Positions 1 through 61,786 of a stretch of 61,786 nt of DNA are shown here, in pieces. Source of the stretch: Minisyncoccia bacterium. GTDB taxonomy: Bacteria > Patescibacteriota > Minisyncoccia > UBA6257 > 2-01-FULL-56-20. The translations under genes were made by a program, and so were the position numbers. Where the stretch lies: positions 1 through 61,786 of the forward strand of contig JBEKML010000003.1 in assembly GCA_050008535.1 (NCBI GenBank), given 5' to 3'. The notes beneath the pieces are model-generated. The model was given only the letters and a program-made list of their open reading frames with translations, was not told the DNA's origin and did not search any database. How positions within the stretch are numbered: position 1 is the first letter of the stretch; every line of letters starts with the position of its first letter.

Positions 1-750
<750 letters not shown>

Positions 751-807
751 TAAACTAGAGTCGAAATAAATGGGACAACTAAAAAGTTCTTTGCTATAAT
801 AAAAGAC

Positions 808-1185
808 ATGGCAGATGGTGACAAAAAGGTCATGATAATCGAGGACGATCGGTTTTTGTCGTCCTTGATAAAAACACGCCTTGAGAAGGAGGGGTTTCAC
901 GTGGCCCAGATGTTCGACGGGGAAGAGGCGATCCAGGCATTGAAGCAGGAAAGGCCCAATCTCATCATTTTGGACCTCATCATGCCGAAGGTCACGGGGT
1001 TTGAGGTTCTGCAGGCAATTTCCATCCTTCCCGGCTTCGAAAATACTCCCGTCATGATCTTAAGCAACCTTGCCCAGGACTCCGACATCGAAAAAGCCCG
1101 CCAGCTGGGAGCGAAAGAATATTTTGTGAAGGTGAAAATATCTATTGACGATCTTATCGGAAAAATCAAGTCGCTCGTGAAATAA
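808..1185 (+). CDS. stand-alone response regulator receiver domain (CheY-like)
   Basis: 125 aa. KVMIIEDD acidic pocket, LIILDLIMP phospho-acceptor Asp context, and a conserved Lys near the C-terminus (EYFVK). Confidence 0.85.
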   Translation: MADGDKKVMIIEDDRFLSSLIKTRLEKEGFHVAQMFDGEEAIQALKQERPNLIILDLIMPKVTGFEVLQAISILPGFENTPVMILSNLAQDSDIEKARQLGAKEYFVKVKISIDDLIGKIKSLVK

Positions 1186-1190
1186 CTACT

Positions 1191-1493
1191 ATGATCACGG
1201 AAGAAATCGCAAAAAAAATAAAGCCCGGCGCAAAAGTGCGGGTATACGAAGGAAAGACCCCTTTTGAAGGGCTTGTGATCGCCCGCAAGCACGGCACGGA
1301 ACCGGGAGCGACTTTTACGGTCCGCACCATTTTGGCGGGCGTCGGCGTTGAAAGGATCTACCCCGTGCATTCTCCGGCGATTCAGAAAGTTGAGATCGTT
1401 TCCAGCCCGAAGAAGGTGCACCGCTCCAAGTTGTATTTCGTCCGCGGCATTTCCGCCGCGCGCATACGGGCTAAACTGGACACATCGCTCTAG
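1191..1493 (+). CDS. rplS: 50S ribosomal protein L19
   Basis: 100 aa. FEGLVIARKHG..ATFTVR....GVGVERIYPVHSP.IQKVEIV matches the L19 core pattern. Confidence 0.9.
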   Translation: MITEEIAKKIKPGAKVRVYEGKTPFEGLVIARKHGTEPGATFTVRTILAGVGVERIYPVHSPAIQKVEIVSSPKKVHRSKLYFVRGISAARIRAKLDTSL

Positions 1494-1521
1494 GCTTCGC
1501 GCGCCACGCATACTACAAAGG

Positions 1522-1543
1522 ACTTGCGCGGGCAAGTTTTTTT
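1522..1543 (+). terminator. intrinsic terminator after rplS
   Basis: Hairpin ACTTGC-GCGG-GCAAGT followed by a T7 run. Confidence 0.7.
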
Positions 1544-1579
1544 AATTTTTATTTAATGTTCACGTGCTAGGGTGGGGAT

Positions 1580-2230
1580 ATGAAGCCTCTCGGCAAGGTA
1601 AAGATTCAGTGGTCGCCCGAATTCGCATATGCAATCGGGCTCTTAGTGACGGACGGATGCCTCTATGGCGATGGCAGGCATATTAATTTGACGTCGAAAG
1701 ACAAAGAACAGATAAAGAATTTCCTATGGTGCCTCAAGCTGAACAATAAAATCGGCATGAAACATAATGGTGCGAGAAGTGCACGATCCTTTACCGTCCA
1801 ATTTGGAGATATTGTGTTTTATCGATTTTTGAACTCGATTGGCGTTAATCCGCGCAAATCAAAAACTATAGCTGATATAAAAATTCCCAATGAATACTTC
1901 TTTGATTTTCTCCGCGGGCATTTTGATGGTGATGGGACATTTTATTCATATTTTGATCCCAGATGGAAATCCAGCTATCTTTTTTATACCGTTTTTGCAT
2001 CCGCGAGCGGAACTCATATAAATTGGCTTAGAGATAAAATTTTCCGCGCTTTGAAACTTAAGGGCCACATATCTAAGAGCGTTTCCGATCCGACTTATAA
2101 ACTTAAGTATGCAAAGACCGAATCGTTGAAATTATTGCCGAGATTGTATTATAATGCCAAAGTAGTTTGTTTGTCTCGGAAGCGTAGAATAGTTAAGACT
2201 GCGCTCGCCGTGATAAATAAAAAGCTATAG
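1580..2230 (+). CDS. LAGLIDADG-family homing endonuclease, double-motif, free-standing
   Basis: 216 aa with two LAGLIDADG-type motifs: YAIGLLVTDGCLY and FLRGHFDGDGTF. GGTGGGGA sits upstream of the ATG. Confidence 0.85.
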   Translation: MKPLGKVKIQWSPEFAYAIGLLVTDGCLYGDGRHINLTSKDKEQIKNFLWCLKLNNKIGMKHNGARSARSFTVQFGDIVFYRFLNSIGVNPRKSKTIADIKIPNEYFFDFLRGHFDGDGTFYSYFDPRWKSSYLFYTVFASASGTHINWLRDKIFRALKLKGHISKSVSDPTYKLKYAKTESLKLLPRLYYNAKVVCLSRKRRIVKTALAVINKKL

Positions 2231-2232
2231 CT

Positions 2233-2316
2233 GCGCGGGTGGCGAAACTGGCAGACGCATCACCTTGAGGTGGTGACGCCCGTAAGGGTGTGGAGGTTCG
2301 AATCCTCTCCCGCGCA
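2233..2316 (+). tRNA. tRNA-Leu (anticodon GAG), type II with long variable arm, no encoded CCA
   Basis: Hand-folded cloverleaf: acceptor GCGCGGG/CCCGCGC; D-arm GGCGAAACTGGCAGACGC; anticodon stem TCACC/GGTGA with loop TTGAGGT; variable arm GCCC-GTAA-GGGT; T-arm GGAGG-TTCGAAT-CCTCT. Confidence 0.85.
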
Positions 2317-2325
2317 CGAAAAAAC

Positions 2326-2829
2326 ATGACAAAAGAGGAAATTGGGGATCAATTCTTTTCTGACCCAGATGCCTTTTTCTCAAATTTTGAAAAATTGGGA
2401 GTCGATTTTTCAAAAATTAAACTTGATCTTGGGAGGATAATGGTCAAAAAGAGGTTCGGTCTTAGCGATCAACAAATTGACGCCGTCGAATTTGTTTATT
2501 GGATGTCCTACTTTGTTGAGACCGAATTAAAGAAAATGATTTTATTTGTCGAAAAGGGCTTAGGCGGCAGAATCAATATGCTTGAAATTGCCTTAGATAA
2601 ACTCCATTTTGGTGACAAAATTGGCCTTGTTGAATTGTATAACGATAAGGGCGTTTCAGATGACTTCATCAAGATGTGTCGAAAAATGAATGATTTAAGA
2701 AATCACGTTGCTCACGGTAGGTTTGAGAAATTAGAGTATGCAGGGCTGAGTCTATCTGGCACTAAGGGCCAATTGAAGCTTTTTGCCGATATCAAAAATG
2801 CTGCCGCGAAGAAAGACACCTTAAAATAG
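2326..2829 (+). CDS. small HEPN-motif protein (putative RNase / Abi-like)
   Basis: The track ORF 2290..2829 overlaps the tRNA, so I trimmed it to the ATG at 2326 (167 aa). An Rx4H motif, LRNHVAHG, lies near the C-terminus in a predicted helical protein. The function is inferred. Confidence 0.6.
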   Translation: MTKEEIGDQFFSDPDAFFSNFEKLGVDFSKIKLDLGRIMVKKRFGLSDQQIDAVEFVYWMSYFVETELKKMILFVEKGLGGRINMLEIALDKLHFGDKIGLVELYNDKGVSDDFIKMCRKMNDLRNHVAHGRFEKLEYAGLSLSGTKGQLKLFADIKNAAAKKDTLK

Positions 2830-2861
2830 TTCGAACATCGTCCAGCCCTGTGCACTAAAAA
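2828..2861 (+). repeat. boundary motif copy A (AGTTCGAACATCGTCCA + GCCCTGTGCACTAAAAA)
   Basis: The first 17 nt are identical to 32060-32076. The whole 32 nt matches about 29/33 with 3221-3253. Confidence 0.8.
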
Positions 2862-2868
2862 TGCAAAG

Positions 2869-2910
2869 CCCCGCAACAGTAGGAGCGGAAAGCTTTGCGC
2901 TGTTACGGGG
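2869..2910. terminator. hairpin between convergent genes
   Basis: CCCCGCAACAG ... CTGTTACGGGG, an 11-bp stem with one mismatch. The T-runs are weak. Confidence 0.4.
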
Positions 2911-2938
2911 TTAATGAGTTCGGGCGGCGATTGCTCGG

Positions 2939-3103
2939 CTAATCGTCTCGATCGCTGAGGTCGTAGGTTTCGCCAAGCCCGCACTGGGGACAGAAGAATC
3001 TCCCGTGGTCATCCGATGGGAACATCTCGCAGTTGTGAATTGGACACACTGGATTTCCGCCCAGCTCCTGTTGGACCCTCTCTGTTGCGTCCCAATATCC
3101 CAT
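2939..3103 (-). CDS. unannotated 54-aa zinc-ribbon-like protein
   Basis: Hand translation: MGYWDATERVQQELGGNPVCPIHNCEMFPSDDHGRFFCPQCGLGETYDLSDRDD. It has CxxxxC...CxxC and GAGAGGTGAAAG directly upstream of the ATG. It falls below the 60-aa cutoff of the ORF track. Confidence 0.45.
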   Translation of the reverse strand: MGYWDATERVQQELGGNPVCPIHNCEMFPSDDHGRFFCPQCGLGETYDLSDRDD

Positions 3104-3184
3104 CTTTCACCTCTCTTCAGTAGATCCTACAAGCAGAATAGTACACATTATGTTGTTTTGGCAACTTTAATACGAAATCGTAAA

Positions 3185-3239
3185 ATCGTTCGGACATCGT
3201 TCGGACATCGTTCGGACATCGTTCGGACATCGTTCGGGC
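3185..3239 (+). repeat. 11-bp tandem repeat (ATCGTTCGGAC x4 plus one variant unit)
   Basis: Units start at 3185, 3196, 3207, 3218 and 3229. The unit is an internal piece of the boundary motif. Confidence 0.95.
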
Positions 3240-3253
3240 CTATGCACTAAAAA
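3221..3253 (+). repeat. boundary motif copy B (degenerate direct repeat of 2830-2861)
   Basis: GTTCGGACATCGTTCGGGCCTATGCACTAAAAA versus GTTCGAACATCGTCCAGCCCTGTGCACTAAAAA. Confidence 0.75.
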
Positions 3254-3271
3254 ATATTGTATAATTAGGCG

Positions 3272-3688
3272 ATGAGATTTGTTTGGACTCCGGAATACAG
3301 CGTCGGCGTGAAAGAGTTCGACGACCAGCATAAGCATTTTTTTGCATTGGCCAATAAGGTGTACGAAATGGCCATGAGCGGGTCGGTGGATAAAAAAGGG
3401 CTTGGCATGGCCGGAGACGAATTCGGAAACTATTCTTTGTATCATCTTTCGACCGAAGAAGAATATTTCAAAAAATATGGCTATCCGGATGCTTCCCCGC
3501 ACATCGCGGCTCACGATCTTTACCGCGAAAAGATCCAAGACTATCTAACCAGGCTGCGCCGCGAAGAACCAGATTTAAACCAAGCAGCGAGGGAACTTTC
3601 CGATTTCGCCGCGGATTGGCTTTTCCGGCACATACTTTCGATGGACAGGAATTATAAGGCGTTTTTCAACGGCAAGGGGATACAATAG
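3272..3688 (+). CDS. hemerythrin-like metal-binding protein
   Basis: 138 aa. Bacteriohemerythrin pattern: W.PEYSVGV.EFDDQHK.FF, then the downstream His motifs HIAAH and FRHI. Confidence 0.85.
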   Translation: MRFVWTPEYSVGVKEFDDQHKHFFALANKVYEMAMSGSVDKKGLGMAGDEFGNYSLYHLSTEEEYFKKYGYPDASPHIAAHDLYREKIQDYLTRLRREEPDLNQAARELSDFAADWLFRHILSMDRNYKAFFNGKGIQ

Positions 3689-3730
3689 GGCAATTTGCCT
3701 TTTTCGGCGAATCTGTTAGAATAGTTCTCA

Positions 3731-4987
3731 ATGAGGCGGCATCCAGGCCTTTTTTTAACGATTATCATTCTGGCCGCGATTGTGGCGGGAGTTTTTGTTT
3801 ACCCGAAGTGGCTTGGCGCGAAATGGCAGCCGTGGCATTTGGGGCTTGATCTTGTGGGCGGCAGCCACCTGGTCTACCAGATCGATCTTTCGAAAGTTGC
3901 GGCGACCGACCAGGATTCGGTCGTACAGGGGCTTCGCGACGTGATCGAGAAGCGTGTGAATCTTTTCGGCGTAAGCGAGCCACAAGTTTATACGGCGCAG
4001 ACGGGGAACCAGGCGCAGCTTATTGTTGACCTTGCGGGCATAAAAAATGTGAGCGACGCGATCAAAGAAATCGGCCAGACGCCACTCCTGCAGTTCGCGG
4101 AAGTGGACCAGGACCCGTCATCTACCCAGCCGTACATTTTCACCAATCTTACGGGCGAGTACATCACCGGCGCCCAATTGTCCTTCAACCAAAATACGGG
4201 CGCGCCGCAGGTGCAGGTTACCTTCAATGATGTCGGAACGCAGATTTTCGCGAAGATGACGGCGGCGAACGTCGGGAAGCCGCTCGCGATATTCTTGGAT
4301 AATCAATTGATCGAGGCGCCTGTCGTGCGGGAGGCGATCCCGAACGGCAAGGCGGTGATCAGCGGCACCTTCACCGTGGATACCGCAAAGACGCTCGTGG
4401 AGCGTTTCAATGCCGGCGCCCTTCCCGCGCCGATCACGCTTATCAATCAGCAGACGGTGAGCCCCTCCTTGGGCGCCGATTCACTCAATAAGGTGATCGT
4501 GGCAGGCATCGCGGGGACGCTCCTCGTCATTCTTTTCATGCTGTTCTATTATCGTTTGCTTGGCCTTTTTGCGGCGCTTGCGCTCGTCATCTACATCGCG
4601 CTTACCCTCGGCGTTTTCAAGGCCATTCCGATCACCTTAAGCTTGTCCGGCTTTGCGGGATTTATCCTCACGATCGGCATGGCGGTTGATGCGAACATCC
4701 TTATTTTTGAACGTATCAAGGAGGAATTAAAACGGGGATTGCCGAAGGCATCCGCCATCGAGGAAGGGTTCCGCCGCGCGTGGCCTTCCATCCGCGATTC
4801 CAACACCTCTACCATCATCACCGCCGTCATTCTTTATTTCTTCACGTCGAGCTTCGTGCAGGGTTTCGCGCTTACCCTCCTTCTTGGCGTTATCATGAGC
4901 TTGTTCAGTGCGATCACGACCACGCGGCTTTTCCTTCGCACATTTCTCAAAGACGCCACCGTCGTAGTGAAACAAAAAAACGCCTAA
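3731..4987 (+). CDS. secD: protein translocase subunit SecD
   Basis: 418 aa. N-terminal TM, LGLDLVGGSHLVYQ, periplasmic domain, and a C-terminal 6-TM bundle with GMAVDANILIFERIKEE. Confidence 0.9.
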   Translation: MRRHPGLFLTIIILAAIVAGVFVYPKWLGAKWQPWHLGLDLVGGSHLVYQIDLSKVAATDQDSVVQGLRDVIEKRVNLFGVSEPQVYTAQTGNQAQLIVDLAGIKNVSDAIKEIGQTPLLQFAEVDQDPSSTQPYIFTNLTGEYITGAQLSFNQNTGAPQVQVTFNDVGTQIFAKMTAANVGKPLAIFLDNQLIEAPVVREAIPNGKAVISGTFTVDTAKTLVERFNAGALPAPITLINQQTVSPSLGADSLNKVIVAGIAGTLLVILFMLFYYRLLGLFAALALVIYIALTLGVFKAIPITLSLSGFAGFILTIGMAVDANILIFERIKEELKRGLPKASAIEEGFRRAWPSIRDSNTSTIITAVILYFFTSSFVQGFALTLLLGVIMSLFSAITTTRLFLRTFLKDATVVVKQKNA

Positions 4988-4994
4988 TGTAACC

Positions 4995-5897
4995 ATGTAC
5001 AACATCGTCGGCCGGAAAAAAATATGGTTCGCGCTTTCGGGGGTCCTTATCGGCCTCGCCATTCTTGCGATCGCGTTCTTCGGCTTCAAGCAGAGCGCGG
5101 AATTCCTGGGCGGCTCGCTCTGGGGTTTCAAAATACCGACGAACCAGCCTTCGCTCACCGACGTGCAGAATTTTTTTGCGAATGACCTGAAAGCTGATGG
5201 TGCGGCAATCACCCTCGATACCGCAAATCGATCGTTCCTTGCCCGCTTCGACATTATTGACGAAGCGACCCACGAGCGGTTTTTGAGCGAAGCCAAAAAG
5301 CTATGGCCCTCGTTCACGGAATTAAATTTTTCGTCCATCGGCCCTTCGGTCGGCGCCGGCCTGAAGAAGAACGCCATGATCGCGATCGGGCTTGTGCTCG
5401 TCGGCATTTCGCTCTACATCGCCTTCGCGTTCCGAAAAGCATCGCGGCCGGTGAGTTCGTGGAAATACGGATGGGTCACGCTGCTCACGCTCTTTCATGA
5501 TGTTCTGATCCCGGCGGGATTGCTTGCCGTCCTCGGTCGTTTTAGGGGGATCGAGATCGACACGAACTTCATCGTGGCGCTCTTGGTCGTCATGGGCTTC
5601 TCGGTGCACGATACGATCGTCGTCTTTGACCGTATCCGGGAAAATCTTGTCACTCATCGCGGCAAATCGAGCTTCGCGGTGGTGGTGAATGACAGCGTGA
5701 ACCAAACCATCGCGCGATCAGTGAACACCTCGCTTACGTTGATCCTTGTCCTCCTCGCCCTTTACTTCGTCGGTCCCGCCGATCTCCACTATTTCGTTCT
5801 TACCCTCCTTGTGGGGGTGACGACGGGCATTTATTCATCCATCTTTATTGCAAGCCCGGCCCTCGTCCTTTTGGGGCCAAAAAACGAGCCTTCCTAG
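4995..5897 (+). CDS. secF: protein translocase subunit SecF
   Basis: 300 aa directly after secD. The TM bundle contains GFSVHDTIVVFDRIREN. Confidence 0.9.
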   Translation: MYNIVGRKKIWFALSGVLIGLAILAIAFFGFKQSAEFLGGSLWGFKIPTNQPSLTDVQNFFANDLKADGAAITLDTANRSFLARFDIIDEATHERFLSEAKKLWPSFTELNFSSIGPSVGAGLKKNAMIAIGLVLVGISLYIAFAFRKASRPVSSWKYGWVTLLTLFHDVLIPAGLLAVLGRFRGIEIDTNFIVALLVVMGFSVHDTIVVFDRIRENLVTHRGKSSFAVVVNDSVNQTIARSVNTSLTLILVLLALYFVGPADLHYFVLTLLVGVTTGIYSSIFIASPALVLLGPKNEPS

Positions 5898-5950
5898 GCC
5901 TGGTTGACAGGTACTTGCTAAAAAATGTACTATAAGTTATAATAGATTCA

Positions 5951-6982
5951 ATGGCTTCTATAACAAAAATTATTGATTCCGCCCTTGCCGGCCTCAAACC
6001 GCGGCAGAAGGAAGTTCTTGGGGCCCGTTTTGGCTTGGCAAAAGAAGGGGAAGGCGAGACCTTGGCTGCCGTGGGCAACCGGCTGAAAGTGACGCGGGAG
6101 CGGGTGCGGCAGATAGAAGGGAGCGGTATTGCACTTGCGAAAGCGAGCATGCTGAAGGACCAGGAAACGATGGGGTTCTTGGAAAGGGTGAGAAAGTATA
6201 TCGCGAGCCGCGGCGGAGCGGCAAAGAAAGCAGATGTGCTTCAGTATGCGGCAACGCTTGCGAAAGCGGTGCGGGAGAACCAACTTGATTTCCTTGCCGA
6301 GGTTTCCGGCGCATTCAAGCTCTACCGCGAAGATGCGGATTTTGGACCCTTCTATTACACAGGCGATAAAGAACTGAAGGAAGCGAAAGCGTTCGTGGAA
6401 GGATGGGTGAATTTCTTGAAATCGCACAAAGAGAAAGTATTCACTGGATCGTACGAGACGCAACTCGCGAGTTTCGTGAAAACAAAGCCCTTGAGCGATG
6501 CGGTTGCGGGGAACTATTTGGGCGTCGCGAAGCATATCCACAAAAACCCGTACGGCGATGTGGGATTGCGCGACTGGCCGGAGATCTGCCCGATGACGGT
6601 GCGCGATAAGATCTACCTGGTGCTTAAAAAGCATGGCAAGCCACTGCACTTTGAGGACATCGCCCATCATATCAATAAAGTTGGCTTTGACAGGCAGCCC
6701 GCGCTCGCTCCGACCGTGCACAACGAGCTTATTAAAGACGATCGCTTCGTGCTGGTGGGCCGCGGTCTTTACGGATTGCGCGAGTTTGGTTATGAGCCGG
6801 GAACGGCGCGCGAGGTGATCGCGAAAGTTTTAAAGAGCGAAGGACCGCTCACGCCTCCGCAGCTTGTGGCGCAGGTCAACAAGCAGCGTTTCTTCAAGCC
6901 GAATACGGTCCTCATCAATCTACAGAACCGGGCGTTCTTTGAGCGGACACCCGACGGCAAGTACCGCGTCCGCGAGGCATAA
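5951..6982 (+). CDS. sigma-70 region-4-like HTH plus HARE-HTH domain protein
   Basis: 343 aa. The N-terminus [15 protein letters not shown]...[20 protein letters not shown] resembles sigma region 4. [21 protein letters not shown] is HARE-HTH-like. Confidence 0.55.
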
Positions 6983-7013
6983 CGGCCGCGCCGCCGGGCG
7001 GCGCCGAAAAGCG

Positions 7014-7715
7014 ATGCGCTTCCATCTCCTCACGATCTTTCCCCGTATCTTCGATTCCTACCTGGGGGAATCGCTTTTCAAGCGTGCGCAAAAAAGCGGC
7101 CTGCTCTCCGCGCGCGTTTATAACCTCCGCGATTTCACGAGTGACAAGCATAAAAAAGTGGACGACCGGCCGTTCGGCGGCGGGCCCGGGATGGTGATGA
7201 AGGTGGAGCCGGTCTACAAGGCGATAGCGCGCATCAAGGCGGCCATTGCCCGTACGGGGAAGGCACGGGCGAAAGCGCGCGTGATCTTATTTTCTACGCG
7301 CGGAAAAAAATTCAACGCCGCAGCTGCGAAACGACTTTCAAAATACCAAGAACTCATTTTGATCTGCGGCCGCTACGAAGGGGTGGACGAGCGCGTGGCG
7401 CAGCATATCGCTGACGAAGAAATTTCAATAGGGGATTACGTGCTCTCCGGCGGCGAACTTCCCGCCCTCGTTTTAATGGAGGCCGTCAGCCGCCACCTTC
7501 CGGGATTTTTAGGGAAAGAAGAGTCGTTGGAAGAAATAAACGGTTCGTTTCCGACCTATACGCGGCCGGAGATTTTTGTTGTTAATAAAATCCGGGGCAA
7601 GGGCAAGAAGAGCAGGGCATCGGGCGTGGCAAAAAAATGGCGCGTCCCGCCCGTGCTTTTATCTGGCGATCATAAAAAGATCGCCGAGTGGCGGCGCGAG
7701 CACGGAGGGTTTTAA
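7014..7715 (+). CDS. trmD: tRNA (guanine37-N1)-methyltransferase
   Basis: Track ORF 6864..7715 trimmed to the ATG at 7014. [15 protein letters not shown]...[17 protein letters not shown] and [10 protein letters not shown] are present. Confidence 0.9.
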
Positions 7716-7741
7716 TCTGTTCGTCGGCGTGACCGAATTTC

Positions 7742-7769
7742 TTGACGAGAGCCTGGTTTGTGCTAATCT
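7742..7769 (+). promoter_or_regulatory. sigma-70-like promoter upstream of the 7828 gene
   Basis: TTGACG, 16-nt spacer, TGcTAATCT (extended -10). Confidence 0.35.
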
Positions 7770-7827
7770 GACGGAGGTTATTCGCATAGCACGAAGTTGA
7801 AATTACAAGAAAGGACGGTAGAGCAGT

Positions 7828-8997
7828 ATGACCAAACCGACGCTGAAGTTGCTTGTCGGCAGTTGGCATCTCTTGCGACAAATCATGGCCTTCGGGAATC
7901 CCACCGCCGGTGGGTTCCAGACAATGGCCGAAGCGCTTTACGCGGTCGCTCAGCTGAACCAGTGGCTCGGTGCTACGTACGGCATTGAGATCGTGGTCTC
8001 AGCTCATCTGTGGCACGAGTTGATTGTGCCAGACTGTGTGTCTGAGATCGGGTACAGCGCCCAATGGAACAATCCGCGGGCGATCGAGTTGGAAACGTGG
8101 GTGGACGGCGTGAGGGCCGGGCGTTTGGCGCCAATCGGGCGCATCATCCCTCCTGGGTTCGGCCTGCCTGGAAGCGACGACGGACACTTCATCAGCCCGG
8201 ATCCGGTTCGCCGGAAGCTGGCGCACGACGCGATGGTCCACAGCTTCCGGCTGTCCGATTTCGTGAAGACGGCGGGCGTCGGCGAAGGCGACGTTATCTA
8301 TTGGACGGGGCCTGACGGCATCAGGTGGCTGCGGCTCGTCCAGGGTGACGATGTACTTCTCGGGCACGATCTCAACCCCAAGCTTGAAGAGTGGGGGTTG
8401 GTCGTCAACGGCGTCGGCAATGCCGTGCGGGCGGCCCGCGAAGCCGGGTTCGTCCACACGTCGCTCCTTATCGAAGGCAAGCCCGGCGGCGACCCCTGCT
8501 ATTTGTGCGTCTTCACGGATGCCCAGCTCGAAATTCTGGGTATCAAACAGATCAACAGCATTGCGGGCGCCGACGTTGCGAGGTGGCAAGGGGAATTCTG
8601 TCACGAGCGTGGCGCTGGCGTGGCATTCGTCACCGCAATGGGGCAAGCCATTCAAGCCGGAGTCTTCGGGGGCGAGATACATTTCAACTCCGGCGGGCGG
8701 GGCGCCGTGAACTTCGCGGAGTTACTGTCCAAGCCGGGCGGTACGCGCGCATCGCTCTTCCCGCAGTACGTTGACCCCGACTTCCTTCCCGGGGAAGGGC
8801 CCGCGGAATGGATCGGAGACCAACTCGCCACAATTCAACTCGGTGCCAAGTGGTCTGCCCATACTGGGCGGCCCTTCAAGGTCGAGTTTGACGCGCGGTT
8901 CTGTCGGTACGCCGACACCATCGGCGCGCTCCAGAAGTCCGCGGTGTGGGTGATCGAGAACTTCAACGAGGCGGTTGCGCAAATGGGTCCCCCGTAG
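7828..8997 (+). CDS. putative sugar isomerase, xylose-isomerase-like TIM barrel
   Basis: 389 aa. The motifs LIEGKPGGDP (compare IEPKP), EFCHERGAG and GEIHFNSGG resemble XylA-family metal and substrate motifs. The gene is GC-rich (58-67% in two counted lines). The assignment is tentative. Confidence 0.4.
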   Translation: MTKPTLKLLVGSWHLLRQIMAFGNPTAGGFQTMAEALYAVAQLNQWLGATYGIEIVVSAHLWHELIVPDCVSEIGYSAQWNNPRAIELETWVDGVRAGRLAPIGRIIPPGFGLPGSDDGHFISPDPVRRKLAHDAMVHSFRLSDFVKTAGVGEGDVIYWTGPDGIRWLRLVQGDDVLLGHDLNPKLEEWGLVVNGVGNAVRAAREAGFVHTSLLIEGKPGGDPCYLCVFTDAQLEILGIKQINSIAGADVARWQGEFCHERGAGVAFVTAMGQAIQAGVFGGEIHFNSGGRGAVNFAELLSKPGGTRASLFPQYVDPDFLPGEGPAEWIGDQLATIQLGAKWSAHTGRPFKVEFDARFCRYADTIGALQKSAVWVIENFNEAVAQMGPP

Positions 8998-9131
8998 CAC
9001 GCGGGCGCACATGGGCGCGATGCCAACGAGAAAGAAAAGAGGCGGTAATCTACGGCCCCGGCCAGCTTCAAGCTGCGTCCGGGGCCAAAAATATTTATCT
9101 TTATTTAATATCGCTGCGCTATGATGGCGGG

Positions 9132-10565
9132 ATGGCATTTTCCCTCCATCCGGCCGACACGGCATTTGGCATCACGCTTTTATTTCTCGCAGGCATTTTT
9201 ATCGCAGGTTTGGGGTGGCACTTTTTTGTTTTCTTCCTGGCCGTGCTTGCGGGCGGCGTAGCTTCGGTTCTTTTTAAGCGGGCGCTCTGGAAAGAGTGTG
9301 CGCTTTTTTGCTGCGCCATGCTCGCGGGCGCGCTCTACTACCATTTGTATTTCCACATTGAGGACGCGAAAACGAATTTGCCGTTCGGGCAGAAGGGCGT
9401 TTTCTCCGTGACCATTTCGGACGAGCCACAACCGTCGGAAAAATTTTTGATGCTCACGGCCGACGCCGAGCCGCCGTTTGCGGGTACGGTGGAGATCTTC
9501 GCGCCGCCGGAGAGCGATTTTCAATACGGCGAACTGATTCGCGTAGCCGGCACTGTAAACCCGCCGGATATGCCGGGCGGCAACGCGATCATTTTCACGC
9601 CCAAAATAACGGTGCTCGCCGAGCATCGCGGCTTTTGGCTGCGCGAGTGGATGATCAATATCAAACTCGCCATTTTGCAAAAGTTCAGGGAAGCGCTGCC
9701 GGAAGACCAGGCGGCGCTCTTGGGCGGGATCGCTTTCGGTTCAAAAGTGAGCTTCAAGCAGGAATTGAAAGATGCGATGGCGCTCTCGGGAACCACGCAC
9801 CTGGTCGCGGTTTCCGGTTATAACATCACGATCGTCATCGTGGCGGCGAGCGATCTTTTTAGAAGATTCTTCTCGCGCCGCACAACGTTCATTGCCGCCG
9901 TCATTGCACTCCTTCTTTTTATGTTCATGGTCGGCGCGCAGGCATCTGCGGTGCGCGCGGCGATCATGGGATTTCTGGCGCTTGTGGCGCGTGAGATAGG
10001 GGAGGAGTTCTCAATGCGGAACGCGATCGTCTTTACGGCTGCGTTTATGGCGTTGCTTGATCCGGGTATTCTTACCGGAAACCTAAGCTTCATCCTTTCC
10101 TTTTTGAGCTTGGCCGGCATCGTCTATCTTGGCCCGCCGCTCAAAAAACTTTTGCGTTACGGGAATGATGATGGCGGCCTTTTTGATTGGAAAGAGAGCG
10201 CCACGACCACCCTATCGGCGCAGCTCGCCGTGATGCCGGTGCTCATCAATTCCTTCGGCCGGTTTTCGTGCATGGCGATCCTGGCGAACATCTTTATCCT
10301 TGCGACCGTGCCGCTCACGATGTTCTTCGGGCTGCTCCTCGCGCTTTTCGGATTTGCGTCACATTACCTTGCGTTTTTCGCGGGGAAGCTCGTCGGCCTC
10401 ATGCTTGCCTACCAGCTCTTTATCATCCGGTTCTTTGCGGCGCTCGCAATTCCGCTGCCCCTGCCGCTAAATTCCGCCGCCGCGATCGCGTTCTATTATT
10501 TGATCCTTCTCGTTTTTATATTTTCGTATGGTTCGCACGGCCCCCGCGCCGGCATGCTTCCATGA
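9132..10565 (+). CDS. comEC: ComEC/Rec2 DNA-uptake channel (competence domain only)
   Basis: Track ORF trimmed to the ATG at 9132 (477 aa). It is polytopic and carries LLGGIAFGSK....L...M..SGTTHLVAVSGYNITIV. Confidence 0.8.
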   Translation: MAFSLHPADTAFGITLLFLAGIFIAGLGWHFFVFFLAVLAGGVASVLFKRALWKECALFCCAMLAGALYYHLYFHIEDAKTNLPFGQKGVFSVTISDEPQPSEKFLMLTADAEPPFAGTVEIFAPPESDFQYGELIRVAGTVNPPDMPGGNAIIFTPKITVLAEHRGFWLREWMINIKLAILQKFREALPEDQAALLGGIAFGSKVSFKQELKDAMALSGTTHLVAVSGYNITIVIVAASDLFRRFFSRRTTFIAAVIALLLFMFMVGAQASAVRAAIMGFLALVAREIGEEFSMRNAIVFTAAFMALLDPGILTGNLSFILSFLSLAGIVYLGPPLKKLLRYGNDDGGLFDWKESATTTLSAQLAVMPVLINSFGRFSCMAILANIFILATVPLTMFFGLLLALFGFASHYLAFFAGKLVGLMLAYQLFIIRFFAALAIPLPLPLNSAAAIAFYYLILLVFIFSYGSHGPRAGMLP

Positions 10566-11437
10566 GCACGCTCAAAAAGTTTGATACGCTTGCGCTTATC
10601 ATCGTAACGTCGCTCATCGCGGTTGATGCATACCTTTGGTTCGTTATTTTCTCGCAGGGCAGCGTCCGCGAGGCGCATGAATATTTTTTGGACGTCGGCC
10701 AGGGAGACAGCGAACTCATCGTTCTTCCTGGGAATATAAAAATAATGACCGATGCGGGTCCGACGAGCGCCGTTATAGATGCGCTTCAAAAAGTGCTCCC
10801 CCAGGGTGATCGCTATATTGATATCGCCATTGTTTCGCACCCTGAACTTGATCATTTTGGCGGCTATCTAGACGTTCTTGATCGCTACGACGTTGGCGCA
10901 TTCGTCTACAACGGCCGTGACGGCGACACGAAAGAATGGTGGACGCTTCTCACGAAAATCGCGGCAAAGCACATTCCGCTCATCACGCTCGGTGCGGGAG
11001 ATGTTATCCGCTACAGTGGAGTTGAAATTGACCTGCTTTCGCCAGACGAAACGTTTATCCGGAGCGCGGAGCTGAACGATACCGGCCTTGTGGAACTCGT
11101 AAAGACAGACGGTTTCCGTACCCTCCTTTCCGCCGACACCGGATCAAACGTTGAGGATTATCTTCTGCAAGACGGCACTGACCTGCGTGCGGACATTTTG
11201 AAAGTGCCGCATCACGGTTCAAAATATGCTTCGGATGATGCGTTCCTGCGCGCCGTAGACCCGAAAGTGGCGGTGATCGAAGTGGGCGCGAAAAACGTCT
11301 ACGGCCACCCGTCAAAGGAGGCGCTTGCGCGGCTTGCGTCATCCACGCGCGCGGCCATTTTCCGCACCGACCGCGACGGCACCGTAGAAATATTTTCCAG
11401 GGACGGCGCGATAAAAATAGTGAAAGAAAAACAGTGA
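10562..11437 (+). CDS. MBL-fold metallo-hydrolase, ComEC C-terminal-domain type
   Basis: The ATG at 10562 overlaps the comEC stop (ATGA). 291 aa: signal anchor, FLDVGQGDSELIV, VSHPELDHFGG, KVPHHGS. Confidence 0.8.
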   Translation: MSTLKKFDTLALIIVTSLIAVDAYLWFVIFSQGSVREAHEYFLDVGQGDSELIVLPGNIKIMTDAGPTSAVIDALQKVLPQGDRYIDIAIVSHPELDHFGGYLDVLDRYDVGAFVYNGRDGDTKEWWTLLTKIAAKHIPLITLGAGDVIRYSGVEIDLLSPDETFIRSAELNDTGLVELVKTDGFRTLLSADTGSNVEDYLLQDGTDLRADILKVPHHGSKYASDDAFLRAVDPKVAVIEVGAKNVYGHPSKEALARLASSTRAAIFRTDRDGTVEIFSRDGAIKIVKEKQ

Positions 11438-11472
11438 CGGCACGACACGATTGGTGATATAATGGAAAGGCT

Positions 11473-12762
11473 TTGAAGATACAAAATTTTGAACAACTCG
11501 CGGTGACGGATGCACGGCGGGCGTTGCTCACGATCGCTGAAGCGGGCCTCACAGCGATCGATACCGAGCGCGTGGTGCGGGAAACGGTGCGCCTGGACGG
11601 CGACATCCTTTCCTACGATGGGGAAACAATCGATTTTTCGCAAACCGGAAAGATCGTTTTTATCGCGATCGGGAAATGCGCCGCTGATGCGGCGATGGCA
11701 ATTGAAAGTATTTTGGGCGATCATATCACGCGCGGCGTCGTCGTGGATGTAAGGGTATGCCCCGAATCAAAACGGTTAAAAACTTTTTGCGGGACGCATC
11801 CGCTGCCGTCGGACGAAAATCTTCATGCGGCGGAGGCGATCATGGAAACGCTTGAGGGGCTTACCGAGCGTGACGCAGTGCTTTTTGTGATCTCCGGCGG
11901 CGGCTCAACGTTGCTTTTTTTGCCGGTGGACAAGCGGAACAGAGAAGAAGTGACGATTTTTAATGCGCTTACGAATGCGGGCGCGACCATCCAAGAAATG
12001 AACATTGTGCGGCGGCATCTTTCGCTCGCGCGCGGCGGCTATCTTGCGAAAGCCGCGTATCCTGCGCGCGTTATTTCGCTCATTATGAGCGATATACCGG
12101 GCGACGAGCTCACTGCGATCGCTTCCGGGCCGACCGTGAAGGATATTACCACCGTGGAGGATGCTGTCGGCGTACTTCAAAAATATGATGTGCCGCGGAT
12201 ATGCCCCATTGAAAGCTACGGCCTTATAGAAACGCCAAAGGACGATAAGTATTTCGCGCGCGTCACGAATCACATCGTTGTTTCAAACAAGCGGGCGCTT
12301 GAGGCCATGAGCGCCGCCGCGGAAAAGATGGGATTTCATGCGACCATCCGCGGAGCGGAACTCACGGGCGAAGCGCGGGAGGTGGGCCTCGCCGTCGCGA
12401 ACGAACTGCGCGTGGCACCGCGGAAGACCGCGCTCCTTTGGGGCGGCGAGACGACGGTCACGGTGCATGGCACGGGAGGGAGGGGAGGCCGGAATCAGGA
12501 ATTGAGCGCCGTAGCGCTCGCGGTGATCCAGGACGGCGAAGAGATTCTTTCGCTTGCTTCGGACGGGCGCGATCACGGTCCTTGTGCGGGCGCCATTTGC
12601 GACATCATGACAAAGAAAGCAGCTATGGCTGCCGGACTTGACGCAGAAACTTTTCTCAATAAAAGCGATATTTATTCTTTCTTTGAAAGAGTCGGCAATT
12701 GCGTCATGACGGGCGATACCGGGTCGAATGTTTCAGATCTTATCATTGCGTTGAAAATGTAG
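11473..12762 (+). CDS. glycerate kinase (DUF4147/MOFRL family)
   Basis: 429 aa with a TTG start. GKCAADAA, ISGGGSTLL and GGETTVTVHGTGGRGGRNQE are typical of MOFRL glycerate 2-kinases. Confidence 0.8.
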   Translation: MKIQNFEQLAVTDARRALLTIAEAGLTAIDTERVVRETVRLDGDILSYDGETIDFSQTGKIVFIAIGKCAADAAMAIESILGDHITRGVVVDVRVCPESKRLKTFCGTHPLPSDENLHAAEAIMETLEGLTERDAVLFVISGGGSTLLFLPVDKRNREEVTIFNALTNAGATIQEMNIVRRHLSLARGGYLAKAAYPARVISLIMSDIPGDELTAIASGPTVKDITTVEDAVGVLQKYDVPRICPIESYGLIETPKDDKYFARVTNHIVVSNKRALEAMSAAAEKMGFHATIRGAELTGEAREVGLAVANELRVAPRKTALLWGGETTVTVHGTGGRGGRNQELSAVALAVIQDGEEILSLASDGRDHGPCAGAICDIMTKKAAMAAGLDAETFLNKSDIYSFFERVGNCVMTGDTGSNVSDLIIALKM

Positions 12763-12797
12763 CGTTGTTGTTTAGTGTATACTGTGAGTAATACACC

Positions 12798-15257
12798 ATG
12801 AAAAAACAAAAATATATTTTGCAGTACGAGGAGGTGGGCATCAAGGATGTGGGCATTGTGGGCGGGAAGAATGCGTCGCTCGGGGAGATGATCCGGACGC
12901 TCCACGCGAAAGGCGTGCCGGTGCCCTCCGGTTTTGTCGTTACGGCTTCGGCGTATTTCTATTTTTTAGAGAAAACAGGTCTCGACAAGTTCATTAAAAC
13001 CACCTTAAAAGGCCTTAACACGAAGAACTTGAAGGATCTTCAGCGCCGCGGCAAGATAGTCCGCGATGCAATGATGAAAACGGAGTTTCCGAAGGATCTG
13101 GCCGCAGAAATCGTAAAGGGCTACCGCGGACTTGAAAAGCGCTACGGCAAAAATGCGGATGTAGCGGTGCGTTCAAGCGCCACGGCGGAGGACCTTCCCA
13201 CCGCGAGTTTTGCGGGGGAGCAGGAAAGTTACCTCGGCATCCGCGGCGGGGGAGACGTGCTCCGGGCCGTGCGCGCCACCATGGCATCGCTTTTCACCGA
13301 TCGTGCCATTTCCTATCGCGCCGACCGCGGCTTTGATCATTTGAAAATCGCGCTTTCGGCCGGGGTCCAAAAAATGGTTCGCTCCGACCGTGCCTGTTCG
13401 GGTGTGATGTTCACGCTGGACACCGAATCCGGTTTCCGCAATATTGTTTTGATCAACGGCTCGTGGGGCCTCGGCGAGATGATCGTGAAGGGCGAGGTTA
13501 CGCCGGACGAGTTCATTGTTTGGAAAGAAGGGCTTAAGCGGAACGTGCCGCATCCGATCATCGAGAAGAAACTCGGCGTGAAGCTGAAGAAAATGGTCTA
13601 TCATCATGAGCGGCGGCTTGAGCAGGCAAAGATCATCCCTACGACTCCCGATGAGCGCGCATCATTTGTGCTCACGGACCATGAAGTGGCGCGGCTCGCA
13701 AAGTGGGGAACGATCATTGAGGAGCACTACACCAACCACTATAAGAGGTGGATGCCGATGGACATGGAATGGGCGAAGGACGGCGTGACGGGCGAGCTCT
13801 TTATCGTGCAGGCGCGGCCGGAGACGATCCACGCCGGCCGTGATTTTTCCAAAGTAAAAGAATACATCCCACTTGAACGCCGCGAGCCGATCCTTATGGG
13901 TGCATCCGTCGGTTCAAAGATCGGCGTGGGCAAAGCGCGCGTCATTTTAGACGCAAAACACATCGGCGATTTCAAGAAGGGCGAGGTTTTGGTGACCACG
14001 ATGACCGATCCCGATTGGGAGCCGATCATGAAGATCGCCTCGGCGATCGTGACGGACAAGGGCGGCCGCACTTCGCATGCCGCGATCGTTTCGCGCGAGC
14101 TCGGCATTCCCGCGGTCGTAGGAACGGAGAAAGCGACGAAGCTCATCAAAACCGGCGACTCGATCACGGTGGATACAACAGGCAGCGCGGGCAATATCTA
14201 TAGAGGATTCCTGAAGTTCAAAGTGGTGGAGCATGATCTCAAGAAGATCCCGCAGCCCAAGACACACATCATGATCAATGTGGCTATTCCCGACAGCGCG
14301 TTTGAGGTTTCATTCCTGCCGAACAGGGGCGTGGGCCTCGCACGCGAAGAGTTCATCATCGCGTCAAAGATGGGTCTGCATCCGATGGCGCTTTTAAATC
14401 TTGTGAAGCAAACGCCTGCGGTGCGGCATGCAATCGAGCAGAAAATGCGCGGCTGGCGTGACCCGAAGAGATACTATATAGATAATCTTGCGTTCGGCAT
14501 TGCAAAGATCGGCGCGGCGTTCTATCCGCGTCCCGTGATCGTGCGCTTCTCCGATTTCAAGACAAATGAATACCGCACCTTGCTCGGCGGCGAGATGTAC
14601 GAACCGCGCGAGGAAAATCCGATGCTCGGCTGGCGCGGCGCCTCGCGGTACTATGACCCGAAGTTCAAGCCGGCATTCATGATGGAAGCGGCAGCGGTGA
14701 AGATGGTGCGCGAGGAAATGGGGCTTACGAACGTAATTCCGATGGTGCCTTTCTGCCGCACCGCAGAGGAGGGGATGCAGGTGCAAGAAGCAATGGCCGA
14801 AGCGGGGCTTTTCACTAAGTACACGATAAATGCATGGAAACGCATGCGGCATGCTGTGAATGGCAAGAAAGCGACCGTGACGCCCATCTACGTGATGTGC
14901 GAGATCCCGTCCAACGTTTTGGACGCAGATGCCTTCTTGGATATCTTTGACGGTATGTCCATCGGTTCCAACGACCTCACCCAGCTCGCGATGGGGCTTG
15001 ATCGTGATTCCGGCATTGTGACAAAGATCGCGAACGAAAAACATCCTGCCGTGAAGCGCCTAATTGCCGAGATCATCGCAAAGTGCCGCGCCCGCAAGAA
15101 ATACATCGGCATCTGCGGCCAGGGCCCGTCCGACTACCCCGACTTCGCCGAATTCCTCGTGGAGAAGGGCATTGAAAGCATGTCTTTGAATCCCGACACC
15201 GTCGTCCGCACGACCGTTGCGATCGCGAAGAAGGAGAAGCAGCTGAAGCGACGGTAG
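12798..15257 (+). CDS. ppsA: phosphoenolpyruvate synthase
   Basis: 819 aa. GGKNASLGEM, the phospho-His region TDKGGRTSHAAIVSRELGIPAVVG, and a C-terminal PEP-utilising TIM domain with GSNDLTQL. Confidence 0.9.
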   Translation: MKKQKYILQYEEVGIKDVGIVGGKNASLGEMIRTLHAKGVPVPSGFVVTASAYFYFLEKTGLDKFIKTTLKGLNTKNLKDLQRRGKIVRDAMMKTEFPKDLAAEIVKGYRGLEKRYGKNADVAVRSSATAEDLPTASFAGEQESYLGIRGGGDVLRAVRATMASLFTDRAISYRADRGFDHLKIALSAGVQKMVRSDRACSGVMFTLDTESGFRNIVLINGSWGLGEMIVKGEVTPDEFIVWKEGLKRNVPHPIIEKKLGVKLKKMVYHHERRLEQAKIIPTTPDERASFVLTDHEVARLAKWGTIIEEHYTNHYKRWMPMDMEWAKDGVTGELFIVQARPETIHAGRDFSKVKEYIPLERREPILMGASVGSKIGVGKARVILDAKHIGDFKKGEVLVTTMTDPDWEPIMKIASAIVTDKGGRTSHAAIVSRELGIPAVVGTEKATKLIKTGDSITVDTTGSAGNIYRGFLKFKVVEHDLKKIPQPKTHIMINVAIPDSAFEVSFLPNRGVGLAREEFIIASKMGLHPMALLNLVKQTPAVRHAIEQKMRGWRDPKRYYIDNLAFGIAKIGAAFYPRPVIVRFSDFKTNEYRTLLGGEMYEPREENPMLGWRGASRYYDPKFKPAFMMEAAAVKMVREEMGLTNVIPMVPFCRTAEEGMQVQEAMAEAGLFTKYTINAWKRMRHAVNGKKATVTPIYVMCEIPSNVLDADAFLDIFDGMSIGSNDLTQLAMGLDRDSGIVTKIANEKHPAVKRLIAEIIAKCRARKKYIGICGQGPSDYPDFAEFLVEKGIESMSLNPDTVVRTTVAIAKKEKQLKRR

Positions 15258-15268
15258 GTATTAAAAGC

Positions 15269-15715
15269 ATGCCAAAGACCCTTCCGTTAGAAATCTTTGC
15301 CATATATTTCTCTCCTTACACTGCGCATGCGATAGAAATAGACGGAGTGGTATATCCTACCGTTGAGCATGCATATCAGTGTTTGCGTTACACCGACAAA
15401 AAGATCATTGACGAAATAAAAAACGCCCGCAGCCCCGTGAAGGCATGGGAAATTTCAACAAAATATAAACATCTTCAGATACCCACGTTTCGGGAGCACA
15501 AGCGGGAAACCATGAAAATGCTCATGCGGGCCAGGGCCGATCAACACGAAGAAGTGAGAAAAGCCCTGCTGGACTCCGGCGATATCCAGATCGTGAAACA
15601 TATTACGACCTATCCGCCAGGGGATGGATGGTGGGATGATGGCGAGGATGGGAAGGGATTAAATCATATGGGCCGCATCTGGATGGAGATACGGGAGGAA
15701 CTAAGAAATCAATAA
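15269..15715 (+). CDS. NADAR (YbiA-like, DUF1768) domain protein
   Basis: 148 aa. FSPYTAHAIEIDGVVYPTVEHAYQ plus a downstream W-rich C-terminus, as in NADAR proteins. Confidence 0.7.
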   Translation: MPKTLPLEIFAIYFSPYTAHAIEIDGVVYPTVEHAYQCLRYTDKKIIDEIKNARSPVKAWEISTKYKHLQIPTFREHKRETMKMLMRARADQHEEVRKALLDSGDIQIVKHITTYPPGDGWWDDGEDGKGLNHMGRIWMEIREELRNQ

Positions 15716-15718
15716 AAT

Positions 15719-16123
15719 ATGCCCTACCGCGGCGTCATTATCGAAGAAAGTTTAGCCGATAAATCCTTGCTGAAAGATATAAAGATCGTTTCCACAAAGG
15801 TGGAGCCTGTGACCTCGGGCGACAAGCATGCAACGCCGTGGATCGGACAGTGGACGCTTCACGCCGTGGAAGTTCCAGAAGAAAAAGCTGCTACGCTTGC
15901 AGAGAGCATCGGTCATGCACTCGACAAAGACCACGCCCACGCTTGGTACGCGGACTATAAAACCGAAACCGACCATTATATTATCTTTTCTGAAAAGGTA
16001 TTTCATGTAACTGACCGCACAAGCAAGGATCAATACGACGAGGTTGTCCGTTATGGCGTAGGGCTTGGCATCCCGCCCTATCAAGTGGATTTTTCGCCAT
16101 ACGTGCCAGAGTGGAAAAGATAG
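15719..16123 (+). CDS. hypothetical protein, 3 nt after the NADAR gene
   Basis: 134 aa, no recognisable motif, tight coupling to 15269..15715. Confidence 0.5.
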   Translation: MPYRGVIIEESLADKSLLKDIKIVSTKVEPVTSGDKHATPWIGQWTLHAVEVPEEKAATLAESIGHALDKDHAHAWYADYKTETDHYIIFSEKVFHVTDRTSKDQYDEVVRYGVGLGIPPYQVDFSPYVPEWKR

Positions 16124-16303
16124 GATATTTTCATCGCACTCCGCCGAGATTAAAAAATCATTAAACGATTCTTGACTTTGCATTCGGGCACGGTATGATT
16201 TTAGGGAAAACAGCGTCCGTAGAACGATGGACGAAAATCTCCGTTTTGGCGTATAAATGACCGCGCAAGCGGCCATTTATATTTTTAGATAGTTTTAATG
16301 GGA

Positions 16304-16807
16304 TCACCGGATTTCAATAATACGATAGGTTCGGGGACCATCCACGGTTTTTATCGTAACATCGTCTCCCTTGGCGCGGCCGATAAGCGCGGCGCCGAGC
16401 GGGGACTGATACGAAATGCGTTCTCTTGCGGGATCGGATTCGTCCGAGCCAACGATTTGGAACGTTTTTTCCGCTCCGTCGGCCTTGAGTACGACCGTGG
16501 AGCCGATCTGGACCTTGTCCGAAGCGCTTGGACCCGTAGCGATGAGCGCGACGCGTTTTATCTGGTCTTCTATCTCTAATATCTGCCAGTTCGTGCGGCG
16601 CAGGGTTGATTTCGCCAATTTGTATTCGGCGTTGTCCGACCGATCGCCGTATGCGGCTGTCCGCTGGGCTTCGGCAATGCGGTCCGGCAGTGCGCGCTTG
16701 AGGCGTGCGAGTTTTTCCTTCAGGCGCAAGAAGCCCTCTTCGGTAAGATACACGGGTTCGTCGCTTTGTTTCTGGAATTTCTCCGACCTGCGCCTGGGTA
16801 TCTGCAT
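16304..16807 (-). CDS. greA: transcription elongation factor GreA
   Basis: 167 aa. Coiled-coil N-terminus with GDRSDNAEY; C-terminal domain ISYQSPLGAALIGRAKGDDV. Confidence 0.9.
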   Translation of the reverse strand: MQIPRRRSEKFQKQSDEPVYLTEEGFLRLKEKLARLKRALPDRIAEAQRTAAYGDRSDNAEYKLAKSTLRRTNWQILEIEDQIKRVALIATGPSASDKVQIGSTVVLKADGAEKTFQIVGSDESDPARERISYQSPLGAALIGRAKGDDVTIKTVDGPRTYRIIEIR

Positions 16808-16847
16808 GGTTCAATCATAGCTTAAAACATGTTAGTATGAGGGCCTC

Positions 16848-17810
16848 ATGCTCATCGATGAAATCGCCATCAAGATCAAGGCGGGCAACGGCGGAAAAGG
16901 CGCCGTGGCTTTTAATACGAATTTGAAAAGTTTGGGGCCCACAGGCGCCTCCGGCGGCAGGGGCGGGAACGTGTACGGCGAGGGCATCGCGGACATCGGC
17001 GCGCTCCGGCAATTCCGTTTTAAGAAAGAATTTGAAGCGGAAAATGGCGGCGATGGGCGCGGGCAGTTCCGCGACGGGAAAACGGGGGCAGACATTATAT
17101 TCCGGCTTCCCGTAGGAACCGTGATCCACAATCTGACAAACGGGAGCGACGTTGAGATCGGGAAGATCGGTGAGCGCATGCTCCTGGCCGCAGGAGGTAT
17201 CGGCGGGCGCGGCAATTTCCATTTCCGTTCTTCGCGCAACACGTCGCCCATGCAATCCCAGGGAGGGCGCCCGGGTGAAGCATTCGAGCTGCGGCTTGAA
17301 CTCAAGCTCATCGCGGATGTCGGCTTCGTCGGCCTTCCAAACGTCGGAAAATCAAGCATGCTGAACGTGCTCACGAACGCGAGGAGCAAGGTGGCCAACT
17401 ATCCCTTCACCACGCTCGAGCCGAACTTGGGCGCGTATTATGAATTGATCCTCGCCGACATCCCGGGGCTCATTGAAGGATCGTCCAGCGGCCGCGGCCT
17501 CGGCATAAAATTTCTGCGCCACATCGAACGCACCCGTACGCTTTTCCATTTCGTTTCCGCCGAATCAGCCGATCCGGAAAAAGACTACAAGACGATCCGC
17601 AAAGAATTGGGCGCCTACAATAAAGAACTGCTCGATAAACCCGAACATCTTTTTCTCACAAAAAGCGACCTTGCGGAAAAGGCAGTACTGAAAGAAAAAC
17701 TGGCGGTACTCAAAAAAATGAACCGGACGGCGATCGCCGTTTCAATTAACGATCCTGAGAGCGTGGAGAAAGTAGAAAAGATTTTGAATAAGATCAAGGG
17801 AGAGAAATAA
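16848..17810 (+). CDS. obg: GTPase Obg/CgtA
   Basis: 320 aa. Obg fold GNGGKGAVAF and GGRGGNV; G-domain GLPNVGKSS, DIPGLIEG, TKSD. Confidence 0.9.
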   Translation: MLIDEIAIKIKAGNGGKGAVAFNTNLKSLGPTGASGGRGGNVYGEGIADIGALRQFRFKKEFEAENGGDGRGQFRDGKTGADIIFRLPVGTVIHNLTNGSDVEIGKIGERMLLAAGGIGGRGNFHFRSSRNTSPMQSQGGRPGEAFELRLELKLIADVGFVGLPNVGKSSMLNVLTNARSKVANYPFTTLEPNLGAYYELILADIPGLIEGSSSGRGLGIKFLRHIERTRTLFHFVSAESADPEKDYKTIRKELGAYNKELLDKPEHLFLTKSDLAEKAVLKEKLAVLKKMNRTAIAVSINDPESVEKVEKILNKIKGEK

Positions 17811-17828
17811 TAAGGGTATAATAATCAG

Positions 17829-18572
17829 ATGAACCCCGTCCTAGAAGTCGCTGGCCTCAAGAAATCCTACGGGAAAACCGTTGCGGTGGACGGTGTTTCT
17901 TTTGCGGTGCAGCCGAACGAGATCGTGGGGCTCTTGGGGCCGAACGGCGCAGGGAAGACGACGACGATCGACATGATCCTCGGCGTCCTTGCGCCGAGCG
18001 GTGGAATGGTCAGGATCGAAGGAAAGGACGTGGCGAAAAAGCGGAGCGAGGCTCTGCAGAGCACGAACTTCGCGGCGGTCTATGCGCAGGTGCCGGGCAA
18101 CATGACGGTCTTTCAGAACCTGAAGATCTTCGGTTTGATCTATGAAGTGCCGAACCTGCGCGCGCGGATAGAAGATATAATCCGCGAGTTCGATCTCGTT
18201 CCGTTCCACAACACGCGATGCGGCGTGCTCTCTTCGGGTGAACAGACGCGTGTGAGCTTGGCGAAAGCGATGCTCAATAAACCGCATCTGCTCCTTTTGG
18301 ATGAGCCCACGGCGTCGCTTGACCCCTCAACGGCGCAGATCATCAGGCGCAAAATAAAAGAATACGCAAAGAGCGGCGCGGGCGGGATCCTCTGGACCTC
18401 GCACAACATGCACGAGGTTGCCGAAGTGTGCGACCGCGTGCTCTTCCTCTCGCACGGGAAGATACTGCTTGAAGGGGATCCGAAAATGCTTCCGCAGAAG
18501 CATGGCAAGAAGGACCTTGAGGAGCTTTTTATCGCCGTCGCGCGCGAGCCGCTCACGCTTGAACTTGAATGA
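17829..18572 (+). CDS. ABC transporter ATP-binding protein
   Basis: 247 aa. Walker A GPNGAGKTT, signature LSSGEQ, Walker B LLLLDEP. Confidence 0.9.
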   Translation: MNPVLEVAGLKKSYGKTVAVDGVSFAVQPNEIVGLLGPNGAGKTTTIDMILGVLAPSGGMVRIEGKDVAKKRSEALQSTNFAAVYAQVPGNMTVFQNLKIFGLIYEVPNLRARIEDIIREFDLVPFHNTRCGVLSSGEQTRVSLAKAMLNKPHLLLLDEPTASLDPSTAQIIRRKIKEYAKSGAGGILWTSHNMHEVAEVCDRVLFLSHGKILLEGDPKMLPQKHGKKDLEELFIAVAREPLTLELE

Positions 18573-18585
18573 CGCCATAACTGCC

Positions 18586-19389
18586 ATGAAACCGATCCGC
18601 ATCTACGCCATTTTCCTCCGCCAGATCTATCTTTTGCGCGGCAACCTCACGCGGTTCTTCCAGATGTTCATCTGGATCACGGTGGACATTCTTCTGTGGG
18701 GGTTCATCAGCAAATATTTTACAGGGGTCGGGAACGCGCACATGAACTTTTTCGCCGTCCTTCTTGGTGCGATATTGCTGTGGGACTTCTTCGGCCGCAT
18801 GATGCAAAGCATTGCAACGGCGTTTTTTGAGGATGTGTGGGCGCGGAACTTTTTGAATATTTTTGCCTCGCCGATCCTGATCTCGGAATATCTCACCGGG
18901 CTCGTTCTCACGGGCGTCGTAACGAGCCTCGTCGCATTCGTCGTGATGCTCTTCCTTGCCGGAGTTGTTTTCGGATTTTCCATACTTGTGTACGGGTTTG
19001 CGGTCATACCGTTTCTTATCATCCTTTTCCTTTTTGGGATCGCGCTTGGCATTGTGGGCGTGAGCATCGTCTTGCGGCTCGGGCCGCCCGCAGAATGGTT
19101 TGTGTGGCCCATTCCCGCCGTCATATCGCCCTTCGTCGGCGTAATTTATCCGCTCTCTATCCTCCCGCACTGGATGCAGTTTGTGGGGCACCTGCTCCCG
19201 CCGTCCTATGTTTTTGAAGGTGTGCGCGCGATTGTGGCTGGTGGAACGTTTTCCGGAAGTGCATTTGCGATCGGGCTTTGTCTGTCGCTCATGTATATTG
19301 CGCTTGCGTATTTCATTTTTCTTGCGGTGTATCGCAAAGCAATTCGCACGGGGCTTATCGCGCGTTACAGCGCGGAGAGCGTGAACTAG
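18586..19389 (+). CDS. ABC-2 type transporter permease
   Basis: Track ORF trimmed to the ATG at 18586 (267 aa). About 6 TM segments, directly downstream of the ATPase. Confidence 0.75.
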   Translation: MKPIRIYAIFLRQIYLLRGNLTRFFQMFIWITVDILLWGFISKYFTGVGNAHMNFFAVLLGAILLWDFFGRMMQSIATAFFEDVWARNFLNIFASPILISEYLTGLVLTGVVTSLVAFVVMLFLAGVVFGFSILVYGFAVIPFLIILFLFGIALGIVGVSIVLRLGPPAEWFVWPIPAVISPFVGVIYPLSILPHWMQFVGHLLPPSYVFEGVRAIVAGGTFSGSAFAIGLCLSLMYIALAYFIFLAVYRKAIRTGLIARYSAESVN

Positions 19390-19415
19390 CGGGGAAGATA
19401 CGGTAAAATAAGCCC

Positions 19416-20417
19416 ATGGCCCACAAGGCGGTTTTTTTCAACCTTGAACCGTGGGGAAAGGATTATATGCTGGAAAGCGCGGCGCTCAAGACGGCGGGGG
19501 TTTCGCTTGGGTTTGAGAATTACATCCTGAACGGCAGCCATCTTCCGGAAGACGCTGATTTTGATATCGCGGGCGTCTTTGCGGAATCAAAAGTGGATGC
19601 GGCGGTCGTTGAAAAACTTCCGAATCTTAAATGCATCGCAACGCTTTCCACGGGATTTGACCATATTGATCTTGCCGCGGCGAAAGCGCGCGGCATCGCT
19701 GTTTCCTCCGTCCCGAGCTATGGCGAAGGGACCGTCGCCGAATACGCTTTTGCGCTCCTCCTTGCACTCTCGCGAAAAATTTGCGAGGGGCGCCGTCGCG
19801 TGCATGAAGAAGGAAAATTTACGATTGACGGCCTGCGCGGATTTGATCTCGGCGGGAAAACGATCGGCATCGTGGGGACCGGCCGCATCGGGCAGCACGC
19901 GGTTATGATCGCAAAAGGATTCGGCATGAACGTGCTCGCATTTGATATTTACAAGAACGAGGCATTTGCAAAAGAGGCCGGCTTCCCTTATGTATCCCTT
20001 GAAGAACTTCTCGCAAAAAGCGATATTGTTTCGCTTCACGTTCCCGCGACGCCCGAGACCTATCACTTGCTCAACGCGAAAAATCTTCCGCTCGTGAAGC
20101 GCGGCGCGTATCTTGTGAACACGAGCCGCGGCGCGGTCATTGAAACGGCGGCGCTCGTGGAATCGTTGAAGATCGGCCAGCTCGGCGGCGCGGGATTGGA
20201 CGTTCTCGAAGAAGAAGGCGCGCTTAAGGGCGATGGCACGGCGGGGCACGAAGCAAAAACCCTCGCCGCCATCCAGGAACTCGTCGCGATGCCGAACGTG
20301 ATTGTGACGCCACATAATGCTTTCAACAGCAAAGAGGCCTTTCTGCGGATCCTTGATACCACGATAGAGAACATCGTGGCGTTTGTGGGCGGAGCGCCGA
20401 AAAATCTTGTACAATAA
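19416..20417 (+). CDS. D-isomer-specific 2-hydroxyacid dehydrogenase (D-lactate dehydrogenase-like)
   Basis: 333 aa. GIVGTGRIGQ NAD fold, NTSRGAVI, GAGLDVLEEE, TPHNAF. Confidence 0.85.
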   Translation: MAHKAVFFNLEPWGKDYMLESAALKTAGVSLGFENYILNGSHLPEDADFDIAGVFAESKVDAAVVEKLPNLKCIATLSTGFDHIDLAAAKARGIAVSSVPSYGEGTVAEYAFALLLALSRKICEGRRRVHEEGKFTIDGLRGFDLGGKTIGIVGTGRIGQHAVMIAKGFGMNVLAFDIYKNEAFAKEAGFPYVSLEELLAKSDIVSLHVPATPETYHLLNAKNLPLVKRGAYLVNTSRGAVIETAALVESLKIGQLGGAGLDVLEEEGALKGDGTAGHEAKTLAAIQELVAMPNVIVTPHNAFNSKEAFLRILDTTIENIVAFVGGAPKNLVQ

Positions 20418-20421
20418 GGAT

Positions 20422-21603
20422 ATGGAAATTAGATCTCTTACGGCACGACCGATCCTTGATTCGCGCGGCGCGTGGACCGTTGAGGCGTCTGTGGTGCTTG
20501 CGAACGGCGCGGAGGCGCGCGCGTCCGTGCCGCAGGGCAAGAGCACCGGCTCGTCCGAAGCGCGGGCGCTTCCCGCGCCGCAGGCGGTGCGCAACATCAC
20601 AAAGACGATCGCGCCGAAAGCGCACAATCGTGGGTTCAAAGACCAGGAAGCGCTTGATGCGTTTCTGATCAAGCTGGACGGAACGGGGGATAAATCAAAG
20701 CTCGGCGCGAACGCTATCCTTGCAACTTCCATCGCGTTCCTGCGCGCCTCCTCGGTTGCGACCGGCGCGCCGCTCTGGCGGCACCTCCGTGATATCTACG
20801 GGATGCCGGTGCGCGCCGGTGCGCGTCCGCGCCTTTTCATCAATGTGGTCAACGGGGGACTGCACGCCGGGAACAATCTGCACTTTCAGGAATATCTTGT
20901 GATCCCGAATTGCAACACTATAAAAGAATCGGTGGAGGTGGGTACGGCGATGTACCATGGGCTGGGCGAGCTCCTCGCACGCACGAAGGGGAAGATCGCG
21001 ACGAACCTCGGCGATGAAGGCGGCTACGCGCCTGATTTTAAAGACGACGCGGAACCGTTCCGCCTCCTCGCTGCCGTAGCAAAAAAGTTGAAGCTCATGA
21101 AAAAAGTTGATTTCGGCATGGATGCCGCCGCGACCGACATTAAAATGAAACACAAATGGCTTGAAGAAATGTATCCGAAACTTCTCCGCGGGCACAACCT
21201 GATCTATCTTGAGGATCCGTTTAATGAAGAGGATTTTTTGAGCTTCGCCGCGCTTACCATGCGTTTTGGCGCGCGCACGTGGATCGCGGGCGACGACCTT
21301 ACGACGACGAATGTGCGCCGGATGGAACGCGCGCACGCAGAGGGGAGTGTGAACGCGGTCATTATAAAACCGAACCAGATCGGCACGGTAAGCGAGGCGC
21401 TTGATGCCGTTCGCGTGGCACGCAAATATAACTGGGCCGTGGTGGCCTCGCACCGGAGCGGCGAGACGAACGACGATTTTATTGCCGACTTTGCCTATGG
21501 CGTGGGTGCGGACGGCCTGAAGCTCGGCGCGCCCGCAAGAGGGGAGCGGATTGCGAAATATAACCGATTGTTGGAAATAGAAAGCAAGGAAGCGCGTTCG
21601 TAA
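20422..21603 (+). CDS. eno: enolase
   Basis: Track ORF trimmed to the ATG at 20422 (393 aa). ARPILDSRG, SVPQGKSTGSSEA, IKPNQIGT, SHRSGET. Confidence 0.85.
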   Translation: MEIRSLTARPILDSRGAWTVEASVVLANGAEARASVPQGKSTGSSEARALPAPQAVRNITKTIAPKAHNRGFKDQEALDAFLIKLDGTGDKSKLGANAILATSIAFLRASSVATGAPLWRHLRDIYGMPVRAGARPRLFINVVNGGLHAGNNLHFQEYLVIPNCNTIKESVEVGTAMYHGLGELLARTKGKIATNLGDEGGYAPDFKDDAEPFRLLAAVAKKLKLMKKVDFGMDAAATDIKMKHKWLEEMYPKLLRGHNLIYLEDPFNEEDFLSFAALTMRFGARTWIAGDDLTTTNVRRMERAHAEGSVNAVIIKPNQIGTVSEALDAVRVARKYNWAVVASHRSGETNDDFIADFAYGVGADGLKLGAPARGERIAKYNRLLEIESKEARS

Positions 21604-21614
21604 TAGCTGAATCT

Positions 21615-22817
21615 ATGACGCAGAAGATAGACGCGAAGGAACTGGACGTTATTGTGATTGGCGCTGGACCCGCCGGCGGTTCTGTGGCGCGCGAGCTCGC
21701 CAAGCGTGGCAGGAAAGTTCTACTTATTGAGCGCTCCCAGGAGATTGGCGAGCCGAACTATTCCACCGCAGGGACCTCAAAAGAGACCGTTGATGAGTTT
21801 GGTCTTCCCGAAAAGATCCTTTCCGCGACGTGGGACACGTTCTTGTTTGCGACGCCTCGTGTTCAGGCATCTTTCAAATATCCTGGCGGGAAAGGGTACG
21901 TACTTGATTTTGCCGGACTAAAGCGTTTTCTTGTCGAAGACGCGGCATATTATGGCGCAGAGGTGATGGTGGGAACCAATGTTTCGGAATTTATTGAGGA
22001 GGGAGAGCGTTTTTCGGGTGTTCGCTATCATGGTTCGCTTGGCAGCGGGGAAGCGCGGGCGAAGCTGATCATTGATGCCACCGGCCATAACGAACTCGCG
22101 AATGCGAAATTGAAAATTAATCCGTTGAGCACCGAGTGGCTTGGCAATGCGATGGAATACGTAATGACCAATGTGCCGGAGAGCCTAAAAACAACCCTTG
22201 CTTTTTATTTCGGCTCAGAATACGCCTATCGCGGGTATTCTTGGATATTCCCCATGAACGGCAATCGTGATGCAAAGGTGGGCACGAGCGCCTTGGGACC
22301 GATGCCGAAGGATAAAAGCCTGGAGGACCTTCAGAAAAAATTTATCAATGCACTTCCGTATTTCGAGAAAATGGAACCTATCGAAATACACGCCGGAGCG
22401 GCAAGAGCCGATGGCGGAGTGAAGAACCACGTCTATAAGAATATCGTGCTTATAGGGGATTCGGCTCACCAGATCAATCCTTTGCTTGGCGAGGGAATCC
22501 GGCACGCGCTTTTTGCGGGGAGACTGGCGGCCGGAATCATCGACCAGTGGCTTAGTGAAAAAGATGCGAACGACGGCGACCTTAAAAGAAGATACGAAGC
22601 CGCATGGAAAAAAAAGTTCGGAACTGCCTGGCGGCTTTCGAATCTGGCGATAAAGTATGCTGCCGGTTTTAACGACAAGCAGTGGGACGAAACCATAGAG
22701 GCGATCGGGAAGCTTTCCCCGGACGATTTCTTCAGACTGATTTCTGACTACGACCCTAAGGTTTTGTTGAAGTATCCCTCACTCGCAGCGAAAATGATAA
22801 AAATAAAGCTTTCTTGA
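21615..22817 (+). CDS. FAD-dependent geranylgeranyl-reductase-family oxidoreductase
   Basis: 400 aa. DVIVIGAGPAGGSVARELAKRGRKVLLIER dinucleotide fold, and LIGDSAHQINPLLGEGI. Confidence 0.7.
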   Translation: MTQKIDAKELDVIVIGAGPAGGSVARELAKRGRKVLLIERSQEIGEPNYSTAGTSKETVDEFGLPEKILSATWDTFLFATPRVQASFKYPGGKGYVLDFAGLKRFLVEDAAYYGAEVMVGTNVSEFIEEGERFSGVRYHGSLGSGEARAKLIIDATGHNELANAKLKINPLSTEWLGNAMEYVMTNVPESLKTTLAFYFGSEYAYRGYSWIFPMNGNRDAKVGTSALGPMPKDKSLEDLQKKFINALPYFEKMEPIEIHAGAARADGGVKNHVYKNIVLIGDSAHQINPLLGEGIRHALFAGRLAAGIIDQWLSEKDANDGDLKRRYEAAWKKKFGTAWRLSNLAIKYAAGFNDKQWDETIEAIGKLSPDDFFRLISDYDPKVLLKYPSLAAKMIKIKLS

Positions 22818-22878
22818 ACCTTGAATCCGTGGCGCGTATTTGAGCCCTGGTTCTAAGCTATTAAATCATTACGACCGC

Positions 22879-22907
22879 TTGACTAATTTTGCATTAAGAA
22901 GTATAAT
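22879..22907 (+). promoter_or_regulatory. near-consensus sigma-70 promoter
   Basis: TTGACT (22879-22884), 17-nt spacer, TATAAT (22902-22907). AAGGAGAAGGA precedes the GTG start at 22946. Confidence 0.55.
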
Positions 22908-22945
22908 TTTCCGCAGTTGCTAGCATTGTCAAAGGAGAAGGAATC

Positions 22946-24460
22946 GTGGAAAAGAAGCTTTCCAGATGGTGGTATCTGCCACCGATCATGCTTCTTGGGT
23001 TGGCTTTCTACCGGCCCGCGGAGCAAATCGTCGCGGCGAATGGCATCGCCGAGGACTTGACCTTGAAGAGTGTGCCGCTGGATTCGTTCCGGCAACTGTT
23101 TGATGAGCGTCCGCAGATGCTCACCGAAGAAGTCACGCCGAACGGCAAACCGCAGAAGGATCCCATTGCCTATTACCGCTTCGTTGCGAAGCGGAAGACA
23201 TGGGAGCTTAAGGCACAAAAGCGCCTCGGCCTCTGCCACCGCTCCAATGAATGGTCGCGGGACTGCGCTACTCTACAAGCCATGTTGGAGCAGGAACAAG
23301 TAGACCAAACGCTGACGACCGTCAACGCGAAGTATAGTGAGGCCTTTGGCCTGCAGGAGATGCAGGAGGCGGGCAAGAAGTTCTCGATGACCCGCTCAAT
23401 AGAACCACCGACGGTGCCAGCCGATTACCATCGCGTCTGGCCGGAGGTGCGGAAGGCCTACTGGCTGGCGGTACTGATCTACGGTCTCGGCATTCTGCCG
23501 ATCTGGATAACCCGCCGCGGAATGAGGGTGTGGTACGAAATCCCGCGCATCGTCGCGGCTTCTCTCACCTTCTTTGTTTCGTGGTTCGTTTATCCGATCC
23601 GGCTTGACCAAACGCGCCAGGCGAGAAGCGCGCTGGAGTTCGCTTGCGGATTCCTCATGTTGATTTTCTCATTCGGGACGGCAGCCGGTTCGCTTGCAAA
23701 GGCGCAGACCGGCGGTGCGTTCGGCGGGAAAAGCACATCCGAAGAGATCAAGAAGAAGCGGCGCCGTGCCACCGTTGTGTTGTCCACCAGTATCTCATCG
23801 GAGTTGCCAAGCGCCATTTCTGGGAGCATCTTCAACCCGGCGCCCAACCTTCAGTCCAGTCTCACGGTCAGATGGGATAACGGTCTGTACGGGTCGATCA
23901 CCCAGTGGAAGGGGTTGGACCATCGGGATCCCAATGCCAACCTCGGCGATTGGCTTCTTGGAACCGCCGGGTACTCACGGAGGTTTTCGCGGATGTCTGT
24001 GACGGCGGAGGGGACGTACGCAAACCCAGCCCCACTATCGCTCGTCTGCGGCGACTACGCGATATTCCGGGCGACCGTCGCATTTCCGCTCGGCGAGGGC
24101 GGGAAACAGGGGACCGTGCTCGGAACAGTCCGGGAGGTCCTGAAGTTCAACAAGGGATTCATTGATGCCGGAACGTATGGCTATCTCGGGTACAACCGGG
24201 ACGTCAAAGTCCCCGGCCTCCCGATCCCGGTTGCAACCTCAAGCGAGCTTCGGTTTGATCCCGGCAACATCGGGCGCGGTGCGGCAGTGGTTCTAGCTGA
24301 ACGCGTTGAGCTGCCGCTACTGCCAAAAACGAAGCGCTTGTCCCTACGGCCGTTCATCGGGGCGCAAGGTCCTCTCTGGAGGGAGCGACCCGTACGGAGC
24401 GATAACCGCTCCTGGGAACTCTTCGGCGGCCTCTCGCTGGCGTTCTCATTCAGGATCTGA
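22946..24460 (+). CDS. orphan membrane protein with beta-rich C-terminal half
   Basis: 504 aa with a GTG start. About 3 TM helices at residues 170-262, a KKKRRR patch, then about 240 aa with an alternating pattern ending GGLSLAFSFRI. GC-rich. Confidence 0.55.
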   Translation: MEKKLSRWWYLPPIMLLGLAFYRPAEQIVAANGIAEDLTLKSVPLDSFRQLFDERPQMLTEEVTPNGKPQKDPIAYYRFVAKRKTWELKAQKRLGLCHRSNEWSRDCATLQAMLEQEQVDQTLTTVNAKYSEAFGLQEMQEAGKKFSMTRSIEPPTVPADYHRVWPEVRKAYWLAVLIYGLGILPIWITRRGMRVWYEIPRIVAASLTFFVSWFVYPIRLDQTRQARSALEFACGFLMLIFSFGTAAGSLAKAQTGGAFGGKSTSEEIKKKRRRATVVLSTSISSELPSAISGSIFNPAPNLQSSLTVRWDNGLYGSITQWKGLDHRDPNANLGDWLLGTAGYSRRFSRMSVTAEGTYANPAPLSLVCGDYAIFRATVAFPLGEGGKQGTVLGTVREVLKFNKGFIDAGTYGYLGYNRDVKVPGLPIPVATSSELRFDPGNIGRGAAVVLAERVELPLLPKTKRLSLRPFIGAQGPLWRERPVRSDNRSWELFGGLSLAFSFRI

Positions 24461-24494
24461 GATCGATTTCCTTCTCCAGTTTTTGCAGTTTCTC

Positions 24495-24522
24495 GACCGG
24501 CGCCCCGCGACGCCGGTCTTTT
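24495..24522 (+). terminator. intrinsic terminator
   Basis: GACCGGCG / CGCCGGTC stem followed by TTTT. Confidence 0.6.
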
Positions 24523-24548
24523 CAATCTTTGTTGTATAATAAAGCTAC

Positions 24549-26066
24549 ATGACGCTTCTTATCAAAGACGTTCAGATTTTGGGCGGAGCACGGCCATTCC
24601 CGGACCGGATGGATGTGTTCGTGAACGACGACAAGATCTCGGCAATCGGGAATTTCCCGAATAAGAAAGCTGATGTGGTTTTGGAGGGCCAGGGCGCCTA
24701 TTTGAGTCCTGGTTTTATTGATGTGAACACCGACTCGGACCACTATCTTACGCTTTTTGACCACCCGGGCCAGGAGGATTTTTTGAAGCAGGGCGTGACA
24801 ACCATCTTCGGCGGCATGTGCGGGTCGTCCTTGGCGCCGCTTTTGTACGGCGGCCTTGAGTCGATGGGAAAATGGGCCGATCCGAACCGCGTGAACGTCA
24901 ATTGGCACACGATGGGGGAACTGCTCAAGGTGATCGACCGGCACCCGCTCGCGGTGAATTTCGGGACCATGGTGGGGCACGCCACCATCCGCCGCGCCAT
25001 TTTGGGCGAGGCCTCGCGCGATCTCACAAAGAACGAACTCAACGTGTTCGCCCGGACGCTTCGGGCGGCGCTTCAGGAGGGGGGATTCGGACTTTCCACC
25101 GGCCTTGCCTACGTTCACGCGAAAGAAACGCCCTATGCGGAACTTAAATTCCTTGCCGATATCGCCGGGGAGTTCAAGGGTGTGTACGCCACGCATCTTC
25201 GGAACACCAGTACGGGGATTTTGCAGTCGGTCGAAGAGACGATAAAGCTTAGCAAGGAAACAAAGATAAAAACGCTTATCAGCCACTTCGTGCCGGTGAT
25301 CGGGTCGGAGAAGGAGTACGAAGCGGCGCTCGCGGCGATCGAAGCATTGCCGCCCGAAGCGGATTTTCACTTTGACATTTATCCTTCCGCGAATTCGCTC
25401 CTGCCCATTTATACTTTTTTGCCGCCGTGGGCGCAGACGGGCGGCGTCGCCGTCATGCTTGCGAACGTGAAGGACGAATGGCTTGCGACGCGCATCAAAA
25501 AAGAAATGCCCCGTCTCGACGAGGAACATTTTGTGATCACCCAAGCTCCGGGAAACGATTTTTTGGTGGGGAAGTCCCTGAAGGAGGTGAAGGAAATATA
25601 CGGCGTAAAGGACGGCCGGGAAGCCCTTGTCCGCCTCATGGTAACGATGAATATGCGGGGAGGCGTCTTGTACCGGAATCTGGCAAGCCATCTTACGAAG
25701 CGCGCGATGGCTTCCAAGCACAGTTTCATTGCTTCAAACGCTCCGAGCTTCGCCGAAAAATCCCTCCGCGGCAAACAGCTAAAATCGGAAAGAACCACAA
25801 GCACTTTCACCGAATTTCTCGCGATGGTGGAGCGGGAACACCTTATGCCGCTCGAGGAAGCAATCGCGAAGATCACGGTTGGGCCGGCGAAGAAGTTCAA
25901 TCTTCCGCTCCGGGGGATCGTTGCCGAAGGCAATATTGCAGACCTTACGTGCTTCAAGGGAAACGAGAGCAAGTTCACGGTGGTGAACGGCAAAGTGGCG
26001 ATGCAAAACGGCGAGTGCAAGGGGGTATTCGCGGGCAGGGCGCTTCGCCATAACGCCCGCCGATAG
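24549..26066 (+). CDS. amidohydrolase-superfamily protein (D-aminoacylase-like), metal motif substituted
   Basis: 505 aa. The N-terminal beta-sandwich plus PGFID context is typical of N-acyl-D-amino-acid deacylases, but the sequence reads PGFIDVNTDSD where HxH is expected. Confidence 0.65.
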   Translation: MTLLIKDVQILGGARPFPDRMDVFVNDDKISAIGNFPNKKADVVLEGQGAYLSPGFIDVNTDSDHYLTLFDHPGQEDFLKQGVTTIFGGMCGSSLAPLLYGGLESMGKWADPNRVNVNWHTMGELLKVIDRHPLAVNFGTMVGHATIRRAILGEASRDLTKNELNVFARTLRAALQEGGFGLSTGLAYVHAKETPYAELKFLADIAGEFKGVYATHLRNTSTGILQSVEETIKLSKETKIKTLISHFVPVIGSEKEYEAALAAIEALPPEADFHFDIYPSANSLLPIYTFLPPWAQTGGVAVMLANVKDEWLATRIKKEMPRLDEEHFVITQAPGNDFLVGKSLKEVKEIYGVKDGREALVRLMVTMNMRGGVLYRNLASHLTKRAMASKHSFIASNAPSFAEKSLRGKQLKSERTTSTFTEFLAMVEREHLMPLEEAIAKITVGPAKKFNLPLRGIVAEGNIADLTCFKGNESKFTVVNGKVAMQNGECKGVFAGRALRHNARR

Positions 26067-26068
26067 CT

Positions 26069-27178
26069 ATGAAGCTGATAAGCAGCAAACAAGGCCACGG
26101 CCCGGATTACTTCTTCTTCGCCGTGGTCGTGATACTCGTGATCTTCGGGCTCGCGATGCTTGCTTCTGCGTCTTCCAATCTCGGCAAGACCAGTTTCAAT
26201 GACACGTATTATTATCTGAAGCACCAGATCATCTATGGCATCTCATTCGGCATCATAGGATTTGCCGCCGGCTATTTCTTTTATTATGGGAATTGGAAAA
26301 AGATCGCGTTTATCGCGCTGCTTATCAGTTTGGCTGCGTTGATTCTTGTCTTTACGCCGCTCGGGCTCCAGGCCCGGAACACGAGCCGCTGGCTTCGCCT
26401 CGGCCCCTTGAGCTTCCAGCCCGCCGAACTTATGAAACTGACCTTCCTTATTTATCTTGCTGCCTGGCTTTCAAACCCGAAATTCAAACGTGCGACGGAT
26501 TTCCAATCGGGACTTCTGCCCTTCCTTATCATTTCCGGCATCATTGCGGGGTTGCTTATCCTTCAGCCCGCGACGAGCACGGTCGTCATCCTTCTTTGCG
26601 CAGGACTGGCTGTCTATTTCATGAGCGGCGCACCGCTCAAATATCTCGCACTCACGCTTGTTGCCGCGATCGTTGTAATAGGGCTCGTCGTATACATTAC
26701 CCCGTACCGCCGTGCGCGGATATTGAGCTTCCTTGATCAATCTGCGGACACGCAGGGAGCGAACTATCAGCTCAACCAATCGCTCATCGCGATCGGATCG
26801 GGCGGCCTTACGGGCGTGGGATACGGCCAATCGGCAACCAAGACGAACTATCTTCCCACGCCGATAGACGATTCCATCTTTGCGGTCGTGGCGCAGGAAC
26901 TTGGCTTTGTGGGCGCAGGGACGCTCGTTGCGCTTTTTGCGATGTTCGCCACACGCCTTTTTTGGCTTGCGAGAAAAATGAACGACCGCTTCGGGCGCTT
27001 GCTTTTGATCGGTTTCGGGACGGTCATCGCGCTCCAGGCGTTCGTGAACATCGCGGCCACCTCCGGGCTCATTCCGCTCACGGGCGTGCCGCTGCCCTTC
27101 GTGAGCTACGGCGGCACGGCGCTTGCGGTCTTCCTCACAATGAGCGGCATCGCACTCAATGTTTCAAAATATACCTGA
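26069..27178 (+). CDS. ftsW: SEDS-family peptidoglycan polymerase FtsW/RodA
   Basis: 369 aa, about 10 TM. Contains QPAELMK, LPTPIDDSIFAV and SYGGTA. Confidence 0.85.
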   Translation: MKLISSKQGHGPDYFFFAVVVILVIFGLAMLASASSNLGKTSFNDTYYYLKHQIIYGISFGIIGFAAGYFFYYGNWKKIAFIALLISLAALILVFTPLGLQARNTSRWLRLGPLSFQPAELMKLTFLIYLAAWLSNPKFKRATDFQSGLLPFLIISGIIAGLLILQPATSTVVILLCAGLAVYFMSGAPLKYLALTLVAAIVVIGLVVYITPYRRARILSFLDQSADTQGANYQLNQSLIAIGSGGLTGVGYGQSATKTNYLPTPIDDSIFAVVAQELGFVGAGTLVALFAMFATRLFWLARKMNDRFGRLLLIGFGTVIALQAFVNIAATSGLIPLTGVPLPFVSYGGTALAVFLTMSGIALNVSKYT

Positions 27179-27185
27179 TAAGAGC

Positions 27186-28310
27186 ATGCAAGAACGTCCA
27201 TTCACTATTGTCTTTGCGGGTGGGGGGAGCGGGGGACACGTGTACCCCATACTTGCCGTTGCGGGTGTGCTCCGGAAACATTTTGAAGAACTGCGTGTTC
27301 CTTCCCGGATGGTCCGCATGGGGCCGAAGGATGGTTATGAAATACTCTTCCAAAACCGGGACATCGCGCTTTCGCCGATCGTCGCGGGCAAGGTGCGGCG
27401 GTACGCATCGCTTAAAAACTTTGTGGATGTTCCGAAGTTCTTCATCGGATTTTTCCAGGCGCTCGTAAAGCTGTATTTCATCATGCCCGACGTCATTTTC
27501 TCAAAGGGCGGGACGGGCGCGCTGCCCGTGGTCATCGCCGGCTGGCTCTATCGTATCCCCATCGCCATCCACGAATCGGATGCAAAGCCCGGCCTTACGA
27601 ATCTTTTTTCCGCACGATTTGCAAGGAGAGTATTCGTCGGTTTTGAGGAAGCCGCGCATTATTTCAATCCGCAAAAGACGGAAGTTACCGGTACGCCGGT
27701 CCGCGAAGAACTTCTCGCAGGAAGAACCACAAAGGAGCTTGCCAAAGAAACGCTTGGTTTCAGCGCATCAGCCCCGCTCACCCTCGTTCTCGGTGGTTCG
27801 CAGGGGTCGCAACGGATCAACGAATTCATCCTCAAGAATTTAGGCGCGATAGTAAAAGAAACGCAGCTTTTGCACCAGACCGGCATCGCAAACCTTGCCG
27901 AGGTGCAAAAACTTTCCCGCGCCGCGCTCATTGACGAATCGTTCAGGAATCGCTACCAGCCCATCGGTTTTTTTGAAAAGAATCTTGCCTTGGCGCTTAC
28001 CGCCGCCGACCTTGTGGTCATGCGGTCGGGAAGCATGCTTATGGAGATCGCCGCGTTTGGCCTTCCCGCCATCCTTATCCCGCTTTCCGAATCGGCGAAC
28101 GGCCACCAGGTGATCAACGCGTATGAATTCGCAAAGAGCGGCGCGGCGGTCGTGATAGAAGAAGCGAACCTCTTGCCGGGAATATTCATCAGCCAGTTGA
28201 AATCGATCCTCGGCAATCAGGACCTGTGCGCGAAAATGAGCGCGGCCTCAAGCAAATTCTTCATTCCCGACGCAGCGGAAAAGATCGCCGACGAGCTTCT
28301 CGCGCTGTAA
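27186..28310 (+). CDS. murG: UDP-N-acetylglucosamine--N-acetylmuramyl-(pentapeptide) pyrophosphoryl-undecaprenol N-acetylglucosamine transferase
   Basis: Track ORF trimmed to the ATG at 27186. Contains FAGGGSGGHVYP, GGSQGS and MRSGSMLMEIAAFGLPAILIP. Confidence 0.9.
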   Translation: MQERPFTIVFAGGGSGGHVYPILAVAGVLRKHFEELRVPSRMVRMGPKDGYEILFQNRDIALSPIVAGKVRRYASLKNFVDVPKFFIGFFQALVKLYFIMPDVIFSKGGTGALPVVIAGWLYRIPIAIHESDAKPGLTNLFSARFARRVFVGFEEAAHYFNPQKTEVTGTPVREELLAGRTTKELAKETLGFSASAPLTLVLGGSQGSQRINEFILKNLGAIVKETQLLHQTGIANLAEVQKLSRAALIDESFRNRYQPIGFFEKNLALALTAADLVVMRSGSMLMEIAAFGLPAILIPLSESANGHQVINAYEFAKSGAAVVIEEANLLPGIFISQLKSILGNQDLCAKMSAASSKFFIPDAAEKIADELLAL

Positions 28311-28333
28311 CGCATTTCCTCCATGGCAGCTAA

Positions 28334-28477
28334 GGAACAAGCAAAACCTCTCGTAAGGGACGGCGTCGTTTCCTCCGACAGGGAAACGCGCCTCTCCCTC
28401 GCCACGGCAAGCAACCTAAAGGTTGCTTCAAGCCGCCGTGGCTCCGGGACGCCCTTCCGAGAGGTTTTGCTTGTTCC
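28334..28477 (+). repeat. 144-nt structured palindromic element, copy 1 (candidate ncRNA or MITE-like element)
   Basis: A 20-bp terminal stem, GGAACAAGCAAAACCTCTCG / CGAGAGGTTTTGCTTGTTCC, encloses two internal hairpins. It equals the reverse complement of 32087-32230 with 7 mismatches (hand alignment). Confidence 0.8.
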
Positions 28478-28573
28478 TTATGCTAGGGGGACGGAGAGTT
28501 ACCTCTGCGTGCCACTTGATGCGAAATGATCTTCTGCCTAAATTATCCGCCTACCTCTTGGCGAGTTAAGACT

Positions 28574-28603
28574 TTGACTAGGGAATAAAATAATTGTTTA
28601 ATA
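28574..28603 (+). promoter_or_regulatory. candidate promoter of the OLD-xseAB operon
   Basis: TTGACT (28574-28579), about 17-18-nt spacer, TGtTTAATA. AAAAAGGAA precedes the ATG at 28649. Confidence 0.35.
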
Positions 28604-28648
28604 AAGGTGTGATTGTCCTAATGTCGTGAAAAAAGGAATAACTCCTAG

Positions 28649-30364
28649 ATGCGAATTACCGAACTTAGAATTAAAAACTTCAGGTCGATTAAAGATTCTG
28701 GCGAAATAGCCAAGATTACCAAAATCTTTGCACTTATTGGTCGTAACAATACTGGGAAATCTGCGTTCCTTAAAGCGATACAGGTACTCTTCCTTAAGAG
28801 ATCAATTGACGCTGACGACTTCCACAAGAGCAGCGCAGAAGATATTGAAATTACTGGCACCATAGAAACAGGTTTTGGCGAGGACAAAAAGGAAATCAAA
28901 CTTAAAGTTACTTGCTCTAAAGTTGACTTGAAAACAACCTACAATATCGATGGAAAAGAGCAAACAAAAGCAAACTATTCAAATGAACTGCCAGAATTAT
29001 TATCAATAAATGATATTAGAAATCCGGGTGAATCTACGACCGAGGGCCAAAAAGCAACACTACTCAAGCAGATCATGAAACTTAAGATGGCAAAGGCGGG
29101 CGAGAAAGTTCAAGAACTCACAGAGGCCATCACCAAACTCAAGACAGAAGAATCTAAAGACATTTCAGGGATAATCACTCTGAAATTTCAAGAAATCTTG
29201 AACGAAAATAATCTTTCTATCTCGATTTCGCCAACCGTAGAATTAGAAAAGAGCGTTACATACAGAACGACTGTTACGGATGAAAATATTCCGAACGCTA
29301 AAAACGTGGATATTCTAAACTCAGGAACCGGACTTCAGAGTATGTATATTTTGGCATTACTAGAGGTTTGGGCCGAGATGTCTGAGAAATCAGATAACGC
29401 AATACTATTAGTCGAAGAGCCTGAAGTTTATTTACACCCCGATTACCAGAGAAGAATGTTTGCTGCTTTGCGTAGAATAGCCGACAACAATCAAGTCATT
29501 TTTACAACTCATTCTCCAATTATGATCGCTGATATCTGGTTGACGCAGAGTGTCCGTCAGGTCAGACTCAACGCCGAAGGAGAAACACAAATCGAAGTTA
29601 TAAAAATAGAAACCGTCATCGACGAGCTCGGCATAAGATACGAAGACGTTCTAAATCCAAGTCTAGTTATTTTCGTAGAAGGTAAGGATGACGTGCAATT
29701 TTATAAACATTTAGGAATCGAGAATGAAAAGCTCGTCATTATTTCTGCGGATGGATTCAGGGCTATTCATTATTTTGCTTTTATCAAGATTATTTCGAGC
29801 GAGCATGTAAATAACAATTTCTTCCTAATTGTTGATAGCGACGGCAGGTCCAAAGAAGAACGCATAAAACAAATAAAAGAAGATATCATTGGACAATTTA
29901 AAACACCACCGGCCAATTTAGAGGAAAGAATAGCAGACAATATTTTTGTGTTAACAGAATATTCTATAGAGTCATACTTCTTAAATGAAACAATTCTCCA
30001 AAAAGCATTTCCTAAAATAAACGCAGCCGACATAAAACAATTTCTCGAAGAGTATAAGGGAAAATATGAAGAGAAGCTCAAGGAACACAAGGCGGGCAGG
30101 ATCACCTTGGTTGAATTTCTAAAATACCTTAAACCGAAGCTTTGCTTCGAGGCGTTTATTGATCCGAGATTTGAAGCAGCCTACCGAGACTTTTGGGCTA
30201 AGCAGCCAAATTTCATTAAGGTTAGAGATATTATCTCTGAACAATGCGTTCGAATGGAAAAAGAGGGTAGAAGTTGGTTAACCTATATCTTAGCCAATTC
30301 CAAACTAGAGGAAATCAAAGAGCTATCTGACCTCAAGAAAATGATTTTTGGAAAACTGCGCTAA
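28649..30364 (+). CDS. OLD-family nuclease (N-terminal ABC-type ATPase + C-terminal Toprim / DUF4435-like)
   Basis: 571 aa. Walker A GRNNTGKSAF, Walker B ILLVEEPEVYLHP, FTTHSP, then VIFVEGKDDVQFY and FLIVDSDG (Toprim E and DxD). Confidence 0.8.
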   Translation: MRITELRIKNFRSIKDSGEIAKITKIFALIGRNNTGKSAFLKAIQVLFLKRSIDADDFHKSSAEDIEITGTIETGFGEDKKEIKLKVTCSKVDLKTTYNIDGKEQTKANYSNELPELLSINDIRNPGESTTEGQKATLLKQIMKLKMAKAGEKVQELTEAITKLKTEESKDISGIITLKFQEILNENNLSISISPTVELEKSVTYRTTVTDENIPNAKNVDILNSGTGLQSMYILALLEVWAEMSEKSDNAILLVEEPEVYLHPDYQRRMFAALRRIADNNQVIFTTHSPIMIADIWLTQSVRQVRLNAEGETQIEVIKIETVIDELGIRYEDVLNPSLVIFVEGKDDVQFYKHLGIENEKLVIISADGFRAIHYFAFIKIISSEHVNNNFFLIVDSDGRSKEERIKQIKEDIIGQFKTPPANLEERIADNIFVLTEYSIESYFLNETILQKAFPKINAADIKQFLEEYKGKYEEKLKEHKAGRITLVEFLKYLKPKLCFEAFIDPRFEAAYRDFWAKQPNFIKVRDIISEQCVRMEKEGRSWLTYILANSKLEEIKELSDLKKMIFGKLR

Positions 30365-30379
30365 CCCATCCTCAAGTCT

Positions 30380-31696
30380 TTGTTCAATAAAGTAACCAAA
30401 GAATCAACATACGACAAAGGTATGAAAGGAGAAGCGGAATCTAATTCAAGTGCGAAAGATGTCTTAACTGTAAGCTCATATCTTGACGCCCTAAACGTTC
30501 ATATTCAGGGACTTCGGGCAAAAATCGTTGGCGAAATTTCGGATTTACAGACCTACCCTCGCTACCTATTCTTCTCCCTCAGGGACAAGAAGGGTGACAG
30601 TATACTGAAATGCTTCATGTATAACAAAGCTTACCAATTGAGCGGCTTAAAATTAGAGAATGGCCTTGAAGTGATTGCCCATGGTTATCCCTGGATCTAC
30701 AAGTCACGGGGAAACATGACCTTCCAGACTGAGCTTTTGGAATTGGTCGGAGAGGGAGCACTAAAGAAAGCCTATGATGAGCTAAAAGCCAAACTTGAGA
30801 CAGAGGGCCTGTTCGCCCCACAGCGCAAGCGGATTATTCCAGAGTATCCACAGAAAATAGGAATCGTTACTTCTAGAAATGGCGCTGTTATTGACGACTT
30901 TCTTAGTAACATCGGTAATTTTGGCTATCAGACGAAACTCATCGATTCCAAAGTTGAAGGGCAAATTGCGGTAAAGGATTTACTTGCTGCGGTAAAAGCA
31001 TTTCGCAAAGAAAATATCGATGTTCTCGTCATTATGCGCGGCGGTGGATCGCTGGAATCTTTTATGGCTTTCAATAACGAAATCTTGGTTAGGGAAATTG
31101 CCACTTTTCCGGTACCAGTAATCGCAGGCATAGGTCACGACAGGGATGTGTGTCTCGTAGCACTCGCAGCGGATGCTATGGTATCGACGGCAACTGCGGT
31201 AGCTGAGCTTTTGAACCGATCCTGGAACCAAGCTTTATCTAAAGTTCTTCTAGCTGAGAGCAAGATGGTCTCAGGGTATGAAGGTGTTCTTTCTGAGACA
31301 AAAATGGAGATCGGCAATGCTTCGGTGACCATTAAGGAAAAATTCGGGGCAATCTTTGAGAAATTTCGGGACGCAGAGGAATATTTTAAGACCGTTGTAG
31401 GCAAGATCGATAGTAGACTCTCCCAGCTAAGGAATGAGGTGAATAGATTTTCAACCTCCATGATCAAACTTTTCGAATATAAGTTTATCAATCACTTAAA
31501 AAATGGTATTCTTTCTAAAGAAAGGGAGTTGATTCTCAACGACCCTCGCAGACAGCTCAAACTAGGCTATAGTATTGCGATGAGTGGCGGCAGAATAACA
31601 AAGAGCATTAAAGGCTTAAAAGTAGGAGATCCCCTTATGGTAAAGTTGCAAGATGGAGATGTCGGCTCCACAATAGACAGTATAAAAAATGGCTAA
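30380..31696 (+). CDS. xseA: exodeoxyribonuclease VII large subunit
   Basis: 438 aa (TTG at 30380, alternative ATG at 30422). OB-fold region with YLFFSLRDK; IGIVTSRNGAVIDD, IMRGGGSLESF, AGIGHDRD. Confidence 0.85.
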   Translation: MFNKVTKESTYDKGMKGEAESNSSAKDVLTVSSYLDALNVHIQGLRAKIVGEISDLQTYPRYLFFSLRDKKGDSILKCFMYNKAYQLSGLKLENGLEVIAHGYPWIYKSRGNMTFQTELLELVGEGALKKAYDELKAKLETEGLFAPQRKRIIPEYPQKIGIVTSRNGAVIDDFLSNIGNFGYQTKLIDSKVEGQIAVKDLLAAVKAFRKENIDVLVIMRGGGSLESFMAFNNEILVREIATFPVPVIAGIGHDRDVCLVALAADAMVSTATAVAELLNRSWNQALSKVLLAESKMVSGYEGVLSETKMEIGNASVTIKEKFGAIFEKFRDAEEYFKTVVGKIDSRLSQLRNEVNRFSTSMIKLFEYKFINHLKNGILSKERELILNDPRRQLKLGYSIAMSGGRITKSIKGLKVGDPLMVKLQDGDVGSTIDSIKNG

Positions 31697-31967
31697 ACCC
31701 ACACCATCAAAAGTAAACCTAAACGAGTCGCTCAAACAGCTCGCTAAAATCGTAGTGTGGTTTGAAGAGCAGGAGGAGGTCGACGTAGAGAAAGGTCTAG
31801 AATACGTGAAAGAGGGTGTTGAACTTATTAAAACCTGTAAAGCCCGACTTTCGCAGGTTGAAAACGAATTCAAGGAAATAAAAAGAGATTTAGAAGACGA
31901 TGGTGAAGGGGGTGAAGGACCCCAAGAGACGATACCAGAAGGGAACGGAGAAGAACTACCTTTTTAA
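31689..31967 (+). CDS. xseB: exodeoxyribonuclease VII small subunit
   Basis: 92 aa with an 8-nt overlap onto xseA. Helical, with LNESLKQLAKIV..FE......VEKGLEYVKEG.EL...C; acidic tail. Confidence 0.75.
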   Translation: MAKPTPSKVNLNESLKQLAKIVVWFEEQEEVDVEKGLEYVKEGVELIKTCKARLSQVENEFKEIKRDLEDDGEGGEGPQETIPEGNGEELPF

Positions 31968-32059
31968 TTTAAAATGTAAAAGAGGTTTCGGGAGGCATTG
32001 ATCGGCAAGATAGAGTAACGAAAGGATATGACATTTTAATGTTGGAAAAGGGCTGAAAC

Positions 32060-32076
32060 AGTTCGAACATCGTCCA
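32060..32076 (+). repeat. boundary motif copy C (AGTTCGAACATCGTCCA)
   Basis: Identical 17-mer to 2828-2844. It lies at the GC shift between the island and element copy 2. Confidence 0.8.
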
Positions 32077-32086
32077 AGTCTGCCAG

Positions 32087-32230
32087 GGAGCAAGCATAAC
32101 CTCTCGTAAGGGCGTCCCGGAGCCACGGCGGCTTGAAGCAACCTTTAGGTTGCTTGCCGTGGCGAGGGAGAGGCGCGTTTCCCTGTTGGAGGAAACGACG
32201 CCGTCCCTTACAAGGGGTTTTGCTTGCTCC
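32087..32230 (-). repeat. 144-nt structured palindromic element, copy 2 (inverted)
   Basis: The reverse complement matches 28334-28477 at 137/144. The central ~105 nt differ at one position, which is a loop position. Confidence 0.8.
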
Positions 32231-32280
32231 GTGGCCGCTGGTTAGAATTCTAACGAAAAATGAGCTAAAATAGGGGATAT

Positions 32281-33756
32281 ATGGCGAAACCTATGGAAAA
32301 TCCGCCAAAGGTTCGTGTCCGCATGGCTCCAAGCCCGACGGGGCCGCTCCATGTCGGCGGTGCCCGGACGGCGCTCTTTAACTGGCTCTTTGCCCGCCAG
32401 AAGGGCGGTGCGTTCATTCTACGCATAGAAGACACGGACAAGGAGCGGTCGGAGAAGAAATACGAAGAGGAACTGCTTGCCGGGCTTGCGTGGCTGGGCT
32501 TGGACTGGGACGAGGGACCGCTCGGCAACGGCGGGCGCCTTATGGAGGACGAAGAGGGGCCGTATGGCCCGTATCGCCAAAGCCGGCGGACGGAAATTTA
32601 TAAAAAATACCTTCAGGAATTGATTACTAAAGGCGAGGCGTATTACTGTTATTGCACCAAAGAAGAGCTTGAGGCGCAGCGCGATGCGCTTCTTGCGCAG
32701 GGGCTTCCGCCGAAATACAACGGGCGCTGCCGGAATCTGAAAACGCCGGAGGCAGGGAGAAGGCCGGAGGTCATCCGCTTCAAAGTTCCCGAAACAAAGG
32801 TGGAATTTGAAGACATGGTCCGCGGAAAGGTTTCGTTTGACACCTCGCTTTTCGGCGACATTATTATTGCGAAAGACCTTGAAAATCCGCTCTACAATTT
32901 CGCCGTCGTCGTGGACGACGAGCTGATGAAGATCAGCCATGTGATCCGCGGCGAAGAGCATCTTTCCAATACGCCGAAACAGATCCTTATGCAGCGCGCG
33001 CTTGGATTCCAGGAGCCCGTCTATGCGCACATCCCGCTCATTTTGAATCCCGACCGCAGCAAGATGTCAAAGCGTTTTTCCGACACGGCACTTCTGCAAT
33101 TCAAAGAAAAAGGATACCTGCCGGAGGCGCTTATGAATTTTTTGGCGTTTCTCGGCTGGCACCCAAAGGACGACAGCGAAGTGCTTTCCAAAAAAGAACT
33201 GATCAAGGCGTTTGATCTCACGCGCGTGCAGCAAGCGGGCGCGATCTTCAATCAGGAAAAACTGGATTGGCTGAACCGCGAACACTTGAAGAATACGGAC
33301 GATAAAAAGATCGTGGAACTGCTTGGTCCTTTTCTTCAAAATAAACGTCTTGCCGCCCCCGAGGAATTCCTGAAAAAGGTCATAGCGGTGGAACGCGGCC
33401 GCGCGAGCACGCTGAATGACTTTATAGAGCTTGGGCATTTCTTTTTTGCATTGCCGGAATACGAGCCCTCGCTGCTTGTTTGGAAGGAAAGCACCGCGCC
33501 TGAGGCCCGGGCGGCGCTTGAGGCGGCGCTCGCGGACCTTTCGAAAATTGATCCGATGAATTTTGAGCGGGGGGTCTTATCCGACGCCGTGGCGTCCATT
33601 GTGGGGGACAAAAAGAGGGGAGTGGTGCTCTGGCCGTTGCGTGTGGCCCTTTCTGGGCTCGGGGCCTCTCCGGACCCAGTCGAGATCATGGAAGTGCTCG
33701 GCAAAGAAGAGTCGTTAAAGCGAATAGGCGGCGCGATCGCGAAGCTGAAGAAATAA
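32281..33756 (+). CDS. gltX: glutamate--tRNA ligase
   Basis: 491 aa. Contains PSPTGPLHVGGARTALFN, LRIEDTD and KMSKR. Confidence 0.95.
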   Translation: MAKPMENPPKVRVRMAPSPTGPLHVGGARTALFNWLFARQKGGAFILRIEDTDKERSEKKYEEELLAGLAWLGLDWDEGPLGNGGRLMEDEEGPYGPYRQSRRTEIYKKYLQELITKGEAYYCYCTKEELEAQRDALLAQGLPPKYNGRCRNLKTPEAGRRPEVIRFKVPETKVEFEDMVRGKVSFDTSLFGDIIIAKDLENPLYNFAVVVDDELMKISHVIRGEEHLSNTPKQILMQRALGFQEPVYAHIPLILNPDRSKMSKRFSDTALLQFKEKGYLPEALMNFLAFLGWHPKDDSEVLSKKELIKAFDLTRVQQAGAIFNQEKLDWLNREHLKNTDDKKIVELLGPFLQNKRLAAPEEFLKKVIAVERGRASTLNDFIELGHFFFALPEYEPSLLVWKESTAPEARAALEAALADLSKIDPMNFERGVLSDAVASIVGDKKRGVVLWPLRVALSGLGASPDPVEIMEVLGKEESLKRIGGAIAKLKK

Positions 33757-35054
33757 TGAAAAAGCAACTTTCTGTTTTCGTTGCGATTTTAGGCGCCCTG
33801 CTCTCTGTGGGCTGCGTCGTCGGCGCAAGCGCACATGCGGATACGACGACCTCCACGGTTTCTTCCCTATCCCGCGATGTTCTTCAAAGCCAGATCCAGG
33901 ATAAGGCAAAACAACTTGACGTGATCAACCAGCAGCTTGCGTCAACAACGGCAAGCCTAAAGACCACCACGGCGCAGCGCCAGACGCTCCAGCAACAAGT
34001 AGGCGTCCTGAACGGCAACATCAAGACGTTGAATCTGGGTATCCAGGCGGATACGCTTACCGTCCAACAGCTCCAGCTTGAGATCCAAGGCTTGGGCTAT
34101 GATATTCAGGATATTGAAAGTTCCGTCTCGCTCAAGCAGGCGGCCATTGAGGACATTCTGAAGGAATTCCAGAAGAACGATGCCGGGAACGGGAATCTTC
34201 TTGCGCTCTTTTTGAAAAGCGGCAGTTTGGCGGACGGCGTCCTTGAGGCGCAAAGCTTGAGCAATTTGCAATCGCAACTCTCATCGGACATCGACAACCT
34301 AAAAAGCCTGCACGACCAATACAACGGAAAGCTTCAGGAAAGCTCTACGAAGAGAAATCAGGTTGTGGTGCACCAGGGAGACCTTGCAAACAAAAAAGTG
34401 ATCGTGCAGGACCAGACCGTGCAAAAACAGCAGCTTTTGACGACCACCAAGAACCAGGAAAGCATCTATCAAAAACAACTCTCCGATCTTCAGAAACAGC
34501 AGCAAGAGACCGCAAGCGACATTGAAGCGCTTGATGCCGTTCTGCGGTTGAAGATCGATCCATCAACCCTGCCCGCTATGGTGCCGGGCGTTCTCCTTGT
34601 CCCTATTGCCAACGATACTACGAGAGCCAGCATCACACAGGGCTACGGCGCGACCGACTTCGCAAAGAACGGTTACCAGGGGCATTGGCACAACGGCATT
34701 GACCTCTCCGCGCCCATTGGTACGCCGGTCCTTGCCGCTGATGACGGCACGATCGCTGCGACCGGCAATCAAGACGCTTACTGCCGGAAAGGCGCCTACG
34801 GCAGATTCGTTGTCATTAACCATACGAATTATCTCACAACGCTCTACGGACACCTTTCCAAGATCCTTGTTTCAAAAGGTGATATAGTAAAGAGGGGACA
34901 GGTGATTGGCTATTCGGGCCAGACGGGCTATGCGACGGGTCCGCACCTTCACCTTACGGTCTATGCCCAGGCGACGTTCTATATGGGTCCCTCAAAGGTC
35001 TGCGGCCCAATGCCGTACGGCGGCGATCTGAATCCCATTCCATATCTTTTCTAA
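33756..35054 (+). CDS. M23 peptidase with long coiled-coil N-terminus (EnvC-like)
   Basis: 432 aa. Signal peptide, Q/L-rich coiled coil, HNGIDLSAP.GTPV and GPHLHLTV. Confidence 0.85.
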   Translation: MKKQLSVFVAILGALLSVGCVVGASAHADTTTSTVSSLSRDVLQSQIQDKAKQLDVINQQLASTTASLKTTTAQRQTLQQQVGVLNGNIKTLNLGIQADTLTVQQLQLEIQGLGYDIQDIESSVSLKQAAIEDILKEFQKNDAGNGNLLALFLKSGSLADGVLEAQSLSNLQSQLSSDIDNLKSLHDQYNGKLQESSTKRNQVVVHQGDLANKKVIVQDQTVQKQQLLTTTKNQESIYQKQLSDLQKQQQETASDIEALDAVLRLKIDPSTLPAMVPGVLLVPIANDTTRASITQGYGATDFAKNGYQGHWHNGIDLSAPIGTPVLAADDGTIAATGNQDAYCRKGAYGRFVVINHTNYLTTLYGHLSKILVSKGDIVKRGQVIGYSGQTGYATGPHLHLTVYAQATFYMGPSKVCGPMPYGGDLNPIPYLF

Positions 35055-35055
35055 C

Positions 35056-35469
35056 ATGCGGCGCTTAAAAATCCTTTTCATACTTTTGGCGGTTGCCGGT
35101 TTTGTTCTTATTGTTTCTTCCGATACTACGGAGGCCTATTCGATCTCGGGAGCCAGCCCTCTCCCGCAGCCGCAACAGACCGATTTCGGCGTTTTCACCG
35201 TGCCCTTTGAGAACTTTCTCCACAGCGTTAATTCTGTTAATTCTATAGGCAACGTGGCGCCGCAATTGAACCTTTCTATCCCGCAGCAGGGCGGCGGCTC
35301 GTTCATCACGACCGGCATCCAGAATGCCTTTCAGCAATTTGATAGCTGGCTGTACGGCATTGCCGGATTCCACATCTCCGGATTCTTTACGGCGATCCTG
35401 AGCATCTTTTCGTGGCTCCTGGGGATCGTGAAGAGCATAGTGGACTGGCTGCTAGGCGCTATTAAGTAG
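35056..35469 (+). CDS. small secreted/membrane protein
   Basis: 137 aa. N-terminal signal anchor and a C-terminal hydrophobic helix. It sits between two M23 genes. Confidence 0.5.
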   Translation: MRRLKILFILLAVAGFVLIVSSDTTEAYSISGASPLPQPQQTDFGVFTVPFENFLHSVNSVNSIGNVAPQLNLSIPQQGGGSFITTGIQNAFQQFDSWLYGIAGFHISGFFTAILSIFSWLLGIVKSIVDWLLGAIK

Positions 35470-35584
35470 GAAGGTATAAGCACGCCATACTTATACGACG
35501 TAAAATATATCTTGTGCGACAGGTAGTATCTTGCTAAACCACTCCTTCCCTGCCGTGCCTGGATTACTATAGAATCAAATAGTA

Positions 35585-36202
35585 ATGGCAAGATTCATTG
35601 GTTTTGTATTTATCGTTTTCTGCGGGCTCGTTATGATCAATTACCTCTTTGCTCTGGCCGGACATGCCTTCTCCGGCGGAGGCTTGGCATATCTGAACCA
35701 GGGCTCTGACCAGCTCGCTTCTATTGATTTCAGCTTTTTCGGCAAAAATGGCACAGGAAGGAGCTATATTACCCAGGGATATGGCTGGACATCATTTTCT
35801 TATGCCTACAAAGGCGATCGACATGATGGTATTGATATTGCCGCGGCTTATGGCGCACCGGTCTATTCGCCCGGCGATGGCACGGTATTCGCCGTCGGAA
35901 ATCAGGATGATTATTGTTTCCGGCGCGGCTTCGGAAAATACGTGGCGGTAAAAGATGGCACTAACCATCTTATATTATGGTTTGCGCACTTGGGAACTAT
36001 CGCTGTTTCGCCCGGTGATACCGTAAAAACGGGCACGCTCATCGGCACGGTCGGCACGACGGGTTTTGAAACAGGCACTCATCTTCACTTTTCCATTTTT
36101 AATGAAAATGGTTTTTCTATGACCCAGCGGAATGGTTGCGGACCTGATCCCACCGGCCGCGACCTTGATCCCCTGTCATATCTGGGAACCACCTATAAAT
36201 GA
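35585..36202 (+). CDS. M23 family metallopeptidase
   Basis: 205 aa. Contains HDGIDIAAAYGAPV and GTHLHFSIF. Confidence 0.85.
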   Translation: MARFIGFVFIVFCGLVMINYLFALAGHAFSGGGLAYLNQGSDQLASIDFSFFGKNGTGRSYITQGYGWTSFSYAYKGDRHDGIDIAAAYGAPVYSPGDGTVFAVGNQDDYCFRRGFGKYVAVKDGTNHLILWFAHLGTIAVSPGDTVKTGTLIGTVGTTGFETGTHLHFSIFNENGFSMTQRNGCGPDPTGRDLDPLSYLGTTYK

Positions 36203-37533
36203 AGCAAAATAAAGCCCATTTTATTGGCGTCGGGGGCATTGGCATGAGCGCTTTGGCCCGTTACTTTCTTGCCAAAAAATGGGCTGTTTCGGGCTCCGAT
36301 CTTGTAAGAAGCCAGATTACCAAAGCCCTGGGAAAGGAAGGCGTAATGGTCAAAATTGGGCATAAAAAGGGCAATATAAGCCGGAATCTGGACCTTGTAG
36401 TATATAACCGTGCCATTTTACCAGGGAACCCAGAGCTTATTGCGGCAAGGGCTTTGGGCGTTCGCGCGCTCCCCTATGCCGAGGTGCTTGGGGAGATCAC
36501 GAGATCTTACTTCGCGGTCGCCGTGACCGGATCCCACGGCAAGAGCACGACGACCGCGCTCGCAGGGCTCGCGCTCATGAAGGGCGGTCTCGATCCCGTT
36601 GTTATGGTAGGAACGAACCTCGCCGAGTTCGGCGGCAAAAATATACGCATCGGGCATGGCCATCATCTTGTGTTTGAAGCCGACGATTTCGGTGGGGCAT
36701 TCACGCACTACTCCCCTTCTGTCGCCATCGTCACAAATATTGACCGCGAGCATCTGGATTTTTATAAAAACTTCGCCAATCTGAAGAAGGCGTTTTTGAA
36801 GTTCCTTAAAAGCACGCGCTTGGGCGGAACATTCATTTTGAATCGCGACGACAAACCGCTCTATTCGCTCCGGGCGCGGATCGCGGGTATCGCGCAGAAG
36901 AAAAACATTCGTATTTTCTGGTATTCTTTGCGCGATCCGGAAGCAAAAAAAATAAAACGCGTGATAAAGATCCCGGGCGCGCATAACATTTCAAATGCAC
37001 TTGCGGTCTATAAACTCGGGAAGGTGCTCGATATTCCGGAGCGCACGGTGCTTACGGCCATCGGTGCTTACCGCGGCGCCTGGCGGCGGATGGAGTATCG
37101 CGGAAAGTTTGGCGGTGCGCTTGTTTACGACGACTACGCGCACCACCCGACGGAGATCAAAGCGACCCTTCAGGCATTCCGCGAAAAATATCCGCATAAA
37201 AAGATCGTCTGCGTCTTCCAGCCGCACCAGGCAAAGCGCCTCAAAGCGCTCTTTGGTGAGTTCACGACGGCATTCAAAGATGCCGATAAAACGCTGCTGC
37301 TCCCTATTTATAAGGTTGCCGGAAGGGATGAGAAGCCCGGCCGGTTTGATTCGGAAGCTCTCGCGCGGGCCGTCCAGAAGCGCGAGCCGAAAAAATTATT
37401 CTTTTATCTCGCCGAACCTCATAATCTTAAAAACGCTCTCTGCGCGCTTGCCATTCCCCTCTCCCAGCACGTCATTATCATGATGGGCGCCGGCGACATC
37501 GTAAATCTTACCGACTCGCTTATAAAAAAATAA
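36199..37533 (+). CDS. murC: UDP-N-acetylmuramate--L-alanine ligase
   Basis: 444 aa. Contains HFIGVGGIGMSALA and GSHGKSTTT, plus Mur ligase middle and C-terminal domains. Confidence 0.9.
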   Translation: MKQNKAHFIGVGGIGMSALARYFLAKKWAVSGSDLVRSQITKALGKEGVMVKIGHKKGNISRNLDLVVYNRAILPGNPELIAARALGVRALPYAEVLGEITRSYFAVAVTGSHGKSTTTALAGLALMKGGLDPVVMVGTNLAEFGGKNIRIGHGHHLVFEADDFGGAFTHYSPSVAIVTNIDREHLDFYKNFANLKKAFLKFLKSTRLGGTFILNRDDKPLYSLRARIAGIAQKKNIRIFWYSLRDPEAKKIKRVIKIPGAHNISNALAVYKLGKVLDIPERTVLTAIGAYRGAWRRMEYRGKFGGALVYDDYAHHPTEIKATLQAFREKYPHKKIVCVFQPHQAKRLKALFGEFTTAFKDADKTLLLPIYKVAGRDEKPGRFDSEALARAVQKREPKKLFFYLAEPHNLKNALCALAIPLSQHVIIMMGAGDIVNLTDSLIKK

Positions 37534-37550
37534 TACGCTATCATTCCAGC

Positions 37551-38318
37551 ATGTTCGGCGACTATAAAGACCTCGATGATTTCAAAGAGAAGTCCGGCTA
37601 TACGATCGATGGCGTTTGGTATCCGCGCGTAACGAAGATCGTTTCGATCAAGGCAAAGCCGGCGCTCTACCGTTATTACGGCGAGGCGGCGAGCTATAAA
37701 GCGGCGCAGGACATCACGGAACAGTCGGCCAAGGAAGGAACAATGATCCACGAAGCGGTGGAAGGATTGCTTCTTGGGAAAAATCCGGAGATCCCGGCCG
37801 AGATCGCGCCGGCGGTGAAATCATTTTCGGAATTTTTTGACAAGAACAATATCCAGGTGACGCCCGAGCTTGTGGAACGCCGCATCGTGAACTATGACCA
37901 CCGTTATGCGGGCACGGTGGACGCGGTCGCTTTGATCGGCGGCCGGCTCGGCGTACTTGATATAAAAACCTCGCAGGCCATCTACCGCGACTACTCCCTT
38001 CAAACCTCGGCGTACATGGACGCTTTGAAAAACCAGTTCCGTAAACTGGAAACGCGGTGGATATTGCGTATTGACCAGATCCAAAAATGCATGAGGTGCG
38101 GCGCCACGCGGCGCGTGAAAGGCGGCCGCGAAAAGGTGCGCGTGGACTGGAAGAACGGCAGCATGAAAACCTGCGAACACGATTGGGGACCGCTTTTGGG
38201 CGAGATCGAACTCAAAGAATTTCCTTATTGGCAGGATGATTTTGAGGCGTTTTTGGGCGCGAAGAAGCTCTGGGAATGGGAAAATGATTTCTGGCTGAAG
38301 AAAGCAGGCTATTTGTAA
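37551..38318 (+). CDS. PD-(D/E)XK (RecB/Cas4-like) nuclease with Cys-rich insert
   Basis: 255 aa. Contains GTMIHEAVE, GTVDAV....LGVLDIKTS (D...D-x-K) and the QxxxY motif LQTSAY. The insert is CMRCG...C.H. Confidence 0.7.
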   Translation: MFGDYKDLDDFKEKSGYTIDGVWYPRVTKIVSIKAKPALYRYYGEAASYKAAQDITEQSAKEGTMIHEAVEGLLLGKNPEIPAEIAPAVKSFSEFFDKNNIQVTPELVERRIVNYDHRYAGTVDAVALIGGRLGVLDIKTSQAIYRDYSLQTSAYMDALKNQFRKLETRWILRIDQIQKCMRCGATRRVKGGREKVRVDWKNGSMKTCEHDWGPLLGEIELKEFPYWQDDFEAFLGAKKLWEWENDFWLKKAGYL

Positions 38319-38327
38319 ATCACGCCC

Positions 38328-38897
38328 ATGATCGAAGTTGAGATACGAGGCCGGCTCAATAAGGAAGAATACGAACGCCTGAAGAAATTTTTGGGTGAAA
38401 AAGGCAAATTCATAAAGCACACTAACCGCGAAATGTTCCTTATATACGACCACCCGGGCTATTCGCATGATCCGATGGCGCGTGAGGTGGATATCCGTCT
38501 CCGGAATACGAACGGCGATTGCGAAATTATGATGAAGAAAAAGGCATCGGCGAATAATGAGGCGCGGGAAGAAATTTCCCTTAAATTGAGAGATGGCGAT
38601 CTCGAGAATGCGAAGCGCATCATGAAAGCGCTCGGCTACCCGCGGGCGCTTAAAATGCAGCGCTCAACCGACGTCTACGAGCACGAAGGAACCGAGTGGT
38701 CGCTCGTGCGCCCTCCGAAAGACTATTTTTACTATGAAGCGGAACAAGGAGCAGAGGAAGAAGCCGATGTTTCCAGGATTCATAACGAACTTGTCAAAAA
38801 AGCAAAAGCGCTTGATCTTGAGGTTCTCGGCCCGAAGGAAATGAAAGAATTTATAGCGTTTTTGGATAAAGAAGTGAACGAGGAGGTTGCGTTCTGA
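38328..38897 (+). CDS. CYTH-domain protein (CyaB-like class IV cyclase / triphosphatase fold)
   Basis: 189 aa. N-terminal EVEIRG (ExExK-type), DIRLR, and YFYYEAE acidic strands. Confidence 0.7.
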   Translation: MIEVEIRGRLNKEEYERLKKFLGEKGKFIKHTNREMFLIYDHPGYSHDPMAREVDIRLRNTNGDCEIMMKKKASANNEAREEISLKLRDGDLENAKRIMKALGYPRALKMQRSTDVYEHEGTEWSLVRPPKDYFYYEAEQGAEEEADVSRIHNELVKKAKALDLEVLGPKEMKEFIAFLDKEVNEEVAF

Positions 38898-38905
38898 AAT
38901 TTAAA

Positions 38906-38939
38906 GCCGGCACAGGAAGAAAATCCCTCCTGTGCCGGC
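38906..38939. terminator. 12-bp-stem hairpin between convergent genes
   Basis: GCCGGCACAGGA ... TCCTGTGCCGGC. A/T-rich sequence (AAATTTAAA) flanks the hairpin only on its left (low-coordinate) side, which favours the minus strand (typA side). Confidence 0.5.
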
Positions 38940-39095
38940 AATCGGCGGACGAAGAGGAGAACAGAGCGGACCGACTCGCCAGCCGGTCCCAAAGCGCGGG
39001 TCCTCGTCCACCACACCGCCCACGCCTCCGAAAGATCGTAAAAGGCCTTATAATCTGTTTCTACTATAACAGATGTCGCTTTATATTGCAAGTGC

Positions 39096-40904
39096 TTACT
39101 GCCGTCCCGCTCGTTTCCTTTCGTTTTCCGTCAGATATTGCTTCCTGATGCGAATGCTTTGCGGTGTGACCTCCACGAGCTCGTTGTCCCCGATGTAGTC
39201 CAGTGCGTCTTCCAGTGAAAGGTTGAGCGGGACCTCGAGCTGCGTGGCGAGGCCTTCGTTTTTCGCCCGGAAGTTCGTGAGTTGTTTTTCGCGCGCAACG
39301 TGGACCATCACATCGCCGTCCTTCGCGTTCTCGCCGACCACCATGCCTTCGTAAACGGGCACGCCGGGACCGATGAAGAGCGTTCCCCTCCCCTGTGCGG
39401 TGACAAGTCCGTAATTATTTGAATTTCCTGCCTGCGTCGCGACGATCGAGCCGTGCGGGATGGCCGTGATGTCGCCCTTATACGGTTCATAGCCAAGAAA
39501 AATACTGTTCATGATGCCGGTACCTTTTGTCGCGGTGAGGAATTTGTTCCGGATGCCGATGAGGCCGCGCGTGGGGATCTCAAAATCCATGAAAGCGATG
39601 TGTTTGTCGTCCATTCTCATGTTTTTCATCTGGCCGAGACGTTTTCCCATCATTTCGATCACGACGCCGGAATATTGCTCGGGCGCTTCAACGGAGACAA
39701 GCTCCATCGGTTCCAGCTTCTTCCCGTCCTTTTCTTTGAAAATAACCTGGGGCTTTGAAACCTCCAGCTCGAATCCTTCACGCCGCATTTTTTCAATGAG
39801 GATGGCGAGATGCAGCTCGCCGCGGCCCGCGACCGTCCACCGGTCGGTGGTTTCGGTCGGCGTCACTTTCAGGGCCACGTCGGTTTCCAGCTCGTGTTCC
39901 AAGCGCTCTTTTATGTTCCGCGAAGTCGTATATTCTCCTTCCCTTCCGCGGAAGGGCGAGGTGTTGACGCCGAAGGTCATCTTGATCGTCGGTTCGTCTA
40001 TATCAATCGTGGGGAGCGGCATGGGATGCTCCGGATCGGTGATCGTCTCCCCTATGGTGATGTCGGGAATCCCCGCGATCGCAACAATATCCCCTGCTTC
40101 CGCCTGGTCCACGTCCACACGGCCCAGGCCGTCAAACAGCATCACGGAGGTGAGCTCTTCTTTTTTGATCTCGCCCGTACGCGTCACGTGCGCCACGGTC
40201 ATCGCTTTTTTGAGGACGCCGGAATACAAGCGGCCGACGGCGATCTTTCCTTTGTAGTTGTCGTAGGCAAGGTTCACCGTAAGCATCTGTAAAATATCCG
40301 TCCCGCTCTTTTTTGGCGCGGGGATATGCTTCACCACCGTTTCAAAGACCGGTTCGATATCTTTCATCTCGCTCAAGTTTTTCGTGAAGCCTGCTTTTCC
40401 CTCCCGCGCGGCAGCGTAGATCACCGGAAATTCAACTTGTTCTTCCGTCGCATCCAGTTCAAAGAAAAGATCGTAAGTGGCGTTCAGCGCCCATTCCGGC
40501 CGCGCATCCGGCTTATCGATCTTGTTGATAACGACCACGATTTTGTGCCCTGCCTGAATGGCTTTGCGCAGGACGAATTTCGTCTGCGGCATCGGCCCTT
40601 CTTTTGCGTCCACAAGGAGGAGCACGCCGTCCACCATCCGCATGATGCGCTCCACCTCGCCGCCGAAATCCGCGTGCCCCGGCGTGTCCACAATATTGAT
40701 CTTTACGTCTTTGTAGCGCACCGCCGCGTTTTTGGAAAAGATCGTGATCCCCCGTTCGCGCTCCAGTTCATTGGAGTCCATAATGAGCGTCGTCTCCGCG
40801 CCGCTTTTCAATTTGAAAGTCGCCGACTGCTTCAAGAGCGCGTCGACGAGCGTCGTCTTCCCGTGGTCTACGTGCGCGATAATGGCGATATTGCGAAGTT
40901 CCAT
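39096..40904 (-). CDS. typA: translational GTPase TypA/BipA
   Basis: 602 aa. Contains [22 protein letters not shown] and NKID, with EF-G-like domains. Confidence 0.95.
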
Positions 40905-41058
40905 GAGGACTAATTATAAAAGAAATTTGGATAAAATGCAACGTACTGTTGCTTATGGCAAGAAAGCGTATACTGTGGGTAGTTGTTTAAAAAGCACTCC
41001 ATACGCTCCTTGATAGCCCCATAGTGTTGTTTTTAAAGGCCGTCATATTGCATAAATT

Positions 41059-41880
41059 ATGAAAAAATTATTTATTATTTTGCTTTTCGTTGTTGCAATC
41101 GCGAGCTTTGGAGGAATACTGCGTTCAGTGCCTGCGCACGCGGACGAAACGCTTTCCCCGGCGCAGACAGCGGTGCTCCAGCAATCGCTTGATGCCATGA
41201 AGGCACAGCTTTCTGAGCTTCAGTCCCAGGCGGCGGCGCAAGCCGGCGCATCGGTGCTCACCTCTCATGTTAATGGGCTTTCTACGGAGGACGTGGCATC
41301 ATTGCGCAGCGCGCTTTCTCTGCTTTCTTCGGCGCTTATAAGCCTGCAAACAAGTTTGGCGCAAAATCCGCAGCTTATCGCGGGCCGTGAAGGAGCCGTA
41401 CTCACAACCCTACGGGGAGTGGGTGCCGTCCTTGCGACGATCGGAACCACGCTCGGAGGGGAGAATAACGTCGCCTCGGTTTCTGTTTCGGCCCCGATCG
41501 TGCAGTCGCAGCCGGCCGCGGGGACATCACCTTACGTCCCACCGTTGCTTTCTGCCGGTGGCAGGTCGGCGATGGGGACTCCCACTCAAATGACTTTCGC
41601 AAGCGCTGTAGCAGAGACCGCACAGGTAGGATCGACATGGTCGTTCAAGAACCTGAACTGGCCGCTCGTGATCGTGATCATCCTTGTGGTCGTGGCGGTG
41701 GCGTTATGGCTCTTTTGGCCTGGTGGCGAGGACAAGGGAAAACCTAAGGAGGATATTTTTCTAACCTCCACGCCGATAAGACCTACGACACCGATGGTAT
41801 CGCCGATCGTGAAAGAAATGCCGCAGCAACCGCAATCCCAGAATCAGACGCAGTCGCAGCAACAAAGGAGACCCGCATAA
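41059..41880 (+). CDS. secreted, C-terminally anchored low-complexity protein
   Basis: 273 aa. Signal peptide, A/S/L-rich region, TM helix (PLVIVIILVVVAVALWLF), Q-rich tail. Confidence 0.55.
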   Translation: MKKLFIILLFVVAIASFGGILRSVPAHADETLSPAQTAVLQQSLDAMKAQLSELQSQAAAQAGASVLTSHVNGLSTEDVASLRSALSLLSSALISLQTSLAQNPQLIAGREGAVLTTLRGVGAVLATIGTTLGGENNVASVSVSAPIVQSQPAAGTSPYVPPLLSAGGRSAMGTPTQMTFASAVAETAQVGSTWSFKNLNWPLVIVIILVVVAVALWLFWPGGEDKGKPKEDIFLTSTPIRPTTPMVSPIVKEMPQQPQSQNQTQSQQQRRPA

Positions 41881-41893
41881 CGCGGGTTTTCCT

Positions 41894-42031
41894 TTATCTA
41901 TGCGAACAAGATTCGATCACGATCGGCGCATGGTTGAACTCGCGATTCGCCAGATAGCCAAGAGCAAAGCTTAAAGATGACGCCAGGAAAATGATGGCGC
42001 CGAAGACTATTTCTTTCTTAAATTTCTGCAC
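41894..42031 (-). CDS. possible 45-aa single-TM protein
   Basis: Hand translation from a GTG start: MQKFKKEIVFGAIIFLASSLSFALGYLANREFNHAPIVIESCSHR. It is co-oriented with, and 42 nt downstream of, the exonuclease gene. It falls below the ORF-track cutoff. Confidence 0.35.
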   Translation of the reverse strand: MQKFKKEIVFGAIIFLASSLSFALGYLANREFNHAPIVIESCSHR

Positions 42032-42073
42032 CGCTCGATAATAGCACGCCGGGTATTAAAATATTCTAAAAGC

Positions 42074-42802
42074 CTAGGAGCCGAGGTTTAAATACTGTTC
42101 CCACTTTTCGTATAAGGCGCGCGTCGCGCGGAGATCGCCAATGTTATAGCGGGCGATGTCCAGAAATTTTTTCTTTTTGAAGAGCGGCCCCACGTCGTCG
42201 CCGGTCACGCCGCCGGACTTGGGGCTCGGGATCCCGAATGCGCGCGACCAGAGATGCAAGCTCCCCTTCCGCCGCATCGCGCCGTAGAACGAAAGCACGT
42301 CCAAAAGGTCCACATGGACCGCCACGTTGCTCCGCTGTTGCCAGGGATACCTCGCCTGCATAAGGTCTTTTGTCGGCCGCACGCCCTTGATCGCCGAACG
42401 GATCATCAAAAACGGTATGTCGAATCCCCTTCCATTGAAGGTGACAAAAACCTCGTAGCGCGCGGCAAGCTCCCAGAACTTGCGGAGCATCTCTTCTTCA
42501 TCCATCTGCTTGAGCGCCACACCATCCTCTTTTATTTCCTCGTTCTTTTGTCCGGGCGCCTGATAATACACCGCGCCTTCGTTCTTGTGATAGTCCAAAA
42601 TGCCGATCGCCACGATCTCGCCGGTCAAGGGCGAAAAGCTCAATCCGCTCTTTATGTCCTGCAGGGCAAGTTTGTATCCCTCTTCGTTCTCCGAGTCTTT
42701 CTTGATCCAGCGCGTCAGGTTCTCTTGCGTTGCATGGTCAAGCTTATCAAAATCCTCCCCCACCGTTTCAATATCCAGGATAAGTTTATTGGTTTGCGCC
42801 AT
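42074..42802 (-). CDS. DEDD-type 3'-5' exonuclease (PolB-exonuclease-like, RNase H fold)
   Basis: Track ORF trimmed to MAQTNK (242 aa), which avoids overlap with rpmA. Contains [15 protein letters not shown] and YNIGD. Confidence 0.7.
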
Positions 42803-42845
42803 AGCGTTTGACTTCACCTTCATTTTACCATACAATGTAACCCAT

Positions 42846-43118
42846 ATGGCACATACCAAAGCCCTCGGTTCAACCAAATTAGGCCGCGATTCCATCGCGA
42901 AGCGCTTGGGCGTGAAGATCAATGACGGCCAAAAAGTGATGGTTGGCCAGATCATTATCCGACAGCGCGGCACGAAGTACCTGCCCGGCATGAACGTGCT
43001 TCGGGCGGACGACGACACGCTCTATGCCAAGAAGGACGGCCTGGTGAGGTTTGTCGCGAAAAGAAAAACGAAATTTGACGGTTCGCTGCGGAAAGCGACC
43101 TTGGTTTCCGTCCAGTAA
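42846..43118 (+). CDS. rpmA: 50S ribosomal protein L27
   Basis: Trimmed to the ATG at 42846 (90 aa). [22 protein letters not shown]...[13 protein letters not shown]. Confidence 0.9.
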
Positions 43119-43127
43119 AAGACCCGC

Positions 43128-43580
43128 CTAGCGCGGGATCTTTTTTACAACAATAGTAAGCGTGGCGGTGATCCCCTTTTTGAGATCCACGGGGATCGCA
43201 TATTCCCCTTCTTCCTTGATGGGATATTTGAGATCGATCTCCACGCGTTCCTTTGTGACAAGCCCGTGCTCGCGGAGCGCTTTCAGGATCGATTCTTTGT
43301 TGACGGAACCGAAAAGAGCGCCGGACTTGTCGGCGGCGAGTTCAAATTCCAATTTGGTATCCGAAAGTTTGCGCGCGATCTCCGTGAGGCGTACGTGGAG
43401 TTCGCGGTCGTTTTTTTCATGTTCGGCCTTCGTTGCCTCCAGTTTTTTCAATGCCCCGGGCGTGGCCGGCTCTGCCAAATGGTTTACAAAAAGAAAGTTC
43501 CGCGCATAGCCGTCGCTTACTTCTTTCACTTCATATTTTTTTCCGATCGTGCGTATGTCCTCAAGAAGAATAACCTTCAT
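43128..43580 (-). CDS. rplI: 50S ribosomal protein L9
   Basis: 150 aa. MKVILLEDI...[18 protein letters not shown]. Confidence 0.9.
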
Positions 43581-43582
43581 GA

Positions 43583-44827
43583 TTATTTTCCGATTTCCGT
43601 TTTGAGCACCTCTATCGCCTTATCGAGCTGGGGATCTTTGCCACTTGTGGTTGTAGCATTCTGGTCGGTACTGGTCACGTTGTAATCCGGCACGAGCCCG
43701 TCGTGATCAAGGATCCGTCCCGAAGGAAGCACCCAGTGGGCCACGGTGATCTTGATCGCCGAACCGTCCGAAAGCGGTTCAAGTTCCTGTACGGTTCCCT
43801 TTCCGAAGCTTGTTTCTCCTACAAGTTTTATGCCGCGGTTGTCGCGCAGCGTTCCCGCAAGGATCTCCGCTGCGGACGCGGAGCCGTTATTGATAAGGAT
43901 GACCATCGGGAAATTCGCGAGCGCTCCATCCCCTTGCGCCACATAGTCCTGCTCCGGCACCGTACGGCCGATCTCCCTCACGACGAGCGTGCCGGGCTTC
44001 ACGAAATATCCCGCGAGATCAACGGCCACCTCAAGATAGCCGCCCGGGTCGTTGCGGAGATCGAGCACGATCCCCTTCGCGTTCTTGGTAAGCGCTTTCG
44101 CAAGTGTTTGATAGAAAAGAAGGTCGGCGTCCTGCGTGAATTCATTGAGCGTAATGTGGGCGACGTTGCCTTTCATTTCAAATTCAACGTTCGGCACCTG
44201 GATGTTCGCCCGCACGATCTTGAAATCCTGCGGCTTCGTCCATCCTTCCCGCATGATGCCGAGGGTCACTGTAGTTCCTTCGGGACCGCGGATCATGCTT
44301 ACCGCCTGGTCCACGGTCATACCTTCGGTAGAGGTCGCGTCAACGGTAACGATCCAATCCTTTGCCTTGAGCCCCGCTTTTTCTGCCGGCGTATTTTTGA
44401 GCGGCGCTACGATTACGACGTGCCCGCTTGCGTCTGCGGCGAGCTGCGCGCCGATGCCGCCGAAGTCGCCCGTGATGTTTTCACGGAATTGCTGGTTGAT
44501 CTCCGGAGCGAGGAATTCGGAATAGGGATCACTCAGGGAATTCACGAGGCCATTGACCGCGCCGTACACCTTTTTTTGGTTCGTCGTGCTTGGATTGCGG
44601 AGATAATGGTCGTTGATAAGCTGCCACGCTTGCCAGAAAGTATTGAAATCGGCGGCCACGGCGCCGGTTGAAGACGGGGTTTCAAGATCCGTAACTCCCG
44701 TTACCACGATGTTCTGCGGGACTTTTCTCCCCGCGGCCCAGCCAAGCCAAAAGCCGCTTCCCAAAAGGGCAAAGCCCGCAATGACCGCGAGCCCTACTTC
44801 CAATATCTTTTTGCCGAACTTAAACAT
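43583..44827 (-). CDS. S41 family C-terminal processing peptidase
   Basis: 414 aa. N-terminal TM, PDZ region (GIGAQL...AGLKAKD) and [13 protein letters not shown]. Confidence 0.85.
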
Positions 44828-44876
44828 GTACTTTGGATTATATCACAAAATCAACAAGGGCTGCCCCTGAGGGGCA

Positions 44877-44906
44877 TTGACAAAACTATAGCTATCATGC
44901 TATAAT
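44877..44906 (+). promoter_or_regulatory. sigma-70-like promoter
   Basis: TTGACA (44877-44882), 18-nt spacer, TATAAT (44901-44906). TAGGAGAATAGGAG precedes the ATG at 44967. Confidence 0.5.
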
Positions 44907-44966
44907 ATCCTCAGCAGCCGTTGTTTTGACGCGGCATCACATGTGATAGGAGAATAGGAGCCCGAT

Positions 44967-45785
44967 ATGAAGAACCGTAACGCGCTGTTATTTGCCGTTG
45001 CCGCAGCCACGTTGCTTTTGGCAGCTTGCGGCAGTGAACAGAACAAGCCAACCGCACCGGCGAATGCAGGGGTCGCTTCCCCTGCCGACGCCCCGAAGAC
45101 CGCACTGGAGGCGAGGCACCCCGAAGAGGTAAAGAAATTCCAGGGCGAGCTCGCGATCATCCTCGATCCCAACGTCCGGACATACGGTCCCAAGTGGAAG
45201 GCCGACCTCCAGGGCGAGAACATGGAGCCCTGCGAAATCCGGGCGAAGTACACACAGCTCGTCGCTTTCCTCGACCGCATCGCAAGCGCCAAAATCGAAC
45301 CGAAGGAGGTTTCCGATAGGGATCTCCGGGACGAGATGAGGGCGCGCGCCATTAACTACGTCAAGAGCGTGGTTGCTGCCGTGAAGTCGGGCGACGTTCC
45401 ATCGTGCCTTCTGGGGCAACTCGACACTTTCGCTGGTAACTGCACTCTTACCACGCTCATTGACGACATAACGCTTGTCATCGAGCACGAGAAGTTCGTT
45501 CCGGAAGACGCAGGGACAACGGGCAAAGAGTTGCGCGCGCTGTATCTGGGCGCGGTGCGCAAGGAGGTGCCCGAGCTCCTGAAAGAGTTCAGGGAAAACC
45601 GGAGCGACCCAGAGAAGCGATACCGCAGTCTCTCCCGGTTGGTAGACCTTGTCCAGCAGCACCATTTCACCGCTGCCGAGCTCGGGCTGCCGGCGGCCGA
45701 TTACAAGACCGTCGCCGAGACGGTCGGCTACGGGGAGGGAAACCTACTCCTTCCCGGAGAGAAAGAGCCCGAGAGACGGGAGTAG
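44967..45785 (+). CDS. orphan lipoprotein
   Basis: 272 aa. Lipobox LLLAAC after a basic N-terminus. GC-rich. No recognisable domain. Confidence 0.6.
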   Translation: MKNRNALLFAVAAATLLLAACGSEQNKPTAPANAGVASPADAPKTALEARHPEEVKKFQGELAIILDPNVRTYGPKWKADLQGENMEPCEIRAKYTQLVAFLDRIASAKIEPKEVSDRDLRDEMRARAINYVKSVVAAVKSGDVPSCLLGQLDTFAGNCTLTTLIDDITLVIEHEKFVPEDAGTTGKELRALYLGAVRKEVPELLKEFRENRSDPEKRYRSLSRLVDLVQQHHFTAAELGLPAADYKTVAETVGYGEGNLLLPGEKEPERRE

Positions 45786-45835
45786 GTGGGCGGCTACGAA
45801 AAGTCCGCCACTAAGTTGCCAAGTTTCAGGCAGTG

Positions 45836-45875
45836 CCGGTCCGCGAGGGATCCTCCCCCGCGGACCGGATTTTTG
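45836..45875 (+). terminator. intrinsic terminator
   Basis: CCGGTCCGCG ... CGCGGACCGG stem followed by ATTTTTGTTT. Confidence 0.7.
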
Positions 45876-45898
45876 TTTAACAAGAACAGGCCAAAGCT

Positions 45899-46480
45899 TC
45901 ACTCTGGAAACGAAGATTTCTGGAGGACAGCATACTCGGCGCCGGCGCGACTGAGGGTAGATTCCATAAGGTCCAGGCTTACCGCGGTGCAACGGAGACG
46001 GAGCGATTGTTCGATCTTGGGCAGTGAAGCGTTCGGAATTTCATTATTGAAACGCGCGAGGGTGATGTGCCCGCTGAACGGCCTTGCTTCCCTGCTGAAC
46101 GGCACGCCCTCGGCCACCAATTGGTCCTCAAGAAACTGTTTTATGGCGGAGATGTTTTTTGAGACAGTGTCTGTTGCGTGAATCCAGATCATTCTTTTTG
46201 TGCCACCGCGCGGCGGGCCGTAGAGGACATCGTCAAAAACGACCTCCGGCGGCAAAAAATGTTTCGCGGCGGCTCCCATTGCACGAACGATTTTCGGCAA
46301 TTCCGCATCGTCTTCATAACCAAGAAAGGACACTGTGAGGTGCCAATTTTCGGGCGGCATGAAGCGGATCTGCCGAAGCATCTCCCGGTCGAGCTTCACC
46401 TCCAATTCTTCTTGCAGCTTCGCTATCCCCCGCCGCACCGCCTCGTCCAGGTTGATAGCGATAAAAAGCCGGTGTCTCAT
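45899..46480 (-). CDS. thpR: RNA 2',3'-cyclic phosphodiesterase (2H family, LigT/ThpR)
   Basis: 193 aa with two HxT/S motifs: WHLTVSF and GHITLAR. Confidence 0.8.
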   Translation of the reverse strand: MRHRLFIAINLDEAVRRGIAKLQEELEVKLDREMLRQIRFMPPENWHLTVSFLGYEDDAELPKIVRAMGAAAKHFLPPEVVFDDVLYGPPRGGTKRMIWIHATDTVSKNISAIKQFLEDQLVAEGVPFSREARPFSGHITLARFNNEIPNASLPKIEQSLRLRCTAVSLDLMESTLSRAGAEYAVLQKSSFPE

Positions 46481-47079
46481 GATTTTATTCCCTTATCGGT
46501 AAATACTATGAGCCGATTGGAATAGCTTTTCTGGGCCGCATTCCAAATTCCCTCACAGGTGATGAGATTAAGGTGCGCCTTTCCGTCGCTTGAACCAAAC
46601 ACGACCGAGGCATCCTCGTTCTCGCCATACATCCGAACCTCGCGTACCACGAACGTAGTGATCGCCCCCTTTTCATCTTCGACGTATAGTTCGTCTCCTT
46701 TCTGCAATTTGTACAAATTATCAAATACCGCCGGTATGCCGTTTTTCCATCCCTCATGGCCGGCGATCACGGCGCTGCCGTTCTCTCCGGGACGCGGCCC
46801 GAGATCGAACCACGCTACGTCAGCGGGACCCTTTGGTACATCCATCGTCCCGTGAGAGGTGAGCCCCACATGCTCAACTGCGGCATCAATATTGATCTTT
46901 GGGATCCTGAGGCGGATTGGGAACCTTATTAAGTCCGCTTGTTGCGGATTTTGCGAAGCCTGGCCGCTGGTAGGCGAGGACAAATCAAGAGTCAGAAAGA
47001 AAATAATGATCGAAGAGAATATGATCCCCGCAATGCCAAGCACGATCAATGACCGTTTCAATGAAATTTTCGATCGCAT
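46477..47079 (-). CDS. sortase-family transpeptidase
   Basis: I prefer the ATG at 47079 (the TTG at 47106 lies inside the upstream terminator hairpin). Signal anchor, AVIAGH, and catalytic Cys in LNLITCEG. Confidence 0.8.
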   Translation of the reverse strand: MRSKISLKRSLIVLGIAGIIFSSIIIFFLTLDLSSPTSGQASQNPQQADLIRFPIRLRIPKINIDAAVEHVGLTSHGTMDVPKGPADVAWFDLGPRPGENGSAVIAGHEGWKNGIPAVFDNLYKLQKGDELYVEDEKGAITTFVVREVRMYGENEDASVVFGSSDGKAHLNLITCEGIWNAAQKSYSNRLIVFTDKGIKS

Positions 47080-47104
47080 GGATTTTAGAAAAGTTTCATG
47101 GCGC

Positions 47105-47130
47105 AAAGGCCCCGCCTTGGCGGGGCCTTT
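47105..47130 (-). terminator. hairpin after the LPNTG protein gene
   Basis: AAAGGCCCCGCC-TTGG-CGGGGCCTTT. Confidence 0.5.
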
Positions 47131-47153
47131 CTTGCCTCTGGGCCAAGACTAGA

Positions 47154-49034
47154 CTAAACCGTGCGTTTTTTTAGGACTACAACGAGCGAGATCGCAATTA
47201 CCATGAGAATGCCGACCAACGTGACGATGTTCCATGGAACGCTATTCCCTCCGGGAGGAAGTCCGGTATTGGGAAGTCCGGGAGCAGACACAAGGACGGT
47301 AGCGAAGGCATAGCCCAGGGCGGTAAAGCCGTTTGCCTTGCCTTCGGCCGCAGCGACGTTCCTGGTTGAAGCCGTAACATTTGTTTTGCAGGTATAAGTC
47401 CATGTTTCGCCGGGATCAAGCAGGTTGTTGCTGTTGGCATCGCCGGAGATGCGAGAAACCGGACCGCATTTGTCGTCAGTGACGGCTACATTATTCATTG
47501 CAACCACACCTGGATTCGTTACGGTGTACGTATACGTGACATTACCGCCTCCAAACGGAAATGGAGTCAAGCGGCTCGGCACTTTTACGATGTTGATGAG
47601 CGGGGGCGGTAATAACGCGCCGACAACCACGGTAGCGATCGCGGTAGCGACCGTAGCCTGATGGAAACCGTCGTCGCTGTAACCAATTGCAGTTGCGGTG
47701 TTCGTAGTGGTCTTTGAGAGCGTTGTGGTGCAGCTGTATTTCCAGTTTTCGTGCGGGTCAAGTTTGCCGTTGCCATTCAGATCGCCCGAAACATAAGTTA
47801 CCGGGCTGCACTGGTCGTCGGTTACCGCAACATTGATCAAGGCCTGCTGCCCTCCGACATTCCAGGCCGTGTAATTGTATGTAACCGAGCCGGACCCTCC
47901 GGGCAAAGCGAGCGGCGCAGGAACCTTGAGTATTCCGATCAACGGCACGATTCTACCACTCTCACTGACGTTGCCGCCACCTGACGCCGCAGGCGAAACA
48001 ACGGCAACGGCAGTGTTAACGATCGTGCAGGTCGCATCGTCACCCGTCGCGAGCGTCACATTGCCACTTGAATCACATCCCGTTCCGGTGAACGTTCGCA
48101 CATAAGAGGAATTTGCGTCTTCGCTTACCACATAGTTGCCTGCGGAGAGCGCATACGTGGTTCCGGGCGCCGCAGCACCGGCCGTCGGAGCCCCAACATC
48201 CACGCCGCCCTGCTTTACGTGCACGGTAAAGCCGGAAGCAGGCGTCGTGCCGCCAACAACAAGTTTAATGACATGAAGGGATGTCGGTGTGGTAATGGTG
48301 TCCTGGTCGGTCGTGACCGTGTGGCCAAACGCCAGCAATCTTCCTCGTATGTTCACGAATTGTCCTACCGTGATGCCGGTAGAGCCAAGAGCATCGGCAA
48401 TGATGTTCCCCACAAAAGTAGGCGTGGGCGACGTTGCAGAGTTCGCTCCAAGCGTCGCGGTGCCGCCCGGAATCCAATATACATTCTGAGCGAGGGCGCC
48501 GTTCGTCAAAACAACTTTGGAATTTGCTCCCGTCGTAAGCGCCCCGCCCGACTTGAAGATGTAGATGCCTTGGCCATTAAGGGTCACGGTAGTGCTTAGG
48601 GTTATATCCATCGTGCCACTGCTTTTGTAACAACCCGGAGTGTAGGTTCCGGATAGAACAACATTGGTGCCAAGAGACGTGCAGGACGCGTCGGCGGCTT
48701 GAGCGTTCAGGTCCACCAGGGCGGCAGTTTGAGACCCTCCGTTCGTACAAGGCACAACAGCCAGACTTAACGGCGTGGTAGTTACGCCGTTAATTGATAT
48801 AGGCGCCGTGGCGGGTGGCGTGGTATAACAAACGCCTCCAGTGATAGCGGTTTCCAGCCCGGTGCCAGAGGTGTAGGAGTTGGTCCAGGTACTGGCAACA
48901 ATGGCGTAGGGTGCTTCCGCCCCGAGAGATGGCGCCACTCCTACCGCCGCAAGTGCGGCAACGGGCCCAACGAAACCGAGTGCAAAAGTAACGGCTAATA
49001 TAGTTACTACTGAATTCTTACCGATCTTTTTCAT
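47154..49034 (-). CDS. LPNTG-anchored surface protein (DUF3494-like N-domain plus repeated Cys-containing domains)
   Basis: 626 aa. Signal peptide; a duplicated module (VAVTDDQCSPV..SGD.NGNGKLD..E.W.Y.C / VAVTDDKCGPV..SGD.N.N.LLDPGETWTYTC); C-terminal LPNTG, hydrophobic helix and KKR tail. Confidence 0.8.
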   Translation of the reverse strand: MKKIGKNSVVTILAVTFALGFVGPVAALAAVGVAPSLGAEAPYAIVASTWTNSYTSGTGLETAITGGVCYTTPPATAPISINGVTTTPLSLAVVPCTNGGSQTAALVDLNAQAADASCTSLGTNVVLSGTYTPGCYKSSGTMDITLSTTVTLNGQGIYIFKSGGALTTGANSKVVLTNGALAQNVYWIPGGTATLGANSATSPTPTFVGNIIADALGSTGITVGQFVNIRGRLLAFGHTVTTDQDTITTPTSLHVIKLVVGGTTPASGFTVHVKQGGVDVGAPTAGAAAPGTTYALSAGNYVVSEDANSSYVRTFTGTGCDSSGNVTLATGDDATCTIVNTAVAVVSPAASGGGNVSESGRIVPLIGILKVPAPLALPGGSGSVTYNYTAWNVGGQQALINVAVTDDQCSPVTYVSGDLNGNGKLDPHENWKYSCTTTLSKTTTNTATAIGYSDDGFHQATVATAIATVVVGALLPPPLINIVKVPSRLTPFPFGGGNVTYTYTVTNPGVVAMNNVAVTDDKCGPVSRISGDANSNNLLDPGETWTYTCKTNVTASTRNVAAAEGKANGFTALGYAFATVLVSAPGLPNTGLPPGGNSVPWNIVTLVGILMVIAISLVVVLKKRTV

Positions 49035-49057
49035 GTTTTTGTTTATTGGTTGGTTAA

Positions 49058-50368
49058 TTAATAATGCGTGCTTAGATAAGCCCGAGTTATCGCCCCGAAA
49101 TTCCCGAGCGCCGGGCTAATCCCTACGCTCGCCTGAAACTCAGCCAATGCTGCGCGAGTGAGAGATCCGAAGTTAGCGGTCGCGCCAACGCTGGCTAAAG
49201 CTTGTGCCGCCGGACCTTTATTTTGAGCGACCAAAAATTGTTGAAGGATTTTTACGTCATTACCACGACTGCCTTGTCCAAGACTCGTCGCGATCGCCCG
49301 AACTTGCTGGCCAGAAACGGAAGCCGGAGCGGAAGCGGAAGAACCTTGCTGCCCTGCCTGCGCCTGGAGTGATTGTAGGGTTGCTAACAATCCATTGAGC
49401 TGGGCCTGTAAGGCGGCTTTATCTGTCGTTGTCGGCGAGATAGGAACCACTGGTGGATTGCCGCAACCCCATGCAGGACACATAACCTGAGTCGATGTCG
49501 GTGCCGAACAAATATATCTTCCTGGTATGCTTTGGGTGATCCCGATCGGCACCGTACCGACGGGGCATGGCTCCGGGGTCGTCGTGGTTGACGTCACGGT
49601 GAGAGCTACAGACGTTGGCATGGTCACAGCGTTTGATTGCAACGTAACTGCGGCCTGTGCGAGCGCCCTACCGCTCAGGGTTGCGCCAGTATTCAACACA
49701 ATCGTTGTTTGATCCAATATGTTTCCATTAAACGCAGCTGTCGTGCCGATGGTCGTCTGCCCTGCGACAGCCCAGAAAACATTACTCGCCTGTGCGCCGC
49801 CGCTCAGAATAATATGCGTGGCGGAACTCATGACGAGATTCCCCGCTATCTGGAATATCCAGACATCGTTCGGACCGCCCGAGAGAGTGACGTCTGTTGG
49901 TATGGTAACGTTCGTGCTCCATTTGTAGAGTCCTGGTACGAGCGTGTCTCCTCCAATATTCCCCGCACCCATTTCAGTCTGGGTCGGATTCGTCCTCCCC
50001 GCGGCATCGGTATAGGCGGTTTGCATATCGCTTATCGCCGTAGTCATTGTGGTAGGAGTGGGAGCCGCATAATCGGCTGCGTATACTTTTCCGGTAACGA
50101 GCGCCGATGTCGAAAATGCATTCGAGATGTCCAACATTAGTCCGAACCCGGTTATATAGCTCGCGGCCGCGGGGCTGACTCCGATATCCCCGACAATCGA
50201 AGTGGATCCCGTAGTTGAAATCCCTGTTTTGGCAAGAATCACAAAATTACCCGCCGATCCAAGATTTACTGCTGCTGGACCTGCCGCAAATGCGACTTGT
50301 CCAACAAGACTGAGCACGAAAGAAACGACCAATACGATCACTATCGAATTTTTATTGATTTTTTTCAT
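49058..50368 (-). CDS. DUF3494 (ice-binding-like fold) protein with C-terminal peptidoglycan-binding domain
   Basis: 436 aa. Signal peptide, LGSAGNFVILAKTGISTTGSTSIVGDIGVSPAAASYITGF, and a C-terminal GNDVKILQQFL....FGSLTRAALAEFQ (PG_binding_1-like). Confidence 0.75.
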   Translation of the reverse strand: MKKINKNSIVIVLVVSFVLSLVGQVAFAAGPAAVNLGSAGNFVILAKTGISTTGSTSIVGDIGVSPAAASYITGFGLMLDISNAFSTSALVTGKVYAADYAAPTPTTMTTAISDMQTAYTDAAGRTNPTQTEMGAGNIGGDTLVPGLYKWSTNVTIPTDVTLSGGPNDVWIFQIAGNLVMSSATHIILSGGAQASNVFWAVAGQTTIGTTAAFNGNILDQTTIVLNTGATLSGRALAQAAVTLQSNAVTMPTSVALTVTSTTTTPEPCPVGTVPIGITQSIPGRYICSAPTSTQVMCPAWGCGNPPVVPISPTTTDKAALQAQLNGLLATLQSLQAQAGQQGSSASAPASVSGQQVRAIATSLGQGSRGNDVKILQQFLVAQNKGPAAQALASVGATANFGSLTRAALAEFQASVGISPALGNFGAITRAYLSTHY

Positions 50369-50643
50369 GTGTTTTATTTAATATATTTTTATTCCAAAGC
50401 ATTTTTCGTCATCATCAGTTACCGCTCCGGCCTTTATTCCTATGTAACCTTAATGTATTAATGATAACACAGCGCCCTGCCCCGTATCGACCGCGCTAAA
50501 AAGCTGGATAAATCGGCATTTTATTACGCCTTATCCACAGGAGTATGAGGGCTCGTGCCACTCATGTACGTCGAACTCGCGCATCCGGGAAAATGGTTCC
50601 TGCGGCCTGACAAACCGTTCTTAATGGATTAAAATATCCTTAA

Positions 50644-50913
50644 ATGGCCAAACCGCAATCCGCCTATATAAAAGAGCTCAAGCGGCGCGCAAAGGAGTCG
50701 CATGTCTACCGGAAGTACCAGCTCATGGGACTTGAGATCGCCCATGCCCTGCGGGACGAAAAGCATAAATCGCTCTATATTAAGCTTGCCAAAGAGCGGA
50801 GCGGCGAGCGGCTGTTGCAGCTCGCAAAAGAGATCGCGGAAAAAAGGAATGTAAAGAACCCCGGAGCATATTTCATGACGCTGCTTAAAACATCTTCCCG
50901 CAATGGCAAGTGA
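50644..50913 (+). CDS. small basic helical protein
   Basis: 89 aa. It overlaps the def start by 11 nt. A perfect DnaA box lies about 115 nt upstream. Confidence 0.45.
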   Translation: MAKPQSAYIKELKRRAKESHVYRKYQLMGLEIAHALRDEKHKSLYIKLAKERSGERLLQLAKEIAEKRNVKNPGAYFMTLLKTSSRNGK

Positions 50914-51403
50914 GATCCTGCTCGCGCAAAACAAAAAGGAGGAAAAACTGCTGCGAAAAAAAGCGGCGGATTTTGACTTCAAAAAGTTCACAAAAAAAGA
51001 AGTGAACGACCTTGTGGCGCGGATGCGGCGCATTATGAAGGCGGCGAACGGCGTCGGGCTTTCGGCGAACCAGATCGGGCTTGATCTCCGGGTGTTCGTC
51101 GCGGAGGTTCCCGACACGCGGGGCGGCACGAAATTTTACGCCGTATTCAATCCAAAGATAGAAAAGACGGGCGAAGAAAAGATTTCCTACGAAGAAGGGT
51201 GCTTGAGCGTTCCGGAAACATGGGGCGACGTGGAGCGGGCGGAACGGATCGTGATAAGCGGCTTTGATAAGAACGGAAAACCGGCGAAAGTGAAGGCGTG
51301 GGGGCTCCTCGCGCGGGTCTTCCAGCACGAAATGGACCATTTGAACGGGAAACTCTTCATTGACCGGACAAAAAAGGTGTATCGTGCGGAGAAGGGCAAA
51401 TAA
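50903..51403 (+). CDS. def: peptide deformylase
   Basis: 166 aa. Contains GVGLSANQIG, EGCLSVP and HEMDHL. Confidence 0.9.
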   Translation: MASEILLAQNKKEEKLLRKKAADFDFKKFTKKEVNDLVARMRRIMKAANGVGLSANQIGLDLRVFVAEVPDTRGGTKFYAVFNPKIEKTGEEKISYEEGCLSVPETWGDVERAERIVISGFDKNGKPAKVKAWGLLARVFQHEMDHLNGKLFIDRTKKVYRAEKGK

Positions 51404-51417
51404 CACACGGCGCTTTC

Positions 51418-52263
51418 ATGAAATACATTTTTTTCGGCACGCCGCATTTCGCGGAAATCATTCTTGACCAGCTTATTAAGGCGGACATGCCGCCCCATGG
51501 CCTTGTGTGCAATCCGGATCGTCCCCTCGGCCGGAAAAAGATCATTACTCCCCCGCCGACAAAACGGCTCGTTGCCACATGCGGCGCGGCAACAAAAGTC
51601 CTGCAGCCGGAAAAGCTCGACGAACATTTCATTGATGAATTAAAAACGCTGGACGCCGATTTCTTTGTGGTGGCGGCGTACGCGAAGATCATTCCGAAGG
51701 CCGTGCTTGATGTCCCCCGCCTGGGAACGATCGGGGTCCACCCGTCGCTTCTCCCAAGATACCGCGGCGCGACGCCCCTCCAGTCGGTCATTCTAAACGG
51801 TGAAACAGAGACCGGCGTCACGATCTATCTGATGGATGAAAAAATGGATCACGGACCAGTCCTTGCTCAAGCGAAGATGGCAATGAACAGCCTCACCGCG
51901 AGCTACCGCGATCTAGAAGAAAGGCTCGCCGGCGCCGCGGCGGAGCTTCTCCTGCGAACCATGCCGGATTTTTATGCGGGAAGATGCAAACCACAGCCCC
52001 AGGACGAAGATCGGGCGACCTTCACCAAAAAATTCACGGCCGAAGACGGTTTTGTGGCAGCGGACGATCTTACGGCGGCCGAACAGGGCGCGACGCCGAA
52101 GGCCGAGTTCATCCTCCGGAAAATAAACGCCCTTACGCCGGAACCGGGCGTTTGGACGACAAAGGACGGCAAACGGATCAAATTGCTCGAGGCAGAACTG
52201 CGGGATGGCGCCCTCCGGCTCAAGCGGATCCAAAAAGAAGGAGGACGCCCGATCACTCCCTAA
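51418..52263 (+). CDS. fmt: methionyl-tRNA formyltransferase
   Basis: 281 aa. Contains IFFGTPHFA, HPSLLPRYRG and a C-terminal beta-barrel domain. Confidence 0.9.
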   Translation: MKYIFFGTPHFAEIILDQLIKADMPPHGLVCNPDRPLGRKKIITPPPTKRLVATCGAATKVLQPEKLDEHFIDELKTLDADFFVVAAYAKIIPKAVLDVPRLGTIGVHPSLLPRYRGATPLQSVILNGETETGVTIYLMDEKMDHGPVLAQAKMAMNSLTASYRDLEERLAGAAAELLLRTMPDFYAGRCKPQPQDEDRATFTKKFTAEDGFVAADDLTAAEQGATPKAEFILRKINALTPEPGVWTTKDGKRIKLLEAELRDGALRLKRIQKEGGRPITP

Positions 52264-54356
52264 AGCCCTTTCTCCCCTTCCTCGATCTTCCAGATCTCCT
52301 TGCCGATGTAGTCGTTCGTCTCTTGAAGATCGCTCATAAGCTTCTCCTCCCTTGATTTTTCCTCGTCGGAAAGGGCACCCTCCAATTTTGCTTTTTGGAT
52401 CGTGGCGATCTGGAGCTCGATATCTCTGCGCAACATGGCGAATCCGCGGCGGAGCGACTCTTCCGCGTCATGGATCGCCTCCGCAAGTTTTGCTTTCTTC
52501 CTGCGGAAGCCATAGCCGTGATAGACGATGGACGCAACGAGTGCAAGAGCGACGAGGAGAAAGACGATGAAGAGTATGAGGTAGAGCTCCTGATAATCGA
52601 GCCGCACGTTGCCGATTCGGAGAGCGGTCGGGGTTACGGTCACCGACACCCGTGCGGACGGCGGGCTCAACGCGACTCCCGATTTCAGCTCTGCCCATGC
52701 GACGTAGTGGCCGGGATCAAGGAGCTGCGGGAAGGAATAGAACCAGTTGCCATCCGAACCCGTGGTCGCCGACCCCGAGAAGGTGTTTCCGGTTTCCGTC
52801 TGCTCGATATAAATGACGACCGATGCGCTGGGGACGTTCGCCCATCCGCCAAGATACAGTATCTCATCGTTTGAGATCGACGACGGGGCGAGATTGACGA
52901 TCGGCGGACTCACCGTAAGGTCGGACGCGGCCGGATTAGGGGAAGCGGCGGCCCGCACGGCATGAAAACCAAAACTCCACGAGCATCCGATTGCGAGAAA
53001 GAGGACCACCAGACGCTTGAGCGCTTGCTCGTATGCCCGTTGCTTCTCCTTTAGTTCTTGAAGCTTTTTTGCGATCTCGGGATGCTGCGCCGCACCGTCT
53101 TCGAGGCGTTTTTCGATGTCCCGATGAAGGTGCCAGAATATCCGGAGGGCGTACAGAAGCACCGCGAGGATGATGATCAAGACAAAGACAACGACCCACC
53201 ACGGAAGGACAAAGAGCCCCGCCACACGCAGGCCTTCCCTGCCGATCACCTCAAAGATCGGATTCACAACGGTAAGCCGTTCCGTTGCCTGATAAAAGTT
53301 TCCCGCAAAGTCATATGCCCGCACGATCACGTCATAACTGCCGAGGCTGAGGGTTTGCGTATAGGGCGAAGAAGCTTCTATGAAAAACGGCTGTTCCTCC
53401 CCCATCGCTTGAGGGGAGGACTGGTCAAGCGAAATAAGTTTTAATTCGTAATGATCGATCCCCGACGCCGCGTCCGTGGTCTGAAATTGGATGACCGGAT
53501 TCCGGTTGGACGTATAAGAATTCGGGGAGATGGTAATGGTAAATGCGGCTGGCGGCGTATGGTCGATGCGTACCGCGAAGTGGGTTACGCCTCCCCATAC
53601 CCCGTCGCGAAGGGTTTTTATATGGAAATAATGAGTCCCGTCGCTCAGGTTCGAGTAGGAGATGAAATTCTTTGTCCCCTCCGAAATATCGTCAGGGAGG
53701 TCAACGGGCGCATCGCTCAAAATATAGCTGAATCCCTGCGGGGCGGGCGGCGACGCTTCCCAGCGGAAAACGGCTGAGTCGTTCGTATACCATTTGCTTT
53801 GATCGGGGTTCGTGGGCGAGGTGACGATCGGCCCCTGTGGCGGAGGGAGCGTAAGATAATAGATCCCGTCGGTCTTTTGATGTAAAACATCGGTGCCTTG
53901 TCCGTCGTTCAAAAGCACCCGTGAGGTATCTTCAAAGCGGATTACGGCCGTGCCGGTGTTTATGACGCGGAAGGTAATGGAGGAGACCAGGCCATCGCTC
54001 GTCACGATGCCCGGCGTAGGAATAGCCCCCGCAAAGTGAAGCGTGCCGTTGCTGTTCGAATACGTCGGTTGCGTTATCCACGTTTGAATAAAAGATTTGC
54101 CGGAACTGGGAGAAACTACTTGGAGCTTATCGTGCGGAAAGGCAAGGTCGGCCTCGAGGGCATTGACCGCTTCTCCGTTGGTATTGAGATAGATGCCGAC
54201 CGTAAAGGTATCTCCGATCGCAAAAGTTCCCGTTGTCGGACCGAGATAGAGCGAGGATCCTGCGGCGTGGGTTTTTGCAAGAAAACCATTAGAAAAAAGC
54301 ACAAGGAAAGTGCTGACGAGTACGACCAACGCCGCCATTCTTGGGCGCTTTACCAT
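52260..54356 (-). CDS. cohesin-like domain membrane protein (3 TM, 698 aa)
   Basis: Signal sequence, then GDTFTVGIYLNTNGEAVNALEADLAFPHDKLQVV (cohesin-like beta-sandwich pattern), Ig-like regions and three TM helices separated by coiled coil. Confidence 0.6.
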   Translation of the reverse strand: MVKRPRMAALVVLVSTFLVLFSNGFLAKTHAAGSSLYLGPTTGTFAIGDTFTVGIYLNTNGEAVNALEADLAFPHDKLQVVSPSSGKSFIQTWITQPTYSNSNGTLHFAGAIPTPGIVTSDGLVSSITFRVINTGTAVIRFEDTSRVLLNDGQGTDVLHQKTDGIYYLTLPPPQGPIVTSPTNPDQSKWYTNDSAVFRWEASPPAPQGFSYILSDAPVDLPDDISEGTKNFISYSNLSDGTHYFHIKTLRDGVWGGVTHFAVRIDHTPPAAFTITISPNSYTSNRNPVIQFQTTDAASGIDHYELKLISLDQSSPQAMGEEQPFFIEASSPYTQTLSLGSYDVIVRAYDFAGNFYQATERLTVVNPIFEVIGREGLRVAGLFVLPWWVVVFVLIIILAVLLYALRIFWHLHRDIEKRLEDGAAQHPEIAKKLQELKEKQRAYEQALKRLVVLFLAIGCSWSFGFHAVRAAASPNPAASDLTVSPPIVNLAPSSISNDEILYLGGWANVPSASVVIYIEQTETGNTFSGSATTGSDGNWFYSFPQLLDPGHYVAWAELKSGVALSPPSARVSVTVTPTALRIGNVRLDYQELYLILFIVFLLVALALVASIVYHGYGFRRKKAKLAEAIHDAEESLRRGFAMLRRDIELQIATIQKAKLEGALSDEEKSREEKLMSDLQETNDYIGKEIWKIEEGEKGL

Positions 54357-54368
54357 ACTCTCTATATT

Positions 54369-55241
54369 CTACAACATTTGCTTCGGATTCCGCCCCAAAG
54401 CGCCGCCGCCCCGCTTCCGTATGATTTCCCATACGACAACCAATATTCCCACTATAATGAGCCCGAAAACGATGCCCGGAACCTCGAGCACTCCCCAATC
54501 GTATATAAATTGCTCTGTTACGTTCCCGTTATTATCAACTACCCTAAAGTCGATCTGCCAAGCGTTGCGCGGGACAGGCGCCGGGTTTTGGATGAATCCC
54601 CACGGGGTCCAAAAAATTCCGGTGCGATAGCGCATCTCAACGCTTTTTGTCCCCAGGCCGGAGTCCACGACCGAAAAACCAAGCAATTTCTGACTGGCAT
54701 TAAGCGGATCAACTATCAGGGTGAGAAATTCGATCCCTCCCGTGCCCGGGGGAGCGCCATTCGCCGTTTTTGGCGCGCCGGGCAGTACTGAAAATTGCGC
54801 GGGCCTCGAAACAGGAACGACCGCAGTGCCCTTGCCGTCCGCAAGGTAGACGCGCGCATCGGGAAAAGTGAATCGAGCGGTGCCGGCCGCGATAGCCCTG
54901 AAGTTGAGCGTAAGAAGCTCCCCGCTCCCCTTGAACGGAGCGATGGAACCGCCGGCGATAGTTACATCATTCCCGGGAAGCATCTTGGGATTGCTCTGCC
55001 ACACCCTTATGATCGAGTTCGCATTATTGGCGTTCAAAAAGTTCAGCGGTCCTTGAAAATTGAGCGTTATAGAATAGGCATTCAGGGGTTCGTCGGTATT
55101 GAGAAGCACTCTCACGGGAAACACCGATCCGACCGTGATAGTGCCTGTCGGCGCCTCTGTGCGGACCGTCGTCGCAGCAATCGCGCAGACCGGAGCCGCG
55201 CTCAAGAGAAGAAATATAAGAAGAAGCGTATTTTTTTTCAT
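54369..55241 (-). CDS. cohesin-like domain protein with C-terminal TM anchor
   Basis: 290 aa. Signal peptide, ITVGSVFPVRVLLNTDEPLNAYSITLNF, and a C-terminal helix. Confidence 0.55.
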   Translation of the reverse strand: MKKNTLLLIFLLLSAAPVCAIAATTVRTEAPTGTITVGSVFPVRVLLNTDEPLNAYSITLNFQGPLNFLNANNANSIIRVWQSNPKMLPGNDVTIAGGSIAPFKGSGELLTLNFRAIAAGTARFTFPDARVYLADGKGTAVVPVSRPAQFSVLPGAPKTANGAPPGTGGIEFLTLIVDPLNASQKLLGFSVVDSGLGTKSVEMRYRTGIFWTPWGFIQNPAPVPRNAWQIDFRVVDNNGNVTEQFIYDWGVLEVPGIVFGLIIVGILVVVWEIIRKRGGGALGRNPKQML

Positions 55242-55248
55242 GGTAATT

Positions 55249-56037
55249 CTATGTCCAGTAATACATCAGAATTGAGATATCGGGGAAATCAACTACGCCG
55301 TTCCCCGAAGGATCGAAGCACCAGCCTTCGGGCGGATTTTGATCTCCGTAATAGTAAAGCATGATAGAAAGATCGGCGATGTCGACCCGGCCATCATTGT
55401 TGAAATCCAGAGAACACTGACGCGGCTTATTGCCTAGCGATGGGATTAATTCTATCCATCTCCCGCTTCCTGCCCCCACCGAAACACCGCCCCCCGGGGG
55501 ACCAGGCGGCGGAACCGAAGGAACCGTTGTGCTGGCCTCGTTACTGTAAGCGGAATAGACATCTCCCATGAACGCGCGCACGCGGTAAAAATAGGTCTCA
55601 CCGCCCGTGACGGCGTTATCAACATATGCGGTGATATCGCTGCCGGTCCTTACAATCTCGGCATAGGTTCCGGAATCCCCCGTTTTGCGTTCAAGGCTAA
55701 AACCATCCTCATTATTGGAATTATCCGTCCACACGAGGCTCACCTGGTCGGGAGAAACGAGGGAAACCGTGAGGTCCGAAGGCGCGCTGGGCCTGGTTGA
55801 AGTGCCTGGAAAATACAAAAAACCTCCTTTCACCACAAAAGAAGTGCTCGAAGAGATCCCCGTGCCCGGCTGCCCAATGCTCGTGTTTAAATTAAAATTG
55901 GTGGACGTGGCATGCACGCCGCCGACATCGATCACATCAGTATCAACGGTGAAATTATTGGAAGATGCGACGACCGCAAAAACGACGAGAGGCGCCGTAG
56001 CCGCAAGGATAAAACAAAGTTGCAAAACCTGCTTCAT
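55249..56037 (-). CDS. secreted FN3 + dockerin protein
   Basis: 262 aa. FN3 region (PSAPSDLTVSLVSPDQVSLVWTD...YFYRVRAF). Two Ca-binding dockerin repeats: DFNNDGRVDIADLSIML and DPSGNGVVDFPDISILM. Confidence 0.65.
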   Translation of the reverse strand: MKQVLQLCFILAATAPLVVFAVVASSNNFTVDTDVIDVGGVHATSTNFNLNTSIGQPGTGISSSTSFVVKGGFLYFPGTSTRPSAPSDLTVSLVSPDQVSLVWTDNSNNEDGFSLERKTGDSGTYAEIVRTGSDITAYVDNAVTGGETYFYRVRAFMGDVYSAYSNEASTTVPSVPPPGPPGGGVSVGAGSGRWIELIPSLGNKPRQCSLDFNNDGRVDIADLSIMLYYYGDQNPPEGWCFDPSGNGVVDFPDISILMYYWT

Positions 56038-56062
56038 TCATTTTGCCCGCCCGGTTCGAAAA

Positions 56063-56470
56063 TTAACGTTTCGCCGAAGAAGTCGCATTAGCAGGAGCGG
56101 TCGGAGCAGCATTCCCAATGGTGATCGGCGCCACCTCCACGATTTTATTCATAGAAGGATCATACAATATCGCTTTCTTTGCGCCTGCGTAAATAAGTAC
56201 CAGATCCCCTTTTACGGCGTTCGCGAAAAATGCCTGCCCTTTCAACACGTTGGGGTCCACCACGGTCGCAACGGTCGGGGTTTCGCCCTGAGGAAGGACA
56301 ATAAGCTGCTCAACCCTGGCCACCAATGCGTTAACATCAATCTGATTAGCAGCGGGTTGGGCGGTCGCCGCGATCTTCGTAAAGGCCCGATAGTAATAAA
56401 ACGCCAAACTGCCTACTACTATCAACACGACGACGAGAACCACAAGCACGAGGTCTTTTGTACTTTTCAT
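56063..56470 (-). CDS. single-TM hypothetical protein
   Basis: 135 aa. N-terminal TM, same strand as and downstream of the giant gene. Confidence 0.5.
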   Translation of the reverse strand: MKSTKDLVLVVLVVVLIVVGSLAFYYYRAFTKIAATAQPAANQIDVNALVARVEQLIVLPQGETPTVATVVDPNVLKGQAFFANAVKGDLVLIYAGAKKAILYDPSMNKIVEVAPITIGNAAPTAPANATSSAKR

Positions 56471-56525
56471 ACTCTATATGATACCAAAAACGAGATGTAT
56501 GCAAAAATGGCCGCCCTGTGGATAA

Positions 56526-59500
56526 CTAAGTTGAGCTTGCGTTGTCGGCGGTGGATGTCGGCGTGAGATCTGGGGCTGGAGCGGTTGATGTCGGGGTTGA
56601 GGTTGCGGTGTCGGGCGTCGTTGAGGTCGCGGCGGGGGTAGTAGATGTCGGCGTGAGGTCTGGGGCCGGGACAGTCGAAGTGGGGGTTGAAGTGGCATTG
56701 TTTGCTACGGTGACCGAGACGCTTGCGGTGGAAGTGGCACCGGTGCTATCCGTCACGAGCGCCGCGACGGTATGGCTGCCATCCTCAATGGTCGCGGTAT
56801 TCCACCCATACGAGTATTCAGGGTTGTTCGTCCAAAGACCTTGGCCGAGGTCGTTGCCGTCGATCTGGTAATCAACGCTTGAAACGGTCGTTGACGGTGT
56901 AAGCGTGATATTTACATCAAACTCGGTCGTACCCGAAACGGTGCTGCCATCGGTAGGTGCGGCGAGAGAGATGCCGAGCGCGTCGCCGGTTGTGATGTTC
57001 GCCGGCAGCGTGGGACTCGCTGATCCGCCGCCCGACCCGCCGGATCCGCCCGAGCCGCCAGACGAGCCGTTTGTACCCGGGTTGTTCATTTGCGCGATAA
57101 GCCGGGCAAGCTGGTCCTGGTTCACACACGTCGTGCCGACGCAGAGTTCGTCCGTTGTGATCTTGCTTGCGATAAGCTGTTGCACCCGCGCGATGCCGTT
57201 CATGACGAAGAGGCCGAGCTTCTGGAGCGCGTACTTAATATAGAGGGTGAACTGGTCAAGAATGCTGCCGCCCGTCCCGCCTGCGGTAGAGGTCGCCGCG
57301 GCAGTCGCCCAGCTGGACGATGCAATATCTCCCTCCGTGGTCAATCCGCCCATTGACCAGTTGGGATTTATGAACGTTAGGACTGTCCCCGTAGCGCTCG
57401 GCTCGGTTGATGTAAAGCTTTCCATCGCAATGCCAAGGACCCTTCCCGGTTGAGTCGCTTTCATACCGTATCCCGGAACGTCCGATGAGGTGATATAATC
57501 GCCTATTGTAATCGGGCCGTTTTCGCCGGTAACCTTCACGGGAACCCTTCCGGCGAGCGCGATGATATTTACACCGTTATCGCTTTCTCCCCCGCCCACG
57601 AACGATGCCGTCACCGTGATAGCGCCAGAAAGGTCAGGGTCATAAGGCACTTGGGACTTTTGAAATAGTTCGGTTCCCGACGTGGCAACGGAAAGAAGGT
57701 CTCCCGCCTCGTAATCACTGCTGCTCCCAACGACATTGATGAACTCGCCGAAGTCGTTGGCAGGGCTTATTACTTTACCTTTGGCAACGATCGAATTGCC
57801 GGTTGTCGCATTGTTAGTCGACCCGACCCACATGACCGTGCCGGTCGTCACCGTTGTCGAGAATGTGCACGCAATACTACTGCTCGTCCCCGAAGCAAGC
57901 GGACAGACCGTAAGTGTCGTCGAACCGTTGAAGGGCGCGGTATAGCTCGCATAAAGAAAATTGGTATTATAAAGAAGATTGTTGCCGCCCATCACGACTT
58001 GAGCCGGTATGGTAACCGTACTACTTACCGTATCAACGTTGATCAAAGTAGCAGCAGCAGTCAGGTTACTTGAAAATATAGAATTACTGATGTTGAATGC
58101 GCTATTGGAAAGTCCTGCGGCGCCCGTGCCCAAAGTAGAGTTCTGCACATCAAATGGTGCATAAAGGAGAGCGCTATACAGGGCTTCCGCTATGAGGGCG
58201 TGTCCTTGGTCATTAGTATGAAGCGCATCAGTTGAAAAATTACTCGGGTTTTTTCCGATTGGAGTATCTTCGTCAACATACATGACCGAGCTCGGAAATT
58301 CGTTCACCACTTCCCGTATTGCGCCATTTATGACGGCTATGTCAGTGTCATTGACATTCGGAATTGTCGCAAGACCAGTGTAGTTCGGCTCATGGTTGAC
58401 ATTCAGAACAAGCGTAGGAGTGGGAGTCGTGGCCTCAATCTGGTAATAGTCAAAAGCAGTCGTGCCCGATACGTTCGTAATGAAATCCACTATCTTGTGT
58501 TGAGCAGTGACTCCGGTCAGACAACCCGAAGTGCCCGTGGCATCCCCTGGAGGAATGTTAAACCGCCGGACAACGCTAACAACAGCGAGCGTTGATGTCC
58601 CATCCACGCTTAACATACTTCTTGTATCCATTATGGTCGTGGTTGCACCGTCCACGCTGAACGAATGGACGGCCCCTGAACTGTCCGACCTTGCGATGAT
58701 GCCCATGTCCACCGTCCCTCCTGTATAGTTAAAATCTAAAGGAAGACAAACTTGAACCGAGGCGGTACTTGTGGTTTGAGCATATCCTCTCCCAGAGTTG
58801 GTGGTGGTTGTTGCGATAATTGCCCAGTTACCCGTTGGATAAGAAACCGAACTGCTGGCGGTTGTTGCAGTTGAACTTGTTTCCTCAAAAACCGCCGATG
58901 CCTGGTAGCGGGCAATGATGGTTCGCATCCCTTCCTTGAAATCTTCAAGACGGCACGTGGAGGTGGCATAGAAACTGCATCCAACCGTATTGTTCATTGT
59001 TCCCGAAGTAAAGCTAAGGTTTAACTGGTTAACATCGTTAATGCCATAATTGAGCACGCCCAGGAAATTCGGACCGTTGTAAGGAGCCGCCGGATGTGTT
59101 ATCCCCATCGGAAACATCCGATTTCTTGGCGGGATTATTTGCTGAAGAACAGCACCATAACCGCCGTCTACGGTACCCACTTTATAACCGGTATATGCCC
59201 GGGCAGAGACGATCCCGTTGTTTATCACTTGCGCGTGAAGCATGGTGCCCAAACGATTCATATAATTATTGAAAACGTTTGATACGCCACCAGTGCCAAC
59301 AAAAACCGACCCCATATTAGAATGCCCGCTGCCCACTATAAATCCGATATGATTCACGATATCGCTTCCGCATAATATTGTACCGCTGGCATCGGTCACG
59401 AGAGAATTACAAGAAGTAAGCTGGGAAGATCTTATTAAAGAAGCATCGAAATTGATCGTACCATCATAATAATTTACAGGAGTAGTATAATTACTAACCA

Positions 59501-61013
59501 TTATTGATGAAGAGACGGCTTGGAGTGCTACTGCATCGATATAAAATTTGTGGGGTGTATTGTCTAATTGCCGGATATAAAGATACTGGTTCACCGCTCC
59601 CGGAGTAAAACTGCACTGATAACGGTTCCACATATTTGAAGCTGGCGGTTGGGTGATCGGATTCGGGGTCAGAAAACAGTCGGTATCGTTCGAACCATTG
59701 AAGTATCCTGCGGCAAAAGTGTTGAATAAATCACCCGTTGAGGTGGTGAAGAGAGTGCTTGAAGGGTCAAGAAACACAGAGAAAGAAAGAGTGTAGGTCG
59801 TGGATGCGACAAAGGTATAGTTATATTTCACGCCGTCCGCTGCCGTGGCGGTTGTGCTGACCACCATTGAATAAGGAGAATCTAAGAAACGGGTGGTCGT
59901 CGCCGCGATAGTGGCGCTGCCTTTTGCTAGCCAACCCGTTGTCGTCGCGGCATCAAAATCGTCGTTAGAAATAAAGTTGGGCAGATTCGTGATGGTGTTG
60001 ATGGTAAGCATGGTGTTCTGGCTTGTGGGATTCATAACGACCAAGCCCGCCGTGGAACTGACGGAAAACATAGCGGCCCCGGAGGAAGCTATTTTGAACA
60101 CAGTGGATGAGGCAAGCTGGAAATTCAGGAAATCGGCCCCGCCGGTGCTGGTTGGTTGGTTCACGCTCAAATAGGTGCCGGAAGCGTTGCCGCCGCTCAA
60201 AAGATAACCGAGCCGGACCAGGGAGGAGGTAGTGCGCTGGCCCGGGGCGCCGGCCGCGGCAATTGCCGTATCCCAGCCGGTATCAATATAGATTGCGCGT
60301 TCCAATCCGGCGCCCCCAGTGCCGATCGAATCTATCTTGATGGCATTCATGATTATGCCGCTGGTTGCGGTAGAGGTGGCGACCACCCTGAATCCATTCC
60401 AGGTGCTCGAGGCGACTGTGCCGGGGGTAATATCAATTCTTTCAGCGGAAGACTCAACCGAGGCAGCGCCCCCGACATAACTTATTTGCAATCCGCTCAC
60501 TCCGGTGGAGGTGGCGGGGAACCCAACGTTGGAAATAACCACTTGGTCGGCAGTGGGCACCGCTGAAGCGGCAACCACTAACTGACTGGCTGGAGAAGAG
60601 GTCCCGATGCCGACGTTGCCGTTCGATAAGACCGTTAAGATGTTACTTGTGGAGGCGATGACGAAGATGGAACCTGCCGGGAATGTCGTCGTGCCGATGG
60701 CGATCCCCGTGGAAGAGCCGTACATCGTTGAGGTTCCCGAAAGTCCTCCTGTTGTGGTGGACCAATATGGGAAATAGTATTGACTGATAGCCGAAGAGCT
60801 CGAGATCGCGCCGGTCCCGCCGCCGCAGGAGCCGTTCGCCGCGGCCGTTATAATTCCCGACGAGCTGACGGTAAGATTGGTGCAAGTATAGGAACTCGAC
60901 GCCACGCCGGAATTGGTAAGCGAGAAGGTCGTCGAGCCGTTCGTGATGCTTGAAGTGATGTTCCCGCTCCCCGCAAGGGTGAAGGCGGTGCCCGAGAAAC
61001 CGTTGATCGTCAC
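56526..61013 (-). CDS. giant fibre-like surface protein with CBM-like, SGNH-hydrolase-like and Ig-like regions
   Basis: 1495 aa with a GTG start and no signal peptide. GNVGIGTSSPASQLVV tail-fibre-type motif; a CBM4/9-like stretch (aa ~350-500); GSGHSN / GIND / DALHTNDQGH (SGNH blocks I, III, V); GGS linker; T/P-rich C-terminus. Confidence 0.7.
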   Translation of the reverse strand: MTINGFSGTAFTLAGSGNITSSITNGSTTFSLTNSGVASSSYTCTNLTVSSSGIITAAANGSCGGGTGAISSSSAISQYYFPYWSTTTGGLSGTSTMYGSSTGIAIGTTTFPAGSIFVIASTSNILTVLSNGNVGIGTSSPASQLVVAASAVPTADQVVISNVGFPATSTGVSGLQISYVGGAASVESSAERIDITPGTVASSTWNGFRVVATSTATSGIIMNAIKIDSIGTGGAGLERAIYIDTGWDTAIAAAGAPGQRTTSSLVRLGYLLSGGNASGTYLSVNQPTSTGGADFLNFQLASSTVFKIASSGAAMFSVSSTAGLVVMNPTSQNTMLTINTITNLPNFISNDDFDAATTTGWLAKGSATIAATTTRFLDSPYSMVVSTTATAADGVKYNYTFVASTTYTLSFSVFLDPSSTLFTTSTGDLFNTFAAGYFNGSNDTDCFLTPNPITQPPASNMWNRYQCSFTPGAVNQYLYIRQLDNTPHKFYIDAVALQAVSSSIMVSNYTTPVNYYDGTINFDASLIRSSQLTSCNSLVTDASGTILCGSDIVNHIGFIVGSGHSNMGSVFVGTGGVSNVFNNYMNRLGTMLHAQVINNGIVSARAYTGYKVGTVDGGYGAVLQQIIPPRNRMFPMGITHPAAPYNGPNFLGVLNYGINDVNQLNLSFTSGTMNNTVGCSFYATSTCRLEDFKEGMRTIIARYQASAVFEETSSTATTASSSVSYPTGNWAIIATTTTNSGRGYAQTTSTASVQVCLPLDFNYTGGTVDMGIIARSDSSGAVHSFSVDGATTTIMDTRSMLSVDGTSTLAVVSVVRRFNIPPGDATGTSGCLTGVTAQHKIVDFITNVSGTTAFDYYQIEATTPTPTLVLNVNHEPNYTGLATIPNVNDTDIAVINGAIREVVNEFPSSVMYVDEDTPIGKNPSNFSTDALHTNDQGHALIAEALYSALLYAPFDVQNSTLGTGAAGLSNSAFNISNSIFSSNLTAAATLINVDTVSSTVTIPAQVVMGGNNLLYNTNFLYASYTAPFNGSTTLTVCPLASGTSSSIACTFSTTVTTGTVMWVGSTNNATTGNSIVAKGKVISPANDFGEFINVVGSSSDYEAGDLLSVATSGTELFQKSQVPYDPDLSGAITVTASFVGGGESDNGVNIIALAGRVPVKVTGENGPITIGDYITSSDVPGYGMKATQPGRVLGIAMESFTSTEPSATGTVLTFINPNWSMGGLTTEGDIASSSWATAAATSTAGGTGGSILDQFTLYIKYALQKLGLFVMNGIARVQQLIASKITTDELCVGTTCVNQDQLARLIAQMNNPGTNGSSGGSGGSGGSGGGSASPTLPANITTGDALGISLAAPTDGSTVSGTTEFDVNITLTPSTTVSSVDYQIDGNDLGQGLWTNNPEYSYGWNTATIEDGSHTVAALVTDSTGATSTASVSVTVANNATSTPTSTVPAPDLTPTSTTPAATSTTPDTATSTPTSTAPAPDLTPTSTADNASST

Positions 61014-61786
61014 GTTACCACTGGTTGAGAGGTGACGTATTGGTTGCCGTTCACGTCAACAGCGTTGCCCAAGGCCCAGGCACCGGTCTTGTAGAAGAGG
61101 GTGCCCGTGGCAAGTGATGGGAGGGCCTTGCCCTGGAGGCCCGTTATGGTGAGCGAGGGCGTGAGCGAGACCGCGCCCGACGTGGTCCCCGAAACGTCGC
61201 CCGATGCCGTGAAGGTGATCGATTGGTTGCCCGAGATATATCCCGGGTTCGTCCAAGTGAGGGTGTTGCCCGAGAAGGAGAGCCCTGTGCCGCCGAAGGT
61301 TGTGGTCTGGACCTTGCCGTTCGTGTCGGCGGAGAGGAGGGTGCCCGTGATGCCTGTGAATATCGTGGACGAATTGAAGGTGGTGGTCGCCACATGCGTG
61401 ATGGCCGCGGTCCAGGTGACGGAGCTTGCCGCCGTCACGTAGCCAACATTGTTCGCCCACTGGCCGATGGAGCTTGTGGCGAAGTTGTTCACGGTCAAGC
61501 CGGTCGAGGTCGTAAGGAAGGGCGTCGAGGTCGTGATGACCTTGCCGTTCCCGTCAACCGCGAGGAACGCGTTCGTGAGGCCGGTAAGGATCGTCGAACT
61601 GTTGAAGGTGGCGGTGGCGACGAAGGTCTGTGCCGCACCCCACGTAAGGGCGGTGGACGTGCTGAAGGTGAGCGTGATCGTCCCGTTGTTGGCGAGCTTG
61701 CCCGCACCCCCCAGCGGGCCTACGGTCGCAATGGTGATAGAAGCATTGTAGGTGGAGGTGACAATGAAGCCGGAGTCATTGTTCCA
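61010..61786 (-). CDS. repetitive fibre-like protein, 5'-truncated by the window edge
   Basis: My hand translation shows the frame stays open from 61786 down to the TGA at 61010. The track reports only 61010..61498 from an internal TTG. T/S/G-rich modules resemble the N-terminus of the next ORF. Confidence 0.65.
   Translation of the reverse strand, partial: WNNDSGFIVTSTYNASITIATVGPLGGAGKLANNGTITLTFSTSTALTWGAAQTFVATATFNSSTILTGLTNAFLAVDGNGKVITTSTPFLTTSTGLTVNNFATSSIGQWANNVGYVTAASSVTWTAAITHVATTTFNSSTIFTGITGTLLSADTNGKVQTTTFGGTGLSFSGNTLTWTNPGYISGNQSITFTASGDVSGTTSGAVSLTPSLTITGLQGKALPSLATGTLFYKTGAWALGNAVDVNGNQYVTSQPVVT

Follow-up and report, generated by a model that had tools for sequence, protein, structure and literature searches.

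Why do two nearly identical 144-nt structured elements, in inverted orientation, bracket a nuclease operon between murG and gltX in a Minisyncoccia bacterium? The locus lies in a stretch of 61,786 nucleotides (GCA_050008535.1, JBEKML010000003.1), here called the window, whose features are collected in Table 1. A preliminary description, made from the sequence alone, offered three models: a composite element mobilised in trans by MITE-like ends, an invertible segment, or two copies of an ncRNA gene. We favour a fourth reading, to which we give a probability of about 0.42: the elements are palindromic intergenic repeats of low copy number, duplicated as complete units, which mark transcription-unit boundaries, and the pair in the window arose recently by such duplication (divergence about 5%) within a family restricted to one lineage.

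An inverted pair around a low-GC nuclease cassette

The inverted structured pair around the nuclease island was confirmed. Its arms of 152 nt (28326-28477 and 32087-32238) are 93% complementary and are spaced 3609 nt apart. BLAST matched the two copies at 95.1% over 144 nt, the same 137 of 144 positions that had been counted by hand, and the single difference reported for the central ~105 nt agrees with an ungapped comparison, in which the core matched at 91 of 92 positions and the outer 5′ and 3′ stems at 23 of 26 each. The 70-nt flanks, in contrast, matched at 20-23 of 70 positions, which is the chance level; likeness in both stems and core but not in the flanks is a sign of duplication as a whole unit. 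No third copy was found in the window, including in a covariance-model scan with filters off.

Table 1. Features of the murG-gltX region (positions in the window)
Feature	Position	Strand	Details
murG	27159..28310	+	Pfam Glyco_transf_28, Glyco_tran_28_C; stop TAA 28308-28310
New stop codon and 18-nt spacer	28308..28325	+	Left edge of inserted block
Element copy 1	28326..28480	+	Sense on + strand; self-folding repeat
Copy 1 outer stem	28331-28359 with 28452-28480		29 bp; then three-way junction and two hairpins
Copy 1 covariance-model core	28343-28468		143.3 bits on +, 20.7 bits on -
Candidate cassette promoter	28574..28602	+	TTGACT, 17 nt, TTTAAT; read from sequence
Predicted OLD-family ATPase-Toprim nuclease	28649..30364	+	571 aa; Pfam AAA_15, AAA_21
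xseA, predicted exonuclease VII large subunit	30380..31696	+	TIGR00237 271.8 bits, cut-off 180
xseB, predicted exonuclease VII small subunit	31689..31967	+	Pfam PF02609 32.6 bits, cut-off 24
Element copy 2	32082..32238	-	Sense on - strand
Copy 2 stem arms	32082-32112 and 32205-32235		
Copy 2 covariance-model core	32096-32221		141.2 bits on -, 15.5 bits on +
Candidate gltX promoter	32242..32271	+	TTAGAA, 18 nt, TAAAAT
gltX	32281..33756	+	Pfam tRNA-synt_1c, Anticodon_2

The island has a GC content of 0.404 against 0.539 in the rest of the window, and GC3 is 0.39-0.45 in the OLD gene, xseA and xseB against 0.64-0.66 in murG and gltX. Both the low GC and the gene calls of the preliminary description (an OLD-like ATPase, xseA and xseB between murG and gltX) were borne out, the latter by profile matches. 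The OLD protein matched AAA_15 (9.7e-33), PADLOC Old (1.4e-40) and the class 1 OLD structure PDB 6p74 (1e-13), and GajA profiles reached residue 483. The Pfam OLD-Toprim model itself gave no match on this protein; the Toprim motifs FVEGKDD and VDSDG were recognised by eye. With an N-terminal ABC ATPase and a C-terminal Toprim domain containing the Glu and DxD residues, the predicted protein belongs to the OLD family. It has this ABC-type ATPase and C-terminal Toprim arrangement in common with class 1 OLD proteins (phage P2 Old; Thermus scotoductus OLD, PDB 6p74) but, unlike theirs, its gene lies 15 nt upstream of xseA-xseB. A Gabija (class 2 OLD) assignment was rejected, there being no adjacent gene for a UvrD-like helicase (GajB) and xseA and xseB downstream instead.

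The adjacent xseA and xseB genes are predicted to encode exonuclease VII; XseB scored 33.4 bits against TIGR01280, slightly below the cut-off of 35, and the best non-self homologue of XseA is only 54% identical. Homologues of the OLD protein are found among restriction-modification genes, and none of the contexts examined, three for OLD homologues and one for an XseA homologue, shows the OLD-xseAB linkage. Composition and nearest homologues mark OLD and xseAB as foreign. For the cassette promoter, a consensus scan chose the overlapping positions 28566-28594 instead of those in Table 1. In agreement with the earlier report of no transposase, integrase or invertase nearby, no recombinase or transposase domains were detected on same-species contigs covering about 10 kb of flanking genes on each side of OLD (L002 upstream, L003-L005 downstream).

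The murG-gltX junction in relatives

The synteny comparison suggested in the preliminary description yielded both empty sites and sites with other cargo. In two relatives (L268 and L285) murG abuts gltX, with 35 nt from one to the other, and the alignments therefore identify the 3.9-kb block as an insertion; together with the foreign composition and homologues, this upholds the earlier view of an island inserted between the two genes. In the empty-site genomes the gltX -35 box overlaps the murG stop codon. The last codons and stop of the window murG differ from those of relatives with the stop over the -35 box (3′-end comparison, seven relatives), and 28308-28325 has no counterpart in the empty-site relatives. 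The gltX boxes (-35 TTAGAA, CTAGAA or TTGGGA; -10 TAAAAT or TAAGAT) were present in six of the seven relatives compared, c5 being the sole relative without a clear -35 box in the eight-genome alignment. Copy 2 ends 6 nt ahead of the retained -35 box, level with the edge of the insertion; on the left, 18 nt separate copy 1 from the edge. Two candidates for direct repeats were seen: an imperfect GCGCTG/GCCGCTG where the block joins its flanks, and a palindromic TA at copy 1. A second location of the element-cargo-element block was not found.

Elsewhere among the relatives the slot is filled by other cargo. In the closest one (L266) a different gene is surrounded by an unrelated inverted hairpin pair. 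Relatives c4 and c5 have a cargo gene in common (583/595 aa) followed by different hairpins, and the repeat is therefore independent of the cargo. In c4, c5 and L286 the cargo, which probably has no promoter of its own, starts 5-30 nt behind the murG stop with no left hairpin; where the cargo has its own candidate promoter (the window and L266), hairpins lie on both sides.

Fold, variation and distribution of the element

The element has the shape of a Y: a basal stem of ~29 bp leads to a three-way junction, from which two hairpins branch (-97 kcal/mol, z -12.8). Each arm of the inverted pair forms such a hairpin by itself, with stems of 29-31 nt (-91 to -99 kcal/mol, z -8.9 to -12.8), and the two strands fold equally well. 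A MAFFT alignment of six copies revealed compensatory changes at 21 of 48 pairs, the compensation expected of a structured ncRNA; with 14 copies, 97% of cells were paired and 28 of 48 pairs had changed on both sides. The covariation score was 0.469 for the 14 copies compared with 0.06-0.12 in slid controls, and was reached by none of 500 shuffles. Covariation is present in every helix, and the unpaired nucleotides of the junction, the loops and the bulge (CAAGCC) are conserved, as is one U·G pair, invariant in 13 of 13 copies. No Rfam 15 family reached its gathering threshold, SRP, 6S, tmRNA, RNase P, riboswitches and ribozymes included; the best E-value on the element came from a plant miRNA model, whose threshold is 140 bits and which scored 19. 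The element is thus a real, uncatalogued structured family that is absent from Rfam and, as first described, none of SRP, 6S, tmRNA, RNase P or a riboswitch class.

The interior is conserved and the basal stems vary between subfamilies. Hairpin 2 ranges from 5 bp in L284 to about 30 bp in L273, several copies are without half of the basal stem or without hairpin 1, and copies L001, L269 and L279 carry partial deletions. The GC-rich hairpins do not qualify as intrinsic (Rho-independent) terminators, which need a U-tract directly behind the hairpin: in most copies no T-run follows the full stem.

A search beyond the window for the 144-nt element, also proposed at the outset, did find further copies, in few related genomes. 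The conserved core was sought as an exact pattern in 185,579 species genomes, and matches confirmed by covariance model were found only in SPRUCE 501 (five copies), OY970175.1 (four), OY970382.1 (two) and MFD01476.bin.2.169 (one). These four carriers, one named Minisyncoccia and three unclassified MAGs, are related and have genomes of about 0.9 Mb; a further diverged copy lies on the related metagenome contig L284. The viral contigs, phages and plasmids in the collections scanned contained no copy. Core identity is 79-90% between most pairs of copies, and c4_a and c4_b, at distant loci of one genome, have the stem TAGCGCATGAGCGTTG... in common. Orthologous element positions are kept across genomes in which MurG is in each case ~72% identical to that of the window.

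The preliminary description tied the element to GC-shifted cargo, a link that it was ready to abandon if the repeat were scattered over many loci lacking such cargo. At least nine other loci hold solo copies with no GC-shifted cargo, and the link must be given up. Solo copies are located after fusA, prf and macB, beside tRNA-Thr, tRNA-Met and tRNA-Glu, and between other genes, some of them directly ahead of promoters. Copies overlap or closely follow the fusA and prf stop codons; they lie 5-20 nt past macB and murG, 12-13 nt past tRNA genes and 0-8 nt in front of the -35 box of gltX. At four independent loci the element adjoins a tRNA gene on the same strand, with the order promoter, tRNA-like gene, 12 nt, element at L281 and L280; at the tRNA-Thr locus the tRNA promoter is downstream of the element. 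No promoter or terminator is common to all copies. The two stem arms supply the same C terminus, PQERS*, to prf and to a NUDIX gene convergent with it.

Of eleven loci, six run in the sense of the neighbouring genes and four against it, dnaE/tRNA-Thr being ambiguous. Variable non-canonical pairs are strand-symmetric (G·U 8, A·C 12), and G·U makes up ~1% of all pairs. It therefore appears, from these counts and from the equal folding of the two strands, that the repeat is independent of orientation.

Explanations for the paired elements

We suggest that the family resides at the ends of transcription units (at stop codons, at tRNA genes and directly upstream of promoters) and spreads rarely, through copying of the entire hairpin. 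A foreign cassette comprising its own candidate promoter, OLD, xseA and xseB entered where the murG stop overlapped the gltX -35 box. Its arrival created two boundaries, one between the murG end and the cassette promoter and one between the cassette end and the gltX promoter, and each is occupied by a copy of the repeat. As very stable RNA hairpins in either orientation, the repeats could punctuate or insulate transcripts by stopping read-through or 3′-end decay, as REP, BIME, ERIC or Correia elements do.

Intergenic palindromic repeat families include REP/BIME and ERIC in enterobacteria, Correia in Neisseria and RPE in Rickettsia, and such repeats are thought to stabilise or terminate transcripts. 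The present family resembles them in its length of 100-160 nt, its self-complementarity and its position in transcribed intergenic sites, in either orientation, at or over gene 3′ ends, where it occasionally lengthens ORFs (PQERS* here). Unlike them, it has 1-5 copies per genome, a conserved covarying three-way-junction interior with a variable outer stem, and a range restricted to a few genomes, all related; a partner RAYT or transposase was not found here. Several observations count against an insulator: the sequence-conserved junction, CAAGCC bulge and loops are not needed by a plain one, and hairpins lacking U-tracts are not canonical intrinsic terminators. The inverted cargo pairs formed by two hairpin families in one slot (window and L266) count against chance pairing, and the right copy, flush with the insertion boundary like a transposon end, against the boundary reading. 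The partly deleted copies fit decaying selfish DNA as well as function.

Mobile insertion cassettes and MITE-flanked composites carry transposase-free passenger genes between inverted terminal repeats. The hairpins might be the ends of such a non-autonomous 3.9-kb element, read in their folded form by an enzyme encoded elsewhere that moved the block into the murG end. This is unlikely, but we keep it as a rival because copy 2 is flush with the boundary and the closest relative has the same architecture. It also accords with elements at both edges of the block, empty sites in related genomes, whole-unit copies at unlinked loci, the non-homologous flanks, which make the repeat a discrete unit, and the possible imperfect direct repeat at the junctions. 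The left copy, however, is not at its boundary, c4 and c5 combine the same cargo with different hairpins, and there is no transposase or recombinase within about 10 kb on either side. Variable stems around a constant interior are the reverse of a MITE; copies are few, and orthologous positions are kept over this divergence of MurG. Conserved terminal inverted repeats and many near-identical copies per genome, both typical of MITEs, were not found; the insertion polymorphism (L268, L285) is MITE-like. Unlike the ends of mobile insertion cassettes, those in the window are whole hairpin units not conserved across the family, and the block, seen at no second site, has no clear target-site duplication or known cognate enzyme. 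Since the stop and the -35 box overlap, a single point tolerates insertion, which can account for repeated use of the slot. The MITE-like composite first proposed thus fits poorly, and since cargo-free copies occur at other gene ends and tRNA genes, the repeat is not demonstrably a transposon end, and we do not think that enzymes act on it as one.

Two further kinds of bracketed module were compared. The pdif (Xer) sites of Acinetobacter plasmids measure 28 bp and have defined arms for XerC and XerD; there too, inverted imperfect palindromes bracket genes and equivalent positions hold different modules, but the units in the window are 150 nt long and chromosomal, with no dif-like motif recognised. 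Integron cassettes (attC) were rejected: the copies are inverted and not in the direct orientation of attC sites, no RYYYAAC/GTTRRRY cores could be recognised at the stem bases and there is no integrase nearby.

We rate lower, as improbable, the reading in which the elements encode a small structured RNA that acts in trans or is excised; the sense strand would be co-transcribed with neighbouring mRNAs or tRNAs, and the basal stem would serve as an RNase III processing site that frees a protein- or ligand-binding Y core. The strong covariation in every helix, the conserved unpaired nucleotides, the invariant U·G pair and the four same-strand loci beside tRNA genes favour it, and a variable hairpin 2 and basal stem resemble those of functional RNAs. 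Against it, 4 of 11 loci are antisense to the surrounding transcription, G·U does not exceed A·C and is unusually rare for an RNA, several copies have lost half the basal stem or hairpin 1, the tRNA-Thr promoter lies downstream of the element, and the copies have no common promoter or terminator. The mixed orientation and strand-symmetric non-canonical pairs disfavour the strand-specific ncRNA gene of the preliminary description.

That the 152-nt repeats flip OLD-xseAB and so switch its expression, through recombination of the homologous or the site-specific kind, is very improbable. An inverted repeat of this identity and spacing is a substrate for RecA inversion, and two short contigs end inside copy 1; these breaks, however, lie at the palindrome centre, as assembly artefacts would, all six same-species contigs, from six samples, have one orientation, no invertase is present, and with the promoter inside the segment inversion would not switch the cassette.

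Least probable of all is descent from a linear or single-stranded replicon that ended in hairpins and was integrated by end joining: the size of ~145-155 nt, the T/Y shape, the inverted layout and the small 3.6-kb interior match, but the block encodes no Rep/HUH protein, terminal protein or telomere resolvase, its cargo is a defence-type nuclease with repair genes, solo copies occupy conserved chromosomal positions, and viral, phage and plasmid collections hold no copy. The inverted terminal repeats of AAV and other parvoviruses are ~145-nt T/Y hairpins with a long stem and two small arms; like the copies in the window they flank a segment of ~4 kb, a resemblance in shape only, since there is no Rep/HUH gene, no viral context was found and solo chromosomal copies exist.

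Beyond the boundary-marking repeats that we prefer, Y-shaped hairpin ends recognised by shape and not by sequence may move or capture cassettes in ultra-small bacteria, an idea that we regard as a long shot. If true, it would account for three observations: the inverted pairs that unrelated hairpin families form about different cargo in one murG-gltX slot, the precise copying of the hairpin unit between its stem bases, and the solo hairpins beside tRNA genes and gene ends, which would be former or potential docking sites. The elements would then represent a new, structure-guided class of mobile cassette.

The inverted pair in the window

A repeat search of the window found two inverted arms of 152 nt that are 93% complementary and lie 3609 nt apart. 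The preliminary description had claimed two inverted structured copies, and BLAST gave 137/144 matches over the units it had delimited. In ungapped comparison, copy 1 and copy 2 agreed at 23/26 positions in the outer 5′ stem, 91/92 in the core and 23/26 in the outer 3′ stem. Their 70-nt flanks matched at 20-23 positions in either orientation, which is the chance level, indicating that the repeat is a sharply bounded unit. An apparent likeness of the left flanks in the direct-repeat output was part of the palindromic stem, with matching at chance level beyond it. Sequence searches and a covariance-model scan detected no copies in the window besides these two. Inversion of the segment, one of the models first put forward, has little support, as all six same-species contigs showed a single orientation. 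Two independent short metagenome contigs (L006 and L007) begin right at the midpoint of copy 1; these starts at the palindrome centre are most likely an assembly effect rather than biological heterogeneity.

Each arm is predicted to form a long hairpin, in which an outer stem of 29-31 bp closes a three-way junction with two hairpins, the second bearing a 6-nt bulge (CAAGCC) and a tetraloop. The predicted stability on either strand was -91 to -99 kcal/mol, with z-scores of -8.9 to -12.8. Hairpin limits from automated detection were set aside because the stems were over-extended. U-tracts are lacking at the hairpins, which are therefore not classical intrinsic terminators, and open reading frames cross different copies in different frames, showing that the element is not protein-coding. 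The element had not been recognised as a known RNA class, and likewise no Rfam family matched it at gathering or permissive thresholds. SRP, 6S and 5S identities, considered by inspection, were rejected because the copy number and motifs were wrong and Rfam gave no match.

A covarying family and its genomic positions

The search for the family combined sequence patterns with a covariance model (R1). Initial loose scans of genomes and viruses, and one of metagenomes, gave mostly chance matches in GC-rich genomes. Related copies were found only in a small group of genomes: five in SPRUCE 501, whose record names Minisyncoccia, four and two in the complete 0.9-Mb chromosomes c4 (OY970175.1) and c5 (OY970382.1) respectively, one in MFD01476.bin.2.169, and, among metagenome contigs, at least one diverged copy (L284). 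The element was not found in viral contigs, phages or plasmids. A MAFFT alignment of six copies already had 21/48 pairs with compensatory changes. Across 14 copies, pairing is kept in 97% of cells and both sides have changed in 28/48 pairs; the covariation score was 0.469, compared with 0.06-0.12 when partners were slid, and none of 500 shuffles reached it. Non-canonical pairs are rare and, apart from one invariant U·G, strand-symmetric (8 G·U versus 12 A·C). Hairpin 2 varies in length, with 5 bp in L284 and about 30 bp at c4 locus L273 as the extremes; hairpin 1 is missing in one copy (L279), and two others (L001 and L269) have lost half of the outer stem. The family is new to Rfam.

Copies overlap the fusA stop codon at orthologous loci in c4 and SPRUCE 501 and, in c4 and c5, the stop codon of a release-factor gene that converges with a NUDIX gene. 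Others lie 5 nt past the stop of a macB permease gene, 13 nt after tRNA-Glu, and in the interval separating the divergent dnaE and tRNA-Thr genes, ahead of the promoter that serves the tRNA. Antisense orientation was seen between a STAS-domain gene and the gene that follows it, immediately upstream of gltX in both c4 and the window (copy 2), and between two genes in L284. Relative to local transcription, six loci are sense, four antisense and one, dnaE/tRNA-Thr, ambiguous. The solo copies examined showed no GC shift; by the refuting condition set in the preliminary description, this contradicts a tie of the element to GC-shifted cargo.

Several of these loci have features of their own. At the c4 convergent pair the two genes enter opposite stem arms, and both proteins end in PQERS. 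An odd 71-nt conserved tRNA-like sequence with a CAU anticodon loop (L280 and L281) lies behind a promoter-like site; ARAGORN did not call it, and it scored only 33 bits on the tRNA-Sec model. The element follows 12 nt downstream and in one of the genomes precedes tRNA-Met by about 25 nt. In a SPRUCE 501-like genome (L219), two diverged, outward-facing inverted copies flank a 6.4-kb operon encoding PEBP, an ECF sigma factor, HlyD, and MacB ATPase and permease, with no GC shift.

The cassette and the murG-gltX slot

The gene content between murG and gltX (OLD, xseA, xseB) and its low GC were as first described, with a GC fraction of 0.404 compared with 0.539 in the rest of the window. The island genes likewise have a low GC3, 0.39-0.45, versus 0.64-0.66 in murG and gltX. 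In the OLD protein, motifs of both an ABC ATPase and a Toprim domain are present. Its homologues (45-71% identical) neighbour a BsaWI-type restriction-modification pair, a type I restriction-modification system with a serine recombinase, or parAB, and xseAB was absent beside them in the contexts examined. The best non-self XseA homologue is 54% identical (MurG: 78%) and has housekeeping surroundings; neither sister genome, c4 or c5, was among the top XseA matches. OLD-xseAB as a conserved module was rejected on these neighbourhoods. By composition and homology, the OLD-xseAB cassette is foreign and composite. The statement that no recombinase adjoins the island also held on same-species contigs, where no such domain was found in about 10 kb upstream (L002) or about 10 kb downstream (L003-L005) of OLD. 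A second low-GC stretch of the window, holding an 84-nt tRNA, lies downstream of the 16S rRNA end, which is followed by no 23S rRNA within the window. Two adjacent G/T-rich direct repeats of 82 nt, 74% identical at a spacing of 90 nt, were also observed.

To compare murG-gltX synteny, as the preliminary description had proposed, MurG homologues 70-78% identical to that of the window were traced to their contigs. Eight related genomes showed seven different states of the slot. It is empty, with 35 nt from murG to gltX, in L268 and L285 (MurG 73% and 71% identical), so the island is an insertion. The slot holds a 583-aa Cys-rich gene followed by the three-way-junction element in c4 (L267, 72%), a 595-aa Cys-rich gene followed by an unrelated 198-nt hairpin in c5 (L283, 72%), a reversed mscL in L284 (73%), a CYTH-domain gene in L286 (70%), a 221-aa gene with its own candidate promoter in the closest relative, L266 (78%), and element, OLD, xseA, xseB and element in the window. 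CxxC pairs are numerous in the Cys-rich proteins, for which Pfam, NCBIfam and PADLOC gave no match. Downstream of gltX, c4 carries a LAGLIDADG homing-endonuclease gene between two M23 peptidase genes; it is absent from the window.

At the empty sites the -35 box of the candidate gltX promoter (TTAGAA, 18 nt, TAAAAT) overlaps the murG stop codon TAG. The window keeps this candidate promoter, 6 nt beyond the right edge of the copy-2 stem, and has a new murG stop codon, which together delimit the inserted block. Sequence to the right of copy 2, considered as a remnant of the murG stop, is the conserved -35 box, which overlaps the stop in the empty-site genomes. The overlap of stop codon and promoter implies a single insertion point that preserves both essential genes, and such a permissive point can account for recurrent insertion here with no need of a site-specific enzyme.

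Positions of the features described (handles are those of the contigs or loci compared)
Sequence	Positions	Feature
Window	1-756	16S rRNA end
Window	1500-2700	second low-GC stretch (0.40-0.43)
Window	2233-2316	tRNA
Window	28308	new murG stop codon
Window	about 28308-32238	inserted block
Window	28326-28477	copy 1
Window	28394-28398	starts of L006 and L007
Window	32087-32238	copy 2
Window	32242-32271	candidate gltX promoter
Window	56530-56701	G/T-rich direct repeats
L219	1057-1182; 7598-7723	diverged element copies
L266	9127-9198; 9965-10058	hairpins flanking 221-aa gene
L267 (c4)	9151-10902	583-aa Cys-rich protein
L267 (c4)	14474-14998	LAGLIDADG gene
L273 (c4)	7300-7500	convergent release-factor/NUDIX pair
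L280	5399-5469	tRNA-like sequence
L281	7344-7414 (minus strand)	tRNA-like sequence
L283 (c5)	7165-8952	595-aa Cys-rich protein
L283 (c5)	8940-9137	unrelated hairpin

Readings of the pair

The arms are best explained as recent duplicates within a family of palindromic intergenic repeats that has few copies per genome and occurs at transcription-unit boundaries. A cassette with its own promoter landing between murG and gltX would create two boundaries, with one repeat at each. Where cargo starts 5-30 nt behind the murG stop (c4, c5 and L286), a spacing at which it probably has no promoter of its own, the left hairpin is missing; in the window and L266, where the cargo has a candidate promoter of its own, a hairpin stands on each side. 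This distribution fits the boundary reading. The L266 hairpins, which share a 52-nt inverted core (87%), are unrelated in sequence to the window element and have the same architecture; the gene between them has a strong promoter-like site (TTGACA...TATATAAT). The element may act as an orientation-tolerant transcript insulator or stabiliser, in which it would resemble REP, ERIC and Correia elements.

Within the window, only copies 1 and 2 have an outer stem in common. The c4 copies upstream of gltX and at fusA, two distant loci, have the common stem TAGCGCATGAGCGTTG... (stem 0.87, core 0.90), and the window stems are related to those of SPRUCE 501 (L068) and c5 (L275) at non-orthologous loci. 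Thus the elements duplicate as whole units. At the site of window copy 2, c4 has a copy with another stem and of another subfamily, and c5 has its unrelated hairpin (-98 kcal/mol, z -10); hairpins thus arrive and are replaced independently of cargo. The same observations led us to reject copy 2 as ancestral, an origin that the c4 copy had suggested.

That the pair forms the ends of the cassette is unlikely, at perhaps a fifth of the weight, although the conserved junction, the duplication of an exact unit, the right end flush with the insertion boundary and the parallel case in L266 would suit it. Marginally less probable again is an excised RNA, to which the covariation and the tRNA linkage point. 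A hairpin-replicon origin has little support.

Two hairpins paired around a cassette in a constrained slot are an unusual arrangement, but the general kinds to which the parts belong, palindromic intergenic repeats and foreign defence cassettes, are known. Candidate-phyla-radiation bacteria have tiny genomes in which, to our knowledge, mobile elements are seldom recognisable and hardly any non-coding elements have been characterised. The analysis yields a conserved, covarying family of 100-160 nt outside Rfam with a usable covariance model, and a recurrent insertion slot recognisable by a promoter overlapped by a stop codon. The OLD-xseAB linkage is a testable candidate defence or repair module. 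Hairpins acting as transcript insulators would illustrate the way in which foreign cassettes become domesticated between the essential genes of streamlined genomes; hairpins acting as cassette ends would point to an unknown mobilisation mechanism.

Follow-up and report, generated by a model that had tools for sequence, protein, structure and literature searches.

MITEs are non-autonomous derivatives of DDE transposons: small, non-coding, multi-copy elements of variable location with conserved TIRs shared with a parent IS (PMC6382973). In MITE-flanked composite transposons and mobile insertion cassettes, non-coding intergenic palindromes of ~150 bp bracket passenger genes that are lacking in relatives, and no transposase lies inside. 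The element described here is similar in these respects: it is 150 nt long, non-coding, and present in differing contexts with two copies in the window (the whole 61.8-kb stretch of DNA analysed), two copies on contig L026, and one copy on contig L025. However, the terminal stems are entirely different from copy to copy and the conserved part is the interior, no consistent target-site duplication is present, and no parent IS is known. The arms of the closing stem (P1) are unrelated among the window copies, L025, L026-T1, and L026-T4, and no IS was found among the window ORFs scanned. Moreover, the interior hairpins of the element covary, unlike the interiors of neutral MITEs.

REP/REPIN repeats with their RAYT gene and ERIC/IRU repeats are also intergenic hairpins that occur in either orientation, are co-transcribed, and keep their stems by compensatory change. 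Inverted pairs of REPINs surround the RAYT gene. In contrast to these rod-like repeats, the element is branched (a three-way junction), has no GTAG-type motif and no RAYT/Y1 gene nearby, and is conserved in sequence across genomes with a closing stem that is free to vary. Features expected of IS200/IS605 or REP/RAYT transposition are likewise missing, as the left flanks share no common motif, the pairs are inverted, and no Y1/HUH domain was found among the window ORFs scanned. The Correia/NEMIS repeats of Neisseria are similar in length (100-155 bp), long terminal stem, position between genes, and potential as RNase III substrates, and copy 1 of the element has a TA...TA flank. However, Correia TIRs are conserved and their TA duplication is regular, neither of which holds for the element.

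Integron attC sites are set by folded single-strand structure rather than sequence, border gene cassettes, and in some cases have branched tips. Their conservation is the reverse of that found here, because attC conserves the stem base (R/L boxes, GTTRRRY) and varies at the tip; attC sites are also in direct orientation beside intI, whereas the element pairs are inverted. The variable stem bases of the element lack RYYYAAC...GTTRRRY, and no integrase was found among the window ORFs scanned. In architecture only, the element is also like parvovirus-type inverted terminal repeats, T/Y-shaped three-way-junction palindromes of ~145 nt, inverted at the ends of a 4-6 kb segment, in which both strands fold equivalently. 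Unlike these repeats, it lies in a bacterial chromosome, has a stem of variable sequence, is without a HUH Rep gene (window ORFs scanned), and shows no flip/flop variants in metagenome contigs. Finally, a P1 stem enclosing two hairpins corresponds to the a1/a2 arrangement of retron ncRNA (msr-msd), a likeness in shape only.

Fold, covariation, and distribution of the element

An earlier note had described a 144-nt sequence at 28334-28477 that folds by hand into a three-way junction, and both the sequence and the fold hold. RNAfold predicts this structure for the plus strand at -93.3 kcal/mol (z = -11.9), a stability reached by none of 200 shuffled sequences. The minus strand gives the mirror structure (z = -10.0), and copy 2 also folds as RNA into a three-way junction (z = -9.4). 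With DNA parameters, a 160-nt version takes the same shape as in RNA (-62.3 kcal/mol, z = -11.8), and P1 reaches ~26 bp. The closing stem was drawn too short at 20 bp; it extends over about 23-26 bp, and the element occupies 28331-28480. The second helix was proposed as AAGGG(A)CG/CGCCCTT; covariation instead backs AAGGG/CCCTT together with an extra helix, P3, which pairs TCCC (28395-98) with GGGA (28446-49). Conservation was said to be highest in unpaired and junction regions, which is correct for the CAAGCC internal loop and the 3' junction, both among the most constant parts, but not for the two hairpin loops and junction bases 28395 and 28397, which vary; the basal stems are likewise among the most constant parts. 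The features are summarized in Table 1.

Table 1. Features of the murG-gltX locus, of copy 1 of the element, and of the copies on other contigs (window positions unless a contig is named).
Feature	Position	Strand	Evidence or description
murG, left host flank	27159..28310	+	Pfam Glyco_transf_28, Glyco_tran_28_C; synteny with L012-L014
Copy 1, structured element, 150 nt	28331..28480	+	RNAfold, DNA fold; covariance model R1 match 171 bits; covariation
P1 (copy 1)	28331-28343/28468-28480 plus 28345-28353/28458-28466		
P2 (copy 1)	28355-28359/28452-28456		
Hairpin A (copy 1)	28362-28392		
P3 (copy 1)	28395-28398/28446-28449		
Hairpin B (copy 1)	28401-28442		CAAGCC internal loop 28429-28434
Cargo between copies, 3.6 kb	28481..32083	+	40.4% GC vs flanks 55.6% and 52.6%; missing from relatives' murG-gltX junction
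OLD-family ATPase-Toprim nuclease, 571 aa, first cargo gene	28649..30364	+	Pfam AAA_15 9.7e-33; PADLOC Old 1.4e-40, also AriA, GajA
xseA, exonuclease VII large subunit, 438 aa (424 aa in some contigs)	30380..31696	+	Pfam Exonuc_VII_L 1.1e-54 and OB fold
xseB, exonuclease VII small subunit, 92 aa	31689..31967	+	Pfam Exonuc_VII_S 8.4e-08
Copy 2, right-hand inverted end of insert	32084..32233	-	Reverse complement of copy 1; R1 match 168 bits, minus strand
gltX, right host flank	32281..33756	+	Pfam tRNA-synt_1c
L025 copy	L025:1223-1372		
L026 copy	L026:3477-3626	-	
L026 copy	L026:10018-10167	+	

Copy 2 is an inverted and not a direct copy. Between copy 1 and the reverse complement of copy 2, seven of the 144 positions differ (4, 16, 19, 44, 124, 134, and 141), and on recomputation all seven agree with those listed before. 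As had been observed, the change of A4 to G together with T141 to C is a compensatory pair change, the only central change (position 44) falls in the hairpin A loop, and the other four lie in or beside P1, with three of them weakening it. The C to A change at position 124 in copy 2 closes a T/C mismatch adjoining P2. No further copies of the element or its stem were detected in the window, including by a scan with R1.

Statistical support from two copies had been considered weak, a caveat that is lifted by the five copies now available. RNAalifold on the five real copies yields 61 pairs, 24 of which have changed on both sides. In the trimmed alignment (A4), 92.4% of cells are paired compared to 82.5% in shuffles, and the 24 double-sided changes compare to 9.5±2.3 in shuffles (0 of 500); as a control, sliding the partners by 1-3 columns lowers the number to 2-6. 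Each helix has at least one compensatory pair, including P3, in which UCCC/GGGA alternates with UCUC/GAGA, and one L026 copy has a joint change of three basal hairpin B pairs from GCCACGGC/GCCGTGGC to GCCGCAAC/GTTGCGGC. Given covariation in all helices, the structure is real and maintained by selection. Additional homologues with broken stems had been suggested as grounds for refuting the fold, and the homologues obtained here keep the stems. These conclusions are based on the five real sequences (alignments A3 and A4), not on sequences rebuilt from depth tables; an earlier, partly reconstructed alignment of hairpin B with one incomplete row pointed in the same direction and is superseded.

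The element was matched by no Rfam family, a check that the earlier note had advised. At the gathering threshold, the whole window contains only 16S rRNA and a tRNA, and under permissive conditions (E ≤ 10) the best overlap around the locus is MIR6457, with 19 bits against a gathering score of 140. P1 is not followed by a T-run in any of the five copies, as would be expected for an intrinsic terminator, and the terminator scan returned a weak internal match in copy 2 only.

In Minisyncoccia/Paceibacterota (CPR) from peat and fresh water, structured repeats of ~150 bp form a multi-copy intergenic family to which the element belongs. The three further real copies are located on other Minisyncoccia (CPR) contigs. 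One of these contigs, L026, measures 137 kb and comes from peat, and NCBI names its proteins Minisyncoccia bacterium; the GltX of the window groups with Paceibacterota/Minisyncoccia. These copies were recovered by searching a spurious 68-aa ORF across the element against protein representatives. The matches P0244 and P0245 are spurious ORFs over other element copies, and the repeat-protein matches P0242 and P0243 were discarded as low-complexity noise. Because four of the six frames of the element are open, gene callers place spurious ORFs of 68-108 aa over it (window 28323-28529; L007:5930-6136; L025:1215-1541; L026:10001-10240). Such “hypothetical proteins” are annotation artefacts in public contigs, yet they provide handles for finding copies.

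Peat, wetland, freshwater, permafrost, and groundwater metagenomes yielded Logan contigs with the core. Aligned to the element, these contigs show 80-100% conservation of the core (about 28355-28456), and their P1 is replaced by unrelated yet complementary arms (e.g., CAGGTTGTGTTTATATTTTG/CAAAATACAAACACAACCTG and TTTCGCCAGATTTACCTTTATGGAG/CTCCATAAAGGTGAATCTAGCGAAA). The P1 arms of different copies, though of unrelated sequence, form 23-27 bp with 0-2 mismatches. Whole distal stems are also exchanged for unrelated hairpins in metagenome variants: in hairpin B, AGCAACC and GGTTGCT around a TAAA loop become TGCCGAT and ATCGGCA around TGGT with the CAAGCC internal loop kept, and in hairpin A, GTTTCC and GGAAAC become GCCCGC and GCGGGC around ACCG. 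Core depth in peat runs is ~6x the flank depth, and the core is therefore present in many other contexts. Peat runs contain many variant contigs. Several variants are equal in depth across two samples, and two of them were found on one contig.

Exact-pattern scans with a 27-mer and a 20-mer of the core gave nothing or chance G+C-rich matches (L001-L005) in GTDB genomes, JGI metagenome contigs, and IMG/VR, although these negatives carry little weight because the collections also miss contigs known to bear the element. The element had no blastn match in plasmid and phage collections, a protein search with four concatenated core reading frames returned nothing, and relatives found through GltX gave empty sites and no additional copies. 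A literature search found no description of such elements. The element represents a previously undescribed structured repeat family in CPR that is tied to the boundaries of accessory blocks.

The insertion between murG and gltX

Copy 1 begins 20 nt after the murG stop codon, and a promoter-proximal block of gltX, AAAATGAG(G/C)TAAAATAGGGGATA, begins ~15-20 nt past copy 2 (alignment A2). This block is kept in the window, L012, L013, L014, L023, and L024. In the closest recoverable relatives, murG adjoins gltX with spacers of 41 nt (L012, GltX 80% identical to that of the window), 30 nt (L024, 75%), and 28 nt (L014, 73%). The extra DNA measures 3.9 kb as a whole block, and at each of its boundaries a copy lies no more than ~20 nt away. 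The empty sites in relatives, the copies at the boundaries, and the GC contrast (Table 1) therefore identify the arrangement element-OLD-xseA-xseB-inverted element as an insertion. The 3.9-kb block was inserted after divergence from the nearest sampled relatives. The earlier interpretation had overlooked this main context, namely that the two copies are the inverted ends of the insertion.

Read depth over the insert equals that of the flanks, and the insert is fixed in the sampled population. Joints that would indicate an empty site, an inversion, or a flip were absent from four peat and sediment metagenome runs and from the assembled contigs listed. An identical OLD protein is found on twelve contigs; the gene order is the same in all six that were listed, and the murG-to-gltX arrangement is the same in all four that reach both flanks. 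Both insert junctions are also present in a related freshwater-sediment strain that is ~8% diverged in murG.

Within the clade, the content of the spacer between murG and gltX (28311-32250 in the window) varies, making this spacer a local hot spot. It is empty at L012:7529-7569, at L014:9973-10000, and in L024, and it contains a 595-aa ORF unmatched by Pfam in L013 (7984-9960) and a low-GC NYN-domain gene on the minus strand in L023 (540-2140), where a 19-bp hairpin also occurs. L013 has an unrelated 178-nt rod-like hairpin (9771-9948; -101 kcal/mol, z -8.6) with a perfect 15-bp basal stem. This hairpin is located just upstream of gltX, the position of copy 2, beside a different inserted gene. 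In addition, a low-depth contig (run X4, record 27) matches the spacer between xseB and copy 2 (window 31993-32076) with 9 differences and turns into other sequence (CGCAGGCCAGCAACGGGCCTGG...) where the copy 2 stem should begin; it possibly represents a related cassette whose stem is of another variant.

The OLD gene lies on the strand of copy 1, 168 nt downstream of it, and copy 2 follows the xseB stop codon by 116 nt. The OLD nuclease gene, xseA, and xseB lie in immediate succession within a single low-GC block (28649-31967), whereas OLD homologues elsewhere are unlinked to ExoVII. The association may constitute a new defence or repair module, or it may be incidental. Those homologues (L015-L022, 45-71% identity) reside in restriction-modification, defence, and recombinase islands that contain neither xseAB nor the element, and a role of the element as an OLD-associated RNA or accessory was ruled out on the basis of these contexts. 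Downstream of another organism's OLD operon, L018 has an array of hairpin units (GAGATTGCTTCG...CTCGCAACGACAGC) in both orientations (15200-16800), with a weak R1 match of 32 bits at 15542-15690; this repeat family is distinct from the element. A stem-plus-spacer candidate downstream of the same operon was rejected (z -2.3).

The L026 copies form a second inverted pair, 6.4 kb apart, with P1 stems unrelated to each other. The pair surrounds eight same-strand accessory genes, including a MacB/FtsX-type ABC exporter, an ECF sigma factor, a PEBP-family protein, and small ORFs. Relative to the cargo, the orientation of the pairs is opposite, as the copies point toward the cargo in the window and away from it in L026. 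Either the orientation is irrelevant or the core can flip between its own inverted arms. No transposase, integrase, reverse transcriptase, or Y1/HUH domain was found in the cargo or the window ORFs scanned (Pfam on about half).

Candidate functions of the element

Each of the five copies occupies a short spacer between same-strand genes, with two in sense and three in antisense orientation, and no promoter, terminator, end motif, or consistent target-site duplication is common to their flanks. Stem mismatches are transitions, with G·U-type and A·C-type about equally common, hence wobble pairs reveal no strand bias, and the same fold is obtained from both strands and from RNA or DNA parameters. 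Together, the mixed orientation, the flanks without shared motifs, the G·U/A·C balance, and the equal folds argue against a strand-specific RNA and in favour of a structure that is read in DNA, whether as a hairpin in a single strand or as a cruciform, albeit with small numbers. The earlier note had left the choice between a functional RNA and a protein-recognised DNA hairpin. Its structural claim is fully supported; the functional RNA is not favoured in view of the two sense and three antisense copies, the lack of a conserved promoter, the G·U balance, and the inverted window copies, and the candidate DNA hairpin fits better on the comparisons made here.

The element is most likely a DNA signal linked to gene-cassette mobility and not an ordinary RNA gene. 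More specifically, it may be a non-autonomous, structure-defined DNA repeat recognised by a putative recombinase or transposase, a reading that we adopt tentatively and with somewhat less than even confidence. The conserved core (P2, hairpin A, and P3 leading into hairpin B with its CAAGCC loop) would be the module for recognition, binding, or cleavage, and the recogniser would be a putative trans-encoded, structure-specific recombinase or transposase. P1 would need only to pair, supplying the folding energy for a hairpin or cruciform in single-stranded or supercoiled DNA, and pairs of copies could carry the DNA between them in the manner of a MITE-flanked composite transposon or mobile insertion cassette. 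We infer that the action is at the DNA rather than the RNA level, that the block may be mobile as a unit, and that a cognate enzyme may exist.

Several observations weigh against this mobility reading. Among them are the lack of a transposase, integrase, or reverse transcriptase in the cargo and the window ORFs scanned, the opposite orientation of the two pairs, and the absence of presence/absence, excision, or inversion polymorphism from the four metagenomes and the assembled contigs listed. The end sequences of P1 are the least conserved part of the element, the reverse of classical TIR-based MITEs. The TA...TA flank is restricted to copy 1, and copy 2 and the L025 and L026 copies have no TA duplication. 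The outer flanks of the window pair contain a possible 8-nt direct repeat with a 7/8 match (TGGCAGCT at 28323-30 and TGGCCGCT at 32233-40), which is confounded with stem extension, and nothing comparable is present at L025 or L026. Since context is available for three loci and direct pairs would delete the block between them, the inverted pairing could partly reflect survivorship. Strong covariation and a conserved junction are also a classic signature of functional RNA.

A broader proposal, which we consider rather unlikely as it stands, is that the element exemplifies a class of structure-defined cassette-boundary elements in CPR, in which a conserved junction hairpin on a free-sequence stem would be the target of a putative enzyme that captures, inserts, or exchanges accessory and defence blocks. 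In its logic such an element would resemble attC sites and hairpin terminal repeats, with the conservation inverted, the core being fixed and the stem free.

The element may alternatively be a structured non-coding RNA, which seems somewhat unlikely. Here, the ~100-nt core would be functional, P1 would be an RNase III-type processing stem that frees the core from read-through transcripts, and the copies would hitch-hike in spacers. Covariation in all helices, conserved junction and internal-loop bases, and a variable closing stem are the usual pattern of functional RNA, P1 stems of 20-27 bp suit RNase III, and copies in short same-strand spacers would be co-transcribed. However, three of the five copies are antisense to the surrounding transcription, the flanks have no conserved promoter or terminator, there is neither an asymmetry between G·U and A·C nor an Rfam relative, and the inverted pairs at insertion boundaries are left unexplained.

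We regard as improbable a REP/ERIC-like hairpin at transcript ends, an orientation-independent insulator, terminator, or mRNA stabiliser that would separate the acquired operon from host transcription, with pairs arising from build-up at operon borders. The positions of copies 1 and 2 shortly past the stop codons of murG and xseB agree with such a role, as do the retention by gltX of its own conserved promoter block, the equal folding of both strands, and the other hairpins in the hot spot of relatives (the 178-nt rod of L013 and the 19-bp hairpin of L023). On the other hand, the stems have no U-tract after them, the element is missing from the same spacer in relatives, and a generic hairpin fails to explain an asymmetric core that is 85-100% conserved across genomes and includes the CAAGCC loop.

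It is very doubtful that the element is an RNA or DNA component of the OLD-ExoVII cassette, as in a retron-like or other nucleic-acid-guided defence module with P1 as the a1/a2 duplex: OLD-type ATPase-Toprim effectors occur in some retrons, ExoVII processes msDNA, two hairpins are enclosed by complementary ends as in retron ncRNAs, and copy 1 lies upstream of OLD on the same strand, but neither the cargo and the window ORFs scanned nor the neighbours of the L025 and L026 copies include a reverse transcriptase, homologues of OLD with 45-71% identity have neither the element nor xseAB, the L025 and L026 copies flank unrelated genes (ABC exporter, ECF sigma factor, DeoR regulator), and the second window copy is inverted. 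The three loci recovered point away from an enrichment of the element beside OLD, ExoVII, or RT genes.

CPR/Patescibacteria have tiny genomes with few recognised mobile elements, and their acquisition of accessory and defence genes is poorly understood. Two independent inverted pairs surround accessory blocks, and R1 together with A4 provides a searchable handle on cassette turnover in CPR. Any cognate enzyme would count as a structure-specific DNA recombinase or transposase with a new specificity; should the element instead prove to be an RNA, it would define a new widespread class of CPR ncRNA.

Elsewhere in the window, the 3' part of a 16S rRNA gene is located at the start (1-756), followed by a tRNA (2233-2316) and protein-coding ORFs. 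The 23S and 5S rRNA genes are absent throughout the 61.8 kb, and the rRNA genes appear to be unlinked. The end of a 1495-aa ORF (56526-61013, minus strand) contains two 82-nt direct repeats (56530-56701) that are 74% identical with a spacing of 90 nt. Near this ORF are genes for two Ice_binding-like surface proteins (47154-50368) and a cohesin/Big_13 protein (52260-54356).
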